From positions 2,942 to 66,941 of the IMG/VR virus record IMGVR_UViG_3300046467_000379: 64,000 nt of DNA, one strand, 5' to 3'. Both the position numbers and the translations under genes were made by a program. Positions 1 through 64,000 of this stretch are shown one piece after another (position 1 is the first letter of the stretch; every line of letters starts with the position of its first letter). Source of the stretch: a virus. The notes under the pieces are model-generated. The model had not been told where the DNA came from, searched no databases, and saw only the letters and a program-made list of their open reading frames with translations.

Positions 1-1157
1 GGAATTCCATCATCATCAGTCTCAGTTTCAGACACAGGAATATAACGCATCTTGTTCGTGTCAACTTCGGAAGGGAAGCCATAACGTTGTAAGAGGCGAT
101 GGTGTTCAGCTTCTCTACCCGCAATATTATTGAGAGTAGTGAATGATTTACCACTCTTTAGGGGGTCTTCGTTTTTGCTCATCCAATTTAAGAAAGAATC
201 CCCAAAGTTAATTTTACCAGTATTTTCAGACCTCATAATTACAATCTTCCTATGAACTTGTATTGGCGGTTTTTCTTCTTCCACCGCATCAAATAACTGG
301 CAGTAATCCCCAGGCATTATATCGCCTACTACTACATCACAAGTTCGTGTATCAGCATTAAAATATTTACAGTGACCACAATTAATACCCATTTGTTCTT
401 CAGGGGCAGTTGCGTCCCTATAACCACACTGGTCTTTATCTATTTTTCCTGTTTGTGGGAGTTCGGCTTTTAAGAGTTCAAACCCCGCCCCCTGGTTTAC
501 ACCCTTCTCACAAATAGTAACTTCAGCTAGTTCCATTTCATCCACTTGCATGTACGGGGTTTGGCCCTTCATCATATTCTGTACTTTAGTAGCACTACCC
601 GCAATAGAATAGCTTTTTAACAGTCCATTACTAATCTGGTCTGCAACCTTTTTAGCAATAGCAGTATCATCACGTAGTTCACAGATAAAGAAGAGTCCTC
701 CCTTCCCTACTCCTGACTTAAATATTTGACCACCCTTAGATATGTATGCAGGCAACGCCCATCCTACTTGAACATCTGAATGTAATACCATGACATTACG
801 AGTACGTTGGTTATCCATAAACTTCTTAAAGGCTTTAGATAACGCAGGGGTAGTAATAAGGTGCCCTTCCCTATCAATCATTTCGACTGAGGCAGGGCCA
901 CCAATTACCATAGGGTCAACCATGTCCATCTTTTGAATGCCTACAGCAGCTTGTTTATAAGTAGGACTGTCGGGAAAGGCTCTATATAGAGTTAAAATCT
1001 CTGCTTTAGAAGCATTTCCTGCATCATAATTATTTTTATATTCTGCTAAAGCATCTTGGATGTCTTCCATCGTGGTTTTCCCAGTTTGACCCTTCTCCAA
1101 CCAAAAAATTGAATCAGGGCTTTGAGCCACTTCAGATGTAGTAAAATATTTCGACAT
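1..1157 (-). CDS. HK97-type prohead (capsid maturation) protease fused to a HiPIP-like 4Fe-4S domain; 3'-truncated by the window edge
   Basis: Not in the ORF track. Manual translation from ATG at 1157 (TAATG overlap with the upstream stop) is open to position 1. Protease motifs: VIGGPASVEMIDREGHLI, VMVLHSDVQVG (His), LKSYSIAG (Ser), ELAEVTICEKGVNQGAGFELLKA. These are followed by KIDKDQCGYRD...NCGHCKYF..TCDVVVGDIMPGDYCQLF. Confidence 0.85.
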   Translation of the reverse strand, partial: MSKYFTTSEVAQSPDSIFWLEKGQTGKTTMEDIQDALAEYKNNYDAGNASKAEILTLYRAFPDSPTYKQAAVGIQKMDMVDPMVIGGPASVEMIDREGHLITTPALSKAFKKFMDNQRTRNVMVLHSDVQVGWALPAYISKGGQIFKSGVGKGGLFFICELRDDTAIAKKVADQISNGLLKSYSIAGSATKVQNMMKGQTPYMQVDEMELAEVTICEKGVNQGAGFELLKAELPQTGKIDKDQCGYRDATAPEEQMGINCGHCKYFNADTRTCDVVVGDIMPGDYCQLFDAVEEEKPPIQVHRKIVIMRSENTGKINFGDSFLNWMSKNEDPLKSGKSFTTLNNIAGREAEHHRLLQRYGFPSEVDTNKMRYIPVSETETDDDGI

Positions 1158-2086
1158 TAACTTGCATGGACTCCCCAAATAACACCATACACCTGGGTAC
1201 CAGCCCCAGATGCAATAGCAGATATTTTGGTTCGGGCATCTATAGGCCAATTAGTTGTTATAGATTCCCCTGTTTTCAAGAGTATGCCTGTGGAGGTTGT
1301 ACCCGCAGCGGTAGCATCTGTGTCTATAGCTATATTAACGGTCTGACTCCCGTGCCCATTCTTTAAACTAAACCCACGTACTGCTGAAATCCCTGGCCTA
1401 CGTTTCGATTCTGATAGATGGGCAGTCCCATTCCATTCGTAATTAACACCTTGGGCACCATCAACATAATCACTTAAATTACCATCTCTACGTTGTTCTA
1501 CCATAATCTTATCCACGTAAAAATCTATGTTGTGTTGTGCTACAGTAGTAATTGCTACTCTATACGTAGCAGCCACCCTTTCAAGGATTTCCCACTTGAC
1601 TGATATACGAGCAAAGGAAGTAGTCAAGCTATGAGTAGCACTGGCAGCTAACTCAACACCATCCTCATCCTGAATCACAATTTTAACATCGCCCGATGCA
1701 GAAGCCCCTCTAACTTCACACTGAGCTACGATAGATGTTCCTTCCGTATGCCCCGCAAATTTATCACTCCAATAGAATCCTTCCCCAGTTGCTGCGTTAG
1801 CAGGGTTCACTAAAAGGGAATTGCTGCCTGTGGCAGCTTGGGCACTACTTTGTGAGATTGCGGAGCCTGAAGCAGTAAATTCTGAAATTGTGGCATGTTC
1901 AATAGAGGGGTTCTTTATAAGGTTGACAGCTGGCTCTCCCCGTGCTACAGTCAATAAATCAACTGCGGTAGTACCAACAGTGATGTCAATCGGGACATAC
2001 TTAGTCCATAGATGGACACTACTTCTAGTACTGGGGTCTATTTCCCATTCAGGCCAGTTCTCTGGAAAATGTTCTGAAGTTGGCAT
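1157..2086 (-). CDS. Putative virion structural protein with a carbohydrate-binding-module-like (CBM4/9-type) domain
   Basis: NLIKNPSIE...ATGSNSLLV...FYVDKIMVEQ...DYVDG pattern typical of phage CBM-like domains; located in the head module. Confidence 0.55.
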   Translation of the reverse strand: MPTSEHFPENWPEWEIDPSTRSSVHLWTKYVPIDITVGTTAVDLLTVARGEPAVNLIKNPSIEHATISEFTASGSAISQSSAQAATGSNSLLVNPANAATGEGFYWSDKFAGHTEGTSIVAQCEVRGASASGDVKIVIQDEDGVELAASATHSLTTSFARISVKWEILERVAATYRVAITTVAQHNIDFYVDKIMVEQRRDGNLSDYVDGAQGVNYEWNGTAHLSESKRRPGISAVRGFSLKNGHGSQTVNIAIDTDATAAGTTSTGILLKTGESITTNWPIDARTKISAIASGAGTQVYGVIWGVHAS

Positions 2087-2094
2087 ATAATCTC

Positions 2095-2364
2095 CTAATC
2101 AGCTGAGAACCAGTTCATTATACCAATAAGGCTGACCAGCACTATTGCTGAATGGGTAAATAGTACACCCATCACAAACAAGGCTGATTTAGCCCCATAC
2201 ATACGAGTTCTCCAATGCTTTATTTCATCGAGTTCATCATTAAGTTTCTCTAAACTATTGCAAATCGTTGCGTTTAATTGGGTTTGCCCTTCTATGTACC
2301 TATCTAATCGCTCTGTATAGACTGCTAAGTTAACCTCTATTGAGGCATCATTTGGTACAGGCAT
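2095..2364 (-). CDS. Small coiled-coil plus C-terminal transmembrane protein (holin/XhlA-like candidate)
   Basis: 89 aa; N-terminal coiled coil, C-terminal hydrophobic stretch SALFVMGVLFTHSAIVLVSLIGIM. Confidence 0.45.
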   Translation of the reverse strand: MPVPNDASIEVNLAVYTERLDRYIEGQTQLNATICNSLEKLNDELDEIKHWRTRMYGAKSALFVMGVLFTHSAIVLVSLIGIMNWFSAD

Positions 2365-2372
2365 CAGGCAAT

Positions 2373-2696
2373 TTATCTACCGAATACTAAGACACGGACG
2401 GCAACAGCCGAAACATCAGTTGTAGACGCAACCTCATCCAAAATGGCACCATCAGCACCAGCTTCATACAAAGCTATTTTAGAGTTCGTGTAGTCATACT
2501 GAGCAACATAACCACTGTTTTCCATTGACAGCAACACAATATGGATAGATTCCAATCCCAAGGTAGCAGCTGTTAGAGCCTCGCCCCCTGAAGCATAGCT
2601 GCTATCAAAAGTGGCGGTTTTAATGACATATTTATTGTTTCCAGGGACACCTGTCATATCTGAAGCATTGCCTGGAACTGTTATTGCAAGAGCCAT
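2373..2696 (-). CDS. Putative capsid decoration/cement protein
   Basis: 107 aa directly after the major capsid gene, strong SD AAGGAGG, motif FDSSYASGGE...GYVAQYD...VRVLVFGR. Confidence 0.55.
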   Translation of the reverse strand: MALAITVPGNASDMTGVPGNNKYVIKTATFDSSYASGGEALTAATLGLESIHIVLLSMENSGYVAQYDYTNSKIALYEAGADGAILDEVASTTDVSAVAVRVLVFGR

Positions 2697-2713
2697 AGTT
2701 TATCCTCCTTAAA

Positions 2714-2760
2714 TAGAACAAGAAGAGAGGATGGGAGTATATTTCAACCCCCATCCCCCC
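2714..2760 (-). terminator. Hairpin (probably a leaky intrinsic terminator) after the major capsid gene
   Basis: Minus strand GGGGGGATGGGGGT-TGAAATAT-ACTCCCATCCTCTC followed by TTCTTGTTCT. Confidence 0.65.
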
Positions 2761-2770
2761 ACCGAATTAC

Positions 2771-4135
2771 TTAGACGCTTAGGTCACAGATTTTAGCCTG
2801 AACAAAGAAGTTCTTGCAGCGCAACTCACCAAGAGTGTACAGCAAGCCCCTGACAACCAAGCTGTTAGCAGCGAAGTAGTCACGGTTTTCGATGTATTGG
2901 GTAGGCTGGGCAATTGACATCTCAAGATAGTCAGTGTCCAGTACGTAAACGTTACTACCCAGGATAGCACCAGCAGAGCTTACGCTCTTAGGCACATCGG
3001 CATCAGGTAGGATGGGGATACCCATGTAGGTAGCCAAAACCAATCCAGTACGGGTACCAGGGAATGTTCGCTCAGAGCCAACACCAACCTGATATTCTTC
3101 CTGACCCATGTAACGTTGCTGTGAATTCAGCAGACGTTCCAGTTTGAAGTACTGGTCATGACCCATGAGGATGAGTTTTGGCTCACCGCCATTTTCCCGA
3201 ATCTTCTGGATACAAGTATCAATCAGATTAAGGGAGAGGTCACGGCCTACACCAGCGTTGTGGCTGACGTTAGCAGCAGCATTCCAACCACCAGCAGTCC
3301 GTCCAGCTATCGTAAGGTCAAAAGCCCTAGCGTTAGCAGCCAATCCACCAGAAGCAGCCCCGTCTTCAGCTACGATATCATCCAAGCTGGTGAACCCAGC
3401 GCGGGAATATACGTAAGCCAAGTCACCAGCAGCCCAGGCAGGGCTAGAGGTGTCAACAGTTACAGTGCCAGCACTATGAGCGGTACTAGAAGCACCACCA
3501 ACAGTGACACCACCAGTTAGGTCATGAGCAGAACCAGAACCGTCGTAACGGGCAAACTCATCACCTAGATGGAAGTTATTAGCAATAGCAGCACTGTTGA
3601 AAACAACAGTGGTACCGCTACCACCAGTGGCCCTAGCAGCAGCCAAGGACAACAATTCAAAGTTGACCTCTTTCATGTGGTCTAGCTGGGCGTTTTCATT
3701 CTCCAACGCCAGCACGTCACCGACACCACCTTCTAGTTGGGCAGTGAACACTGACTTGACCGATGCACCGAAGGTTGTAGCAACAATTCGGGGCAAGCTG
3801 GAAACCGTCTGGATAGCAGAAATATCTACTGTCGGGAGGTTACCAGTTTCTAGGATGGGCGAACTGCGGTTTGCACCACGGTCAGACCGAATCCTCCAAC
3901 CAGCTGTGTTACCCCACACAGTACGTGGGATAGCATTAAAAAACCTAGTTTGGTTGTTTAGAGCTTGCCAAACTTTCCGTCCATACGTGGTATTAAAAAT
4001 ACCAGTAGCGGTATCAACCGTGAACGGAGTTCCGACACCAGCACCAGCTTTCTTCATGAAGCCAGGGCCGAATACACTCTGATACAACCCTCGTTGTGAC
4101 TGAGCAATATACTCAGAAAGGGATGGATTAGCCAT
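2771..4135 (-). CDS. Major capsid protein (HK97 fold) with an inserted beta-rich domain
   Basis: 454 aa after the scaffold; YGRKVWQALN, LSLNLIDTCIQKIRENGGEPKLILM, YMGIPILPD, VYVLDTDYL motifs. Confidence 0.88.
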   Translation of the reverse strand: MANPSLSEYIAQSQRGLYQSVFGPGFMKKAGAGVGTPFTVDTATGIFNTTYGRKVWQALNNQTRFFNAIPRTVWGNTAGWRIRSDRGANRSSPILETGNLPTVDISAIQTVSSLPRIVATTFGASVKSVFTAQLEGGVGDVLALENENAQLDHMKEVNFELLSLAAARATGGSGTTVVFNSAAIANNFHLGDEFARYDGSGSAHDLTGGVTVGGASSTAHSAGTVTVDTSSPAWAAGDLAYVYSRAGFTSLDDIVAEDGAASGGLAANARAFDLTIAGRTAGGWNAAANVSHNAGVGRDLSLNLIDTCIQKIRENGGEPKLILMGHDQYFKLERLLNSQQRYMGQEEYQVGVGSERTFPGTRTGLVLATYMGIPILPDADVPKSVSSAGAILGSNVYVLDTDYLEMSIAQPTQYIENRDYFAANSLVVRGLLYTLGELRCKNFFVQAKICDLSV

Positions 4136-4164
4136 AAAAAATCTCCTTACGCTTTGTTTTTAAA

Positions 4165-5010
4165 TTAACCTATGAGTTCGCGGGGAACGCCGTCCGTCTC
4201 ACCACTTTCAATAGTTTCCTGCAACCGACGCAAGTCCTGATAGGACATCTGCATCATCTGGTCAACAGTATCTCCACCCGCAGCTTCCTTCTGAATAGGT
4301 GCAGTGCCATCTGTACCAATGGTATCCTCATAGCGGATAACGGTAGGACGGGTAAGAGAAGTCTCTTCACGGAAGCCCATCTTTCGCAGACGGCCCTCAG
4401 TTTCAGTTTGAATGGCTTTCTGCATACTGTTTGCACCACTCAAAGCAGACTTCAACTCATTAATCTGTTTCTGCATATTTTCTATTACTGGATACTGTTC
4501 CGCGTTCTCCATTCCATAGCCATATCCTTCTTCCAATTCTTTATCCTTGTCTTCTTCTGTATCCTCAGGTTCACCATTCTCCTCGTTCAAATCCTCGTCT
4601 TCCTCTGTATACATCGCTTCTTCCTTCAACAGGTTAAGCTGTTTTTGCATGGCTTGAATTGTAGCCTGTTGGTCAGTCAACTTATTAACTACAGTGACTG
4701 CCTTTTCAGAGTCATCATGCCCCTTTGTCACAGAGCCAGCCTTGCGTTCTTTCGCAGAGCCTTCTTTGTCCATATCAGGCATACCCTGGTCTGCTTTAAT
4801 CAAACCATACACTTCCCCAGCTACGGCCTTAATGATTTCTTGCTTCTCAAAAGCATCTTCCTCATTCTCAGCCAATTCCATATCATACTCTTCCTGTTTA
4901 CTTATACGGTAGTCCATCTTGTGCAAGACCTCCGCAACAGCAGCAAGAGCGAGATTAGAGCCTTCTATCTGTTTCTCCAACCTCTCCACAATGTCATTGT
5001 CTTGTGCCAT
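4165..5010 (-). CDS. Capsid scaffolding protein
   Basis: Acidic coiled-coil protein directly upstream of the MCP; SD GGAGG 6 nt before ATG at 5010. Confidence 0.7.
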   Translation of the reverse strand: MAQDNDIVERLEKQIEGSNLALAAVAEVLHKMDYRISKQEEYDMELAENEEDAFEKQEIIKAVAGEVYGLIKADQGMPDMDKEGSAKERKAGSVTKGHDDSEKAVTVVNKLTDQQATIQAMQKQLNLLKEEAMYTEEDEDLNEENGEPEDTEEDKDKELEEGYGYGMENAEQYPVIENMQKQINELKSALSGANSMQKAIQTETEGRLRKMGFREETSLTRPTVIRYEDTIGTDGTAPIQKEAAGGDTVDQMMQMSYQDLRRLQETIESGETDGVPRELIG

Positions 5011-5102
5011 GTGCATCCTCCTTCCTAGTTCAGAAAGTTGGTCTAAGCCACCTCCGACTTCCCGACAAATAAATAGATATAGTACGACGGATTTCGTACT
5101 TA

Positions 5103-5115
5103 ATATATTATACTA
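5103..5115 (-). promoter_or_regulatory. Putative late promoter (-10-only AGTATAATATA) for the scaffold-capsid operon
   Basis: One copy of a motif found about 10 times upstream of minus-strand gene starts. Confidence 0.55.
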
Positions 5116-5156
5116 TGAATTCCGAATTATTTCGTATTTTTATAGTATAATTAGTG

Positions 5157-5375
5157 TCAGTTTTCAATGTCTTCTGGAACGTCCCCTTCTACTGTAAGCT
5201 TTAGAATTTCATTCCTAAAGTCATAGAGAGGAACTTGTATCAATTTTTTAACTTTTTCACATTGAGTCCCTTCAGGCATAGCAGTCTCAATTAAATCTAA
5301 AACTTTACCTACCATACGTGAATGTCTTGCGATAACATACTCTTGTAAAGGGGTTACTTTACTCACATCTACCAT
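5157..5375 (-). CDS. Hypothetical protein (72 aa)
   Basis: ORF with SD AGGAG, in the tightly packed operon. Confidence 0.65.
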   Translation of the reverse strand: MVDVSKVTPLQEYVIARHSRMVGKVLDLIETAMPEGTQCEKVKKLIQVPLYDFRNEILKLTVEGDVPEDIEN

Positions 5376-5390
5376 AATCTCGCTCCTAAC

Positions 5391-5771
5391 TTATAAATAT
5401 CGTTGTAAACTATTTGGTTTCCGTAATGCTTCCATACATTTTTGAAGAGTATCCTCTATCGAAAACCCCACAGTAGGTGACTCCTCTTCTTGAGCCTCTA
5501 GTTGTGCTAATTCTAATGCAGAGGGCATTGTATTCTGCCTCACATGCGACTGTATCCATGTATACCCACCTCCCTTTTTTCTTCTGTAATGACCTGTAAC
5601 GTCTTGACCACCACTATACGCTGTTTCCACCTTCTGTTGTACTACATCCACCCCATCAACCACCAATTCACCCTGAGCAGAAAACTTAAAGTGTCTGTCA
5701 GGGTGTTCTTGCTGTAAACAATCCAGCACAAATTGGTATATAGCGGATTCTATTTGAGTTTGTATAGACAT
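5391..5771 (-). CDS. Hypothetical protein (126 aa) with a basic VTGHYRR..WIQSHVRQ segment
   Basis: ORF in operon; V-x-G/S-H-x-R repeats are common in phage neck/head proteins. Confidence 0.55.
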   Translation of the reverse strand: MSIQTQIESAIYQFVLDCLQQEHPDRHFKFSAQGELVVDGVDVVQQKVETAYSGGQDVTGHYRRKKGGGYTWIQSHVRQNTMPSALELAQLEAQEEESPTVGFSIEDTLQKCMEALRKPNSLQRYL

Positions 5772-5778
5772 CGTATAT

Positions 5779-6012
5779 TTACTGAGTACCTTCTAATGAA
5801 ATTTTTTGAATCTTCTTCATTGTAATTCTTTCTTTCTCTCCAAACCCCCACCGTTCCCTTAATCCTGGCCTACGCAACAGTTCCTGTTTTAAGACTTCCA
5901 ATTCCTCTGGGCCAAGCTCCCCACCAAATCCAGGGGTGAGGAGCCGTATATCATATCCTGTACGTTCTGTGAATGTTTTTTTAAACTTTGGCATAGGTGG
6001 TAGCCCACACAT
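5779..6012 (-). CDS. Hypothetical protein (true start may be ATG 5994)
   Basis: Fills the gap between neighbouring genes on the coding strand. Confidence 0.55.
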   Translation of the reverse strand: MCGLPPMPKFKKTFTERTGYDIRLLTPGFGGELGPEELEVLKQELLRRPGLRERWGFGEKERITMKKIQKISLEGTQ

Positions 6013-7297
6013 CTTTCATAGTACTATTAAACATGCTGGGTGTATCATCAAACCTGTCTAAATAAATCACTTCCAGGCCCACATTGCCATAGTCTGGGTG
6101 CCAATAAGTAACTACTTGTTTAGGGGGCGTAATGGCTTGAACACGCTGCAAGGCGAATTCATCTCCACCCTTCATTGTCCCACATATATATGCTGCCCCA
6201 GTACCTATATCCATAACATCTACACGATGGAAATGGCCCATAAGGACATCTGAGAAATTTCCTGGCATCACCCCATCATGTTCTACAATAGTGCTTTCCA
6301 GAGCTTGTTTAAACTGTATAACCCCACGCATATTCCCAATCATTCGACTGATAGATGCAGAACTTCCACCACCTGATATAGCATCACCATGAAACATTAG
6401 AACATTTTTACCAGCTATATCCACTATATGAGCAAAAGATTTAGGTATATCAAAGTGAATGTTCTTCTGATTCGCACAGAAAGCCGCCATCCATTGGTAT
6501 GCCAAGTAATCCCAATCCATGTATTTATCCTTCATTGGAGGTTTTCTTGTCATTCTTCCATGATTACCTACCACACAAGGAACCTTAATAGTTTTAAAGT
6601 GCGGAGCCAAAAACATGAGTGCTTGGGAAATTGAACTAGCTGTGTGCATCATCTGCATCATACAGTTATCAAGATTGGTACGAGATAATTCTTCATGTAT
6701 ATCCCCACTAATCATATCCCCTAACATAGGAACCATCAACTCATCAATATTACAAATATTACGCCTATATGTGGCTAAATTTAGAACTTGGTTCGCCCAC
6801 CCTGACAACCGCCTATTAAAAATATCATAATCATAAGCGTTCATAGACATCATTTGGGGTGCAAACACTTCTTCCCCTACATGCGTATCAGTAAGTACAG
6901 CCACCATCACTTGAGCTTTGGATGATTTCCCTTTGGCAGGGGGTGGTTTGATAGGCACAGCATCAAAAGTTGGTGCATATGTTTGAATAGCCTCTACAAT
7001 CAAATCTTTCTTAGCATCGCCTGAAATCACTTGCTGATACAATTTTTTATAGTAATTTAGTTCTGCTTTATAGGTTGCTACTTTTTTATCAAGCTTAGTT
7101 CTATCCTCTATCGACTCCAAGAGTTCTTCTTGGTCTACCTCGTCTTCGCTGAAAGCCTCTCTGTCGTACCAGCGTTGGACGGTTGTCCTGTGAATCGGAA
7201 TCCCGTATTCCTCCTCTATCCACTGTGATATCCCCGTCCACGTCTCCCCCTCTTGCTTCTTTTTTATTATTTCTAATCTTGCCTGTTCTGGAATCAT
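5981..7297 (-). CDS. Calcineurin-like metallophosphoesterase with N-terminal HTH and coiled coil
   Basis: All five motifs present: DTH, GDMISG, GNHGR, FHGD, GHFH; N-terminal WTGISQWIEEEYGIPIHRTTVQRWY resembles an HTH; SD AAGGAG. Confidence 0.85.
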   Translation of the reverse strand: MIPEQARLEIIKKKQEGETWTGISQWIEEEYGIPIHRTTVQRWYDREAFSEDEVDQEELLESIEDRTKLDKKVATYKAELNYYKKLYQQVISGDAKKDLIVEAIQTYAPTFDAVPIKPPPAKGKSSKAQVMVAVLTDTHVGEEVFAPQMMSMNAYDYDIFNRRLSGWANQVLNLATYRRNICNIDELMVPMLGDMISGDIHEELSRTNLDNCMMQMMHTASSISQALMFLAPHFKTIKVPCVVGNHGRMTRKPPMKDKYMDWDYLAYQWMAAFCANQKNIHFDIPKSFAHIVDIAGKNVLMFHGDAISGGGSSASISRMIGNMRGVIQFKQALESTIVEHDGVMPGNFSDVLMGHFHRVDVMDIGTGAAYICGTMKGGDEFALQRVQAITPPKQVVTYWHPDYGNVGLEVIYLDRFDDTPSMFNSTMKDVWATTYAKV

Positions 7298-7424
7298 ACT
7301 CTCTCCTTACCGTTAGAACTATAATTTTCCCGCACATCAAACAATTTAAGTCATTGTCCTCATTGACATACATATTGCCTGCACATTTAGGACACATACT
7401 ATCAGAAATACTAGGCATAGTCAA
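7101..7424 (-). CDS. Small zinc-ribbon protein
   Basis: CPKC...CLMCG; the C-terminal 65 codons overlap the next gene. Confidence 0.55.
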   Translation of the reverse strand: MTMPSISDSMCPKCAGNMYVNEDNDLNCLMCGKIIVLTVRREYDSRTGKIRNNKKEARGGDVDGDITVDRGGIRDSDSQDNRPTLVRQRGFQRRRGRPRRTLGVDRG

Positions 7425-10044
7425 CCTTCAAAAGGGCATTCAGAATCGGAGCGTCATCACCAGCTTCTTCTAATGCCTTTCTCATAGCCTCTAATTTGGC
7501 TACTTTCCCTGTTTCAGGCACCCAATATGTGGATGCATCCTCATCTGAAACCTCAGGGTCATCCGTATCTTGGTCACCCCCTCTATGCAGTGCGTCAGTC
7601 TGCCCATAATCTGACGTATATGCCATTTGCAGCCCCAAACCAGCAACTGGCTTTGAACCCTCTGGTTCAGTGTTGCTCTCTTGTTTACGTCTTCGTTGCA
7701 TATCATTCTCCTTAGTTACAGCATCTTTATGGGGAGCCTCATTAGGATTATCTTTAGTTCGTTCTACGAAAAGGGCTTGTGGGTGTGGCCCAGTTGCTGC
7801 TTGGCTATTTTGGTCTGGGGTATTGTTTCCAGCCCCCTCAGTACTGGCTTTTTGCACATAAGTCTTGTTATGCCAGCCAGGTTTCCGTTCCGTTGTACCG
7901 TTACTAACAGAAGGGTCTTCCTCTTGAGGATATGGTGCTGCAATAGCTGCTTCCATTCCTCCTGCGAGGCCCATATTAATGTGGGGTTCGTTCTTTTCAG
8001 CAACTTCCATCGCATCCTCTAATTTACGGCTTGTCTTCTTATGGTTGAGAGTATCCTCTGTCACATCTTTCTCCCAACTAAGTCTTTGATACGGGGTAAT
8101 ATTTTGGTTATATGCATCCGCTGTGGCGGGGGCACCTGACATATCCTCATCAAGTCCTGGGGCAAGACCCTTTTTACCACCTTTAGACATATTAGGAGAA
8201 CCATCGTATAAAAATTGAACGAGCCTATCTACCCCACTCTTCTTGCTTTTACCCATCAATTTCTCTCGTTTCTTATCTTGCCTACGTTTGTTTTTAAGAT
8301 GCCTTTTCTTTGTACCACGTCCCCCAAAGGTTGGTGTAAAGACTCCTGCATTTGTAGAAGTAAAGACTGTACCTGAGAGGCCATTAAAAGCACCGCCATC
8401 TCCTCCACCCTCACCTTCTTTACGAATAAACTTCATTAGCTTACTTACAGAGAAATACCGTTGTATATCAGGGTCAGTTTCAAAAGAACCTGTAGGTTTG
8501 TAGCTAGGAGATTCAAAGGCTACTTTATCAAACATCCGCTGTACACCCTCTTGATGTTGAGATGGTACTTTTGAGAGCATTGACTCCGTATGGTCTGTTA
8601 AGAAGTCATGTATGTTCATTTCTTTTCTAGTTGTATCTAAATATTCTTGGCTGGGCCTTTGACCTTTGGGCGCATTACGAGGAGGTCTGTTAGGTCTAGC
8701 TCTTCCTAAAGGAAAAGCATCGTCATAATCCATATCACGAACAGCAGCCCCATGTCTCTGCAACATATCAGAACGATGTACTCCTTTTAAACCATCCGCA
8801 TGTTGGTTAGCAGTCATAGGAACATCTCTATGAATTTTATCTAAATAATTATAAGCATGGTAATGTACACTAGGTACTGGGCGTCCCTCCCCCTTATTCT
8901 CTAAAAAGAGGGGAGCCTTGTCATGCCCAACAGGAAGAAATAAGTCAGGATGTGTATCTTCCCATTCAGTGTGGGGCCGATTCTTATCGACTTGACGTTG
9001 TATTTCATCCCCCATATGCCTACGGAAACCTTCTATACCATCATCTTCTTCAGCTTTTATGAATTTCATTAGTTTGCTTACAGCCTTTTCCTCATCCCCA
9101 AATAAATCTGGGAATCGCTGTTTAAAAGCATTTTTGGCCTTCGGCTGGGGGGAAACGGGTGTCTCTGCTGAAGGGTTTGCTGACGGGTTTGCAGAGGGTT
9201 CTTCAAGCTCACCCCCCATCGTTCTATATGTTTCACGCCTCCCTCTCATAGAAGGGTAGCGATATTCTGCCGTATCAGAATGGTGTCCTGATTCCATTGC
9301 CGCATCCCCTCTCCTTGCTCGATTCTCACGCCCATAACGTTCTTTAGGCCAAGCCTCCCCTCTGTCATAACCCTTAAAATCTGAGTGGGGGCCAGGTTGA
9401 GGGTCTGTTGGAAATTGGGGCTTCATTTCTCCCCGAATATTATCTCCCTCTCCTTCAGGGGGTAAGGGAGCCGAATCAGCAAAAGAACGAGTCATAGATG
9501 CAGGCCATTGCAATGGATTATACCCTAAACTATCAGGATTAAAGGCAGGACTTACCTGCCGAAGGCGGCGATGTAAATCATCTGCCAATCCCATAGCATT
9601 ATGGGACATATCAGTCCTCATATTAGCCCTAAGATGGTTACGATGAAAGCCTTCTAAAGTCATATTATCATTTAGACCAGCCCCCCTCTCTTCTTGAGGC
9701 TCTTCTATTTTATATTGAATAGAATCAGGATGGTATGAATACTCTTCCCCATGATTTAATATGTTATGTACAGTGCCTATGGCATGATGCCCCTCCATGT
9801 GAGTTCCCATGTCAATCCCGTCAGGATGTTCTCGTAGCAACTGTATATATGCATGAGCAGCATGAAGAGGACTACTATCCCCAGGATAATCATAGGGCTG
9901 CATTTTATTAGCTATGGTCTGAATCCGCTGTGCGTCCTTACTCCCAGATTCAGGAAGCCCTGCGGATTGATTCATATTAAACCCTTTAGGGTAAGACTCT
10001 TCTGAGTCAGGGAAACCAATTTTCTCAATGTCTTTATCGGGCAT
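7411..10044 (-). CDS. Large low-complexity protein after the portal (candidate head-internal/minor head protein)
   Basis: About 877 aa from ATG 10044 (SD GAGG); hydrophilic; repeated VSKLMKFI(K/R) motif. Confidence 0.65.
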   Translation of the reverse strand: MPDKDIEKIGFPDSEESYPKGFNMNQSAGLPESGSKDAQRIQTIANKMQPYDYPGDSSPLHAAHAYIQLLREHPDGIDMGTHMEGHHAIGTVHNILNHGEEYSYHPDSIQYKIEEPQEERGAGLNDNMTLEGFHRNHLRANMRTDMSHNAMGLADDLHRRLRQVSPAFNPDSLGYNPLQWPASMTRSFADSAPLPPEGEGDNIRGEMKPQFPTDPQPGPHSDFKGYDRGEAWPKERYGRENRARRGDAAMESGHHSDTAEYRYPSMRGRRETYRTMGGELEEPSANPSANPSAETPVSPQPKAKNAFKQRFPDLFGDEEKAVSKLMKFIKAEEDDGIEGFRRHMGDEIQRQVDKNRPHTEWEDTHPDLFLPVGHDKAPLFLENKGEGRPVPSVHYHAYNYLDKIHRDVPMTANQHADGLKGVHRSDMLQRHGAAVRDMDYDDAFPLGRARPNRPPRNAPKGQRPSQEYLDTTRKEMNIHDFLTDHTESMLSKVPSQHQEGVQRMFDKVAFESPSYKPTGSFETDPDIQRYFSVSKLMKFIRKEGEGGGDGGAFNGLSGTVFTSTNAGVFTPTFGGRGTKKRHLKNKRRQDKKREKLMGKSKKSGVDRLVQFLYDGSPNMSKGGKKGLAPGLDEDMSGAPATADAYNQNITPYQRLSWEKDVTEDTLNHKKTSRKLEDAMEVAEKNEPHINMGLAGGMEAAIAAPYPQEEDPSVSNGTTERKPGWHNKTYVQKASTEGAGNNTPDQNSQAATGPHPQALFVERTKDNPNEAPHKDAVTKENDMQRRRKQESNTEPEGSKPVAGLGLQMAYTSDYGQTDALHRGGDQDTDDPEVSDEDASTYWVPETGKVAKLEAMRKALEEAGDDAPILNALLKVDYA

Positions 10045-12082
10045 TTTCATCCTCTTCCTCATAGGGGTTATATTCCCTAGATTCCGAATCACTAGTAGTA
10101 TTATATTTGATTCCTTCGGTATGCGGGGTTTTATACACTGGCCCCATTCCGAAGGAAGCCTTTTCAACATGAGTCACACCTGTGGAATGTAAGTCTGCCA
10201 CAAAGTCTATCCCATCTTGACTAAACCACATTTGTTTACCATCTTCAGATACCTGTTTAATGATAGGCGTTTGGTATCCTTTAGACATAAGCCCCTCAAC
10301 CCAATTCTTAGGAGGGTTTAAATTAGTTGGGTCATCCTCAGATTTCCGATTATCTGCATATTTATCCAACTCCTCAGTAGTCCTCTCCTTCCTGGGCAGC
10401 GAGTTATATGTATAGTCTTTATTCTGACCGCCTTTCAACGGTGCGAAAGCCATATTTTGCATGGGCATGGGGGGCATTGGTTGTGCTTCTGCGGATTCCC
10501 CTCCACCTGGCGCAGCCCCAGTGCGTCCAGGGGCAGGATTAACGCCCTCAGGAGGAGCGGGGGGTTGTCCAGGCTGTTGCCCCGATTGAGCTTGCTGTTC
10601 CATCATTTGTTGCTGTTGTTGCATCTGTTCCATCTGTTGTTTCTGCTGGTCTATTGCCATATCCATCTGTTCACCCTGTTTTTCCATCATGTTAACAGGC
10701 TTACCAAATATCATGAACTCAGCATCTTCCACAGGAACACCGTCATCCTTCAGACGTATCTCAAAGCCCAATGCAATGAATTGATTTGCAATTTGAGCCT
10801 TTTGTTGAGAGAAGCTGATACGAGTTGCTTCAGCCTTCTCTTCAGGATTCGGTAGTTTCAAGCCCCAATCAGTTATTCCAAACGCTTCCAAAATCTGCGG
10901 GAACACCTTTTCATGGAACAATCTTTGGTCACCCTCAACCACCCTACTCATAACAACTAATTGCTGAGTTTGGGTAGAGAGGCCACCAAAGGCTTCAGGC
11001 GCACCCTGCCAAGCAGGAGTTACGCCCCACATAGCTGCAATTCGTTCCCGTATTTCGCTTCTAACAGGCAAATAGTCCATCTCATTTAGTGTATGGAACA
11101 AACGTACCATATCCACTCTTCCTCTGTTATTACGGGAGGACACAGCCACCATTGGTATATAGTTAGGGTCAAGACGTGTTTGTGCTGCAATCTGCTGCCT
11201 TTCCCTACGCAGAGACTCAGGGTCATCTGTAAAGACCATCATCATAGATGCTGGCATTTTCCTCTCAAAGAAATATCTATATAGGTTTTTATCCATTCCT
11301 ATTAAAGTAAGAGCTTTTTCAAAGATAGTTAGAATTGGACTCCATCCGTATGTCTCACTAGGAGAAAATTTAGATAGATGGATAATTTCCCCATCCAACA
11401 TGAAGATATGTTGATTCCGATGATAATACTTATACATTACAGGTTGTAATTTAATGTCACAATCATCTTGGGGGCAGTCTCCAGGGTCTTCTTTCACTTC
11501 ATCTCTATGGATTGGGCATAAGAAGTGGGCGTTTTTAGGCAACCCTGCGGCATCTAGGTCAAATTCTACTAAAGCTGGATTCAATCGTCTGAGTTCATTT
11601 ACTTTAGATTTAATGCTACCGTCCTCATCCTTTTTATATTCTTTAACTATGTATAAAAAGGAGTCATCAATCGCATTTAAGTCAAAATGAAACTGCCTCA
11701 AGACTTCTTCCAATGATTGGTCAAAAATATTACAATCATCCATAAATTTCATGAGACGTTTCTGTTGTTCAGGGTCTGGATTTTCTACTAGAGGCACCCA
11801 TTCTATGCCTCTCCTAAATACTTCACCTGTTATGTGCTGTAACGGGGAACGTACTTCTTCAATGGAGTAGGCCAACATTTGCAAGTCCATCACAAGCTGC
11901 TGACGATACGCCATTTGATGACGTACCCACGTATTCACTACATGGTCTAGACCTATAGTAGGGGCACGGCCCGTTTCTCCATTCCCAGACTTCATTAAAT
12001 CTAAAAAGTTAATTTGTTCATTAAGATTAATAACAGTTTGGGCTAGTTTAGGCACCTCAGGTAGATAATCCTGTAGTCTCAT
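10034..12082 (-). CDS. Portal protein with an HMBD-like metal-binding insert and a Q/P-rich C-terminus
   Basis: ELRRLNP, EIIHLSKFSPSETYGWSPI, YFFERKMP, RERIAAMWGVTP portal motifs; lies between terminase and capsid genes. Confidence 0.88.
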   Translation of the reverse strand: MRLQDYLPEVPKLAQTVINLNEQINFLDLMKSGNGETGRAPTIGLDHVVNTWVRHQMAYRQQLVMDLQMLAYSIEEVRSPLQHITGEVFRRGIEWVPLVENPDPEQQKRLMKFMDDCNIFDQSLEEVLRQFHFDLNAIDDSFLYIVKEYKKDEDGSIKSKVNELRRLNPALVEFDLDAAGLPKNAHFLCPIHRDEVKEDPGDCPQDDCDIKLQPVMYKYYHRNQHIFMLDGEIIHLSKFSPSETYGWSPILTIFEKALTLIGMDKNLYRYFFERKMPASMMMVFTDDPESLRRERQQIAAQTRLDPNYIPMVAVSSRNNRGRVDMVRLFHTLNEMDYLPVRSEIRERIAAMWGVTPAWQGAPEAFGGLSTQTQQLVVMSRVVEGDQRLFHEKVFPQILEAFGITDWGLKLPNPEEKAEATRISFSQQKAQIANQFIALGFEIRLKDDGVPVEDAEFMIFGKPVNMMEKQGEQMDMAIDQQKQQMEQMQQQQQMMEQQAQSGQQPGQPPAPPEGVNPAPGRTGAAPGGGESAEAQPMPPMPMQNMAFAPLKGGQNKDYTYNSLPRKERTTEELDKYADNRKSEDDPTNLNPPKNWVEGLMSKGYQTPIIKQVSEDGKQMWFSQDGIDFVADLHSTGVTHVEKASFGMGPVYKTPHTEGIKYNTTSDSESREYNPYEEEDENAR

Positions 12083-12085
12083 AAA

Positions 12086-12502
12086 TTAATCCTTTGTCAA
12101 GTTTTCTATGTCTGACATACTGGTAAGTTTAAGCATTGTTTGCATAGCCATTTCTTTAAGTAAGAAACCCTCAGTTTTATGGATTTGTTGAGTAGTAGTA
12201 TGCAAAGATTTTTCCATTTCAAGCAAACGCTCTCTAAGAACGTGGTTTTCTTCTTCTAACCCAGAATTATTTTCAAAAGCAGAATTTTGTAATGTGCCCA
12301 ACCTTGCAGCTTCTTTCACTAGAGCTATGAAAGCACCTTCCGTTAGAACCGTAACGGCTTTACTATCATCTTCAACCTCATCCTCTGGCCCTAAGTTAGT
12401 TAGGTCTTCATGCCACGTATCTAAAATACGCCAAGTATTAGTGACCTCATCCCGATTAGCTGTATACTGGGTTTCCCTATCTTTTAAGAACATTCCTACC
12501 AT
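12086..12502 (-). CDS. Hypothetical protein (138 aa, C-terminal coiled coil)
   Basis: ORF with SD AGGAGG just after the promoter motif at 12533. Confidence 0.7.
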   Translation of the reverse strand: MVGMFLKDRETQYTANRDEVTNTWRILDTWHEDLTNLGPEDEVEDDSKAVTVLTEGAFIALVKEAARLGTLQNSAFENNSGLEEENHVLRERLLEMEKSLHTTTQQIHKTEGFLLKEMAMQTMLKLTSMSDIENLTKD

Positions 12503-12528
12503 AATTACCCTCCTACTATACTTCTCTA

Positions 12529-12542
12529 ATACATTATACTAT
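12529..12542 (-). promoter_or_regulatory. Putative late promoter AGTATAATGTA
   Basis: Copy of the repeated -10-only motif upstream of the portal operon. Confidence 0.5.
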
Positions 12543-12556
12543 AAAATTTGATTTTC

Positions 12557-14407
12557 TTACGAAATCTTACACGCACTCCACCCACACACTTTACAAGTCT
12601 CACAACCACTTTCTTGTACAATCAACGGAGACTCACAATCACACTTAGCATCTTCCCCTTCTAAATGCCCCGTTACCAACACCTCTTTCTCCCTACTACC
12701 ATTACGATATACGGTAATTCCTTTGCATCCCGTCTCCCAAGCTGTCATATAAGCTTCAAACACATCTTCTAAGGTAGCCTCAGACGCAAAATTAATGGTT
12801 TTAGAGATGCCAGAATCCACATATTGTTGGAAACGGGCTTGCATTAAAACATGGTCTTCAGGAGAAATGTCTTGGGCTGTTACATATACTTCTTTAACCC
12901 AATCTGGAACATCGTCACGGTCTTTTAAAGAACCACCAGAGGCCAAATAAAGCATAAGGTCTTCAGAATAGAAATTATTTTCTTTCGCATCTTTTTTAAA
13001 CTCTTCGTTAATATAGAATAGGGTCTGACCCTCCAATATATTTTGTTTACGCCACGCCAAAGCAAAGATAGGTTCAATTCCACTAGCGCACCCCGCAATC
13101 ATAGAAATAGTGCCCGTAGGGGCTACCGTCAAACGACAAGCGTTCCTATAATTTTCTTGAATCTTATAACTACTTTGTTCCCACGCGGGGAAAGTTCCTC
13201 TAAGCGAACCTAATTCTAATGATTTAACGCTTGCCATATGATTAACAAATCGCATAACCTCGTCTCCAACTATCCGTGCCTCTTCAGAGTTATACGGAAT
13301 TCGCAACTTAATCAATAAGTCAGCAAAGCCCATAACACCTAATCCAATCTTACGAGTGGCCTTTGTCATCTTTTCAATTTCAGGAATACTATAATCATTT
13401 GCATCAATAACATTATCAAGGAAATGTACTGCATTACGGATTACGTGTTGAAGCCTATCCCAATCAATCATGTTTTCCCAGCCAACCTCAGACTGGTCAA
13501 GTCCAGTGGGACGAACAAACTTAGCGAGATTAATTGACCCCAGGTTACAACTCTCATACCCTAATAGGGGCTGTTCTCCACAAGGATTAGTTGCAATTAT
13601 ATCCCCGTATTCCTCACCAACTTTATTATCTTCATTCATTCTATCGAGGAAGACCATCCCAGGTTCTCCATTACGCCATGCACCCTGAACAATCTTTAAG
13701 AAGACTTCTCTTGCATTTAAAACTGAGACGGGGAATCCTGTTTTAGGGTCATTTAATGTATAGTCCTGGCCCAGTTTAACTGACTTCATGAAGTGGGTGT
13801 CAACAGCAACAGAAATATTAAAATTATGTATATCTCCCTCTGTTCTCTTACACTCAATAAAAGAAAGGATGTCGGGGTGTCTCACACTCAGAACAGCCAT
13901 GTTAGCTCCGTCACGCTTGCCCCCCTGAGTTATCATACTGGACACCCTAGAGAGCGTTTTAAGCACCTCTATGGGGCCACAGGCAACACCATGAGTAGAT
14001 TGAATCTTAGCCCCCTTGGGTCTAATTTTAGATAGCGCAAAACCTGTGCCGCCACCAAATTTCTGCACCATAGCGGCATCCGTAGCAGACTTCATGATTT
14101 GTTCCATACTATCTTCCAATGGCAAAACGAAACAAGCTGACAAAGTGCCTTGAGCAGTGCCTGCATTCATTAGTGTGGGGGAATTAGGCAGAAATTCCAG
14201 ACTCCATAGCATCTCAAAGAAATTTTGTTCTAAGAGTGTTATTTCATTTGGAAGGACTTCATAATAGCTATCTACCTCAGCTATTGCTTTTGCCACCCTC
14301 CAAAATAGTTCTGGTGAATCTTCTGTTGGGTTCCCTTCCATATCTTTAAGAAAATATCGGTGTGCCAAAATGGTTTCTGCCTGTTCAGAAATGTGTGTGT
14401 CTATCAA
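12557..14407 (-). CDS. nrdJ: Class II (adenosylcobalamin-dependent) ribonucleotide reductase
   Basis: [37 protein letters not shown]-terminal [15 protein letters not shown]; no small subunit gene nearby; probable TTG start at 14407. Confidence 0.93.
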
Positions 14408-14411
14408 TCTC

Positions 14412-16091
14412 CTACCCCCTATGTCCACAATATATACAAAGTTTCCGTTCTGGTACCCAAAATTCTGGTTTGCAAATAATCTCATCACAAAGTGGATTTG
14501 GACAATCTGCCATCGTTAAATCTGGGTTCATTGTCCTAGTATAATCCATCTTGACACCTCCTGGCAACGCCATTTCCTTAACTGGGTCAAGTTCCGGTTC
14601 TAAAAAGGCCGGTGGTTCCCCTGTTTCCTTCATCTCTGCTGGGTTTTCTGGGTCAAGGAACCCTTGCAAATCACCTAGATTGGTGAATCCAAATTGCCCT
14701 GTTTCCCAGGAAGCTAGTAAAGCCATGCCAATAGAAAAGAATGCGTCTCCATGCCCCATAGGAGTTTCAGGAGCTTTTAATTCATTACTAACTGACAAGA
14801 TTTGCTGCTTCTGCCTTTCATCTTTTAGAAGTTTAAGGTTCCCTGAAAGCACATATTGTTCAAAAATCTGTGCCATTGTATTTTTAGATTTAACAGTAAA
14901 GGTTAAGGGGTGCCACCGATAATCCAGCCCTCTATCCTCTAATTCTCCCCTAGTATTATCTACGTATCCCTTATCTATATCAAAATTCTCCGCTACTTCA
15001 TTTAAGTATTCTATTTGGTCAGAGTAGTTCCACCCATCTAACCAAGATTGGTGAATTTGGCGGCATATACTCCCAACCCTCTCAAATATAACTAGGTGAG
15101 AAGGGTGGCGTTTTTTACCAACGTCAAACCCCGCAAAAATAAAGGAGCCTTCTTGCTTCCTATATTTACGGGTTGTGGGGAACTCCCGCAACGTCTCATC
15201 TTCGCAACTGAGGATATCTTCCTCATTAAAATAGGCTTCAGTAGCAAAGTGAGGAACCAACAAAAACTCAGACGCAAAGGATTTAGGCCTAGCTTTTTGT
15301 TGTTGCAGTAGCCAATCCTCATTGTACAACTCAGGCATTAGCACCCTACGCCCAGGAACGGGGTCAAGGGCTGGCAATACTCTAGACATGAAACGTTCAT
15401 CCTTCTGGAGGTTGGCAAGTAAGTCCCCAGGCATCATAGGAGTTCCTAACACTATGACTGGCACACCCTTCAAAGGAATAAACAAAGACTCCGTTAAGAA
15501 ATGGTCTTCAACCTTTGTTACCTGTCCAATATTCAAAGGGTTTTCAGGGTCACGAAGAATGTCATCTGCAATTAAAGCACCGTTAACATGCATACCCCGT
15601 TTAAATGAAAAAAGACCCCCATGCATGATGTTCATAGGCTTATTATTAATCATATATCTAGCTGAGAAGTCAGCTTTGGGAGTACGGTTATCCATCCACT
15701 CCACTAATTGGGGGTTCCTAGAGATGGCTTTGTTAATCTCAGAGATGTGGTAACGAGCCATCCCATCACTATACGATAAATACAGTACAGAGCAGTCTCT
15801 GGGGGCTGTTAAGAGCCTCCACACACTAAAGGCGTGGCCTAAGAGGGTACTTTTAAAATGGAACCGTGGGAGGACGGCACAATAGTTCAACCCTGCTTGC
15901 ATACATTTTTCAATGTCTTCAGCTACTATGCCAACATGCCAAGCCTTAAAATATTCAGGGTTATCAAAACTTTGTGACCATATATTAACAAGAAATTCAT
16001 GGAAGGAGCCTACCTTGGCTTTTCCAGAAGTTAATAATCCTGCTGCTAATCTATCAAATGCATCATTAAAGGTAGTTATCTCTTGTGTCAT
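14412..16091 (-). CDS. terL: Terminase large subunit
   Basis: Walker-A-like PRFHFKST, Walker B LIADD, coupling motif GTP, nuclease GFDVG and HGDAFFS; Cys-rich C-terminus. Confidence 0.9.
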   Translation of the reverse strand: MTQEITTFNDAFDRLAAGLLTSGKAKVGSFHEFLVNIWSQSFDNPEYFKAWHVGIVAEDIEKCMQAGLNYCAVLPRFHFKSTLLGHAFSVWRLLTAPRDCSVLYLSYSDGMARYHISEINKAISRNPQLVEWMDNRTPKADFSARYMINNKPMNIMHGGLFSFKRGMHVNGALIADDILRDPENPLNIGQVTKVEDHFLTESLFIPLKGVPVIVLGTPMMPGDLLANLQKDERFMSRVLPALDPVPGRRVLMPELYNEDWLLQQQKARPKSFASEFLLVPHFATEAYFNEEDILSCEDETLREFPTTRKYRKQEGSFIFAGFDVGKKRHPSHLVIFERVGSICRQIHQSWLDGWNYSDQIEYLNEVAENFDIDKGYVDNTRGELEDRGLDYRWHPLTFTVKSKNTMAQIFEQYVLSGNLKLLKDERQKQQILSVSNELKAPETPMGHGDAFFSIGMALLASWETGQFGFTNLGDLQGFLDPENPAEMKETGEPPAFLEPELDPVKEMALPGGVKMDYTRTMNPDLTMADCPNPLCDEIICKPEFWVPERKLCIYCGHRG

Positions 16092-16597
16092 GAAAGTGCT
16101 GGCTCCTCAGTTTGTATTAATGCTTTTAATCGTCCCGCTACCCGCTTCAATGTATCTTCATCATTAATTTCTTCTACCAAGACACTTAGCACATTCTGTA
16201 CAAATTGAAGATTAACCATTCCCTTAATCACTTCACGCTCTCCTTTTATACCCATATCTAAGGCCTTAGCCGCATCGGATGCCTTATCAAAATTTAAATG
16301 TTCTAATTCATGCCCTGCTTTATGACGAAGGGATTCGTAGGTATCTAAATGTTCCTGCTGAGTTCTGGCAAACCGTTGACCTTCACTTTCTTTTATCTTA
16401 TTAATTGCCTCAACACGAACTTCGACCTGTTGCACACCCCAATCCCCGTCCCTTGCCCACAAATAAATGGTGGATGGCTTCACCTCAACAGCAAAGTCAT
16501 CCCACAAGATTTCAGCAATCTCTCTAGCAGATTTATCACCTTTAATGTATAACCCTAAAGCCCTCTCTTTAATCTCAGGGGGGAATTGTTTTGGCAT
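16088..16597 (-). CDS. terS: Terminase small subunit (HTH)
   Basis: MPKQFPPEIKERALGLY..SAREIAEIL..STIYLWAR..W HTH; ATGA overlap with terL. Confidence 0.72.
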   Translation of the reverse strand: MPKQFPPEIKERALGLYIKGDKSAREIAEILWDDFAVEVKPSTIYLWARDGDWGVQQVEVRVEAINKIKESEGQRFARTQQEHLDTYESLRHKAGHELEHLNFDKASDAAKALDMGIKGEREVIKGMVNLQFVQNVLSVLVEEINDEDTLKRVAGRLKALIQTEEPALS

Positions 16598-16598
16598 T

Positions 16599-17081
16599 TT
16601 AATACTCCCTAATATCGGGGGCACGTAAACCCCTTCTAGGTGCCCTATCTTCCTGTCCCCAATTAGAAGGAATGTCAAATGACGGGTCTTCCATATGCTG
16701 GGATTCAAGGCTTCCCCCATAAGGACTTCCATCAGACTGTAACAACCCTGCAAAATTCAGGTTTCCCGTTTTCCTTACAGCAGAAGTAAAGCATTCAGGT
16801 TTACCGTTGAGATATTTTAATCCAATCTCTTGGCGAGTACATAGCCCTCTCCACACACCAGCATCTTTGCCAATAGGCTGATACCCACGCTTATTCAATA
16901 ACTTACCAGTTGTCCGTTGAGTATCTTCTACTTGGGTATTATGCTTACATCCAAAATAGTCACACCAAACCACTACCCCATACTTCTTTTTAAATTCTTG
17001 GGCTGTCATGCCCTCAGGTAGTTTATCCACATACTCTACGCTAGTCTCAGTCTTCCCTTTCATATAAAATACTACACTCAT
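16599..17081 (-). CDS. Cys-rich protein resembling DUF1540
   Basis: C-x4-C-x-H-N ... C-x4-I ... C-F-T pattern (WCDYFGCKHN, GLCTRQEI, PECFT). Confidence 0.5.
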   Translation of the reverse strand: MSVVFYMKGKTETSVEYVDKLPEGMTAQEFKKKYGVVVWCDYFGCKHNTQVEDTQRTTGKLLNKRGYQPIGKDAGVWRGLCTRQEIGLKYLNGKPECFTSAVRKTGNLNFAGLLQSDGSPYGGSLESQHMEDPSFDIPSNWGQEDRAPRRGLRAPDIREY

Positions 17082-17560
17082 ATTTTCTCCTCCGCAAGTT
17101 CATTTCTACACCACAGGGCTACGCAAGAGGCATCAGCCCAATCCTGTTCTGCAAATTGAGTATCCCAAAACCTGTTTGCATACTCTAAAATATCACTCTT
17201 CGCTGCATTCCCATTCCCCACTGTCACTTTCTTCCATGTTTTATTTTGTACTAATGTACTCTCCAACCCATGTAAAGAACATATAAACTTCGTAGCATAC
17301 ACTACAGAGGCAATCTGCATTGTAGTGCGTGGGTTTTGAATAAAAATGGGGGCTTCAACAGCCACCCATAACGAAGGATACCTTTCTATTATTATACCTA
17401 GCTCCTCGTAAAATTTAGTCAAAAAGTCCACGAATCTGGAGTCAAAATCCTTAATTGGAGAAATCCATTTTCTAGTTTCTTGTAAGACCCCATCATGATT
17501 AATGATGCTCCCGTGGACGGCTTTACTAGAGCAGTCTAATCCTAGATAGTATCTATCCAT
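17078..17560 (-). CDS. ruvC: RuvC-like Holliday junction resolvase
   Basis: YLGLDCSS, VAVEAP, WKKVTVGNGNAAKSDI, DWADA motifs; start ATG 17560. Confidence 0.85.
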   Translation of the reverse strand: MDRYYLGLDCSSKAVHGSIINHDGVLQETRKWISPIKDFDSRFVDFLTKFYEELGIIIERYPSLWVAVEAPIFIQNPRTTMQIASVVYATKFICSLHGLESTLVQNKTWKKVTVGNGNAAKSDILEYANRFWDTQFAEQDWADASCVALWCRNELAEEKI

Positions 17561-18053
17561 AAGTAACCCCTGGAGAGATGCGAAGGGCCACAATTCTGGA
17601 AACTGTGTGGTAGGCCGAAGTATACGCACTAAGCACACCAGACATTTTCACATATGTGGCTTCTTGTTCAATAATTTCTCGACTCAACTCACGTAACTGT
17701 GGGTAGTTAGCTAATGCTGCCCCACGAACCTCATCCCTAGTTAACTTTTTCTTACCCTCTGATTCCCTATCCTCTGCCATTTTATATCCAGCAGTTGCAT
17801 ATCCTTCATCAAACGCTGCTTTTAACGCATTCTTACCAGCTTCAATATCAGCTACCCTAGATTCTAAATATGCTTTATACCCACCATATAAAGTTAAAAA
17901 CTCTTCTAACGTTTTGGAATCAGCATTCATCAAATTTGCAAATTCTAAGTTGGGTTGTTCACTTAAATCCGTCTTAAACGGAGGAACCATTAACTCATCT
18001 ATAACCCTATTCGCTTTCCCCAACGCCTTCATTGGTGTCCACTTCTCTACCAT
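17553..18053 (-). CDS. Putative UvsY-like recombination mediator (helical coiled coil)
   Basis: All-helical 166-aa protein in the RecA/Cas4/RuvC cluster; assignment from context and composition. Confidence 0.45.
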   Translation of the reverse strand: MVEKWTPMKALGKANRVIDELMVPPFKTDLSEQPNLEFANLMNADSKTLEEFLTLYGGYKAYLESRVADIEAGKNALKAAFDEGYATAGYKMAEDRESEGKKKLTRDEVRGAALANYPQLRELSREIIEQEATYVKMSGVLSAYTSAYHTVSRIVALRISPGVTYG

Positions 18054-18738
18054 TAGCATCCTCCTCATATTTTCTACAGGCACACCAAACGGCCCCCGTA
18101 CAGCTTTCAGGGATTTCTGTAGCATCCTGTATTTTCTTACATCGCTTCACTAAAGCATTCCATTCTTTGGGGCTTCGTTCCACTTTAAAGGCCTTTAATT
18201 TTTGGTCATTCTTATTTTCATAGAGAACGATGCCATACGGTTTATCCATCAACTGCAAGTATACTTGTAATTGAATACCGTGTTCAACCTTTGGTTTTCC
18301 ATAGAGATTTTTAAAGCCTTTATCATTAATTGATTTCAACTCTAACACTACTTCAGTATGTTCTTCATGAGCCAGTAAGAAGTCTGCTCGTCCTGAAATA
18401 GGGGGGTCATCACATTTAAGGGGTATTTCTCGTCCTTTTAAAATCCCCATCTGTTCAAAATATTTTGTCATTCTATCTTCTAAAGAAGACCCCGTGTCAA
18501 AAATCCGTTGGGTTCCACTACTAATCACTTGTTGAGGTAGAACCCCTCTATATGCTAAGTACAAGTATCTATCACACTCATTCCCTAACATAGAGGGGTA
18601 GAACACTCCCACTCGACTACTCCTTTGTTCAGACCCCAACGTATCCTCAAACATTTTAAGGAGCCATTTATCTTGATTAGATGTGCGGCTACGAGTCTTG
18701 GTTTCTACTTGTTGGTTAAGTTGTTTAATGCCTGCCAT
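18007..18738 (-). CDS. Cas4-like PD-(D/E)XK exonuclease (phage solo type)
   Basis: YPSMLGNECDR, ISGRADF, VLELKS, QLQVYL, C-terminal Cys cluster CTGAVWCAC. Confidence 0.82.
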   Translation of the reverse strand: MAGIKQLNQQVETKTRSRTSNQDKWLLKMFEDTLGSEQRSSRVGVFYPSMLGNECDRYLYLAYRGVLPQQVISSGTQRIFDTGSSLEDRMTKYFEQMGILKGREIPLKCDDPPISGRADFLLAHEEHTEVVLELKSINDKGFKNLYGKPKVEHGIQLQVYLQLMDKPYGIVLYENKNDQKLKAFKVERSPKEWNALVKRCKKIQDATEIPESCTGAVWCACRKYEEDANGREVDTNEGVGESE

Positions 18739-19007
18739 AATGTATCCTTTACCCCTTGTTTAGTAGTATCTTTAATATGTAAAATATTCTCTATTCCAAA
18801 CACCCGCATAATTTCAGAGTCCCTATAGGTATCCCTCTTTCCCAAATGCCCATACACCCCATCCGCTTCAATAACAAGACCTAATTCAGGAACAAAGAAA
18901 TCAGCCGTATACTGATTTATAGGTACTTGTTGGTCATACCGCAGACCGAATTCGGACAATTGGTCTGCGATAAGGTTTTCTTGTTTAGTATAATCTCTAG
19001 GTAACAC
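18705..19007 (-). CDS. DUF559/Vsr-like endonuclease
   Basis: ENLIADQL..QVPINQYTADFF..LVIEADGVYGH..RD. Confidence 0.8.
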   Translation of the reverse strand: MLPRDYTKQENLIADQLSEFGLRYDQQVPINQYTADFFVPELGLVIEADGVYGHLGKRDTYRDSEIMRVFGIENILHIKDTTKQGVKDTLWQALNNLTNK

Positions 19008-19944
19008 AGGCTTTCAACTTCTCAAGTAAGTCAGTGTCTTTCAGAAATTGGTCTTTCAGCCCATTCATACCCATAGCTTTAGTTCCTTCATAATCATACC
19101 ACGGGCCTTTCTGGATAATCAACTTCTGTTGTATGGCTTCTCTAATGTAACTTTCTAGGATATCTATACCACCATTCACTCTAAAGGGAACAATCGCATT
19201 ACTCCAATTCTCCCCCCCTACCTTACTCTTACGTAATCTAACTTCCATATCGAACCCAACCTTATTTCCCTTACCCTCTTCAATCCATCCAGACCTTCTA
19301 ACCTGAAGCAAGAAGTGGGCAAAGAACCCTTGAGCTAAACCCCCAGGCATAGTATCTAAAGCTACAGGGCCAATACTTGACCTTACTTGATTGATAGCAA
19401 TAAAAGCTGACCCAGATTTTAAGTTGGGGAGAAGCCTGGGCAAAGCCGAATTCACAAACCTAGCTTGCCATGCCATAGGACTAAATTCAAAGCCCTTCTC
19501 ATTATCCTGCACATCTGATGGGACTAACCCTGCAATAGAATCCAAAACAATGATATCTACTCCTGCCCTCATAAGTTCTTTAGCTGTCCCTAAAGCCTCT
19601 TCTCCACTAGTAGGCTGAGATACCATCATACGTTCAGAGTCAATACCACACTTCTCTACCCATTCTGCATCCCAGGATAGTTCTGTGTCTATCCATGCAG
19701 CCGTTCCACCCTCTCGTTGAACATTTGCCACTACCTGGGAAGCAAGATAAGATTTCCCCACATTTGTAGGCCCATACATAATGGTCATGCGTTTCTTAGG
19801 GATACCGCCACCAGTAAGCTTATCTAGTGCGGGAATGCCAAAGGGAATCCGTGTATAATTAAAAGCCTCACTATTACCCTTTTGCAAATTTAGTTTTTTA
19901 TCACCCAATAATTGGGCAATTACTTCATCAGCAGTATTTTTCAT
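18997..19944 (-). CDS. recA: RecA/UvsX recombinase
   Basis: LDKLTGGGIP, Walker A GPTNVGKS, WIDTE, IIVLDSIAGL, INQVR; start ATG 19944. Confidence 0.92.
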   Translation of the reverse strand: MKNTADEVIAQLLGDKKLNLQKGNSEAFNYTRIPFGIPALDKLTGGGIPKKRMTIMYGPTNVGKSYLASQVVANVQREGGTAAWIDTELSWDAEWVEKCGIDSERMMVSQPTSGEEALGTAKELMRAGVDIIVLDSIAGLVPSDVQDNEKGFEFSPMAWQARFVNSALPRLLPNLKSGSAFIAINQVRSSIGPVALDTMPGGLAQGFFAHFLLQVRRSGWIEEGKGNKVGFDMEVRLRKSKVGGENWSNAIVPFRVNGGIDILESYIREAIQQKLIIQKGPWYDYEGTKAMGMNGLKDQFLKDTDLLEKLKACVT

Positions 19945-20128
19945 TCTTTGAAATTTCCTCCTTACACGCTTCAGCCAGAGCAAAACATATAGATGCTAAT
20001 TGAATATACTGTGTATATCCATATACTGGCTGTATTTGATTAGTAATGTTATTATCCCAAGATGTGTCTTGTCGTTCTCGTTCTAACAACACATCTTCTA
20101 ATACTTTAATCCTTGCTACTTCACTCAT
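19928..20128 (-). CDS. Small protein resembling a degenerate MazG-like pyrophosphohydrolase
   Basis: VLEDVLLERERQD..W and IQLASICFALAE flank a short core lacking the EExxE motif. Confidence 0.4.
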   Translation of the reverse strand: MSEVARIKVLEDVLLERERQDTSWDNNITNQIQPVYGYTQYIQLASICFALAEACKEEISKNEKYC

Positions 20129-20349
20129 GATGTACTACCAGCATCTAAGACCGTCTCAATCTTTTCATCTACCGCTTCCCTAACCACTGTCCATACTTGG
20201 TCTAGGGTATTAGATGCTTCATTCATCTGGTCTTTCACAGACAATTCAGTATCTATGTCCCTAACATCCACATCAATACGGCTGTACTGATTCGTCTCTA
20301 GTGGCCCTACCCTAAACGTAAACCCTAAATGTACACTTACTTTTGCCAT
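20125..20349 (-). CDS. Hypothetical protein (74 aa)
   Basis: ORF in operon with ATGA overlap. Confidence 0.65.
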   Translation of the reverse strand: MAKVSVHLGFTFRVGPLETNQYSRIDVDVRDIDTELSVKDQMNEASNTLDQVWTVVREAVDEKIETVLDAGSTS

Positions 20350-20352
20350 TCT

Positions 20353-20799
20353 TTACCCCCCATTTTCTAATTTTTTCTCCCACGCATACTTAACATGCTT
20401 CTTAATGTGCCCCTGCTTGATAGCCTCCGATGATGGGGGCTTCTTTCCGTAATGCCACCCATATTTCTCAGCTTCTTTTTTATCCCTACACAACTGCGAA
20501 TGTATCTCTTTCCCCCTTCTTTTCTTGCCACAACCTTCACAAAATACCGGCGTATTTAACCATTCATAATAAGCCTTGGCTTTTTGCCTTCCTCTATATG
20601 ACCTTTCCTTCTGGTCTGCTAATGCACGTTCCTTGCGTTTGGTTTCGTTATATTTATCTATATCCCAGTCATATAGATGCTGTAGATTTGGTTGCGCTTT
20701 GTGAGGTTTATTATGTTCCTCTAAATACTCTTTTAATGGGAGATGAGGATAGGCTGGTTCCTCCCATCTTTTAGCTTTGCCCCAATTTAATTTAGTCAT
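20353..20799 (-). CDS. Basic hypothetical protein with a CxxC..H..C zinc motif
   Basis: FCEGCG..IHSQLC; start ATG 20799. Confidence 0.55.
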   Translation of the reverse strand: MTKLNWGKAKRWEEPAYPHLPLKEYLEEHNKPHKAQPNLQHLYDWDIDKYNETKRKERALADQKERSYRGRQKAKAYYEWLNTPVFCEGCGKKRRGKEIHSQLCRDKKEAEKYGWHYGKKPPSSEAIKQGHIKKHVKYAWEKKLENGG

Positions 20800-20807
20800 A
20801 ATACCCC

Positions 20808-22787
20808 CTAATCCCAATCTATAGCTTCTTCTATTGTAACAGGTTTGGGGATATCAGTCAAGTATTTCTTGGTAGCCCAGGAAGGGTCACACACCTCAAC
20901 ATCAACCTTGAGCGGAATCCCCAAACTATTCTCTTCTAGTAATTTCTGTATTTCTGATGGTACGCTGTGTATTTCATCATCATGTATTTCACAAATGATT
21001 TCATCGTGGACTTGCAACAAGATACGACTCTGTTTGGTTTTAAGGTACTCATGGGTTCTAATCATCCTTTCATTTAAAATATCAGCACTGGTGCCCTGTA
21101 CTAAATAATTGACACCTTTATAGGCTAAATCCTCTGGTATTACATACTTTCTGCCATACCGATTCTTAACCCAACCCCGTGTACTCACGGTACGGGAAAC
21201 TTTATCTATGAAGGACTTTGAACCTGATATACCAGCAAAGTACTTCTTTTTGTATTGAAACGCCTCTTTTTCAGAGACATTTAATTGATTAGCAAGCCTT
21301 GCCTTCCCTATACCATAGATAACTCCAAACGTAATGTTCTTCGCCATCTGCCTATAAAACTTATATTCACTACTACTCTCTTCTACCCCAAAAGCAATTT
21401 TTGCGGCTTCACCATGAAAGTCTACATCTTCTCTTGCCAAGAGTGCATCAACGTCTTCATTGTGTAAATAACTCAGGAAGACCCGAACTTCCATCTGAGA
21501 ATAATCAAATGACACTAACCTGTACCCTTTTCTAGGAATAAACATTCTACGCATTGCTACCTGTTCTCTATCCTCAGGGTCAAAGGATTCGTCCCCCACA
21601 AAGCCCCAGGTGTCCAACACATGGTTACTAAGGTCTAAGACTGCACTAGTACCTTTGGCGGCTATAATGGCGTTTATACGGCCTCTCACGGTATTCCGTT
21701 CATCCTCTGTAAGTTCCCTATCCAGCAACTTGAAATGGGTTCTGGGGATGTTCTGGAGATTGGGTTCTTTAGAAGACAACCTACCTGTCAAAGTTCCCCA
21801 ATTACAGTACGAAGTATGCATTACAGGAGCATCTAAATACGGTTCCAGATAAGTAGATTTCAGTTTCTCTAATGCCCTATATTGTCTAATGTATCCTGCT
21901 AAGGGGTCATCTATCTGAACTAGTGCCAATTCACTCCAAGACTCTTTCCCCTTGGGAGTCTGAATAGATGACCTAATGCCCCTCTCATTCAGTAGTTCCC
22001 CCACTTGTTGAGAACTGTTTATATTAAATTCTTTATCTGCTAAATCATAAATTTTGGCTTCGACTTCATTTCGACGTTGGTCAATTCTTGTAATAGCATC
22101 TTGAACATATGCCGTGTCAATAGCAATGCCTTCATTCTCTAGAGAATATAGAACCTTAGTTAAATCAAATTCTAGATTCATAACATCAACTTGGTTACTT
22201 TCTACAATTTGTTTGAGGGTTTTAACGTAGAGCTTATGCGTCCAATATACATCTTGTTCACAATATGGCCCCAGTAGTTCAGGTGGGGATAAGGAGAAGT
22301 CTTTATGCCACTTATTAGAACGTAACTCCTTCTTCGTATCCTTATCGTAGGAAGCCGCCGCTTCCCCATATATCCTTTGAATTGTATGGGTTAGCCCCAA
22401 TTCTTTTACAGAAGCTGGTTCAGTTAAGCGAACCATGACAATGACATCAGCAAAAGTCACTTCCTCAGGCGGTTTATATCCTGCTTTCTCTAGAAACTTG
22501 AGGTCAAACTTAATGTTATACCCCACCAACATATCTGTCATCTCCAAGCATCTCATTAACCTACGCTGATGCGTTGGGTCTAGATTCTTTCCCTGCTGAT
22601 GCCTGAAGGGAAAATAATAGGTTTCGTCTTTATATCCAAGTCCCACCCCACATAGCTGATTACGTCCAAAGGCATCTAAGCCGTTTGTTTCCACATCTAC
22701 TACAAGGTGGCTTGACTCACTGTGGGCCAAATCTTTTTCAATTTGGCCCACGTATTCGTTAAATTTAGATGTGGTGTCAACCAACAT
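20808..22787 (-). CDS. polA: Family A DNA polymerase with 3'-5' exonuclease
   Basis: ExoI DVETNG, ExoII YNIKFD, ExoIII YCEQD; motif A DYSQMEVR, motif B RQMAKNITFGVIYG (Phe at the 762-equivalent), motif C LQVHDE. Confidence 0.95.
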   Translation of the reverse strand: MLVDTTSKFNEYVGQIEKDLAHSESSHLVVDVETNGLDAFGRNQLCGVGLGYKDETYYFPFRHQQGKNLDPTHQRRLMRCLEMTDMLVGYNIKFDLKFLEKAGYKPPEEVTFADVIVMVRLTEPASVKELGLTHTIQRIYGEAAASYDKDTKKELRSNKWHKDFSLSPPELLGPYCEQDVYWTHKLYVKTLKQIVESNQVDVMNLEFDLTKVLYSLENEGIAIDTAYVQDAITRIDQRRNEVEAKIYDLADKEFNINSSQQVGELLNERGIRSSIQTPKGKESWSELALVQIDDPLAGYIRQYRALEKLKSTYLEPYLDAPVMHTSYCNWGTLTGRLSSKEPNLQNIPRTHFKLLDRELTEDERNTVRGRINAIIAAKGTSAVLDLSNHVLDTWGFVGDESFDPEDREQVAMRRMFIPRKGYRLVSFDYSQMEVRVFLSYLHNEDVDALLAREDVDFHGEAAKIAFGVEESSSEYKFYRQMAKNITFGVIYGIGKARLANQLNVSEKEAFQYKKKYFAGISGSKSFIDKVSRTVSTRGWVKNRYGRKYVIPEDLAYKGVNYLVQGTSADILNERMIRTHEYLKTKQSRILLQVHDEIICEIHDDEIHSVPSEIQKLLEENSLGIPLKVDVEVCDPSWATKKYLTDIPKPVTIEEAIDWD

Positions 22788-23479
22788 TAAAACAAATCAT
22801 CCGCATCATCGCTAGAAGCAGTAGACACACCAGCCATTGCTGGGATTTGAGTAGTCTGACCACCATAACGAGACTTGAAGTACTCCTTAACAGTTGGCAA
22901 GTCTGCAATCTTCTCCTCTTCATCACTAGGAATTTCTTCCTGTCTGGCGGTGCCAGCTAGTTGGTAAGAGGTATCGAACATCCCCGTTCCTGTACGCTTA
23001 ATACGCATTACACCCTTATTCAGACCGTTCCAGTCATTGTAAATATCAACCAATTGGTTCCAAATATAGTCGCTACGCCCAAAGGTGAGGGAAACAATAC
23101 GGAAGTCATTAATTACTTCTTTATACAACTTCTTACCACCTGGGCCTTGAATTACTTCCCAATCATCGTTACGCCGTTCATTATGAATGATTTCATGGAC
23201 ATATGCCCAGAACGCAAACTTATGTGAAGGCCGTGTATTATCAGGAATTCCACTCTTATCTACATCAGGGTCATCCAATAAGTTCACCCACCGACTACCA
23301 GAATTATAGGTGTACATATACAAATCATCCAAGTTAGTGTCTCCCTCTTCCCCCGTAGCTACAGATGAAAGGAAGGCTTGGTCACCATCTCTAAACCAGA
23401 TTTCCCTGCCAGGGACTCCGCTACTACCGCCTTGACTCCGTGTTTCCCGTGCCTCTTGAATTCTTCCTATTCCACTCAT
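22787..23479 (-). CDS. Single-stranded DNA-binding protein (gp32-like)
   Basis: Between primase and polymerase; RIKRTGTGMFDTSYQL motif; acidic C-terminal tail DDADDLF. Confidence 0.72.
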   Translation of the reverse strand: MSGIGRIQEARETRSQGGSSGVPGREIWFRDGDQAFLSSVATGEEGDTNLDDLYMYTYNSGSRWVNLLDDPDVDKSGIPDNTRPSHKFAFWAYVHEIIHNERRNDDWEVIQGPGGKKLYKEVINDFRIVSLTFGRSDYIWNQLVDIYNDWNGLNKGVMRIKRTGTGMFDTSYQLAGTARQEEIPSDEEEKIADLPTVKEYFKSRYGGQTTQIPAMAGVSTASSDDADDLF

Positions 23480-23494
23480 ATTTTTCTCCTTTTA

Positions 23495-24358
23495 TTAAAA
23501 AAACGTTCTATTCTTTATGATACTTAAAAGTTCGTCGCTACTTCTTACATCCTGTACATCTTTGTACTCCTTTGGCAATTTCACATAGCTTACCACAAAA
23601 CTTTTAGACAAGCAACCCATCGCTTTATGGAATCCTATGCGTCCTGCCTCATCATTATCTAAGCATAACACCAGTTCTTCGGTGTGTAAACCCAATGTTA
23701 GTTCTTCTTGGGCTTTAGATAAAGATGCCCCTAATATGGCTACACTAGGACACCCATGCTGGTCTAGCCACATCGTATCTAAGGTACCTTCTGTAATGCA
23801 TACAAAAGGTGTTTTCTCTACTCTTAAATGTTGCCCAAACAACACCCTAGATTTTTTTAATCCCTTTGAATATAAATATTTTGGGGTCATGTATTGCCTA
23901 CGACTAACCCAACCAATTAAACGAGATGTGTCATCTTGAATGGGAACTATTAAACTGTTCTCACTATCTATCCCACACCCCCATTTATTAAGAGTGCGTT
24001 TATCAAACCCCCTATCAAATATCCATTCTGGCACATACCCCTGTTTGAAAGGGAATTGGACTTCAGGCATCATCATTTCATCTGGAGTAAACTCATCAAA
24101 TAAATTAATGTCGAACACAGAGATGTTAGACATAACTTTTTGTTGGGCTTCTTCATAGCTAATGCCTAGATACTTCATTAGAAAACTATACAGCGTTCCT
24201 TGACCACAGCCTGCAAAACAAATCCACACACCTTTCTCAGTGTTTATTGAACAGGAATCTACAGTATCTTCATGGAAAGGGCACTGAAGAGTGAACTGGT
24301 CTTTATCAATAGGGACAATAATCCCTATGTCTGCCAATATATTGGCCCACTCAGTCAT
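23495..24358 (-). CDS. dnaG: DNA primase (CHC2 zinc finger plus TOPRIM)
   Basis: CPFHED..CFAGC; ITEGTLD; LCLDNDEAG. Confidence 0.92.
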   Translation of the reverse strand: MTEWANILADIGIIVPIDKDQFTLQCPFHEDTVDSCSINTEKGVWICFAGCGQGTLYSFLMKYLGISYEEAQQKVMSNISVFDINLFDEFTPDEMMMPEVQFPFKQGYVPEWIFDRGFDKRTLNKWGCGIDSENSLIVPIQDDTSRLIGWVSRRQYMTPKYLYSKGLKKSRVLFGQHLRVEKTPFVCITEGTLDTMWLDQHGCPSVAILGASLSKAQEELTLGLHTEELVLCLDNDEAGRIGFHKAMGCLSKSFVVSYVKLPKEYKDVQDVRSSDELLSIIKNRTFF

Positions 24359-25596
24359 TAGAAATCGTCTGGGGCTTCGGCTATAAGACCATTATTAACT
24401 TGCCAATCTAATACTGCTGTATTCAATGGCATTAACCCATCTCTGTACTTTTGGAAAGCTAGAAGACGCTTTTCATTTTCATCTTCAATCATACACATAG
24501 ACATAACTACATCAGAAGCCCGTAACAATGCATCCCCAAAAGCTACTTGGTCTGCCATAGGCGGCATAAATACATCTGAAGCTTCTTTTGTCGCTTGTGT
24601 AGAAACAAACATAGCTGTGTTGGTGGATAAACAGATGTTTTTTAACCCATAAAATAACATGTGTGTCTGTTCCCACATAGCTTTGAAATTCTTACTAGAA
24701 TTAGTTATTAAGTAAACCCCATCAATCACTACAAAGTCTGGTACGTACTTCCGAATAAGGTTATGGATGCTTTCTAAAGATATACTGGACTCTCCCTCAA
24801 TGTGGTCACACACTAACAATGGAACATTCTCTAAGTTACGTAAAAACTCTTGATATGATTCTTCATCAATTGGATTACCATTACGTAAATCAGAATGAGA
24901 GAAATTATACCCCATAGCTTTACCCATAACTACATCGGTTCTCATATTCATTTGAGCGGCAGGCATTTCAGTGGAAATAAGTAGGGTTTTGTGCCCGTTC
25001 ATAGCCGCCGTAACCGCCGCTTGGACACACACCCAAGATTTACCTACTGATGGCCTAGCAAACAAAGAAACCATTTCGCCTGGAAGCCACCCTACTCCCA
25101 ACCTATTTACGGAATTGAATGGGGTTTTAATGCCCATAATTCCGTCCCCCATCCTACGTTTTTCAGTTCGTTTTTTCCAATCATCATAACGATTTTCAGG
25201 GTGATTGTTATAATACAACACATCTTCATCATAAATAACTGCAACATCTTGCAAACCGTGGTTTATTTGAGCCAACGCATGTTTCGGGTTTTCAGACAAT
25301 AACTCTTTATTCTCTTGAAAAACATTAATGACTTGCCTAAACAATACTTGGTTTTGAAATGTGTCTAAAGCATAATCAAAGTTGAGGTTTTGAGCAGAAG
25401 GGTTTAATGTAGGAAAGTTTTCACACAGTGTTTCAGGGGTGGGAACCTCTCCATAAGAATCATAATGTCCAGTAAGGAATTTATGTGCATCTCCATGTTT
25501 AGCAAAATCCTTACTGCTGTATTTAAATTTTCTAAAGGCTAATCGGTCAGTGAGTCCAAAAATAATACCAGATTCAACAAAGTCAAAGTTTTCCAT
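24358..25596 (-). CDS. dnaB: Replicative DnaB-like helicase
   Basis: ARPSVGKS, ISTEM, VVIDGVYL, QKYRDG. Confidence 0.92.
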   Translation of the reverse strand: MENFDFVESGIIFGLTDRLAFRKFKYSSKDFAKHGDAHKFLTGHYDSYGEVPTPETLCENFPTLNPSAQNLNFDYALDTFQNQVLFRQVINVFQENKELLSENPKHALAQINHGLQDVAVIYDEDVLYYNNHPENRYDDWKKRTEKRRMGDGIMGIKTPFNSVNRLGVGWLPGEMVSLFARPSVGKSWVCVQAAVTAAMNGHKTLLISTEMPAAQMNMRTDVVMGKAMGYNFSHSDLRNGNPIDEESYQEFLRNLENVPLLVCDHIEGESSISLESIHNLIRKYVPDFVVIDGVYLITNSSKNFKAMWEQTHMLFYGLKNICLSTNTAMFVSTQATKEASDVFMPPMADQVAFGDALLRASDVVMSMCMIEDENEKRLLAFQKYRDGLMPLNTAVLDWQVNNGLIAEAPDDF

Positions 25597-25611
25597 ATCT
25601 TCTCCAAACCA

Positions 25612-25836
25612 TTAAAGTTTAGATATTATCCTGTTAGAATCTCCATGTACATACACGTCTAGTGAATTTTGCTTGACTTCTTGCGCTTTATCTAAGGCGT
25701 CTTGCAAAGTTGTGTATGTTCCCCACAATTGGATTCCATCGGTTTGAATATCTACACTTATAACTCTATACTCTTCTTCCGTTGCTGTCAACCACTGTTT
25801 CCTTATCATCCCCCCACGGTGCGTTCTGCGTCTCAT
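25612..25836 (-). CDS. Hypothetical protein (74 aa)
   Basis: SD AAGGAG 6 nt before ATG. Confidence 0.6.
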   Translation of the reverse strand: MRRRTHRGGMIRKQWLTATEEEYRVISVDIQTDGIQLWGTYTTLQDALDKAQEVKQNSLDVYVHGDSNRIISKL

Positions 25837-26350
25837 TTAAAACTCCCTTAAATAATTTTGCCCGTACTGCTTGACGCACTTTATATGCGGGTTCACCCAA
25901 ATCTTCAGTAATTTCTTCCATAGTTAGTCCTTCTAATCGTAGTGTGATAAAAGCTTTTTCTATGGCATCTAACCCACACACGTCTACAAATTCTTTGAAC
26001 TCAACATCAATTGTGAAATCTGAAGGGTCAGTAAGAGCTTTTAAAATTTCGACTGATTGGCTAGGAAGGGACGCCATAAAGTCTAAGTTCACAGCATCTA
26101 GACTCACCGTTGCGGGGCTTTGTCTCTGACTTTTCGATAACAGAGTCCGAATCGTATTCGTCATGGCGGTATGTAAATAGGTATGAAAGACTACTCCACG
26201 GTCTTCTTCAAACCCTTTCGCTGCTTTTACAATAGCTAATCTTAATTCCTGAGCAACATCGTCTCTATCTAATCCCACCACATATACATTAGAAACCATT
26301 TTCTGAACTTTGGGTTCCCATTGCCTAATTAAATCATCATTAATTTCCAT
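25766..26350 (-). CDS. Phage sigma70-family (ECF-size) RNA polymerase sigma factor
   Basis: Region 2 DRDDVAQELRLAIVKAAKGF..FHTYLHTAMTN; region 4 LEGLTMEEITEDLG. Confidence 0.85.
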   Translation of the reverse strand: MEINDDLIRQWEPKVQKMVSNVYVVGLDRDDVAQELRLAIVKAAKGFEEDRGVVFHTYLHTAMTNTIRTLLSKSQRQSPATVSLDAVNLDFMASLPSQSVEILKALTDPSDFTIDVEFKEFVDVCGLDAIEKAFITLRLEGLTMEEITEDLGEPAYKVRQAVRAKLFKGVLNETQNAPWGDDKETVVDSNGRRV

Positions 26351-26363
26351 GCTGTTCTCCTAC

Positions 26364-26735
26364 CTAACCATCTTTACGTCCCTTATAATAACATGGTTGA
26401 CTACAGTATATCTTATTATACTTCCTTCTATGCCTCTGTGTCACCTCTGAACGCTTCAAATAAAAGTCTACATGACAAAATGAACAAGTAACTTTTATAC
26501 GATAGTAATTAAAGTGACAGGTGCCACTACAAATATTAACGCGAAGGCCGACAGGTTCGTTACATTGTTTGCACCTATTGAATTTCTTCTTCTTAGGAAC
26601 ACTAGTATTTAAATCTTCCTTCCTAAGAATTTTATGGACGTATTGTTTAGATACGCCCACTTCCTTTCCTATTTCCACAGAGTTCATTAATGGGTTCTCT
26701 GTACGAAGTTGTATTATTTGTTCTTTGCTAGACAT
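26364..26735 (-). CDS. HTH plus tandem Cys-rich (TRASH-like) zinc-finger regulator
   Basis: NSVEIGKEVGVSKQYVHKIL; CKQC, CSGTC, CSFC, YCSQPC. Confidence 0.7.
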   Translation of the reverse strand: MSSKEQIIQLRTENPLMNSVEIGKEVGVSKQYVHKILRKEDLNTSVPKKKKFNRCKQCNEPVGLRVNICSGTCHFNYYRIKVTCSFCHVDFYLKRSEVTQRHRRKYNKIYCSQPCYYKGRKDG

Positions 26736-29700
26736 TTCCCTCCAATACTTCTATTCTAGCCTTTAATTCTTTAACGGCCCCGATTAATGGTGCAATCAAC
26801 TGAGTATAACTTAAACCTCTGGGATTGGGTACTTCAGCTTCAGTCCCATCAGGGTCTATTACTTGAGTAACAGTTTCTGTATCAGGCAAATCAATTAAAT
26901 TAAACTTAGTTTTATCTATATTCAATCCTGTTAAGGCTTCTTCTACTTCTTGGGCCACTAAGCCATAATTAATTACGTCTATAGTCTCTCCAGCATTATC
27001 TAACCGTTTATAACTTCTTGGACGTAAGCTATCAATAAAGGCTAATGAATTAGCGTTTGTTAAATCTTGAATATCTGTTTTAATTCTAGAATCTGACCCC
27101 TCTGTTAGTGTATTACAGTATACGACTGCCCATTTATAGCTACTGCTTCCTGAATTATAGAAGTTATTAATATACGGAATTACGCTAGTTCGCATCTCAA
27201 TTGTATTACCGCTAATATCGTTTATTCCAGTTAGGGTAACTAAACCAGCAGTAATATCTAAACTAGAGCTATGGGTATGCCCACCGCTGCCGTGCGTACC
27301 GTGGTTATCTGGGTCTTGCCACGTTGCTTGACCAGCAGAACCACTATACACTAAGAGTTGATTAGCTGACCCATTAATAGGAAGGTGATAACTTCCATTA
27401 GCAACAAGATGGTCAATGGTTTGGGTGTGGGTTCCAGAGGAGGTGTTCTGGTCACCTGATAAATGTGTTCCCGCTGTAATATTAACACCTTCAATATCCC
27501 CAACGTGTTCATCTGTAATAGTAATAGTTTTAGTTGACCCCGTACCTGAAGCAGTTACACCATTACCTACGAAGTTAATTGTTGTAGCTGCTGTCGCTAA
27601 AGAGGAGCCTTCCTCTTGTACAGTTAAACTACTACCATTAGCAGCTACATAAGCTATAATAGCTGCCTCTGTCGCTAGTTTAGTGTGTACACCAGAACCT
27701 GAACTACTAATAGTTTGCAAAAAAGCATTGGGGCCAGTAATAGAGCCAACACTATCAGTGAAGCCAGCATCAGCACTACTTATAACTAGCTTAGTTGATA
27801 GTAGCTCTATATTTACCAGACTCATCAAAGGACTATTTGCGGCAGTAGCCCCTGAACCTGATGCTACAAGAATTAACGCCCGTCCGGTGGCGATTCCTGC
27901 TTGATTACCACGATATAGGGTGGTATAACTCTCCTCCCCACTAGAGGGGTTATGTCGCCAGTTAATACTTCTAGCTGTGGTTTCGGCTGCTGCTCCGAAA
28001 GCAATTCCATCTGCACCTAAAACAATGCTGCTGCTAGTCCCTGCTACAGTAATGGTACCATCTATTGCTAATGTACTAGCAGAGTTATCCCAAGCAAATT
28101 TATCTCCTAAGGAAAAATCTCCAGCTGTACCAGCATGACTGTTCCCATCACTTCCATCTACCCCCCTAACAAAAAATGGGGTGTCATCATCGTTAAAATT
28201 ACCTGTTCCCATATGAAAGGTAGAGGCAGTTACTGCTAACCCACCTATTGTTCCAGATTCAGCACCAGCTACTAATCGTATATTTGCTGTAGTATCTGAA
28301 TTTAACCCACCATTACTATTAATCTCAGAAGCATAAGTAAAGTTTAACTGACTGACGGAAAGGGTACCATCTTGTACTTTAGCGGCATTAATAGCATCAT
28401 CAGCTATTTTAGCTCTCTCTACCGCTAAATCCTCTAACAACTCCGCTTTAATTGAAGCTACGTCTATGATTGCCCCAGCTTCATTTTTCAGTGGGATTGT
28501 TCCATTTACTTCAGTATGATTAAGCCAAATGTTGGGCTGTAAGCGAATGGTAGGCTTCGTTATTCCCGCAGTATTAGTAGCGATTACATGGAGTATGGGT
28601 ATATTATCGGAGTCTCTTGTATACGTCCCAACACGTTTTGTATATAGATGATAGGTTCCTTCTGCACCTAGATTTTCTCCTTCGGGGTCTAAATATACAA
28701 TATAATGTTGGTTAGCTACCATGTTAGCACCCAGGCCATACGTACCAACAGCAGTAGACCCTGCGGCAAATTTGAAGACTCTACCGTCAACTAACCTCAC
28801 GGTACCCGCACTCCATGTAGCTTTCAATGCTGTCTGTGCTTCTGAGCCATTGGGTATAGTGACAACCACCTCACCAAAAAGGCTTCCTAGAGCCTGTGGT
28901 TGGAGAATTTGAGTTTTTTCTCTTACGCCTAAAGCTGTTTGGGCAATTTGGGATATTAACCCGCTAACTCTATGTCCCCCACCTAATCTACTTTCATTCT
29001 TACCAATAGAAGACACCCTACTTTCAGGGATTGGGTCTTCATTATATGCAATCTTAGATATAATGTGTTCCCCATAAACCTCTGCTATAACGTTATCCAG
29101 AAAGACTTCAGTTCCTGCCCGAAGCGGAACTATAATTCGTATGGGGTCACCCACAGCAAAGCTTCGCACTACGCCAGCGTCGGATGAAGAGGAAGCATCT
29201 AAAGTAGTCCCTGCACTATTCCGCACTTGTAAATTAATTGCAAATGATGTGTTACTCTCCATGTCTCCAATATAACCATAAACATCTAGACCACCATGCT
29301 GTGCAATGGCAGCATGATTGGCAGTCATTTTATGTACAAGCATTCCTTCTCGTACCCCAAAGTTTGTGATGTTTACAGCTGCTGACCCATTTATATTTTT
29401 AACCGTTATGTCTTGTCCAGCACCAGATGCCGTTGCTGTGGCTATAGAATGTACCAAACCATCCCACCAATAATAGGGGGCTTTAGAAAAAGAATATGAG
29501 CCTTGACGTAATCCCGTGGTAGCTTGAGCTAATCTAGAAGCAATCTCTGTCCGTAAATCTGTGGGGTCTTCATCATTCATCAGCCCCATATCTATAACTT
29601 TATGCGCTCCCCATACTTTGGAGGGGCGTCCTTCATGGGCTTCTGTTAGCCCCACTGCAAGATTTAACCTACATTTTGCCCCACTGACAGCCCCCCTTAA

Positions 29701-31509
29701 TTCAACATAAGTATCAGAACCATAATTAGAAGAAGGGAAGGTAGATTTAATATCTGACAATAATATGTATGCAAAGTTTGTACTGCCTGTTAATGTACTA
29801 TGGCTTTGATATTGAATTCTGGCTACGTCATCTAATTGTTTTACCCCCGAAGCATTATAAACATCTATATATTCTGCTGTATTAGTTGTTGCTGCTGTAC
29901 TTTGATGGTCAGCAGATATATTACGTCCGTCCCAATGGAACGATGTATTAGTGTCTGGGCTAGTACCAAGAGCAACCTCTGTTACATACATAATCTCCAG
30001 CCGCTTTTGGGTAAAGTGCGGAGTATTAGTCTCATGGATGCCACTTGCAAGTTTATCATCCTTTGCGTTATTGTACGAAAGGACAGCTTCTGTAGCTAAA
30101 TCTTCTTTGCTATCTTCAAAATTAAAACCACTTTGCATAATAGTTTGAGCGGAACGTGGGTTACTAATAACGGCATTCACACTATGAGAAGCAGCGGTTG
30201 TAGAGGCGTATCCCCTAAGAACCTCTAGTTCATCCCCAGCACCACCACCAGTGACATCTGGCATAACTTGCTTCACATACATATATTCGCTGTCAATCTG
30301 AATTTGGTCACCAGCAACAATCCCATTATTAACAACTTCAAACGTAGTTACAGAAGCATTAAGACTTTCTGATATCTCTCCTACATTTGTTGCGGTAGTC
30401 CCCACCCTAGCTGCGGTTGTAAGAGTAGGATATTTAACTGTTAAACCATATACCGCTGCGTCTTGCCCAGCCCCTCCCGCAGCAGACAAACGATTACCAC
30501 GTTTAAAATAATTAAAGTGGGAAGCATTAAAGCCTGTAACACCTGGGCCAATTGTAGCATTGAGATTATTTTTACCATAGTTAGCGTCTACGAAGAAATC
30601 GTAGCCAAAAGCTCTTTCACTTGTATTACTAGCGTGGGGGTCTAACATAGCCCACCTAGCAATCTCAGCCAATAGATGTTTAGTTCCAGTCATTTCAGCA
30701 TTCCATTTGATGTCCCCACGAAAGTCTGTGGCAGACTTTTCAAATCGAGAATGTTGATTGGTTGCAGTACTAGTACCAATATCCTCATTAGTTAATATAC
30801 CACTAGGACTATTCGCAATAGTCGTGACGTTACTATTAGCAATCGGAACATTCACACCAGGGCCAGCATCAGGCTGATTTCCTTCATAATTAGTGGCTAA
30901 ATTTAACATGTATTTAATTAAATCACTACGCCCATAGCTAGTACTAAATGTTGCACTTTTAACTAAAGCAGAAGTAGTAATATTAGCAATATCGTTTAAT
31001 GCGTCCAGTGCTTCCAATTGAATAATAGAACCATTACCGTCTTCATACCGTTTTGTAATTTTGGAGAGTCTACCAGCAAAAAGAACCAGATGACTTTCTA
31101 AATCAACTATGCGTACATGTTGGAATTCATAGAAGAAGTTTGTAAAAACGCCCCAACGTTTCCGTAAATAAACCTCACCATCGTCAAGGGTGCCTGGATA
31201 TGAAGGATAGTCGGGAATTTCCATCCCATCACTATCTTTATACACATGCTTATAAACATCTGTATTGTAAGCTTTAAAATCTTGGGGACGGTTTGTTATA
31301 CGCATAGTAGCATACATACTACTAAATATTCTATCGGAAAGATTTACACTTTCTAAAGCATTTCCACGCCGTTGATTCGTAGCTATATTTTCATGTGTTT
31401 CACAGGCCACCCATCGGGCAGGCTCATATAACCCTGCCAACGTTCCATCTGCGTTCACAATCCGAATTTTCGGTTTCCATACTTCTAGTCTACATTTAGG
31501 TGATGCCAT
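26728..31509 (-). CDS. Tail tip/hub-central fibre protein with C-terminal intramolecular chaperone (peptidase S74)
   Basis: 1593 aa after the Dit-like gene; N-terminal LFAGRLSKI..LEALD hub motif; C-terminal SDSRIKTDIQDL..YGLVAQEVE..LSYTQLIAPLIGAVKEL. Confidence 0.82.
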   Translation of the reverse strand: MASPKCRLEVWKPKIRIVNADGTLAGLYEPARWVACETHENIATNQRRGNALESVNLSDRIFSSMYATMRITNRPQDFKAYNTDVYKHVYKDSDGMEIPDYPSYPGTLDDGEVYLRKRWGVFTNFFYEFQHVRIVDLESHLVLFAGRLSKITKRYEDGNGSIIQLEALDALNDIANITTSALVKSATFSTSYGRSDLIKYMLNLATNYEGNQPDAGPGVNVPIANSNVTTIANSPSGILTNEDIGTSTATNQHSRFEKSATDFRGDIKWNAEMTGTKHLLAEIARWAMLDPHASNTSERAFGYDFFVDANYGKNNLNATIGPGVTGFNASHFNYFKRGNRLSAAGGAGQDAAVYGLTVKYPTLTTAARVGTTATNVGEISESLNASVTTFEVVNNGIVAGDQIQIDSEYMYVKQVMPDVTGGGAGDELEVLRGYASTTAASHSVNAVISNPRSAQTIMQSGFNFEDSKEDLATEAVLSYNNAKDDKLASGIHETNTPHFTQKRLEIMYVTEVALGTSPDTNTSFHWDGRNISADHQSTAATTNTAEYIDVYNASGVKQLDDVARIQYQSHSTLTGSTNFAYILLSDIKSTFPSSNYGSDTYVELRGAVSGAKCRLNLAVGLTEAHEGRPSKVWGAHKVIDMGLMNDEDPTDLRTEIASRLAQATTGLRQGSYSFSKAPYYWWDGLVHSIATATASGAGQDITVKNINGSAAVNITNFGVREGMLVHKMTANHAAIAQHGGLDVYGYIGDMESNTSFAINLQVRNSAGTTLDASSSSDAGVVRSFAVGDPIRIIVPLRAGTEVFLDNVIAEVYGEHIISKIAYNEDPIPESRVSSIGKNESRLGGGHRVSGLISQIAQTALGVREKTQILQPQALGSLFGEVVVTIPNGSEAQTALKATWSAGTVRLVDGRVFKFAAGSTAVGTYGLGANMVANQHYIVYLDPEGENLGAEGTYHLYTKRVGTYTRDSDNIPILHVIATNTAGITKPTIRLQPNIWLNHTEVNGTIPLKNEAGAIIDVASIKAELLEDLAVERAKIADDAINAAKVQDGTLSVSQLNFTYASEINSNGGLNSDTTANIRLVAGAESGTIGGLAVTASTFHMGTGNFNDDDTPFFVRGVDGSDGNSHAGTAGDFSLGDKFAWDNSASTLAIDGTITVAGTSSSIVLGADGIAFGAAAETTARSINWRHNPSSGEESYTTLYRGNQAGIATGRALILVASGSGATAANSPLMSLVNIELLSTKLVISSADAGFTDSVGSITGPNAFLQTISSSGSGVHTKLATEAAIIAYVAANGSSLTVQEEGSSLATAATTINFVGNGVTASGTGSTKTITITDEHVGDIEGVNITAGTHLSGDQNTSSGTHTQTIDHLVANGSYHLPINGSANQLLVYSGSAGQATWQDPDNHGTHGSGGHTHSSSLDITAGLVTLTGINDISGNTIEMRTSVIPYINNFYNSGSSSYKWAVVYCNTLTEGSDSRIKTDIQDLTNANSLAFIDSLRPRSYKRLDNAGETIDVINYGLVAQEVEEALTGLNIDKTKFNLIDLPDTETVTQVIDPDGTEAEVPNPRGLSYTQLIAPLIGAVKELKARIEVLEGNV

Positions 31510-31520
31510 TTATATTTCTC

Positions 31521-32162
31521 CTACGCTGCTGATGGAGTATCTATTCTACTAGTTGCTACAAATTGAAGAGAAAAATCATACCTATCTTCTTTTGCGGCAT
31601 TCAATGAAAATCTGCCCTGTTGAATAGCTACATCATAAATTGCTCCTCCAGTCGCGTGTTGATTCGCCACACTAAATCGTTGTACTGGGGAGCCTGCGCC
31701 AGATGTACCCAGATATCCCCCATATGAAGAAATTGGATACTTGGCATCTCCGATTTCTAGTTGTATAGTTTGACTTCCTCCTAAGAATAGCCAGTTAGCC
31801 ACCGCCTCTTCTAAAGCATTCTTATAAGGAATGTAATAGGTTTGAGCAGAGCCGCTCCCACCATCAGAAAAAATGGTTGACGCTGATGCGGCACCACGGG
31901 TATAGGTAATGGATTCCATTCCTGCAAACCCAAGAGTAGTGTTGGAGGAGTCACCCCCAACGGTATCTACTAAACCTGTCACAGTAATAGACGGCCTATA
32001 AAAACCCAAGTCAATAATTTCAGGGCTTTGTTGAGCAATGGGAATTTGGATTGGTGTTCTAGCATAGGAAATAGCTACGTCATTACATTTTAATGCGTAT
32101 TTTATGGTTGCTGTTGCGTGATTCCCATTTCTTAATAAGACTGCTAATGATGGGTCTGCCAT
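31521..32162 (-). CDS. Distal tail (Dit-like) protein
   Basis: Directly after the tape measure; IDLG..PSITVTG..YDFSLQF pattern. Confidence 0.6.
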   Translation of the reverse strand: MADPSLAVLLRNGNHATATIKYALKCNDVAISYARTPIQIPIAQQSPEIIDLGFYRPSITVTGLVDTVGGDSSNTTLGFAGMESITYTRGAASASTIFSDGGSGSAQTYYIPYKNALEEAVANWLFLGGSQTIQLEIGDAKYPISSYGGYLGTSGAGSPVQRFSVANQHATGGAIYDVAIQQGRFSLNAAKEDRYDFSLQFVATSRIDTPSAA

Positions 32163-32188
32163 TTAACACCCTCCTTTATTCCTAAATC

Positions 32189-34420
32189 TTACCACGGGAC
32201 ATCCATCGTTGCATCATGCCCATCTATTTTAATTTGTAAATGGCTTGACGTTGACGCTACCCCTTGTCTATAAGCGTCCAATAATTCTCTCGATAATGCT
32301 TCCTGTTCTTTATTCTGGTCACCCATTGCCCCCCAAAGGGCAGTCATTTGTGCTGTCGATGTAGCAGCTGAAATGGGCATCCCTGCTAACCCAAAAGCCC
32401 CTGCTCCCGTACTAACAGTACCTAATGCCATTTGGGTGAAGATATTTCCAGCCTTTGTTTGATTCATATAACCAGCTAATGCAGTGGTTGTACCAGCATT
32501 AATCATATCAATATCACCCTTGCTCCGCATGTACCCTTCTGCCCATCCTATGGGATTCCATTTACTTCGTTTTGTATGCTCTTCTTCACCAAAAGCTTGA
32601 CGTATATCATTAATGCCAGACATTCTTCCTAGAGTATTCATTGCTGCTTCGGTGTTTTCCTTTGGGATAACCCAACCCATGTCTGACCTAAATATCTTGT
32701 TAACTCCATAGGCTGTCTCCATAACTCCAACAGCTGCTCCAATAATAGGTAAAGCTCTTAACAAAGAATTTTTAACTAGGTTCACACTTCCTCTAAGGGC
32801 AACTTTGGTTGCTGATGATGCTGGTAATTCATTTATCAACTTCAAAATACCTGATGCTTTCGTGTTTGTCTCTGTTATAAGGGCTTTTGCACGGCCTGGA
32901 ACAGAAAGTATGTCCTTCAAACCTTTTAATTTGTCTTTCACCCAAGAAGTAAAAGTAAAGATTTTTATTTTTACTTTAGTTAGTTTACTTGAGCTTCCTC
33001 CTGCCATGTCATCGGCATTATTGACTGAGCTTGGTATTTCCTTACCAAATGGGTCAAACAACCCACTACCCCTTGGCCTTACCGTTGGAACGTCTGGCCC
33101 CCCAATACTCGGTACGACAGGAGTTCTCCCAAACCCCAAGTCCTTTAGCATGTTTCCTTTCCACTCACCCATAGCTGCACCCAAAGCATTTTTTGGGCTT
33201 TGCCCTCTAGCAACTTGTCCAATAAACGCTTCTTGAGAAAAGGGATTAATTTGTTGGGCAATTCCCCTTACAATTCCTAGTGCCACCTTACCAGGGGCCA
33301 AACCTAAGTTTCCTACCCTACCCACACCACGTGTGATGAGGTTCTTAATTTTCAGCCCAGCAACAGCGGTTGTAGATACCCCTACCGCAAGCAAAGATGT
33401 TTTCAGCACAACGCCGAAATCATCAAACATCTCTTTCATTGCGGCTGGGGCACTACTAATCGTCTCCGTTAGCTTTTTATCCTCCTTCTCATAAGGGGCA
33501 TCCCAATTTATTGGGTTACTAGCAGTCCCCCTAGTGGGGTCTGGCGTATGGGTTGGGTCACTTCTGGGAGTGCCAAAAGCGGTATCATTGAAGCTCCCTT
33601 CATTATTTGCCTGGTCGAAAGCATTACTATTTGCCGCTTGTTTTTTAGGGGATGCACCATTCCACGTTGGTATATCAAGCTTCCAGATGCTTTTACCCCC
33701 TAAAGTAGCATTCCACAGGTTCCGAAATATATCATGCCAAGTGTCCCACGAAAACAGAGACGTTATCCCGCTTATTATCTTGCCTGGCGCAGCCTTAATT
33801 ACGTCTAACATAGGTTGCAAGACGGAATCTTTCCACCACGTTGCACTCCCCATGTTTTTAATCCCATTCCAAATGTCTTCGCCCTTAGCTTTCAGCCAAT
33901 CATATCCCTTTACCGTCCAGTCCTTAATCTTAATACCCACACCAATAATTTTCATAATGGTACTGCCTACAAAACCGAAGAAGGCTCTGGATAAACGTCC
34001 CATTGTAGGAATTTGACGGGCAAACCAACGCATTAATGGCATTAATACTGGCTTGATTAACGGAGCCAGCATTACGTCTACCATAGCACCAAAAATCTGG
34101 AAGAAGGCACCAACAGTACTTGTGAAAACTTGAGATTGTTTTAAGACGCCAGCCAACCCCATTTGAATGCCTAGGGTCTTAAACATCTTAGTCCACCATT
34201 TAGGCTGGTCTTTGGCGAAACCTAAGGCCTTTACATTGGCATCCTTAATAGTTTTCTGTATCCCCCGCGCTTCCCGTTCCCCCGCAGCAGAGCCAGCATT
34301 CCCATTGCTGCCCCCACCACCAGCGAGTCCAGAACCTAAAGAGGGGCTTCCACCAGCCATGCTTGCGGCCTGGTTAGCCCCCTCAATTATTAGTTTACCA
34401 AGTATGTTTTCAGCAGCCAT
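32189..34420 (-). CDS. Tape measure protein (short, 743 aa)
   Basis: Follows the frameshifted chaperone pair; A/G-rich amphipathic helices with periodic Trp; C-terminal LQIKIDG. Confidence 0.78.
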   Translation of the reverse strand: MAAENILGKLIIEGANQAASMAGGSPSLGSGLAGGGGSNGNAGSAAGEREARGIQKTIKDANVKALGFAKDQPKWWTKMFKTLGIQMGLAGVLKQSQVFTSTVGAFFQIFGAMVDVMLAPLIKPVLMPLMRWFARQIPTMGRLSRAFFGFVGSTIMKIIGVGIKIKDWTVKGYDWLKAKGEDIWNGIKNMGSATWWKDSVLQPMLDVIKAAPGKIISGITSLFSWDTWHDIFRNLWNATLGGKSIWKLDIPTWNGASPKKQAANSNAFDQANNEGSFNDTAFGTPRSDPTHTPDPTRGTASNPINWDAPYEKEDKKLTETISSAPAAMKEMFDDFGVVLKTSLLAVGVSTTAVAGLKIKNLITRGVGRVGNLGLAPGKVALGIVRGIAQQINPFSQEAFIGQVARGQSPKNALGAAMGEWKGNMLKDLGFGRTPVVPSIGGPDVPTVRPRGSGLFDPFGKEIPSSVNNADDMAGGSSSKLTKVKIKIFTFTSWVKDKLKGLKDILSVPGRAKALITETNTKASGILKLINELPASSATKVALRGSVNLVKNSLLRALPIIGAAVGVMETAYGVNKIFRSDMGWVIPKENTEAAMNTLGRMSGINDIRQAFGEEEHTKRSKWNPIGWAEGYMRSKGDIDMINAGTTTALAGYMNQTKAGNIFTQMALGTVSTGAGAFGLAGMPISAATSTAQMTALWGAMGDQNKEQEALSRELLDAYRQGVASTSSHLQIKIDGHDATMDVPW

Positions 34421-34424
34421 TTAG

Positions 34425-35092
34425 TTATCCTTTCGCATTTAACTCATGTTCCCGTTCTGCTTTAGCCATCATTAGGGCTAATACTAAGGATACTTCAGCG
34501 GGTAACATTTGCTCTATATAATCCCACGGTATACCTTTTTCTAACAACGTTAAAAGAACTGTCCAATGATTATATAGGTGGGCTTCATTTTGAGAAATAT
34601 CACCTAAGTCTTTATAAAAGAGCGTTATTCGTCTTTTAAATTTTCAATGTCATCCATCTCTCCTGTCCCAAAAGCTTGAGGTACAATACTTTCTAAGGCA
34701 CTTCCCAACCTCTCATCAATCGACAACAAAAATAACTCCGTAGTTTTTCCCCACGGAGCGTCTACTAACATTTCTTTTAAAGATTCTCTAACATAGGAAT
34801 CCCCGTCAAATTTAGCCCCACCCTCGGTATCCCAAGCCATTGCTTTAGAGAGAATTTGATTCCTCTTACTCCATGATAGAGGACGAACTGTTACCGTAAA
34901 CTCAGCCCCATCCAATTCTATAGTACGTATTTCTGTTTTATTAGCAATACGATATTTATTGAAGTCAAATTCTTTTTTAGGTTTGTTGAGAGAAAGGGGA
35001 AGGGAGTCTTCCAATTCTTCTCTCTGTTCCTCTTCTTCCTCCGTTAACATATCTAATGACGGGCCACTAGCCCCTTTTCTTTTATTTGCCAT
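34425..35092 (-). CDS. Tail assembly chaperone gpGT, produced by programmed -1 frameshift
   Basis: Overlapping slippery heptamers A AAT TTA and T TTA AAA at 34643-34634; the -1 frame stays open to TAA at 34425, 5 nt before the TMP start. Confidence 0.8.
34625..35092 (-). CDS. Tail assembly chaperone gpG
   Basis: Between tail tube and TMP; TIELDGAEFTVTVRPLSW motif. Confidence 0.78.
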   Translation of the reverse strand: MANKRKGASGPSLDMLTEEEEEQREELEDSLPLSLNKPKKEFDFNKYRIANKTEIRTIELDGAEFTVTVRPLSWSKRNQILSKAMAWDTEGGAKFDGDSYVRESLKEMLVDAPWGKTTELFLLSIDERLGSALESIVPQAFGTGEMDDIENLKDE

Positions 35093-35101
35093 ACTTTCCT
35101 C

Positions 35102-36760
35102 CTACGGGTAATAATAAAGACTATCTGTCACCAATATTTTTGCATTCCTTACTAAGATATCAGCATCTACTTGAACTGGGTTATCTCCTGTTATACCATG
35201 TGGGGCAGACCTAAAGAAGGCTCCCTGTTCATTACCACCTGTTGCAGCTGTACCATCATCAGGTATGGTAATCGTAATAGAATCATTTGTTCCTCTAGTA
35301 AATGATAACACAATATTAAACCCCTGCATACCACTTCCAAAATCTCCCTCAGTTAGGAATTCTTTGAAAATAGTGTTTCCAGAAGCCCCAGCAGCGGCTT
35401 GAGAATCAGGCAACGCTAAGGTTACTCCTAATGTATACTCTCTGCGTTGTTCTCTAATTTCAGTTGGCCCTCGTTTATTTCCCTGTCTCCGTTGGATATA
35501 GTATCGCGGTTCTTCTCCGTTAGATACACCCAAACTAAAGGAGCGAACTCTAGCCACCTCTACCCCAAACATGGTCACACTCCCCTGAGAGAAGAAATAA
35601 GGGTTGCTTGTTGGGAAATCTACGTTAGCCGCCGTAATACTTTGCATTAAACCGGCATGAGGCACTATTGCCGAACTACTACTAGAGTTACCCTGCATCT
35701 GATTATGCTTAAATCCTTGGAAGTTCACACCATCCCAAGACATATTCAGCATTCCTCCCTCATCTGCTGCAAGAGTAGCTGACCCTATCAGACCCCCAAA
35801 ATACGTCCTGTCGAAGTCATTGGCGGCAGTTTCTCCGCTATCCCGCATATGCACATGCCACGATACAGTATCCAAATCTACTTGTTCAAATATATGGTGG
35901 TCATACGTTATGCCTGTAGCTGCTACAGTTTTAATTTGAGTAGTTCCTGACCCTGCTGCTGCATGAGCATAAGTTAACGGATAATCTAATTGTAGCGTTA
36001 GGGTACTTATAGCCACAATCTTACGCACCTCAGAGACACTGGTAGCCACTGGAGAAGCAGCCTCGTCTATAGCTATCAATCCACCCACCGCCAACGTGGG
36101 GCTAGTGATGGCTGCAACAGTAATAAACACATCCCCTTTTCTTGCCTCAGCAGTTAGATACGTACCAGCAGAACTGGTACTAGCCTTAGTTACTACCTTT
36201 CCAAAGGGATAACGCAACGCCCGTCCATTTAGAAGAACAAAACCACTGACAGAGCCTGTAAAAGCCTGTTGACCCTTATATACTGCAAAGAAGTCACGTT
36301 TTGACTGAGTACCTAAGAAATAACGGGGTTCCAGAGTTGGAGTCATGTCTGGTACTTCAACAGTATCATATACCCCAGGAATCTGATTCATATAAATATC
36401 AGCAGCGGTAGTAATAATAGCTGTTACTACTTGAATATTGGTATTATCTGGGTGGAAAAAGGCCGTAGGAGCATCGAGAAACAAGGTCGTTCCTTCAACT
36501 AATTCTACTCGTCGCACTTCAGATTCAGCCGTTGTCCCACTTCCTGCAACTTCGGGGCCAATTTGAATATCTTCATTAGCGGTAATACCCGACATGGCAT
36601 CTACAGTCATTTTCGTAGACCCCGCAGGCAATCCCGCAGCCATATTCAGAACAGCAGCCCCTGTGCCATCGGTTACATCACTAGCTAATTCGGGGTATCC
36701 CCCAGGCGCAGCTTCAGGGCCAAAAGTTAGTTGTGCTTGGTCACTTCGATATACAGCCAT
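35102..36760 (-). CDS. Major tail (tube) protein with two inserted beta-barrel domains
   Basis: Follows the tail terminator; PYFFSQGSV..VRSFSLGVSN..REYTLGVTL tube motifs. Confidence 0.78.
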   Translation of the reverse strand: MAVYRSDQAQLTFGPEAAPGGYPELASDVTDGTGAAVLNMAAGLPAGSTKMTVDAMSGITANEDIQIGPEVAGSGTTAESEVRRVELVEGTTLFLDAPTAFFHPDNTNIQVVTAIITTAADIYMNQIPGVYDTVEVPDMTPTLEPRYFLGTQSKRDFFAVYKGQQAFTGSVSGFVLLNGRALRYPFGKVVTKASTSSAGTYLTAEARKGDVFITVAAITSPTLAVGGLIAIDEAASPVATSVSEVRKIVAISTLTLQLDYPLTYAHAAAGSGTTQIKTVAATGITYDHHIFEQVDLDTVSWHVHMRDSGETAANDFDRTYFGGLIGSATLAADEGGMLNMSWDGVNFQGFKHNQMQGNSSSSSAIVPHAGLMQSITAANVDFPTSNPYFFSQGSVTMFGVEVARVRSFSLGVSNGEEPRYYIQRRQGNKRGPTEIREQRREYTLGVTLALPDSQAAAGASGNTIFKEFLTEGDFGSGMQGFNIVLSFTRGTNDSITITIPDDGTAATGGNEQGAFFRSAPHGITGDNPVQVDADILVRNAKILVTDSLYYYP

Positions 36761-36785
36761 TATTGTCCTCCATCATAGAGCATAT

Positions 36786-36799
36786 ATTATATTATACTC
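36786..36799 (-). promoter_or_regulatory. Putative late promoter AGTATAATATA upstream of the tail tube gene
   Basis: Copy of the repeated motif. Confidence 0.55.
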
Positions 36800-36803
36800 T
36801 GGT

Positions 36804-37247
36804 TTACGTAGTTTCTAAAAGAATTGCACTGTTTTCTAGTTGAATATTAACTAGGCCTGACCAAACATTAACTTGTTGTTGGGTCAATTCCTGAAAGTTT
36901 ACAAAACGAATACGTTGAAAATTTGTTAGGCTGTGCATCCTGGCATGACAGAGTTTACGTATTTCTCGTATTAAGTCATACAATCTTTGACGATTTCCAT
37001 TTGTATGTATCTCTAATTCTATATTATACAACCTATTTCCATATACCCAATTCCCTATGGGAACCTCATCTACTGCGGGATTACCTGGCCTTCCTACTAC
37101 TACATCCTTTACATTCAAATCATAACGTAATGGGTCATTAGTACTTCCTGTCACTTCAATAAATCTAGGCTCAACCACATTAGACGCATTCCATTGCGTA
37201 TCAAAGTCATCTAGTAATTCTTTTACTGGTAACGGCTCTGCTGGCAT
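36804..37247 (-). CDS. Tail terminator / neck protein
   Basis: 147 aa between adaptor and tube; IELEIHT..RQRLYDLIREIRKL. Confidence 0.62.
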   Translation of the reverse strand: MPAEPLPVKELLDDFDTQWNASNVVEPRFIEVTGSTNDPLRYDLNVKDVVVGRPGNPAVDEVPIGNWVYGNRLYNIELEIHTNGNRQRLYDLIREIRKLCHARMHSLTNFQRIRFVNFQELTQQQVNVWSGLVNIQLENSAILLETT

Positions 37248-38368
37248 TAGAATATCTCCCAGGAGCGTAAGGTTTCTAGTCGTTCATCTACTTCTCTTGA
37301 CCACCCCTCAATTTTTTGCATTAATTGTACTCTATCCGTTCCACTAACCGTGAACTGCCCAAAATCTGAAGACCTTAACACATCTATAGCAGTAAGCTTT
37401 TTAGCGACATCGTGTATGACCCCAGCTTCCATAGGGTTAGTATTAACATCCCTGCCAGCTAAATACCGCAGTCTGATTGGATTTGTAAACTCACCCCCGC
37501 CAAAACGCCACACAGGAGCATTATAGGATTGGAATCTAGCAGGGAGTAAGAAGTACCTAGAAAAATATACTATGCCTACATCTGGGGTCAGGAAAAAATC
37601 CTTTGTGCGTCCCTCGGTTTTAGTATCCCAGTTAGCACCATTCCATATTTCAAGGGACAGTATTTTATATGCATCGTTTCTCTTTAGCCTAAAACCATTA
37701 AGGTTAAAGTCATGATATTCTTCCGCAATATAATTAGGCCTCCAAGATTTCCTAGTGTAGTAATCAATTTTAGATTGGGCAGCATCTATATATTGTTCCA
37801 CAGTTATTTTTGATGGTAATGTAGATGTTGTAAAATCTGTAGTGTCACTGATATTTGTTAACTGGAGTAGATTGAAAATATCTTTTGTGCTACAATATGA
37901 ATTAATAGGACGCATTTGAATTCGTTTAATCGTTGGTGCCGTGTCTGAACTAGCAGCCGTAACCCGAACCCAATATTTAGTAACACTATTAATAGCAACT
38001 GTAGCCCAATCACTCAAGAGATTGACAGGGAAAATTTCTACGCCATCTCGCATAAAATCATACATCTTCCCAAAATCAGAAGCATCTGGGTCATGAACCA
38101 GTCTAGCTGTCGCTGGAATAAAGGTTGTCCAAGCTGACCCATTATAATATTGCCATGTCAATGCTCCTAGCACTCCTGGCACATCAATATCAAAAGCAGC
38201 CATGTCGAACCTTTCGTCATGCCCCAAGTAAAGATAATGAGCAGCAGTATCTAATACAGAAAAGGAAGTCCCGCCTGGAGACTGGGCTTCCAAAGTTACA
38301 TCTGTATAAGTACTGCTACCATCAAAATTAAATATTTTTGTAAATTCTAACCCTGTGTAAAGGGGCAT
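37247..38368 (-). CDS. Head-tail adaptor with extra N-terminal beta domain
   Basis: YCSTKDI..VEQYIDAAQSKIDYYT..EEYHD..IRLRYLAG connector motifs in the C-terminal half. Confidence 0.72.
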   Translation of the reverse strand: MPLYTGLEFTKIFNFDGSSTYTDVTLEAQSPGGTSFSVLDTAAHYLYLGHDERFDMAAFDIDVPGVLGALTWQYYNGSAWTTFIPATARLVHDPDASDFGKMYDFMRDGVEIFPVNLLSDWATVAINSVTKYWVRVTAASSDTAPTIKRIQMRPINSYCSTKDIFNLLQLTNISDTTDFTTSTLPSKITVEQYIDAAQSKIDYYTRKSWRPNYIAEEYHDFNLNGFRLKRNDAYKILSLEIWNGANWDTKTEGRTKDFFLTPDVGIVYFSRYFLLPARFQSYNAPVWRFGGGEFTNPIRLRYLAGRDVNTNPMEAGVIHDVAKKLTAIDVLRSSDFGQFTVSGTDRVQLMQKIEGWSREVDERLETLRSWEIF

Positions 38369-38377
38369 TTGTTCTCC

Positions 38378-38620
38378 TTATGTTGCCAATAGTTCCTCTG
38401 GATACCCTTCGCTTCTCTCAAAGTCTTCCGCTATGCCATTAGTACTCTTTGGTTGTTCCTCTTGTTGTTTCCCCCTCAAGTACATAGCTATGCCATTGAG
38501 GTTATGAATCTGCTGCATAAGGGTTTCCCTCTGCGTATTCAATTCATTTGCTTGTGCCACCAATTCTTCTAGCTGTTGATTTACCTGGGCCAAGTCTTGT
38601 TCTACATCTATCTCTGGCAT
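38378..38620 (-). CDS. Small coiled-coil protein
   Basis: 80 aa heptad pattern; SD AGGAGG; follows the promoter motif at 38654. Confidence 0.65.
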   Translation of the reverse strand: MPEIDVEQDLAQVNQQLEELVAQANELNTQRETLMQQIHNLNGIAMYLRGKQQEEQPKSTNGIAEDFERSEGYPEELLAT

Positions 38621-38654
38621 ATCTATCCCTCCTAACCTTTTGTTTACTTATATA

Positions 38655-38987
38655 TTATACCGTAGCAAATGCTTTTATTAATATATTCCTAAGCTCATCC
38701 TCAGTTTCAGCTTCTAGATGCAAGATATTTTTTATGTAAGGTATCCTACATTGAATAACATCATCCGTTAATGAGTATTTAGTACCGTGACCATTCTCCC
38801 CATCTGCTTGAATAACCATTCCTAAGTCTTCTCCCAGGAAGAAATCCCATGTAAAGAAATACGTGTTCTCAATATTAACATTTACTCTGTGGTCATACCA
38901 GTGTCCCAAGGAATCCAGAATATTGGCAATATGATGTTCTTGCATACTTGGACACTCATCGCAGAATATACCTTCCCGTTCCCCCAT
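38655..38987 (-). CDS. Hypothetical protein with CxxC..HH (may start upstream at an ATT codon)
   Basis: FCDECPSMQEHH; frame is open upstream to about 39088. Confidence 0.55.
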   Translation of the reverse strand: MGEREGIFCDECPSMQEHHIANILDSLGHWYDHRVNVNIENTYFFTWDFFLGEDLGMVIQADGENGHGTKYSLTDDVIQCRIPYIKNILHLEAETEDELRNILIKAFATV

Positions 38988-39101
38988 TTCAGTTGTAATC
39001 CCTTCTTCCTCATACCCTGAAGGGATAAGAGTTAAGGGTGGAATCTCGTTGTGTTCGTTAATGTTACTTCCCCCGTAACGTTTGCTTCCTTATATATTAT
39101 A

Positions 39102-39662
39102 CTACCTACTCCACATTAAATGGGGCTGAGGAGGCATAGGTTCATAATTAAAAGATATTGCTATTCGTTCTTGACTACTTTTAATTGTGTTCACCCCATG
39201 TCTTGTAGAGCCATTAAAGATTACTAACTGACCCGTTACAGGTTCAATATGATGTTCTAAGTCTGGAAACATTAATGCTCCAGCATAATCTGAGGGTACG
39301 GTAAGATAAAATACCCCGCTCCAAACAGCAGGCCAGTGGTTATGAACCTTAGTATAATCACCCTTTTGATATTTTGCCCCCCACATATTCACTATTTGTA
39401 AAGGTGGGGGTGACCCATCTATAATTCCTGATATATGCTGTATTATACCACTAAACTCTTCTTCCAGTTCCATAAAGCCTGGTTGCTCTTGCATACCCCA
39501 GTCAGTCATACATGCTTTAACATTAGAGGTATAATTTTGTTTATCCCCTTCGTTAATAATATGAATTATTTTATCCCTGACTTCAGGCTTAATTTGTAGT
39601 TCAGTTGTAAACACAGTTTCTGGTTGAGTTGTAGCATATTGATGTATGTCAATGTGAGCCAT
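39102..39662 (-). CDS. 2OG-Fe(II) oxygenase (TIGR02466-like)
   Basis: HNH..WSGVFYL..GQLVIF..HGV..RIAISFN. Confidence 0.85.
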   Translation of the reverse strand: MAHIDIHQYATTQPETVFTTELQIKPEVRDKIIHIINEGDKQNYTSNVKACMTDWGMQEQPGFMELEEEFSGIIQHISGIIDGSPPPLQIVNMWGAKYQKGDYTKVHNHWPAVWSGVFYLTVPSDYAGALMFPDLEHHIEPVTGQLVIFNGSTRHGVNTIKSSQERIAISFNYEPMPPQPHLMWSR

Positions 39663-39667
39663 TTATA

Positions 39668-40378
39668 TCACCTATATCTATATTGAGAAGGAATATTCTC
39701 AGCATTAAACCCTAACCATAAGTTAATTGAAAACCTACTATCTTTAAATTCTCCTTCATGTGTAGTTGCATCTACTGCATGAACACACTTGTTAGATTCA
39801 AAAAATATTGCAGTATTATGTACAGGTGGATAAGCTAACTGGTCTTCGATAGTCTCTCCAGATAGGATAAGTTCTCCACCTTCATACTGTCGTGGTTCAG
39901 TATTAAAATGAAGTACACACGTAATAATTCTGTTTGGGAAAGTGGGTTCAGAATCCATGTGCCACCCGTAAAAATCACACATACCATAAGAACTTAGTAT
40001 AGTTTCCATGTGCGTAGTTTGGCTAACTATAGGAAACATGTGCGGTAATTTTTGGAAGGCATTAAGGAATTGATGACTGCCCAAAGCAAATTCTAATTGA
40101 GTTAGGATAACACTTTTCTCTCTCTTGCCCTTATAGTGGGTATCTAAAAAAACAATGTCATTACTTCTTATGGCTAACTTTAACTTCTTAGTTTGAAGTA
40201 TGCATTCATCGCACTCATCCCCATCTTCTAGGTGTGGTACCCCACCAATGCTTGCTGGTTCAAATACGGGTTCCAGCCATTGTGCTTCAGCTAAACATTC
40301 TCTAGCTGATGGTTCAGACAGGAAATTCTCAATTATTACATGAGGACTAGGACTTTCCTTATACTCTATCTTTTGCAT
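39668..40378 (-). CDS. 2OG-Fe(II) oxygenase (prolyl-4-hydroxylase-like)
   Basis: YGWHMD, YEGGEL, HAVD, RFSINLW. Confidence 0.85.
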   Translation of the reverse strand: MQKIEYKESPSPHVIIENFLSEPSARECLAEAQWLEPVFEPASIGGVPHLEDGDECDECILQTKKLKLAIRSNDIVFLDTHYKGKREKSVILTQLEFALGSHQFLNAFQKLPHMFPIVSQTTHMETILSSYGMCDFYGWHMDSEPTFPNRIITCVLHFNTEPRQYEGGELILSGETIEDQLAYPPVHNTAIFFESNKCVHAVDATTHEGEFKDSRFSINLWLGFNAENIPSQYRYR

Positions 40379-40403
40379 TGTTTCTCCTCTAACTATGTCT
40401 TTA

Positions 40404-40432
40404 ATTATACATCAGTGGTCAGGTTTTGTCAA
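40404..40432 (-). promoter_or_regulatory. Consensus sigma70 promoter driving the oxygenase pair
   Basis: TTGACA-17 nt-TATAAT on the minus strand. Confidence 0.8.
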
Positions 40433-40436
40433 CTTC

Positions 40437-41195
40437 CTACTTAAATTTTATTGGGCATCCATGATGTATCTTATAGCCATCTCTTAGATGGGAAGTAAAT
40501 TCATTAATTACAGACTCCCTATTATTGTATTCTTCACTATTCACTTCTATAGGCTTGACAGAAGAAGTCCATTCTTCTCGTTTAAAGGGAATAACTTGTA
40601 TAAGAGGCATTCCCCTTTTCAATACCCCAGGTGTGCTAATACCTTTTCTAAACCCAAAAAAGAAATTAACTTGGTTGAAATACGTGTCTGTATTTACGAT
40701 TCCAGAAAAGAGTTTTATTACAGAATTTTCATTATTTAGAGGTGTTGTAAATAAACACGAATATCCAGGGGGAGTCCGAATAAGCCACGGATTATGAAAT
40801 GAAAATGAAGCCCCATAAATTATGTCTTCTATCCCCGCAATTTCTTCCCAAGCCCCCCACCCTTTAGCTGTTACTGGTGGGTGACCTGTCCCAGATACTT
40901 CATCCCCTCTCCCCCAATTTATGGTCATTCTAGGCTCACTCTCACCATAGTATTCACTTGTGTCAGAATAAGCTATGTCTTGCCACAAAGGAATTATATA
41001 CCCTGTCCTCAAAGTATCAGTAAATGGTTGGCAGGCTTTAAATGTTGAGTGGTCTTTTTTCCCTATTGTAGGGTCACCACTACCTTCCTCTATGCGTTGC
41101 GCTTTTAGCCACCATTCTGGTATCGCTTGCACTGCTGGAATGGGAGGTAACAAAGTCTCTACTGTCTGTGCTGCCGCAAAAAATTCTATTTCCAT
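40437..41195 (-). CDS. DUF6065-like protein (often found beside phage 2OG oxygenases and fibre genes)
   Basis: PIPA..IPEWW..TFKACQPF..GYIIPLW..NPWLIRTPPGYSCLF..GMPLIQVIPFKRE; start ATG 41195. Confidence 0.65.
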   Translation of the reverse strand: MEIEFFAAAQTVETLLPPIPAVQAIPEWWLKAQRIEEGSGDPTIGKKDHSTFKACQPFTDTLRTGYIIPLWQDIAYSDTSEYYGESEPRMTINWGRGDEVSGTGHPPVTAKGWGAWEEIAGIEDIIYGASFSFHNPWLIRTPPGYSCLFTTPLNNENSVIKLFSGIVNTDTYFNQVNFFFGFRKGISTPGVLKRGMPLIQVIPFKREEWTSSVKPIEVNSEEYNNRESVINEFTSHLRDGYKIHHGCPIKFK

Positions 41196-41214
41196 ATTAT
41201 TAATCTCCGCTATT

Positions 41215-42606
41215 CTAAAAATTCGCCCCAAACATGCCTACGTTTCCACTAGCATCAGCGGGTTCTTCTGGAGCCATTATCCAAGTGACTGTTTTATACG
41301 CAGGATTGACACCAGTGGCTTGCACAACACCTTGAGTACCAGAAGTATAACTCCCTGTAGCGGCACAGTTAGTGGATGAACTATTGTAAGCGTGGTCATG
41401 GCAGTTAGGAGACATAACCCTAGTTCCACCTTGACCAGAACCCCAACCCCAGTTCTGTGTTGCACCAAAACCACCTGTACTTGGGTAGGTGTAATTCCCT
41501 GTATTAGAAGACGATAGGGTATGTCCGTGATTACCACCACCACCGTGGGAATGACCTCCTGGGCTAGAATGGTTATGGCTGGAAGACCCACCAGTACCTC
41601 CAACAGCACCACCACTAGAAGATAATTTAATATATTTAGCAGCATTCAAATTAGGAGTACTGTTGTTGCCATCACATAAAACCCAGCCTTCATCAGTGAA
41701 GGTTGAAAGAGTGTCTCCAGATATAAAACCTATTCCTCCCTCTAACCAAGAATCAGAGCTATTAGTTACACCCCACACAGAAATATACGGAGCTTCTAAA
41801 GTAGCTCCTCCTGATGTTCCACCACTAGCAGCATTGGCAGTACCCGAAGCGGTACCAGGCCCTGCTGATGGTACTGAATGCGTATGACACCCTGGAGTTT
41901 GTTCTCTACAGTAGTCTTCTGGGCAGCCGCCACCTTGACCACCGCTGCCTGAGGAAGTACTGCCGCTTCCCGCTGAATGCGTGTGACTCCCGCCACCACC
42001 ACCATGCGTATGATTCCCACAAGAACCATGAGAATGGGAACCAGGCGTTACCGCACTCCCTCCACTACTAGCACCACGTATAAACTTTCCAACGCTTCCA
42101 CCATGTTGACTCCAACCAGATTCTGTGGTAGGGTTAGACGCAGTACCCCACAACACCACAGAGTTTGCGGGAAAGCCATCACCACTTCCATCGCTCTTAA
42201 TTACACGGAAAGTATAATAAGGAGAAAGGCTGCTACCGGAGCCATAGTTACCATTCCCCCCGCTGCTACCACTAGTAGTTGCAGGGCCAAGGGAAGCAGC
42301 AGGATGCACATGGCAGGCACCTCTTCCTGGGCCGCCAGAAGACCAGTACAAATATTGGGAGTAGGGGGGGAAATACGGGGCTTGGGTACAGTTACCTTGC
42401 ATACTTGAAGTACTGTGAGTATGGCTACCCCCTGGATGGGAATGATTATTTCCATTATGATTATGGTTATCAGACCCTCCCGTACCAGAACCGCTATTAG
42501 CACTATAGGGCATTTTATTATCAAAAGCCGTGTCAGTAGTCCACCCACTAGGAGTAGAGGCACTACTGGGCCATAAAATTCTTACGTTCTCTGGAATCGA
42601 AGCCAT
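41215..42606 (-). CDS. Gly/Ser/His-rich tail fibre with three collar-like repeats
   Basis: Repeated P.N..LW / GW.LCDG..TPNL collar units and many HxH motifs. Confidence 0.75.
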   Translation of the reverse strand: MASIPENVRILWPSSASTPSGWTTDTAFDNKMPYSANSGSGTGGSDNHNHNGNNHSHPGGSHTHSTSSMQGNCTQAPYFPPYSQYLYWSSGGPGRGACHVHPAASLGPATTSGSSGGNGNYGSGSSLSPYYTFRVIKSDGSGDGFPANSVVLWGTASNPTTESGWSQHGGSVGKFIRGASSGGSAVTPGSHSHGSCGNHTHGGGGGSHTHSAGSGSTSSGSGGQGGGCPEDYCREQTPGCHTHSVPSAGPGTASGTANAASGGTSGGATLEAPYISVWGVTNSSDSWLEGGIGFISGDTLSTFTDEGWVLCDGNNSTPNLNAAKYIKLSSSGGAVGGTGGSSSHNHSSPGGHSHGGGGNHGHTLSSSNTGNYTYPSTGGFGATQNWGWGSGQGGTRVMSPNCHDHAYNSSSTNCAATGSYTSGTQGVVQATGVNPAYKTVTWIMAPEEPADASGNVGMFGANF

Positions 42607-42608
42607 GC

Positions 42609-42998
42609 TTATTCACCACCTGTAATGCGTGTACCAGTAGACCCGAAAGGACTATCTATCTCTGTTTCCTCCCCAGGTTCTTCATCATCTGGATAAACAC
42701 CATGTAAATTCTTTTCCCGCACAATCATGTCTTTTGCAATAATTGCACTTATTTCTTCATCTGTTGCCCGTTTAGGAACTTCTATCCGTACATCATTCAT
42801 AAATGGATTCCATCTTTCTAGGGAGTCATCCAGAAACTTAAACTCATACGTTACGAGCAAAATATCAAACAAACCCCCTGGAGATTCCAAAGCTTTGGGC
42901 TGCACCGTATACCCCATTACAAGCGTAAGTGGCGTTTCTTCTGATGGAACGACATCTGGGTTATTCTCAATATTTATATCTTCGCCTGGTGTTACCAT
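42609..42998 (-). CDS. Hypothetical acidic protein (possible fibre assembly factor)
   Basis: ORF with SD GGAGG between two fibre genes. Confidence 0.55.
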   Translation of the reverse strand: MVTPGEDINIENNPDVVPSEETPLTLVMGYTVQPKALESPGGLFDILLVTYEFKFLDDSLERWNPFMNDVRIEVPKRATDEEISAIIAKDMIVREKNLHGVYPDDEEPGEETEIDSPFGSTGTRITGGE

Positions 42999-43022
42999 TA
43001 GTCTCCTCCATATCCCCTTAGT

Positions 43023-45149
43023 TTAAGCGAATGCTACGGAAGCACTCCCGTAAAAATTGGTGCCATCATAAAAGAAAGCTACTATATCAATCCCTGCTGC
43101 GCCTGCAAGCGTAGGAGCCGTGCCAGCAGCCCACATAATAGGAGTAACGGCATCACTCCACGTTACTGTCCTACCAGCCCCAGAATGTATAATCTTTAGC
43201 ATAACATTACCAGGGCCAGCAGGAGCAGCCATTGTAATTGTTACGTTGCCACTTAAAGTAACATATTGTTTCATCCCAGTTGCCCAGTTTAGAGCGACTG
43301 TGCCAGAACTAGCACTTCCACCATTTACTAAAGCAAATGTAGCAGTCTTTATATTTGCGATATTCTGGTCACTGGCATCCATATCCGCACCACTCAGAGT
43401 CAGTGCGCCAGCTATATCCACAGCACCAGAAAAGTCTCCTGTCGCTGCATCTAGTTCGCCAGAAATGGTAAGGTTTCTTTGCCCTGTAGTATCTACGTTT
43501 GCATCCGCAGTAACTACTTTAGAAGCAACAGCAGTACCAACTGTGGTAATACCATCTAGTAGCTCTAATTCAGCTTCAGCCAGAACTGCGTTACCAGCAG
43601 TAAAGCCTGTACCCGTTACTAATCCCGAAGAAGTAACCGCACCAGAACCAATTGTACCTATACCTGTTATATTCGTACTGGCATCTAGCACCAATGCTTT
43701 AGAGGCAGCAGCCGTGCCTGCTGTTATATCCTCAATTTGTTCTAAATCAACTTCTACAATTGAAGCATTCCCTATTGTAAATCCTGTAGCACTTACTACA
43801 CCCGAAGATGTAATAGCCCCAGAACCAATTGTACCTATGGTTGCTATATTTTTACTGCCATCCAAAACTACGGCTTTATTTACAGCAGCAGTACCAGGCG
43901 TAATGTCCTCTACTCTCTCTAAATCAGCTTCTACCATTGTGGCACTACCCATTGTAAGCCCCGCAGAAGTAATAATCCCAGAGGCACCAAGAGTGGTAAT
44001 ACCAGATAATGCTCCAGCAAAGACTACAGCACCATTAATGTCTACCGTAGTATCCGATTCTATGGTGAGAACACCATCAGCCGATTGGTGAATAAAAGTA
44101 CCGGCATCGCCAAACTGTATTTTACGAGAACTGTTTAACAATAATCCTGTATCGTGTACATGGGTCAAACTTACATCTGAGTTTACACCAAAATTCACTA
44201 CAGCCGCATCAGATATTAATGTTAAATCATCGCCAAGAATGGTATCTAAAGTCACGCTTAGTCCACCATCTGTTTGAAGGGAGCCATCCGTAATGGACGT
44301 TGCATTCGTTGTAGCATCCGTTTTTATAATCCCAGATGAGGTAATTGCACCAGCACTGATAGTACCTATCCCTGTTATGTTAGTACTGGCATCTAGAACT
44401 AATGCCTTAGAAGCGGCAGCGGTTCCTGCGGTAATGTCATCTATCATTTCCAATTCAGCTTCTGCAATAACAGCAGACCCAATGGTAAAGCCAGTAGCAG
44501 TTACTACACCAGTAGATGTAATTGCGCCTAAGCCAGTTACGCTACCATCAGTAGCGAAAGTGTAGTTACCATCAGTAAACACACCATCTATCGTTAAGTT
44601 TCTAATGGTTCCGATATCTTTATTCGCATCCACTACCAAGGCTTTGGAAGCCACCGCAGTACCAGCAGTCAAATCATCTATCTGTTCTAAATCGGCTTCG
44701 GTTATAACCGCACTACCGATAGTAATAGACGTAGTAAAGGTTGGGGTAGCCACAGGAGCAATGCCAGCTTCTGCAAGCGTCTGGTTTATCCAAGCAGAAC
44801 CATTCCACTTTAGTACTTCCCCAGAAGCGATTGAAGAAATGGTTACATCTGTCATTTCTGTGATAGTATTTAAAGCAGTTGTGGCTGTGGTTACAAATGC
44901 AGTAGTAGCCAACTGAGTGGTATTAGTCCCAGCATTGGCAGTAGGGCCAGCAGGCGTTCCTGTAAAAGTAGGACTCGCTAAAATACTAGCCTGGAGATTC
45001 GTGATGGTTAACTGCTTCAACGCTGTAGCAGAAATATCATAGATAATGAGGGTATCATCTGACGCAGGCGTACTTCCCAAACTACTTTGGTCTGTAATGA
45101 ACGAGTTCCGTATTGGTAGACCTTCTAACGGATTAGCTATATATGGCAT
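43023..45149 (-). CDS. Tail fibre-like protein with five internal repeats of about 55 aa
   Basis: Repeat (F/I)TIGSA..EA(D/E)LE.I.DITAGTA.ASKALVLD; PTANAGTNTTQLATTAFV motif; C-terminal DIVAFFYDGTNFYG. Confidence 0.78.
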   Translation of the reverse strand: MPYIANPLEGLPIRNSFITDQSSLGSTPASDDTLIIYDISATALKQLTITNLQASILASPTFTGTPAGPTANAGTNTTQLATTAFVTTATTALNTITEMTDVTISSIASGEVLKWNGSAWINQTLAEAGIAPVATPTFTTSITIGSAVITEADLEQIDDLTAGTAVASKALVVDANKDIGTIRNLTIDGVFTDGNYTFATDGSVTGLGAITSTGVVTATGFTIGSAVIAEAELEMIDDITAGTAAASKALVLDASTNITGIGTISAGAITSSGIIKTDATTNATSITDGSLQTDGGLSVTLDTILGDDLTLISDAAVVNFGVNSDVSLTHVHDTGLLLNSSRKIQFGDAGTFIHQSADGVLTIESDTTVDINGAVVFAGALSGITTLGASGIITSAGLTMGSATMVEADLERVEDITPGTAAVNKAVVLDGSKNIATIGTIGSGAITSSGVVSATGFTIGNASIVEVDLEQIEDITAGTAAASKALVLDASTNITGIGTIGSGAVTSSGLVTGTGFTAGNAVLAEAELELLDGITTVGTAVASKVVTADANVDTTGQRNLTISGELDAATGDFSGAVDIAGALTLSGADMDASDQNIANIKTATFALVNGGSASSGTVALNWATGMKQYVTLSGNVTITMAAPAGPGNVMLKIIHSGAGRTVTWSDAVTPIMWAAGTAPTLAGAAGIDIVAFFYDGTNFYGSASVAFA

Positions 45150-45163
45150 TTTAGATTACCCCT

Positions 45164-45472
45164 TTAATTTGAGTAGCCCCCGTAGGCTCTGCGTTCACCA
45201 GCGGGTTGGATTTCTCCCATCTGTTGAAACATTTCTCCTATTACTTCATGTTCACCCATGATGGTCTGCATCTGGTCATCTGCAACTGCGAGGTTCTTTT
45301 CTAAGGTATTCAACCTTTCGGTTAAGCTTTCCGATTCTGCGTGTATTGCTTCTAATTGCACAACCGCAGTTGTAACATCACTTCTTAAAGATAGTACCCA
45401 CCCTATCAATCCTATGCCCACTATAATTAGTGGGACTATCGTAGCTATGAGGCTTAGATTCATTTTGCCCAT
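45164..45472 (-). CDS. Membrane-anchored coiled-coil protein (holin/spanin-like candidate)
   Basis: N-terminal TM LIATIVPLIIVGIGLIGWVL followed by a coiled coil. Confidence 0.5.
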   Translation of the reverse strand: MGKMNLSLIATIVPLIIVGIGLIGWVLSLRSDVTTAVVQLEAIHAESESLTERLNTLEKNLAVADDQMQTIMGEHEVIGEMFQQMGEIQPAGERRAYGGYSN

Positions 45473-45478
45473 AGTATA

Positions 45479-46075
45479 TTATACTCCATTCCACATAATT
45501 TCTGGGTCATACAGATGGGCTACACCATTCTTGTCTATGGTAATATACCCCTTATGAAAAATATGGGCTACCGCATCCTCTCTATTCCATTCAATCGAAA
45601 TATCTCCTACGTAATCCTTTACAAGTCTCCTAGATTCATCGTCCATCCAAGGCTTACGTTCATCCCTAATACGCCAACAAACGTCATGTCTATTATAACA
45701 TAAACGATTGTTTGTAGGGGGTAGAGTTTCCCCTTCTTCGACTATTTCATGTGGGAGACTGTCGGGGTCACGGTACAAATACAAAGTTTCCCCATCTAAA
45801 ATAGGTATGGCTTTCAGGTATAAACGGCCTTTCGCATTATCCGTAGAAAGCACTTGAGCCTTACCCATTAATTCTTTAAAATGCCAAGTCCCTTTATCTT
45901 TTATGATGATTCTCATAAAAGCTTTGTGTCTATCCCAAGATAATTCTAAGGTATTTAATTCCGTAGGTATTGGCTCTTGGGGGCCAATGTCCTCAAAACT
46001 TTGGAACTGGCTTTCAGGATAAGTTTCCAATAACTCATCTTCCGACAACAAATCAAATTTAGTTTTTTCTACCAT
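45479..46075 (-). CDS. Hypothetical protein
   Basis: ORF in operon; start ATG 46075 with SD GGGGG. Confidence 0.6.
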   Translation of the reverse strand: MVEKTKFDLLSEDELLETYPESQFQSFEDIGPQEPIPTELNTLELSWDRHKAFMRIIIKDKGTWHFKELMGKAQVLSTDNAKGRLYLKAIPILDGETLYLYRDPDSLPHEIVEEGETLPPTNNRLCYNRHDVCWRIRDERKPWMDDESRRLVKDYVGDISIEWNREDAVAHIFHKGYITIDKNGVAHLYDPEIMWNGV

Positions 46076-46409
46076 TGGTACCCCCAATACCCGCCAAACT
46101 AGGCAATATCTTAATCTCGCCAGTCGCTTCCAATATTTGGATGCGGTCTAATGTTAATTCACCATCTTTCAGTTGTTGAAGTATAGGTTCTGAAACTTGA
46201 GTAGGGATTTCTAAATCAGGGTCATGTTCAAAGACAGATGATACACGATACCAATTCCTCCCCCATGCTAATTTTTGCGCCTTAGAAATAGCTTCAGCCT
46301 CATTAGTCGCAATCAAGTCTAACGTAACCTGGCCCTGCAAAATTGGTATGCCTCCCATACCTGCAATTTCCTCATCATATCCTAGAACTGTGTAATGCGT
46401 ATGTCTCAT
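46059..46409 (-). CDS. Hypothetical protein (116 aa)
   Basis: SD GGAGG before ATG. Confidence 0.6.
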   Translation of the reverse strand: MRHTHYTVLGYDEEIAGMGGIPILQGQVTLDLIATNEAEAISKAQKLAWGRNWYRVSSVFEHDPDLEIPTQVSEPILQQLKDGELTLDRIQILEATGEIKILPSLAGIGGTNGRKN

Positions 46410-46420
46410 CTATCCTCCGT

Positions 46421-46792
46421 TTATGTATTCTCTAATATACTTACTACTGCGTCTAAATGTGTAGCCCCAGTTTGACACCTAACTTGAAGCGTGTCTCCCG
46501 TGCCAGAACCAGTATTCGCTAGAACTACTTTACCTGATATAACTTCCAATGCGCTGCCATATGGGATATCCGCATTTTTAACGAGGTAAACATCGTCACC
46601 CTGACCACTTTGACCTTCGATTAAAACATCTACAACTACTGCTCCCCCCGAAATATTAGTTAATAGCAGACCAATTACCACTGTATCACAGTTAGGGGGA
46701 ACTACATATAAATCGCTAGTACCATTAGTTGTATTTGGTAATGCAGTAGTAGGAACATCGCCCATTGTTGCTCTTTTAAATTCAGTTGCCAT
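46421..46792 (-). CDS. Small beta-sandwich virion protein
   Basis: LYVVP..TVVIGLLLTN..YLVKN..GKVVL..DTLQV..VVSILE pattern; follows the fibre gene ending FAIAMAVAL. Confidence 0.62.
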   Translation of the reverse strand: MATEFKRATMGDVPTTALPNTTNGTSDLYVVPPNCDTVVIGLLLTNISGGAVVVDVLIEGQSGQGDDVYLVKNADIPYGSALEVISGKVVLANTGSGTGDTLQVRCQTGATHLDAVVSILENT

Positions 46793-46801
46793 TATTACTC
46801 C

Positions 46802-48907
46802 TTACAGTGCGACTGCCATTGCAATGGCGAATGATTCGTCTGCGGAATCCCCAGCAGCATATGTTTTAAGCTGCGAAGCATTAATATATTTCGTAGCTCC
46901 ACCATCATCAATTAACAATTTATCCGCATCAACAATTGTAATTCCAGTTCCATCAGTACCACTGTCTATTTGAATTGCCCCACCCGCTACTTTATCAGCC
47001 GTTGAAATTGTGGCTAATTTAGTGTCTACTATTGCAGCATCAGATTTAATATCTGCATTGACAATAACATCGGCAGTTATAGCAGCAACACTAGTAACAT
47101 TTGCAGAACCATTGAACGATGCAGAAGTCCAAGTAATATCACCTGACGCTGAAATTGTTCGACCAGTAGCTAACGTATCAGCATTCCCTGTTACATCCCC
47201 CGTGACATTTCCTTCTAAATTCGCAACAATTGTTCCGACAGAGCCTGATACTACTTCACTAGATAAGGTAGCATCAGGTACAAAGGTTAGTTTCGCAGCA
47301 GAATCATCCCATCCTAAGAATGCCTGTTTAGCAGCAGAGCCGTTGTGGTATTCCATCATCAGGCCCACATCTTTATTTGTATCGGATGCTAAATCTCCTC
47401 CACCAGAGGCAGTTTGTAAATGTATAATGGGGTCTACAACCGTTAAGACAGTGCTATTGACAGTTGTGGTAGTTCCTGTTACAGTTAAATTGCCTGCGGA
47501 TATAGTACCTGTAGTGGTTATGTTACTAGAACCAGTGTCAATAGCCCCAAATCCCGAAGTAATGGAGCCTGCATTCAAGGCACCTGTTGCTACGATAGCT
47601 GTTAGATTGCCCGTTCCCACCAAAGTCCCTGTTGCCACAGGAAGAGTGAGGGTAACATTCCCTGAATAAGCACTATGAGCAGCAGACTTTAATTCAGCAT
47701 AATGAAGATTACTAACTTCACAATACAAACGAACTACTGATGCTGTGCCACCATTCTTAACATCTAATATACCAGAATTCAACGTGGTATTACCAGAAAC
47801 GGTTAATGTACCAGCAAGAGTTAAAGCACCATTGGCAACAGTAATTAAATCTGTATCATCTGTATGGCCTATCGTAGCCCCATTTATTAACACATCGTCT
47901 ATATCTAAAGACCCACCAGAAATTAAGCCAGTTGTAGTAATTGCACTAGAACCATTGTTAATGACCCCAAAGTTGGAACTAATTGACCCTGCATCTAAAG
48001 CCCCTACAGAGGTTATCTGAGTTTGAGCAGCATCTACATTTAGTGTATTAGTAGATAGGGTTATTCCTGTACCAGCTACTAAAGTTGTTTTAGACATTTC
48101 AATGGCTGCGGAAGCATTGATATCTGCATTTACTACTACACCACTAGCAATCGCTACGGCACCATCTGTCCCTAATGTTATATCACCACTAATAGCTTTA
48201 TTATCCCAACTATCAGTACCATCATATATTAGAACATGTGCGCCAGCTATATTAGCAATCGTAGTATCATTCAATAATGCTATAGTATCAGATGAAACAC
48301 CGCCAGCTACAAGGTTTCCAATTGTTACTTTTCGTACTCCTGAAGCAGAAGCATCATACATTATCACAAAATCATTAGAATTGTTAACTGTAGTAGTTGC
48401 AGATAGGTCTGTCACGGCTCCAGCTGCTAAAGTCATAGCCCCTGTATCATTAATAGTAGCTGCCCCTGATAGAGTCGCATCTCGCCATCGAGAAGTTCCC
48501 GTATCATATAGAATTAGGGCTGCGTCGGTGGGAGACGTAATAGCTGTATCAGTCAATCCTTCAAAAGCAGTACCACTAGCAGCTTCTGTAAGGTTATATT
48601 CTACATTTACATCATTTTTAAAATAAAGCTTATTATCAGATTTAGCATACATCACCCCAAAGCCTGATGCAGGCTGGCCTGGAGCCGAACCTTCAACAAC
48701 CGTAATTCCTGCGGATGTAAAACTCTTATTAGAAAAGGTTTGAGCAAGACTATTGCCTGCAACTACATTCCATGCACTCCCATCCCACATATACATATCA
48801 TCTGTATTTGTTTCAAGGAAGGTTGTACCCGTAAGTACATTGCTTGTGGGTTTAGTATCGCCACTAACCCCAGTAAGTCTATTTCCAGCTAAATACTTAA
48901 TTGCCAT
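46802..48907 (-). CDS. Tail fibre-like protein
   Basis: T/G/S/A-rich; GNLTVTGTTTTVNST..DP motif; ends FAIAMAVAL; start ATG 48907 (TAATG overlap). Confidence 0.75.
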   Translation of the reverse strand: MAIKYLAGNRLTGVSGDTKPTSNVLTGTTFLETNTDDMYMWDGSAWNVVAGNSLAQTFSNKSFTSAGITVVEGSAPGQPASGFGVMYAKSDNKLYFKNDVNVEYNLTEAASGTAFEGLTDTAITSPTDAALILYDTGTSRWRDATLSGAATINDTGAMTLAAGAVTDLSATTTVNNSNDFVIMYDASASGVRKVTIGNLVAGGVSSDTIALLNDTTIANIAGAHVLIYDGTDSWDNKAISGDITLGTDGAVAIASGVVVNADINASAAIEMSKTTLVAGTGITLSTNTLNVDAAQTQITSVGALDAGSISSNFGVINNGSSAITTTGLISGGSLDIDDVLINGATIGHTDDTDLITVANGALTLAGTLTVSGNTTLNSGILDVKNGGTASVVRLYCEVSNLHYAELKSAAHSAYSGNVTLTLPVATGTLVGTGNLTAIVATGALNAGSITSGFGAIDTGSSNITTTGTISAGNLTVTGTTTTVNSTVLTVVDPIIHLQTASGGGDLASDTNKDVGLMMEYHNGSAAKQAFLGWDDSAAKLTFVPDATLSSEVVSGSVGTIVANLEGNVTGDVTGNADTLATGRTISASGDITWTSASFNGSANVTSVAAITADVIVNADIKSDAAIVDTKLATISTADKVAGGAIQIDSGTDGTGITIVDADKLLIDDGGATKYINASQLKTYAAGDSADESFAIAMAVAL

Positions 48908-50886
48908 TATGCAACCCTCGTCCAATCCGTCATTGGAACCTCGTAAGAATGTCCACAGTATAGCTCTAGGAGCATCGTAGAACGGGCAAAGTCATATGTC
49001 GGGTCTTTTGCCCCATCTCTACCACCACATACCCCACAAATCGCCTTAGGTGACGTTAATTCCACTTCTACAACTGCCCCTGCCTTTTGAATCTTACAAG
49101 CTAAAGCGTTATTATTCGCATCTACTTCTTTAAGATACAAGATAGCAAATTCTGTTGAGGGGTCAGCAGGAGCAGCCTTAGTATCAAATGCTAAAAAGGC
49201 TCCATTTGCAGTAGCATTACTTATAGTCACACCGCTAGTCCCTTTTCCAGATATTTTAATGCCTGTATTGGTTTCTCCACTAGCTGTTATAGTCGCAGGA
49301 TTGCCTGTAGACCCATTTGCGAGAGTAATTTCATTGACAGCACTTCCAGTAGCTGTTACAATCATTAACTCATTGCCGTTGGTGTCTAAAATAGACGTAC
49401 CAATTCTAGGACTTGTTAGCGTCTTAGTGGTCAACGTTTGTGTGGCAGCTAAGGTAACTATATCAGAACCACCAACAGTTCCAGCATCAGCAGTTAAGGT
49501 ATCTATATTCGCAGTACCATCAAGATGCAAATCTTGCCATTCTAATGAGGCAGTACCTAAGTCTCTAGCACCATCACTAGAAGGAACCAAATCACTATCA
49601 AATCTACCTGTAGCAGTAATGGTATCACTAGTCGCATTCCCTAAATCAACATCTCCGTTAAATACCCCAGCCCCTGTCACCGTTAGGGAGCCTAATGTAC
49701 CTACAGAAGTAATGTTAGTTTGGGCTGCGGTTGCGATTGTTGCATAAAGATTAGCAAATTCCGCATCCCCTACTGTCCCTGAAAACACTTCAGAGCTATT
49801 AGTAGCATTAGTGAAGAATTTAAACCTACTATCACTATCATCTAGACCAAAAAACCCTATTCTAGCAGAGGAACCATCATGATATCTAAACTCAATGCCT
49901 CTATCTTTATTATCATCACTTCCAGGGGCTGTATCCCCTCCTAAAGTGAATACGGGGTCATCAATAGTAACAGTAGTACTATTAACTGTGGTAGTAGTTC
50001 CACCGACAGTAAGATTTCCTGAAATTGTTACGTTAGCAGGCAAACCAATCGTGACAGTCCCACTTGATTCGGCTACAGTCGTTTCATTTGCTGTTGCAGC
50101 TATAGTTAGCGTTCCACCTGGGGCTACGTTAGAAGTATTAGACCCATCACTTATTACTAGACTAGGCCCAGATAACTTCCCGTTAGCAATGCTGCCAGCA
50201 AGTTGGTCACTTGTGACTCCACCGCTTTTAATGGTAACAGCACCGCTGGATACTGAGAAATCATTGCTACTGAAACTGGCAACCCCTTTGTTACTCGCAC
50301 TAGCATCCTCTCCCTCAATTGTTACTAAATTAGACCCCATTGTAGTATTAATGCCTTCTCCCGCTGTGAAGGTAAATGTCTCCCCCAAGGAAGTGGGGTC
50401 ATTGCTCCCCGATTCCGCAGCAAACGTAATAGAAGCAGATGCAAGATTAGCATTAGAAATCCCAGCAGAACCACTTAAATTAGCGTTGACAATGTTACTT
50501 ACTGTATTATTAGAAACGTTTATGGTTTTGTTGGTGAGTGTCGCTGCATGGGCTTCCATTGCAAATGTGTCATTCCCTGTTAAAAGAGGCATACCGACAG
50601 TTCTATCTGCTGCCAATTCTTGAACAGAGAATATATACTGGTGGTCAGATGAAGTATCATTAATTTGGGGGGTTGTCAGAACAGGACTTGCCAGAGTTTT
50701 ATTGGTGAGTGTTTGAGCAACTGCATCCCCAGCAACAACATTCCAACTATCACCATCCCAAAAGTATAAGTCATCTGTATTGGTTTCAAGAAAAGTTAGC
50801 CCTGTAACAATATTACTTGTATTAACGTTGGCTCTATCGGTGGATGTTCCTGCCCAGTTATTACCGGCATAATATGTAATCGCCAT
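48907..50886 (-). CDS. Tail fibre-like protein with C-terminal CxxC..CGH domain
   Basis: QTLTNKTL repeats; GNLTVGGTTTTVNST..DDP..DRGIEF; C-terminal ICGVCG..LYCGH. Confidence 0.75.
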   Translation of the reverse strand: MAITYYAGNNWAGTSTDRANVNTSNIVTGLTFLETNTDDLYFWDGDSWNVVAGDAVAQTLTNKTLASPVLTTPQINDTSSDHQYIFSVQELAADRTVGMPLLTGNDTFAMEAHAATLTNKTINVSNNTVSNIVNANLSGSAGISNANLASASITFAAESGSNDPTSLGETFTFTAGEGINTTMGSNLVTIEGEDASASNKGVASFSSNDFSVSSGAVTIKSGGVTSDQLAGSIANGKLSGPSLVISDGSNTSNVAPGGTLTIAATANETTVAESSGTVTIGLPANVTISGNLTVGGTTTTVNSTTVTIDDPVFTLGGDTAPGSDDNKDRGIEFRYHDGSSARIGFFGLDDSDSRFKFFTNATNSSEVFSGTVGDAEFANLYATIATAAQTNITSVGTLGSLTVTGAGVFNGDVDLGNATSDTITATGRFDSDLVPSSDGARDLGTASLEWQDLHLDGTANIDTLTADAGTVGGSDIVTLAATQTLTTKTLTSPRIGTSILDTNGNELMIVTATGSAVNEITLANGSTGNPATITASGETNTGIKISGKGTSGVTISNATANGAFLAFDTKAAPADPSTEFAILYLKEVDANNNALACKIQKAGAVVEVELTSPKAICGVCGGRDGAKDPTYDFARSTMLLELYCGHSYEVPMTDWTRVA

Positions 50887-51434
50887 TACTGTATTCTCCT
50901 CAAATTGGACATTTCCATTTCATAGGAGTGCCCACAATATAGTTCTACTATCATTATACCAGTTTGGAAGTTAAAAATGGGGTCTTTTGCTCCATCTTCA
51001 CTCCCACAAACACCACATACACACCCAGGAGAGGTTAATTCTACCTCAACAACACTTCCAGCCTTTTGTATCTTAATTGCCAGAGCATTATTATTAGAAT
51101 TTATTTCTTTGAGGTACAATCGCCCCTCTTCCGCGCCAGGGGCTGTGGGAGCAGAGATAACAGAAAAATCTAAAAATGTTCTATTAACCCATTTACTAGA
51201 TATACTGTCATATTGCAAATGATTATTATCTGCAATACTACCTATAGTTGTATCTGACATCCCTGCCACAGAGTTACTAGTACCTACAAAATCTACAACC
51301 GCTTTAGCTGATGGAATTGTATTATGAGAAGCTGATATAGATGTTAAATCGGTATCTAATGTATTTATATCAATATCCGATGTAACTATTTGTTGAGAAG
51401 TGGCTCCTCCTCTTGCTCGTTTAAATAAAGGCAT
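50886..51434 (-). CDS. Short fibre-like protein sharing the CxxC..CGH C-terminal domain
   Basis: LQYDSISSKWVN fibre motif; C-terminus paralogous to that of 48907..50886. Confidence 0.7.
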   Translation of the reverse strand: MPLFKRARGGATSQQIVTSDIDINTLDTDLTSISASHNTIPSAKAVVDFVGTSNSVAGMSDTTIGSIADNNHLQYDSISSKWVNRTFLDFSVISAPTAPGAEEGRLYLKEINSNNNALAIKIQKAGSVVEVELTSPGCVCGVCGSEDGAKDPIFNFQTGIMIVELYCGHSYEMEMSNLRRIQ

Positions 51435-51437
51435 GGT

Positions 51438-51761
51438 TTATCTCCCCCAAGCGATACCACGTATCCTAGCATTGGTTCCCCCTGCCCTAATAATACTAAT
51501 CTTAGACCCTACATATACTGCGTCATCAAAATATCCCTCATCTTGAGGAACAAGCATTGAAGAAGTTGTCGCATCCCCATCAAATTCCACATATGCGTCT
51601 GCTAATTCTATTACAAACGATATTTTACTGCATTCTTCCATAACTGCACCAATATCAACTACAGTTTCTGCTGAAGCCCCACTCGTAGTAACCGTAAACG
51701 TCTTATGTTTACTATAAGTTTGTAGAAGTTCTATCTCTTGTCTCCACGGCTTAGTTGTCAT
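51438..51761 (-). CDS. Small beta-rich putative virion protein
   Basis: About 107 aa; start ATG 51761 with SD AAGGAG. Confidence 0.6.
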   Translation of the reverse strand: MTTKPWRQEIELLQTYSKHKTFTVTTSGASAETVVDIGAVMEECSKISFVIELADAYVEFDGDATTSSMLVPQDEGYFDDAVYVGSKISIIRAGGTNARIRGIAWGR

Positions 51762-52713
51762 CGCTAAACTCCTTGTGAGCAAACCTTAGTAAGGTTGGTT
51801 TGCTATTCCCCAATGTATTTTTTCGATAATTAAGAGCAGAGGATGCCAATGGCACCTTAAATCCTTCTTGTTTGGCTATAGCCCCAACCGACATGGGCCT
51901 TGGTGCCGATAATTCTGCCCGTAGACGCTTGTTTTCTACGGCAATTGTGGTCATATCATCCATTAAGTCATCCATTTGCTTACTTAGCTCGGTTCGTACC
52001 CGTTTTTCAGCATCCGTACTCCCACTTTGGTTCCTAATCAGCAGTTGTTGTTCTAATTCATGCTTGTGAGTAGTCAACATTGCCACTTGCCCATTCAAGG
52101 TCAGGGATTCTTTGTCTAATTTCTCCCACATTTCTAAAGTTTCTGTGTATTTATTACTTAAATCTTTAGAAAATTCCGTTAATGCTTGATGTTCTTGCTG
52201 CAAATTCCCCAACACTGCCCTCAATTCGGACTCTACAGCCATTTTATTAAGGTTCTCTTGGTAATTCGACTCTACTTTATTTTGCAAATTAGCATTATTG
52301 ACCCGCAATTGTTCCAATTCAGTCTGTTGGGTATCTGCTTTGGTCTGAACAATGTTCAAATTAGCAGTCATTTCACCCCAACCAGAGGACATGTCATCAA
52401 AATTAGACTTCATAACTGCCATTTCCTCAAAAATACGGTGTTTTTCAACCACTTCTGCATCTAAATTGTCAATTCTGTTCTGTAAAAGCTTATTATCCCC
52501 CAATAATGCCTCATTTGCGAGGCTTTTACTCTCTAAAAGGTTCTGCAATTGACTCTTTTCACCGTTTATATCGTCAATTTCAACGATTTTACCCTCCAAA
52601 TCAGTTATTTTTGACTGTAAAACGGCCTCTTTATGGGCATTATTAAGGTCAAAAATTTGCGTGTTTTGGGGCTTAGAGACGGGGTTTTTGTCGTAAAATG
52701 CACCTAATTTCAT
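51751..52713 (-). CDS. Long coiled-coil protein
   Basis: Continuous heptad pattern over about 250 aa. Confidence 0.65.
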   Translation of the reverse strand: MKLGAFYDKNPVSKPQNTQIFDLNNAHKEAVLQSKITDLEGKIVEIDDINGEKSQLQNLLESKSLANEALLGDNKLLQNRIDNLDAEVVEKHRIFEEMAVMKSNFDDMSSGWGEMTANLNIVQTKADTQQTELEQLRVNNANLQNKVESNYQENLNKMAVESELRAVLGNLQQEHQALTEFSKDLSNKYTETLEMWEKLDKESLTLNGQVAMLTTHKHELEQQLLIRNQSGSTDAEKRVRTELSKQMDDLMDDMTTIAVENKRLRAELSAPRPMSVGAIAKQEGFKVPLASSALNYRKNTLGNSKPTLLRFAHKEFSDDN

Positions 52714-52714
52714 A

Positions 52715-53125
52715 TTATTCCACTTCATCCAAGGTTAAAATCTCAGATGTGAAGTATCCATCAGGCAAAATAGCACTTGGGAGATTTTCCATCCATTTAC
52801 GGGTAGATTGTCGAGGCACCCACTTATTTGTATCCACCTGAATGGCCCTATTTACAAAATTATCCATATATATTTGATATCCAGCTTCATAACTATAAGT
52901 TATATCATCTGTGGACTCCCAATAACGCACTTCACCCACTGGAAACTCTACAGGTACAGGAATATTCGGTAAGGTCTTATTTACTTTAACCATAATAATG
53001 TGTTTTTTAGGTGTTGCCTCTTCTACTGCTTCTGAAATGGTTTGAACGGTGGGATGTGAACCCCACTCCTCTAGTTTTGGCCCATATACCACTAATTCTG
53101 GTTTAACCGTCTTTTTTCTAGGCAT
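52715..53125 (-). CDS. Hypothetical protein (136 aa)
   Basis: ORF with SD GAGGGG, in operon. Confidence 0.62.
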   Translation of the reverse strand: MPRKKTVKPELVVYGPKLEEWGSHPTVQTISEAVEEATPKKHIIMVKVNKTLPNIPVPVEFPVGEVRYWESTDDITYSYEAGYQIYMDNFVNRAIQVDTNKWVPRQSTRKWMENLPSAILPDGYFTSEILTLDEVE

Positions 53126-54266
53126 TTTTTACCCCCCTCTTCTTTTTTTCTTCTATATTTGACTTTGGATGCTGCCCAATCCTCTTTTTATCGTGAGGCT
53201 TCGTTTGCCCAGCGTCAGCAACGCTTCGGAAACGCCGTCCAGCTTCCATACTACCAGCACCTTTACCACCTGGGCCTTTACGAGAGATAGAGCGTTCATG
53301 AACACCCGTACCTGACCCACGCATACGTCTTTTACCCTGTACTTCCCATACGGTACGCCCTAATTTCTCTGGGCGAGTCCAACGATGCTTAACCGCATCC
53401 CACATTAACCCCATTCTAGGGGGTACGGGGGCATGGTCTTTATAAAGCATCGCTAAATCATCTAAAAAATTGCCATCATCCGATTTTCGCAGTCCTTTCA
53501 ACTTACGAATCATTTCTTCTTGCAATTTCCGCTTTTCTTCACGGTTTTGTGTCCGTTCCCACTCCTGAGCCATGTGTGGGGGGACTTCATGACTTGCAGT
53601 ATCCGCACTTAATGCCCACCCAGCCGCAGCAGACAATAAACGGGCTAATGCAGGGCTTACACCCTTTTGCATGTTCATAATAGCCTTTTCAGAGTCTTTT
53701 GCCTTAGATTTTTCCTTAATTTGCTTCCATCTTTTAGGATTATGTTGTAAAAACCTTACATAAGCATTCCGTCTAGTGAATTTATCACTTCCTTCGGGGG
53801 CATCCCCCATTCCAGGCCTCCAATCACTTCCCGCAGCACTACGAGTATCCCCATGCCGCATTCCTACGGCTGCTGTAGCGAATCGAGACATTTCCTCTAT
53901 TTCACTGCCTTTACGTCTTCCCCGTGACCCATAAACGGCGGGGTTTTTATATGCAGCATTAGGGTCACGCGGCCTTCCTACAGGCTTTGCTCCCTCTTTT
54001 CGTTGCACCTTCATAAGAGCTTTTTGAGTAGATTGCGTCTGAGATTCCTCTTTACTACGTCGAATGCCTGCAACCATTCGTTCCAAAGCATTTTTATTGT
54101 GGTCTGCAAGAGTTTTCCTAGCTTCAGAAACATCATCCTTGGACATATACTTGATGTCTCCCTCATCAGCAGCTATTTGACGAGCAGCACTACCCTCCCG
54201 CATATTAAAGCGGGGGGCACCATACCCCTTTTCAAAGAAGCCCTGTAATTCGTCAAAGGCACTCAT
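53118..54266 (-). CDS. Basic, disordered candidate head-internal protein
   Basis: SD GGAGGAG before ATG 54266; several hydrophobic-x-K motifs; PPRMGLMWDAVKHRW segment. Confidence 0.62.
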   Translation of the reverse strand: MSAFDELQGFFEKGYGAPRFNMREGSAARQIAADEGDIKYMSKDDVSEARKTLADHNKNALERMVAGIRRSKEESQTQSTQKALMKVQRKEGAKPVGRPRDPNAAYKNPAVYGSRGRRKGSEIEEMSRFATAAVGMRHGDTRSAAGSDWRPGMGDAPEGSDKFTRRNAYVRFLQHNPKRWKQIKEKSKAKDSEKAIMNMQKGVSPALARLLSAAAGWALSADTASHEVPPHMAQEWERTQNREEKRKLQEEMIRKLKGLRKSDDGNFLDDLAMLYKDHAPVPPRMGLMWDAVKHRWTRPEKLGRTVWEVQGKRRMRGSGTGVHERSISRKGPGGKGAGSMEAGRRFRSVADAGQTKPHDKKRIGQHPKSNIEEKKKRGVKNA

Positions 54267-54290
54267 AAATAACTCCTCCACAAGTTCATA

Positions 54291-54305
54291 TATTATATTA
54301 TACTA
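54291..54305 (-). promoter_or_regulatory. Putative late promoter TAGTATAATATAATA
   Basis: Copy of the repeated motif. Confidence 0.55.
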
Positions 54306-54322
54306 TGTACACTACGAAAAAT

Positions 54323-57300
54323 CTATGCTATTAGCCCCTGTAATGTGTTTTGTTGTCTATTGCCCGAATCATCCCCCACTAACCCTTGAAGTTGGCTGCT
54401 TTGTGGGGAATCATCTCCTATCAACCCTGACAACCCTCCAGAAGGCGGCTGTCCTGCTTGAGAAGGTTGGTACTCTTGGGGTGGGTTCTCAAACCGACTA
54501 GCCCAGCTACCGTCCCCCTCAGAGGGATGCGGAGCAAATTTATCTTGTACTTGTTGATTTCCCATATGCTGGTCATATAACCTGTTAATATGTTCCCAAT
54601 CGGAGTCCAACTCAGAATTTAGCCCATTTAATTGGTTGTTTATATTTTGAAACTTCAGATTTTCCTCATCATGGTTTTGATGTTCTTGACTCTTAGCCGC
54701 ACCTGTTCCCCGCTTTGCTCTTTCAGCTGCCATCTTTACAGCTTCTTGTTGATGCCACTTACCTCTTTTAGAGACATGGTTTCGCAAGTCCTTCATATCT
54801 TGTGCCCGTGCCTGGGCTTCGCCAGGAGATAGATATCTCATTGGCTTCCCATGCATCTCTAGTTTATCCATAACATCCTTAGTACGTTGTTCTGCTTCTG
54901 CATCAACCCTATATTGTCTGCGTATCCGACGTATGGCTTCAAAAGCGGGGTCTTTACTACCTAAAGCTCTAGACACCACTCCCTTCACCCCTCGTCCTAT
55001 ACCACCAGCACTAACATCTGATGTTACCGCAAATGGGTTTATAATGCCACCAAGCCATCCTACTATACCAGAACCAGGGTAATTGATTACATCTTGATAA
55101 CGCTGTCGATATTCTTGATTACGGCCCCAGAATTCTCCTGAATGTCCTAACTCATCTGACATTAAGTCTTTACTCCCTGGTTGTGATTGAGGCTCCGTAG
55201 AAGCCTGTCTCCTTCGACGTTCCAATGCATCTCCTCGCAACACGTCCTTTAATAGTTGCATCTGCAACGGTGCTTGTGGGGGCGTCTGTGGGGGATTCTG
55301 TGGACGTAAGACCTTCCCAGTTAAGAAGTTACCTTGATTGTCCTTAAAACTATCCGCTGTTTGAGTGAAATAATTATAAAACTGTTGGGAATGATAATCA
55401 TGGATTACATCATTCACTGTTTGCGGTTGAGTCTTATCCTTTTGTTGAACCGCAGACCACTCAGCATCCGCATGATTAATGTTACCTTGGGAATCCACAT
55501 AGTAAGATAAGTCATTGTTGTTGTTCATTTGAGCTGTTTTTGCTTTACCCCTACGAGCAAAGGCATATCGAGGGTTGGGTTCCCCCTGACCATTAGCTCT
55601 ATGAGAGCCATGATAGTGTTCCCCCGCAGGAATCATCATACCTGAGCCTGCCCCAGCAGCCGCTAGTTCATCTCTCACATCATTATACCTATGGGGGTTT
55701 ATCCATGCCCCTGATTCGGGATGGAACCAACCATGTTGTACACCTTGTTCCCCTAAGAGGTTTTTAGTCTTTGCAAATTTAGTATCATCATTATCAAATC
55801 TTTCTAATGCACCTCGATGGTCAAGAGGTCTAAAGTTAGCATACCTGTCTACCTTACTCCAGAATTTTTCAGCAGCGGATGGTTGAGGTTGATTGCCTGG
55901 CGTCTCATTATAATCAAAATAATGGGTATCCTCGTCAAACTCCAGCGAATTGGGGTCAATTTCCTTCCCCCATTCTCCAGTTCTCTCATCACGTTGTCGA
56001 AGGTCATGCACAGTTCCCGCCCCATTAGAATCATATTTAATGACTAACCAGGGTTTGTGGTTTCTATTAGAACGTAATGCGCCCCCTTCTCCCACAGCTT
56101 TCATATATGCCGCCTCGCCGTGCATCTCCTTAACATGGGCTTTACCCGCTGTCTTCAAGTGTTCTTCTCCACCATATTCTACATTATCTTGTTCCGCTTG
56201 GGCTTTATCCGAAGCAATAAATTCATTCATATCAAAATCTGGTATGTTTGCAGCGGCTTGAGAAATTTCCTGCCAACGTTGATTCCATATTTTTCGTGTG
56301 GCATCGGTCATATGTTCCCCGTGTTTATTTTTCCAATACTCCAACCTACGAATTTGAGTAGTAACGTCATCTTGTGTGGGCATCTGCTGTAGAGGAAGAA
56401 TTCCACGATAGCCCTCTATATCATTAGCATCCACCTGAAGTTGACGTTTGTTAGAGTCTGCTATATGTTTTGCATTAGCTTTAAGGGCGGCTCCGTAATC
56501 GCTTCTAAATTGTTTAGGAGTACTGGCTGCATTCATCCGCATGTAGTTTTCCATATCCTCATCTACAGGAATCCCCGTATTTTCAACGGCAGATTTATAC
56601 GCCGCTAACATACGTTCTAGTTCATCTGCTTCAATGGGTTTATCGGCATCAGTAAGTGTTTTCGTTGATTTTGCTTCTTCGGTTTCAGCCCGTAGTTTAG
56701 CCTTATCTCTAGCTTTCCGACGTACTTGGATAACTCGTTTATCGTGTTCCTCTTCAAGGCGATTGTTTCCATGATGCCTAAGCATACTACCAATCTCACC
56801 GTCAATCTCCTCTTGCAAGTCAGGGTCATTCTGGGCCTGCTCTTCATAATCCTTACCGAATTGTTGTCCTAATATCTGACGAATCTGTTCATTTCGGGTT
56901 GAAATACTTTCGGGTACCTCGGGTTCGTCAAATTGATTGCCCTCTACCATTAAACCTGTACCAGCTAATAGAGTTTCCTCTGCACTAGGCTCTTTCCACT
57001 CCCAATCCCCTTCTAATGGATTATTTTTATTCGCTATCCATACCCATTTATGGTTCTCTTGACCCCAACCACTTAACTCTGGTTCAGGTGGGGCTACTTC
57101 AGCAGTACCAGCAGCGGGGGCAGCATCAGCAACAACAGGCTCAGTAACAGGCGAAGTTGTAGTAACGGCATCAGGGGATGGTGCTACGGCTTCTTCCTGT
57201 ACTGCGGCACCTATAATTTCAGGAGCAAATCCCCAACGTTCCATTCGGTCAGAACGCTTTACTAGGGGCTGTCTATGGTTGTCACTTCTGGCAGAATCTT

Positions 57301-60300
57301 CTTTATATAGATGCATTCTCGGTGAACCGTTTGGGCCTAGACCTTCTGTATTTAACTGGTCTGTGGGCCATACATCTCCCATCACATCGGCATAATCACC
57401 ATTCAGAAAGTTATTCGTCCATGTCCAAAAATCTGGTTTTGATTCTCTACGTGTTGCAATCTCCTGTTCTTCAGGAGTTTGTCCAGCTTCGGGAATCACT
57501 CTTGCAGGGTCATGTTCAGCCGTGGGATTCCCTAAATATGTTTGATAATCATTCCATGCATTACCATACGCCCCATCCATTGACCCCTCATGTTCTAGCT
57601 TGAATCTTGCTTTGTCTTCCTCATGAGTAGTTTTCCATAAACTTGAGCGGTTATAGTCCTGTGCTAAGTCCGAATATGCTTCACCAGTTTCGGGGTCAGT
57701 ACCTTCCAAACCTTTCAAATTAAGCAATGCTTGAATTGTATTTACTCCTTTCCAAATATCCCCATACTTTAATCCATGCCCACCCTCTCTATCATAATCC
57801 TTCCGACTAAGCATATGAAAGCCTGGGTAACCAGTAGCAGGGTCTACCAATCCTTGGGAATATAGAGCGTCTACCCACTCCCACGCATTAGGATGGATAT
57901 ATATATCATCGCCCAATTGACTTTTGCTTTGGTCATATATACCACCTCTATAGGCAGGATGGTCTTCGGGCAATGTTGTATTATATGTCAGCCTTTCCTG
58001 AGTATTAGGGCCAAGTAAATTCTCAGGCCAAGCATTGGCATCGCCTTCGGCACTAGCGTTTGTAAAGGCCTCTAAATCGGCTTCAGTATATGGTTCATTC
58101 GTAGCTGGGTTGATTAGGTTACTCGCTTCACCCATAATAATAGGCATAGTTTTATCTGGGTCAGGTAACCTATACCGCTCTATTCTATCAGTAGTGAGGC
58201 CCAACAATCCCCCAAATTTTTTAAGGTATTGTTCTAATACTCCATTATTTTCCATATAACTATTATAGGCATCATTATTAAAACCATCATCCTCAACATT
58301 TATATCGTAGTAATATGGGTCATCCTCACGGTTGTATGTACCAAATCTACGAGATAGAGAATCTGGGTGATTTCTATTACTAGAAGCCTTGAATATCTTC
58401 AACAGTCTCAAGAACATGTCATTAAGGTGTGTTTTGCTTTCTTCAGGAGACATGTCCTTTAAGAGTGTGCCTTCTTCATTGCGAAGAGGGTCTATGTCTG
58501 CTCCCTCTACAAACTCACCATTTTCCCAAGAAGGCATTTCACGGGGGAGGAGCAGACTTTTCTTTCTCTCTGCTTGGTCTACCCCTTCAGCATAAGTGTC
58601 TACTTCTTTATGGGGATATTCGTTCATGTATGCTTCCCATCCTTCGGAAGTCATATCAGAAATTTGGTCAGCAGTAGGGGTAGTTGGTTCAGGGTCAGCA
58701 GTTATAACTGTCCCTTCATCACTTTCTTCTACTGTGCTATTGGGGTCTTCGTTTTCATTTCGTTCTGTATTAATAGCTGTTGTGGGAACATGGCCTGTTA
58801 AAGACCCATCCGTATAAGCTGCCATCATTGCAGAAAATACCGTGTCATTTAGGGGTTGTGCCTTGTTACCTCTAGCACTTTGAGCTTGAGTACGTATTGC
58901 GTGAGTTAATAGAGCCTCCCAAGGTTTACCAGCCTCAGCCCACTCATAATTCCGTCTATCGCCCATACTCCCATCTGTGTTCTCTTTATTAACCAGTCCT
59001 AACTTGCGTAGAGCATTAAACTGCCCAGCCTTTAATTGCGGGTTATTCCCCCAACCTTCCTCAGCCGTTGGAAGATTTATATTGTAATTTCCAGCATTAG
59101 CCCTAATCAAGTCATTTAATGCTGCCAAGTCAAAGGCAGGAACGCCTTCAGTAGGCGTAGCAGTCTCTTGGGTTCCCACAGGAGGGGTTTCCGCAGAAGG
59201 AGTTCCTCCAGCTGGGGTATCGTCCTCAACCAAACCTTCTGGGGCTGCATCGGTACTAGGGGCTGCATCAGGTTCAGGGCCATCATCAATTAGGGTGTTC
59301 AAGACAGGAGGGGCATATGCATCTTCTTCCCTAGTCCCCTCCGGTGCTGCATCGTCAACTATTTGGTTTTGTTCTTGCACAAAAGGATGATTTGCGTATT
59401 TACTGAAGCCTTGAGTAATTAAAGGGGATATGGCACCAGTACTGGGGTTTGTATACTCATCCACAAAATCTAATAGTACAGGGTTTGTTCTCCCTATTAT
59501 ATCCTCTAACTTACGTCCAGGGCTATCTTTTAACTCCTCTAGAAAAGGAATCAAATCTGAAAACTTTCCTGAAGCAACATTTAAAGCTTGATACAACAAA
59601 CCTAATGGCATTGTCTTATCTTTACCAAAACTATGGTTAACTATTAAACCAGGGTCAGCAAGTGGGTTCTGGTTCTCAGGAAAATCCCAAAATCGTTTCT
59701 GTTCATTTAATTCCTTTACATTAGTAATAAACGCTTTATAGTTATCAATATTGTCTATAAGCGATTGTTCATACGGGGCGTGAGAAGCCACTTCTTCCTC
59801 GTTTCCATTATCTGGAGCCTCTTCCGCTTTGCCAATATGTGCATTATATTTGCGTTCTATAGTCTCTAAATCGTCTACGCCATCTATCTCGTTCATCATA
59901 TCGGTAATACTGTCTTTCTTATCACCACTTGAGGATTCAGCATGAGTCGTTAGAAAACCTTGTAAATTCTCTAAGTCTATATTAAAAACATTGTTGATGA
60001 GTTCAGCATGAGGTTTCCAGTTAGCTACAAACCTTTTTACTTTATTAAGAACGTTACTCTCAGAGTGCCCAAATAAACCACCTCTGTTATTATCTCCCGT
60101 ACCTTCCAAGGCCCGTTTAAATTTTTCTATGTCAAACTCCGAAGGTTCGTCAGCCTTTTGTATAAAGTCAAAAAGCTTCTCCAAAGCAGGAGTCTCATCA
60201 AAGCCAAGAGCTAACGCTTTTTCGTTATTACGAAATTGTCTAGCCCGTTGTTGTGCTTCAGCCCACACTTTTTCAATGGGGTTATACGCATGGTTTGGGT

Positions 60301-60343
60301 CTGTCATCAAGGATGCAAAAATGTCTCGTTCTGATATGGGCAT
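54323..60343 (-). CDS. Giant 2006-aa acidic protein of unknown function (candidate internal/ejected virion protein)
   Basis: Uninterrupted 6-kb ORF with SD AAGGTG and its own promoter motif; no recognisable catalytic motif. Confidence 0.75.
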   Translation of the reverse strand: MPISERDIFASLMTDPNHAYNPIEKVWAEAQQRARQFRNNEKALALGFDETPALEKLFDFIQKADEPSEFDIEKFKRALEGTGDNNRGGLFGHSESNVLNKVKRFVANWKPHAELINNVFNIDLENLQGFLTTHAESSSGDKKDSITDMMNEIDGVDDLETIERKYNAHIGKAEEAPDNGNEEEVASHAPYEQSLIDNIDNYKAFITNVKELNEQKRFWDFPENQNPLADPGLIVNHSFGKDKTMPLGLLYQALNVASGKFSDLIPFLEELKDSPGRKLEDIIGRTNPVLLDFVDEYTNPSTGAISPLITQGFSKYANHPFVQEQNQIVDDAAPEGTREEDAYAPPVLNTLIDDGPEPDAAPSTDAAPEGLVEDDTPAGGTPSAETPPVGTQETATPTEGVPAFDLAALNDLIRANAGNYNINLPTAEEGWGNNPQLKAGQFNALRKLGLVNKENTDGSMGDRRNYEWAEAGKPWEALLTHAIRTQAQSARGNKAQPLNDTVFSAMMAAYTDGSLTGHVPTTAINTERNENEDPNSTVEESDEGTVITADPEPTTPTADQISDMTSEGWEAYMNEYPHKEVDTYAEGVDQAERKKSLLLPREMPSWENGEFVEGADIDPLRNEEGTLLKDMSPEESKTHLNDMFLRLLKIFKASSNRNHPDSLSRRFGTYNREDDPYYYDINVEDDGFNNDAYNSYMENNGVLEQYLKKFGGLLGLTTDRIERYRLPDPDKTMPIIMGEASNLINPATNEPYTEADLEAFTNASAEGDANAWPENLLGPNTQERLTYNTTLPEDHPAYRGGIYDQSKSQLGDDIYIHPNAWEWVDALYSQGLVDPATGYPGFHMLSRKDYDREGGHGLKYGDIWKGVNTIQALLNLKGLEGTDPETGEAYSDLAQDYNRSSLWKTTHEEDKARFKLEHEGSMDGAYGNAWNDYQTYLGNPTAEHDPARVIPEAGQTPEEQEIATRRESKPDFWTWTNNFLNGDYADVMGDVWPTDQLNTEGLGPNGSPRMHLYKEDSARSDNHRQPLVKRSDRMERWGFAPEIIGAAVQEEAVAPSPDAVTTTSPVTEPVVADAAPAAGTAEVAPPEPELSGWGQENHKWVWIANKNNPLEGDWEWKEPSAEETLLAGTGLMVEGNQFDEPEVPESISTRNEQIRQILGQQFGKDYEEQAQNDPDLQEEIDGEIGSMLRHHGNNRLEEEHDKRVIQVRRKARDKAKLRAETEEAKSTKTLTDADKPIEADELERMLAAYKSAVENTGIPVDEDMENYMRMNAASTPKQFRSDYGAALKANAKHIADSNKRQLQVDANDIEGYRGILPLQQMPTQDDVTTQIRRLEYWKNKHGEHMTDATRKIWNQRWQEISQAAANIPDFDMNEFIASDKAQAEQDNVEYGGEEHLKTAGKAHVKEMHGEAAYMKAVGEGGALRSNRNHKPWLVIKYDSNGAGTVHDLRQRDERTGEWGKEIDPNSLEFDEDTHYFDYNETPGNQPQPSAAEKFWSKVDRYANFRPLDHRGALERFDNDDTKFAKTKNLLGEQGVQHGWFHPESGAWINPHRYNDVRDELAAAGAGSGMMIPAGEHYHGSHRANGQGEPNPRYAFARRGKAKTAQMNNNNDLSYYVDSQGNINHADAEWSAVQQKDKTQPQTVNDVIHDYHSQQFYNYFTQTADSFKDNQGNFLTGKVLRPQNPPQTPPQAPLQMQLLKDVLRGDALERRRRQASTEPQSQPGSKDLMSDELGHSGEFWGRNQEYRQRYQDVINYPGSGIVGWLGGIINPFAVTSDVSAGGIGRGVKGVVSRALGSKDPAFEAIRRIRRQYRVDAEAEQRTKDVMDKLEMHGKPMRYLSPGEAQARAQDMKDLRNHVSKRGKWHQQEAVKMAAERAKRGTGAAKSQEHQNHDEENLKFQNINNQLNGLNSELDSDWEHINRLYDQHMGNQQVQDKFAPHPSEGDGSWASRFENPPQEYQPSQAGQPPSGGLSGLIGDDSPQSSQLQGLVGDDSGNRQQNTLQGLIA

Positions 60344-60363
60344 GAATCACCTTCATAGTAGTA

Positions 60364-60398
60364 GGGGGTCACTGAAAGAAATATCTACGGTGACCCCC
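60364..60398 (-). promoter_or_regulatory. GC-rich hairpin in the 5' leader of the giant gene
   Basis: Plus strand GGGGGTCACTG...CGGTGACCCCC inverted repeat between the promoter motif (60418) and the SD. Confidence 0.5.
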
Positions 60399-60412
60399 CA
60401 TTGTTTCCCTAT

Positions 60413-60426
60413 AATATATTATACCT
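60413..60426 (-). promoter_or_regulatory. Putative late promoter GGTATAATATATT
   Basis: Copy of the repeated motif. Confidence 0.5.
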
Positions 60427-60431
60427 AGATG

Positions 60432-61337
60432 TTAGAAGAAACTTTGAGAATTCTCCTCCAAATCATTTATGCTTGCATTTGGGGATAGCTGTCCAACTAC
60501 AAACTCCTCTCCCACGTTATCAGGTTGAATCCCTTCCTTCTCAATCATGATGCTACGTAGGGCTTCCTTACGCCTGTTTGCCCGTCTATCCATTGCCCCA
60601 TAGTAATCATCATTATCGTCATACAAGAACTGAAGTTCCTGATGTTCAAAGAATTCATACAGTCTATCGGGATGTGTCGAGAACCCCATCCATGATTGTA
60701 CGTCCATACCGAATCCTAGCTGTGTAACAGTGATTCTGGATGTCAGTCCTAGTAAGTCTCCTGTAACTCCATGAAACAATCCTCCACCTGAGTTACCGAA
60801 TATACTTGGCGCGTTTTGCATTATGTATGCCTTCTGGTCAATCATCTCCCGCAGATAGGTAATTGTACCTGAATTCGGGAATGGGTCATGGAGCAAGCTG
60901 CAACCAGAAACCCACACGGGGTCTGCAATCTGTAGCTTGGATATCTCTGATTTCGGAATTACATTGGCTACATACGGCATTTGTTTCTTGCTATGCAAAC
61001 GTACCGCTGCTATGTCATGGTTCTTATCGTATGCAATGATATCTGCTTTGATTGAGTTGGCCGAAATTACTTCGGAGTTATCGTAATCAAACATTTCAAT
61101 AGCAACTTCTGAGGTGACATCTCGTTTTACTTCGCGCTTTAGAACGGTGTCCCATTCATCTTTAACGGTTACATTCTTCGCAATAACGTGTTCACATGTT
61201 AATGCAATGTTAATGAATTCTCCAGGGTGTTTGGAATCTTCTTTGCTGTATATCAATACACCTGAACCACCTGAATCTGAAGCCCGTACCCTACTTACTG
61301 GATATAGTATTTTCTCATGCACATCTTTTACTTCCAT
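60432..61337 (-). CDS. Trypsin-like (HtrA-type, PDZ-less) serine protease
   Basis: GSGVLI, LTCEHV (His), DIAAVRL (Asp), GNSGGGLF (Ser). Confidence 0.88.
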   Translation of the reverse strand: MEVKDVHEKILYPVSRVRASDSGGSGVLIYSKEDSKHPGEFINIALTCEHVIAKNVTVKDEWDTVLKREVKRDVTSEVAIEMFDYDNSEVISANSIKADIIAYDKNHDIAAVRLHSKKQMPYVANVIPKSEISKLQIADPVWVSGCSLLHDPFPNSGTITYLREMIDQKAYIMQNAPSIFGNSGGGLFHGVTGDLLGLTSRITVTQLGFGMDVQSWMGFSTHPDRLYEFFEHQELQFLYDDNDDYYGAMDRRANRRKEALRSIMIEKEGIQPDNVGEEFVVGQLSPNASINDLEENSQSFF

Positions 61338-61347
61338 CCTTTCCTCC

Positions 61348-61635
61348 TTATACTCCTGTATCGTCTACTATAATATATGCCCCATTAAAAAATTCTTCCA
61401 TCTCTTTGCTAAGATAGGTGGAATCCACCCATTCTACTGCCGTTTCTTCGTCAATACCATCTTCAACTGCTAATTCTACTAAGCGTATATAACTATATAC
61501 TGGTATGGTTTTCTTGTCAACCCGACACACTCCAAGTAATGCCTCTTTAAATTCTTGCAAGAGTTCTATGTCCATAGGGTCATTATCGGAGTTCTCTTCT
61601 ACCACAATCTTTTCAATTCTGTCTACTTTCGCCAT
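61348..61635 (-). CDS. Hypothetical acidic protein (95 aa)
   Basis: SD GGAGG; FKEALLGV..PVYSY..EETAVEWV pattern. Confidence 0.65.
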   Translation of the reverse strand: MAKVDRIEKIVVEENSDNDPMDIELLQEFKEALLGVCRVDKKTIPVYSYIRLVELAVEDGIDEETAVEWVDSTYLSKEMEEFFNGAYIIVDDTGV

Positions 61636-61766
61636 TTGGAACCTCCCTCTAGGTTCTTACCTTTTTTATTCGCCTGCTTTAAGCATTGGGGACAAAACTG
61701 CCCTACCGCCGTATCAGCATGGCGTTTCCTATCACACTTCACACATTTGACCCAAGACTTCTTCAT
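61623..61766 (-). CDS. 47-aa zinc-finger protein (below the ORF-track cutoff)
   Basis: MKKSWVKCVKCDRKRHADTAVGQFCPQCLKQ...; ATGA overlap with the upstream gene. Confidence 0.62.
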   Translation of the reverse strand: MKKSWVKCVKCDRKRHADTAVGQFCPQCLKQANKKGKNLEGGSKWRK

Positions 61767-62005
61767 CCCACATGTTCCTCATTCGCATTCAAATTAACTT
61801 TAAACCAATCAACGTAACAATACCCACATATAGGCCCAGAGTTGTAATTGCTATCTCCATCAACTGCAATTACAATTGGATTGTTGGTTGTAAATGTATG
61901 TCCTCTAGGACACGAATATAACTTGGAAATCGTAGATTCTTCATCTACCTGTATAAGTTCTTTATTAAATCTCATACCATTAGCCATCATCTTGTTCACT
62001 ATCAT
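61763..62005 (-). CDS. Small zinc-binding protein
   Basis: CPRGH...CGYC; SD GAGGTG. Confidence 0.62.
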   Translation of the reverse strand: MIVNKMMANGMRFNKELIQVDEESTISKLYSCPRGHTFTTNNPIVIAVDGDSNYNSGPICGYCYVDWFKVNLNANEEHVG

Positions 62006-62069
62006 ATTGTCACCTCTTAACTCTCATCTACTAATATTATACTACATATTTTTGATTTTGTATCGCTTA

Positions 62070-62279
62070 TTAATTGAAGTTCTTTGCATAAGGATTTACC
62101 AAATAATTCGGCAAGTTTAACGGGTACTTCATATGCAAGGCACCCCAAATTGAACTAATAAGATATGTTGCTGCCATCGCATCTAATTCATATTTGTCCA
62201 TTAGATATGTCATGGCATTAACTGGTTCATCTGGATAATGTTGGATTACTTCAGGAATTAGTTTATCAACTTGTAACAA
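62070..62279 (-). CDS. Hypothetical protein (69 aa)
   Basis: SD GGAGG upstream; first gene of the minus-strand block, after the motif at 62314. Confidence 0.5.
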   Translation of the reverse strand: MLQVDKLIPEVIQHYPDEPVNAMTYLMDKYELDAMAATYLISSIWGALHMKYPLNLPNYLVNPYAKNFN

Positions 62280-62383
62280 AAAAGAATACCCTCCCAGGAA
62301 TGTGTCTAATACTATTATACCTATATATTCTAAATATATTTTATATTATATAATGCGATTTTTATATTATGCTTGATAATGGG

Positions 62384-62412
62384 TTGACACAGCTACTAAG
62401 CTCATATATAAT
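62384..62412 (+). promoter_or_regulatory. Consensus sigma70 promoter with no downstream ORF
   Basis: TTGACA-17 nt-TATAAT. Confidence 0.78.
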
Positions 62413-62418
62413 AAATAT

Positions 62419-62497
62419 GTGGTGAATATCTTCCTCCATTAATAGAGAGAGGGAATTATAGGAGTGGTGACCTATATTTCTCTCTTTTCTATTTTTT
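62419..62497 (+). ncRNA. Candidate small RNA of about 80 nt (anti-SD-like seed, long hairpin, U-tract)
   Basis: Downstream of a perfect promoter; CTTCCTCC, then hairpin 62441-62493, then TTTTTT. Confidence 0.4.
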
Positions 62498-62660
62498 CAA
62501 AAAATTTTATTTTTAGAGAGGCACCTACCTTAATATAAATTTTCAATTTTGAAAAAATTGCTTGTAACAGGAAACTACCTAGGCTAGAGTAGGTACCCTA
62601 GAGAGTTACGCACAACCCAGAGGGGGGTAGGGGGGTGGGGGTATACCCCTTGTGTACACA
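62492..62660. other. Candidate genome terminus / packaging-site region
   Basis: A/T tracts, G-tracts GGGGGGTAGGGGGGTGGGGG, adjacent palindromes GGGGTATACCCC (62638-62649) and TGTGTACACA (62651-62660) at the strand switch. Confidence 0.35.
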
Positions 62661-62752
62661 CAGGTGTAGAATATGTGGGGGCAATTGTTATCAACCCTAA
62701 TTGGGTATATGATAAATACATAGGCACCTGTATTATTAACTCTAATATCGCC

Positions 62753-62781
62753 TTGACATTGTTTATAATACCCTATATATT
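62753..62781 (+). promoter_or_regulatory. Sigma70 promoter for the first plus-strand gene
   Basis: TTGACA-17 nt-TATATT. Confidence 0.72.
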
Positions 62782-62839
62782 GGAGTGGCACCAGTGGAAT
62801 CACTTCTTCTGGTGACATTTAACCGCTAAGGTGAAAGTC

Positions 62840-63367
62840 ATGGCAACCGAATCTAAGGAAACTCCCATCCAGAGAGCCAGAGGAATCGTCCAGAGAGCCA
62901 TATATGAATCCATGAAGGATATGGTCAAGGGGACAGCCAAGCGTGGGAAGGTAGTCATCCAGCTTGCCAAACGCTACAAGATTGCTAGGGTCACGGTTAA
63001 CAAATATTTCAGGCAAGAGGAACTCCGCATAGCGACAGCTATAGCCGAGTTTGAGGCCACTCCCAATCTTGAGCCTGAGATTGAGTTTGAGGACACTGAT
63101 TTTGAGTACGCTCCAAACGTACCGCCTGAAGGCCTCAAGGACGCCGCTGAGTACGTTCGACGTGTTGGAGGCTTCAAGGTGGACAATTTCGGCACAGGGG
63201 ACGCCACCTGGCCTTGGGAAGGCGCAAGCGTAGAGATTGAGCAAATGACCAATAATGAAGTAGTAATTCATATGACCGTCACTATCTCTCAAGAGCAAAT
63301 GATTGAGACGGTGTTGGGACTCATGACCAAATCAAACATCGGCTTTACTTCAAAGCTGATAGGTTAA
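62840..63367 (+). CDS. Putative early protein with an HTH-like N-terminal segment
   Basis: SD TAAGGTG before ATG 62840; VIQLAKRYKIARVTVNKYF; has its own promoter and terminator. Confidence 0.72.
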   Translation: MATESKETPIQRARGIVQRAIYESMKDMVKGTAKRGKVVIQLAKRYKIARVTVNKYFRQEELRIATAIAEFEATPNLEPEIEFEDTDFEYAPNVPPEGLKDAAEYVRRVGGFKVDNFGTGDATWPWEGASVEIEQMTNNEVVIHMTVTISQEQMIETVLGLMTKSNIGFTSKLIG

Positions 63368-63382
63368 CGAGCCTTAGCGGGT

Positions 63383-63413
63383 AAAACCCTGGCCTTCGGG
63401 TCAGGGTTTTTTT
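63383..63413 (+). terminator. Intrinsic terminator
   Basis: AAAACCCTGGCC-TTCG-GGTCAGGGTTTTTTT with a C(UUCG)G tetraloop. Confidence 0.9.
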
Positions 63414-63439
63414 GTGTGTGGCGTAAAGCTCCCTATGAT

Positions 63440-63471
63440 AAAAACAAGATATGGGGCTTTCGCCCCATTTT
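63440..63471 (-). terminator. Intrinsic terminator for the convergent minus-strand gene
   Basis: Minus strand ATGGGGC-GAAA-GCCCCAT followed by ATCTTGTTTTT. Confidence 0.68.
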
Positions 63472-63472
63472 C

Positions 63473-63877
63473 TTATGCTCCCATTCTACGCTCCGCTTCA
63501 TACTCTGCATAGCTCTCTTGCCTATCCTGAAGGCATTCTTCTACTATTCGCCTTTCCTTTGGATGTCTGGGTACTGGTATAACGTTTGCGCCTTGGCAAT
63601 GCTCACATCGCACATCGTAGTCATGATTGCGGTATCCCTCTGCAAAGTCTGGGTCTTCGTCAAAGTCCTCCCGCGATAACCCGTGTCTGTCGATGCTAGG
63701 ATTGACATACGCGCCTCTCCCGTCGCAAGTGGTACAGACTACCATATCTACCTCAATAGGCTGGTAAATCGGCTCTCCGTCCTCATCTTCTGTACCGTAT
63801 CCCTGCATATGTGCGACACGTCCATCCGTCCAAATCCACCAACGCTCACTGCTTGCCAAGTCTCGATGGTCAACCAT
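63473..63877 (-). CDS. Protein with a DnaJ-type CxxCxGxG zinc finger
   Basis: CTTCDGRG ... CEHCQGAN; SD GAGGTG. Confidence 0.75.
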   Translation of the reverse strand: MVDHRDLASSERWWIWTDGRVAHMQGYGTEDEDGEPIYQPIEVDMVVCTTCDGRGAYVNPSIDRHGLSREDFDEDPDFAEGYRNHDYDVRCEHCQGANVIPVPRHPKERRIVEECLQDRQESYAEYEAERRMGA

Positions 63878-64000
63878 AGGGACACCTCGATAAATAAAAT
63901 TAGACCTCTAAAATGTACCACACACCACAGAAAGAGGCAATATTCTTCCCTATGATAAATTCATGGGTTGCTGATTGGTGGCTCACAGGCCACCATTTAA

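Follow-up and report, generated by a model that had tools for sequence, protein, structure and literature searches.

Introduction

Cellular high-potential iron-sulfur proteins (HiPIPs) are Tat-exported periplasmic electron carriers of bacteria, and their clusters are noted for stability, not for sensing. In phage heads, protease-scaffold arrangements are known from lambda (C/Nu3) and P2 (gpO), and Duda, Oh and Hendrix are said to have reported in 2013 that the C-terminal part of the HK97 protease directs encapsidation. An Fe-S cluster has already been described in a virion protein: PMC10721106 attributes to lambda gpL and related tail-tip proteins an oxygen-sensitive [4Fe-4S] cluster whose function it gives as unknown. 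PMC5576092 and PMC7411985 describe MuF polymorphic toxins and other ejection proteins packaged in heads, such as the SPN3US E proteins, in which an N-terminal head-morphogenesis module is combined with variable downstream modules. Furthermore, encapsulin shells can, according to PMC6668986, have iron or Fe-S partners, as in the IMEF operons that include a 2Fe-2S ferredoxin of the Bfd type. Finally, the "Ferrojan Horse" hypothesis, as presented in its preprint (bioRxiv 10.1101/674382), raises the question of the iron content of virions.

The present analysis concerns a polyprotein encoded at one end of a 64,000-nucleotide stretch of marine phage DNA (positions 2,942 to 66,941 of IMG/VR record IMGVR_UViG_3300046467_000379; this whole stretch is hereafter the window), in which a preliminary description made from the letters alone had recognized a prohead protease fused to a HiPIP-like [4Fe-4S] domain.

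Results

A head polyprotein with an internal four-Cys domain

The peptide at the origin of this proposal, KIDKDQCGYRDA...DYCQLF, corresponds to residues 238-289 of a minus-strand ORF (window 446..291) whose ATG lies at window positions 1157-1155. The span initially given for it, 288-447, was correct to within 3 nt, and the ORF is indeed truncated as had been stated, being cut by the left edge of the window. The whole contig provides the full ORF (L002:595-4098, minus strand), which encodes a protein of 1167 aa (P0002). Since ~875 aa come after it in this full ORF, a continuation that the preliminary description had missed, the four-Cys domain is internal and not C-terminal. The ORF successively encodes an S78 protease (residues 1-232), the four-Cys domain (~235-292), a conserved module (module 3 in Table 1) and a basic G/R-rich tail of ~750 aa. 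No Pfam family matches residues 293-400, which cover module 3. The tail, which lies outside the window, has a pI of 10.1 and a net charge of +27, is probably disordered and ends in a short amphipathic C-terminal motif that recurs among relatives. No toxin domain was found in the 1167-aa ORF. With 177 homologues at E ≤ 0.001 and 78 related viral loci, polyproteins of this kind are frequent among viral contigs of marine origin; relatives of full length (650-1300 aa) are found on many independent contigs.

Table 1. Features of the polyprotein gene and of the neighbouring head genes (window coordinates).
Feature	Position	Strand	Evidence or remark
Head polyprotein, window part (residues 1-385 of 1167)	1..1157	-	2347 nt more past the left edge
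Start of module 3 (residues ~295-400)	3..275	-	Also kept by relatives that lack the cassette
HiPIP-like four-Cys cassette (residues 235-292)	282..455	-	Profile matches to HiPIP chains; orthologues above the Pfam HIPIP cut-off
Cys286 codon, predicted ligand 4 (D-Y-C-x-x-F)	300..302	-	Cys in 102/106 copies
Cys273 codon, predicted ligand 3	339..341	-	Cys in 105/106 copies (one fragment end)
Cys263 codon, predicted ligand 2 (C-G-H-C)	369..371	-	Cys in 106/106 copies
Cys260 codon, predicted ligand 1	378..380	-	Cys in 106/106 distinct copies
Prohead serine protease core of the HK97 type (S78; residues 1-232)	462..1157	-	Pfam PF04586, phrog_23555
309-aa ORF directly upstream of the protease	1157..2086	-	TAA stop and ATG overlap by one base (TAATG)
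Major capsid protein	2771..4135	-	phrog_24667 3.3e-20; Pfam SU10_MCP 5.9e-11
283-aa acidic protein, encoded immediately before the capsid gene	4165..5016	-	No family match
Portal protein	10034..12082	-	phrog_18178 1.1e-40

Protease core and head gene block

The protease core that the preliminary description placed before the domain is real. It matches Pfam Peptidase_S78 (PF04586) over residues 152-231 (24.4 bits for a cut-off of 21, E 3.5e-5) and the PHROG family of head maturation proteases (phrog_23555, 5.4e-14), and tblastn relates it to proteins annotated as prohead proteases in haloarchaeal tailed viruses (HVTV-1 and HCTV, ~30% identity, E 9e-15). In a 55-sequence protease alignment, S182 and S184 are invariant and H99, H126 and S127 nearly so. 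The core ends in an F-x-x-L-K motif (FELLK, residues 226-230) that is invariant across the 55 sequences; this invariance is compatible with a cleavage site, such as the LLK|A site proposed in the preliminary description, without proving one.

The genes encoding the terminase, the portal, the capsid protein and the protease share a single strand, span no more than 16 kb and form a head-morphogenesis block. The 309-aa ORF that precedes the protease has no PHROG or Pfam match; the 283-aa acidic protein is, from its position and composition only, a candidate scaffold. The head genes resemble those of haloarchaeal viruses, and a magrovirus or another archaeal virus was therefore weighed as a candidate. 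The polymerase of the virus belongs to family A, and the sole match obtained in a cellular genome is a contig of 5.8 kb that had been assigned to a Dehalococcoidia MAG.

Conservation of the four-Cys domain

The cassette is ~60-65 aa long, and C260, C263, C273 and C286 follow the C-x2-C ... C ... C order that characterizes HiPIPs, which are domains of ~55-85 aa. A survey of homologues for these residues, which had been put forward as a check, revealed that 102 of the 106 distinct copies have kept all four Cys; the exceptions at Cys286 are two fragment ends and two Ser. A fifth Cys, C244 (DQCGY), is not conserved and is replaced by V, A or S in relatives. In the 25-sequence alignment A1, where identity drops as low as 32%, no column is invariant besides those of the four Cys, of one Val and of one Gly. 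Aromatic residues are also retained among the 106 copies: the Tyr of a G-Y motif (Y in 92%), two consecutive positions after C-x2-C (Y/F in 90%, then F/Y in 98%), the position before the last Cys (Y/W in 67%) and the one three residues past it (F/W/Y in 95%). In HiPIPs, the equivalent aromatic residues pack against the cluster.

A chance Cys pattern in a linker, or a wrongly joined ORF, would have nothing in its favour beyond the missing direct Pfam match of the window's copy (see below). Among the matches listed, 55 of 120 homologues have the C-x2-C-x9-C-x12-C block in an identical location, and its strict conservation in these as well as in 55 of the 78 loci concerns independent contigs. Moreover, a search among 1.84 billion representatives, on which our survey of architectures is based, gave 53 matches, of which 24 have E ≤ 1e-10. 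On the sequences compared, we consider this explanation already refuted by conservation, its residual probability being negligible.

Relationship with HiPIPs

Compared with the PDB, the profile of alignment A1 matched PioC (6xyv_A) over the whole domain with an E-value of 7.2e-7 (32.1 bits), and HiPIP chains make up 10 of the 17 rows obtained, including 3h31_A (4.6e-4) and 1isu_A (0.016). The weak rows of this comparison are unreliable, since those to the Cys-rich heads of P2X receptors reach E 0.005. A profile built from the window's clade alone (A3, 15 sequences) also places PioC first (E 2.1e-4), the next row being at 0.077. The Pfam HIPIP model, for its part, matches 11 of the 25 A1 members at E ≤ 10, the best one at 1.3e-7. 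Ten orthologous domains located at the same position were scanned with this model: three exceed its cut-off of 22 (L039, 32.3 bits; L025, 28.4 bits; L030, 27.0 bits), four reach 15.7-18.8 bits and three have no match. In the ESM-Atlas, the nearest clusters consist of small viral proteins, one of them carrying HIPIP on 11% of its members.

For the window's own copy, the direct comparison with PF01355 that the preliminary description had recommended was negative: the 67-aa segment stays below the gathering score of 22 bits, and neither the peptide nor the six frames of the contig gave a match at E ≤ 10. With the domain alone as query, phmmer against PDB sequences retrieved no HiPIP; the rows obtained were chance matches to P2X, with a best E-value of 0.16. 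The kinship to HiPIPs that had been claimed is thus upheld by the family profiles and the orthologues (PioC, E 7.2e-7), but not by the window's sequence alone against Pfam HIPIP. Overall, according to these profiles, the domain very probably belongs to the HiPIP family, PioC is its nearest solved relative, and we infer that it is likely to bind an Fe-S cluster.

Structure prediction did not contribute to this assignment. AlphaFold2 gave a poor model of the domain alone (25 sequences, mean pLDDT 57, two beta-hairpins) and another one of residues 1-400 (55 sequences, pLDDT 57 overall and <50 over the domain). With each of these two models, Foldseek against the PDB yielded no match at E ≤ 0.001 and no HiPIP; T4 gp21 protease appears with the 400-aa model as a weak row (rank 20, E 0.23). 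VIA (pdb_via_wide), run with the domain model, returned one row, TarS (Z 2.0), and no HiPIP. The missing structural matches reflect the failure of the models and are no evidence on the fold either way.

Four Cys including a C-x2-C could also coordinate Zn or, after leaving the cell, become linked by disulfides. The cassette would then be a structural element without Fe-S, derived from a HiPIP and serving as a stable spacer or for interactions. Weak matches of single members to zinc fingers (zf-MIZ, E 0.021; zf-primase, E 1) and the two beta-hairpins of the poor domain model go in this direction. However, the second Cys pair is C-x12-C instead of C-x2-C, the significant matches go to HiPIP and none to zinc fingers, and the aromatic positions are strongly conserved. 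We regard a Zn-binding or disulfide-bonded domain as unlikely.

Loss and other carriers of the cassette

In every one of the 55 (out of 78) related loci that possess it, the cassette lies within the protease ORF. It is cleanly deleted in L021 and L061, where the alignment spans the gap and module 3 is kept. Both close relatives lack the cassette only, the other parts being retained: L021 shows 76% identity to the query in a 400-aa alignment, and L061 stands next to L036. On the protease tree, the presence of the cassette needs at least six changes, of which at least four are forced by well-supported branches. This clean loss, repeated at least 4-6 times, indicates that the cassette is dispensable. 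No separate HiPIP-like gene was found in the 23 loci devoid of cassette, most of whose contigs are short.

The survey of architectures revealed the same domain outside S78 proteases. It is N-terminal to XkdF-type proteases (P0154 and P0156) and to a Phage_Mu_F head protein (P0160), these three proteins being the only link to other head proteins among the 27 matches without S78 core. Other proteins of several domains combine it with HNH-like, PAP2 or LMW-phosphatase modules, and proteins of 61-190 aa possess it alone or as tandem copies. Inspected by eye, P0148, P0151 and P0155, which are viral relatives of the stand-alone type, show no signal-like N-terminus. One candidate carrier, P0140, was a false positive: it is a low-complexity repeat protein in which HMM search detects no domain. 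Other searches were less productive: the one made with A1, limited to proteins of near length, gave only five proteins, the search of longer proteins with profile A4 gave none out of 8000 scored candidates, and P0158 and P0151 used as queries had no relatives in viral contigs. Likewise, tblastn with the domain and P0158 matched none of 50,697 phage records; therefore, no cultured phage within these records has a close copy.

These data bear on the role of the domain. The preliminary description had considered that capsid maturation could be redox- or iron-responsive, the presence or oxidation state of the cluster gating the protease and tying maturation to the iron or redox state of the host. 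Such a switch would agree with a domain that directly abuts the end of the protease core, beside the invariant F-x-x-L-K, and with its presence in two protease families (S78, and XkdF-type in P0154 and P0156). It is however at odds with the deletion of the cassette alone in close relatives (L021 and L061), with the number of changes required on the protease tree, with the occurrence of the domain on a Mu-F head protein, on proteins devoid of protease and alone, and with the fact that HiPIP clusters are known for stability and not for sensing. The repeated clean loss and the non-protease carriers thus lean against a switch needed for maturation, which we find improbable.

Discussion

The other proposal of the preliminary description, i.e., that the domain is cargo of the head, fits better than the maturation switch. 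Overall, we lean towards a signal-less HiPIP-type module carried as accessory head cargo and not as a switch required by the protease. Residues ~235-292 would be a member of the HiPIP superfamily, devoid of signal, within a head polyprotein, and would most likely fold around a single [4Fe-4S] cluster, with C260, C263, C273 and C286 as ligands and the conserved aromatic residues Y246, Y265/F266, Y285 and F289 as a shield. A prohead protease built into the procapsid would bring in everything tethered to it; the cassette can therefore be read as accessory cargo that reaches the inside of the head and that the protease itself may release. For a particle that has to persist in oxic seawater, the HiPIP fold, which tolerates oxygen, would be well suited. 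Taken separately, the status of packaged accessory cargo is plausible, although we stop short of calling it probable: its encapsidation, its cleavage and its role are what we infer from the arrangement of the polyprotein. The sequences nevertheless suggest an iron-sulfur module packed within a virus head.

A more far-reaching scenario, which we judge doubtful as a whole, is that uncultured marine tailed phages pack an oxygen-stable, redox-active HiPIP-type [4Fe-4S] module, freed by the protease and delivered with the DNA. The carriers would be the S78 protease, the XkdF-type protease and the Mu-F protein of a widespread phage group; the module would reach the envelope or the cytoplasm of the host and could act early in infection as electron carrier, redox effector or iron supply. 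If this were true, virions would constitute a so far uncounted marine pool of protein-bound iron.

In the openly accessible full-text articles searched, we found no description of a HiPIP-type domain in a phage or a prohead protease. A signal-less HiPIP family on phage head-assembly proteins would, if confirmed, place this cofactor domain in a new context, one that spans two protease families, a Mu-F protein and small viral proteins. It would also provide a second kind of Fe-S protein in particles of tailed phages, after the lambda gpL tail-tip proteins. Since its carriers are common in marine viral contigs, the finding bears on the amount of iron in virions. Furthermore, the proposed reading is directly testable because the domain, of ~60 aa, can be expressed alone.

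The domain shares with HiPIPs, and with PioC (6xyv) in particular, its small size (~55 aa), the four Cys arranged as C-x2-C ... C ... C, the upstream G-Y, the aromatic pair after C-x2-C, the V-x-G past the third Cys and the aromatic residues before and three residues past the last Cys, all of which are spanned by the profile alignment with PioC. Unlike HiPIPs, it has no Tat signal or periplasmic destination and is internal to a head polyprotein; its loops (x9 and x12) are short, and the window's copy has diverged too far to be recognized by the Pfam model. As in HK97-type prohead proteases, the S78 core is N-terminal, the gene belongs to a head block with portal, capsid protein and terminase, and the C-terminal extension is long, with a short conserved motif at its end. 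However, the extension includes here a domain of metal-cluster type and a ~750-aa basic low-complexity tail, and the gene is downstream of the capsid gene instead of upstream. Like lambda gpL, the polyprotein is a tailed-phage protein with four conserved Cys, which hold an Fe-S cluster in gpL and are predicted to do so here; gpL, however, is a tail-tip and not a head protein, and does not belong to the HiPIP family. The presence of the domain on the Mu-F protein P0160 and on polyproteins with HNH-like, PAP2 and phosphatase modules recalls the MuF toxins, whereas the carrier studied here is a protease and lacks any detected toxin domain. Finally, as in encapsulins, an HK97-fold shell would be associated with iron or Fe-S proteins, Fe-S being here predicted; but encapsulins are cellular compartments that receive their cargo through targeting peptides, whereas the polyprotein would bring into a virus head a covalently tethered module of a different, predicted Fe-S type.

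Organization of the protease ORF and of its neighborhood

The ORF studied here, P0002, lies on the minus strand, starts at an ATG in positions 1157-1155 and leaves the window at its left edge; translation of the full source viral contig (66,941 bases, completeness estimated at 86%), of which the window covers bases 2942-66941, gives a head polyprotein of 1167 aa. The preliminary description had noticed a four-Cys peptide behind the protease core of this edge-cut ORF and placed it at 288-447. Translation of the window and of the whole contig confirmed this observation, and the location was correct within 3 nt (residues 238-289 of P0002, window 446-291).

The protease core matches the Peptidase_S78 family (PF04586; 24.4 bits for a cut-off of 21) and phrog_23555 "head maturation protease" (5.4e-14). 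Among 50,697 phage records, only eight match the protease (about 30% identity), all of haloarchaeal tailed viruses; six of these genes are annotated as prohead or head maturation protease and two as hypothetical protein. The core ends with F-E-L-L-K, of which F226, L229 and K230 do not vary across an alignment of 55 relatives. This F-x-x-L-K may be structural or may serve as a cleavage site, as initially proposed with a release at LLK|A; no matching conserved site was found after the domain in the alignments of relatives. The final 25 residues or so of P0002 form a motif common to its close relatives, and more distant relatives carry other short amphipathic ends in its place. The G/R-rich tail (L002:595-2865 of the whole source contig, on the minus strand and beyond the left edge of the window; residues 411-1167) displays three copies of G-x-[FL]-[RG]-G-F, at residues 725, 761 and 822, and relatives have tails of about 200 to about 1000 aa.

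Features of the window and of P0002 (nucleotide positions are those of the window)
Feature	Position	Strand	Remark
S78 prohead protease	462-1157 (P0002 residues 1-232)	minus	Pfam and PHROG
Four-Cys segment	P0002 residues about 235-292
Conserved module	P0002 residues about 295-400		downstream of the domain; no family assigned
Basic tail	P0002 residues 411-1120		G and R 13% each, pI 10.1, net charge +27
TAATG	1155-1159	minus	TAA stop of 309-aa ORF and protease ATG overlap by one base
309-aa ORF	1157-2086	minus	directly upstream of protease ORF
Capsid protein	2771-4135	minus
919-aa ORF	7411-10170	minus	no Pfam family matched
Ribonucleotide reductase large subunit	12557-14488		between terminase and portal genes; phrog_84, 8.1e-141
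DNA polymerase	20808-22787		family A
1593-aa ORF	26728-31509	minus	C-terminal Peptidase_S74 intramolecular chaperone
2006-aa ORF	54323-60343	minus	no Pfam family matched

The protease ORF closes a same-strand head gene block that includes the genes of the terminase large subunit, the portal, an exonuclease, an acidic 283-aa protein and the major capsid protein. The TAATG overlap suggests a translational coupling with the 309-aa ORF, whose product had no family match in PHROG or Pfam. In the window, long ORFs occur on the minus strand only; the 1593-aa ORF likely encodes a tail fiber.

Relationship of the domain with HiPIPs

The preliminary description considered the four-Cys segment to be a HiPIP-like [4Fe-4S] domain. 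Direct tests did not retrieve this kinship: the window's own domain gave no match with Pfam at E ≤ 10, Pfam HIPIP (PF01355) gave none with the six-frame translation of the contig, and a phmmer search of PDB sequences with the domain returned no HiPIP. A 25-sequence alignment (A1) was built from this domain, 19 domains found at the same position in related viral loci and five small stand-alone proteins; no column of it is invariant except those of the four Cys, one Val and one Gly. Compared with all PDB sequences, the A1 profile matches the HiPIP PioC (6xyv_A; E 7.2e-7, 32.1 bits) over a region that begins at the G-Y motif and includes the four Cys, followed by the HiPIPs 3h31_A (4.6e-4) and 1isu_A (0.016). 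HiPIP chains account for 10 of the 17 PDB matches; the seven others, heads of P2X receptors (best E 0.005), are Cys-rich and were taken as chance matches.

Eleven of the 25 A1 members have a Pfam HIPIP match at E ≤ 10. As a guard against a result driven by a few HiPIP-like members, a second profile (A3) was restricted to the 15 sequences of the window's own clade, in which none of the four scanned members, nor the window's domain, passes Pfam HIPIP. PioC was again the first PDB match (E 2.1e-4; second match, 0.077). Furthermore, ten orthologous domains were scanned one by one with the curated Pfam HIPIP cut-off (22 bits). Three exceed it (L039, 32.3; L025, 28.4; L030, 27.0 bits), all located at the same position in proteases about 60% identical to that of the window; four others score 15.7-18.8 bits and three have no match. 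Therefore, these profile and orthologue matches support placing the domain in the HiPIP superfamily, a placement that the window's sequence alone or a structure does not provide. The proposed HiPIP identity is thus supported through relatives and not through a direct Pfam match, and we conclude that divergence has put the window's copy beyond the reach of the Pfam HIPIP model.

The domain is carried by 97 of the 163 collected proteins, in 106 distinct copies. Retention of all four Cys in homologues, suggested as a check, was found in 102 of these copies, two others being cut by fragment ends and two having a Ser at the fourth position; C244 is not conserved among relatives. Conservation reaches 92% for the Tyr of the upstream G-Y motif; the residue is aromatic in 90% and 98% of cases at the two positions behind C-x2-C and in 95% at position +3 from the last Cys. 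In HiPIPs, aromatic residues at the corresponding positions shield the cluster. The domain would likely bind an Fe-S cluster. In the structural check suggested with the initial observation, AlphaFold2 gave poor models of the domain, alone (pLDDT 57) or within residues 1-400 (pLDDT <50 over the domain), from which Foldseek and VIA retrieved nothing usable.

Presence and loss of the domain in related viruses

An HMM built from A1 and run over the six-frame ORFs of 78 related viral loci detected the domain in 55 of them, every time at one and the same position within the protease ORF. No separate copy was found elsewhere in the 23 loci devoid of it, one of which (L054) ends at the contig edge before the site. 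Aligned with residues 1-400, the cassette-less relatives show a domain-sized gap and keep the downstream module. On a maximum-likelihood tree of the protease core (53 rows, the too short L077 and L078 being left out), the distribution implies at least six changes, at least four of them forced by well-supported branches. In two relatives, L021 within the window's clade and L061 beside L036, an in-frame loss removed the cassette and nothing else. Thus, the domain is strongly constrained where present, yet its loss can leave the protease gene intact.

A short S/T-C-x-D-G-S-C-L motif (two Cys) is also present in many relatives, behind the protease core and ahead of the cassette site (L034, L036, L048, L056, L061, L070, L074 and L075), whether or not they have the cassette; this motif is absent from P0002. 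Some relatives have C-x-C-x-C runs in addition.

Other carriers of the domain and putative host

When 1.84 billion representative proteins were searched with the 75-aa segment (E ≤ 0.001), 53 matched: 25 with this S78 core, 27 without and one false positive. Among the 27 without the core, the domain is N-terminal to an XkdF-type protease (Peptidase_S78_2) in P0154 and P0156 and to Phage_Mu_F in P0160. It lies beside an HNH-like module in P0139 and P0146, the latter with PAP2 in addition, and is the only region that these two proteins share with P0002. Two copies follow a low-molecular-weight phosphatase in P0152; nine proteins of 132-188 aa carry two copies each and seven of 61-145 aa a single one. 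Five small two-domain proteins (P0137, P0138, P0142, P0158 and P0159) show a C-C pair in their second domain, where the last ligand is expected, and have a C-terminal D-I-E-D-L motif in common. The ESM-Atlas look-alikes are small proteins, and the clusters to which they belong are 77-100% viral; in one cluster, 11% of the members carry HIPIP. No close copy was found in cultured phages (INPHARED copy).

Among the 50,697 phage records, the nearest and only matches of the capsid protein and of the protease, taken together, are with haloarchaeal tailed viruses (HVTV-1, HCTV-1/5/16) and with one Methanofastidiosa virus (about 30% identity). The DNA polymerase resembles bacterial phage enzymes. The virus may be mosaic in origin. 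Some homologues have source names that point to mesopelagic and deep-chlorophyll-maximum samples of Tara Oceans. Across 185,579 species genomes, the sole match is a 5.8-kb contig of a Dehalococcoidia MAG (L081), whose positions 4102-5313 encode a protease with a HiPIP-like domain 84% identical to the window's. It is a weak lead towards a Chloroflexota host; the binning of a short viral contig into this MAG would be another explanation.

Putative role and comparison with known systems

Prohead proteases are built into procapsids and, in HK97, the C-terminal part of the protease is said (by Duda et al. in 2013) to direct this incorporation. Flanked by the protease core and the C-terminal end and tethered to both, the domain would be carried inside the procapsid, and its putative cluster would be inserted in the cytoplasm by the host machinery. 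The HiPIP-type fold is known for its oxygen tolerance, which would suit a particle in oxic water. The preliminary description had envisaged either a redox- or iron-responsive switch or a head cargo. An essential switch controlling capsid maturation is the less favored role: proteases of two families and a Mu-F head protein carry the same domain, which also exists alone and was repeatedly and cleanly lost. Because of this distribution, we favor an accessory head cargo.

Titles and abstract beginnings from a full-text literature search contained nothing relevant on HiPIPs with phage, virus, capsid or prohead protease; the domain family is a known one, described here in a new setting. Related situations are reported: head-packaged, protease-processed ejection proteins (PMC7411985), variable modules borne by Mu-F proteins (PMC5576092), a [4Fe-4S] cluster on four Cys in lambda gpL and related tail-tip proteins, reported as having no known function (PMC10721106), and encapsulin operons, some of which include a 2Fe-2S ferredoxin (PMC6668986).
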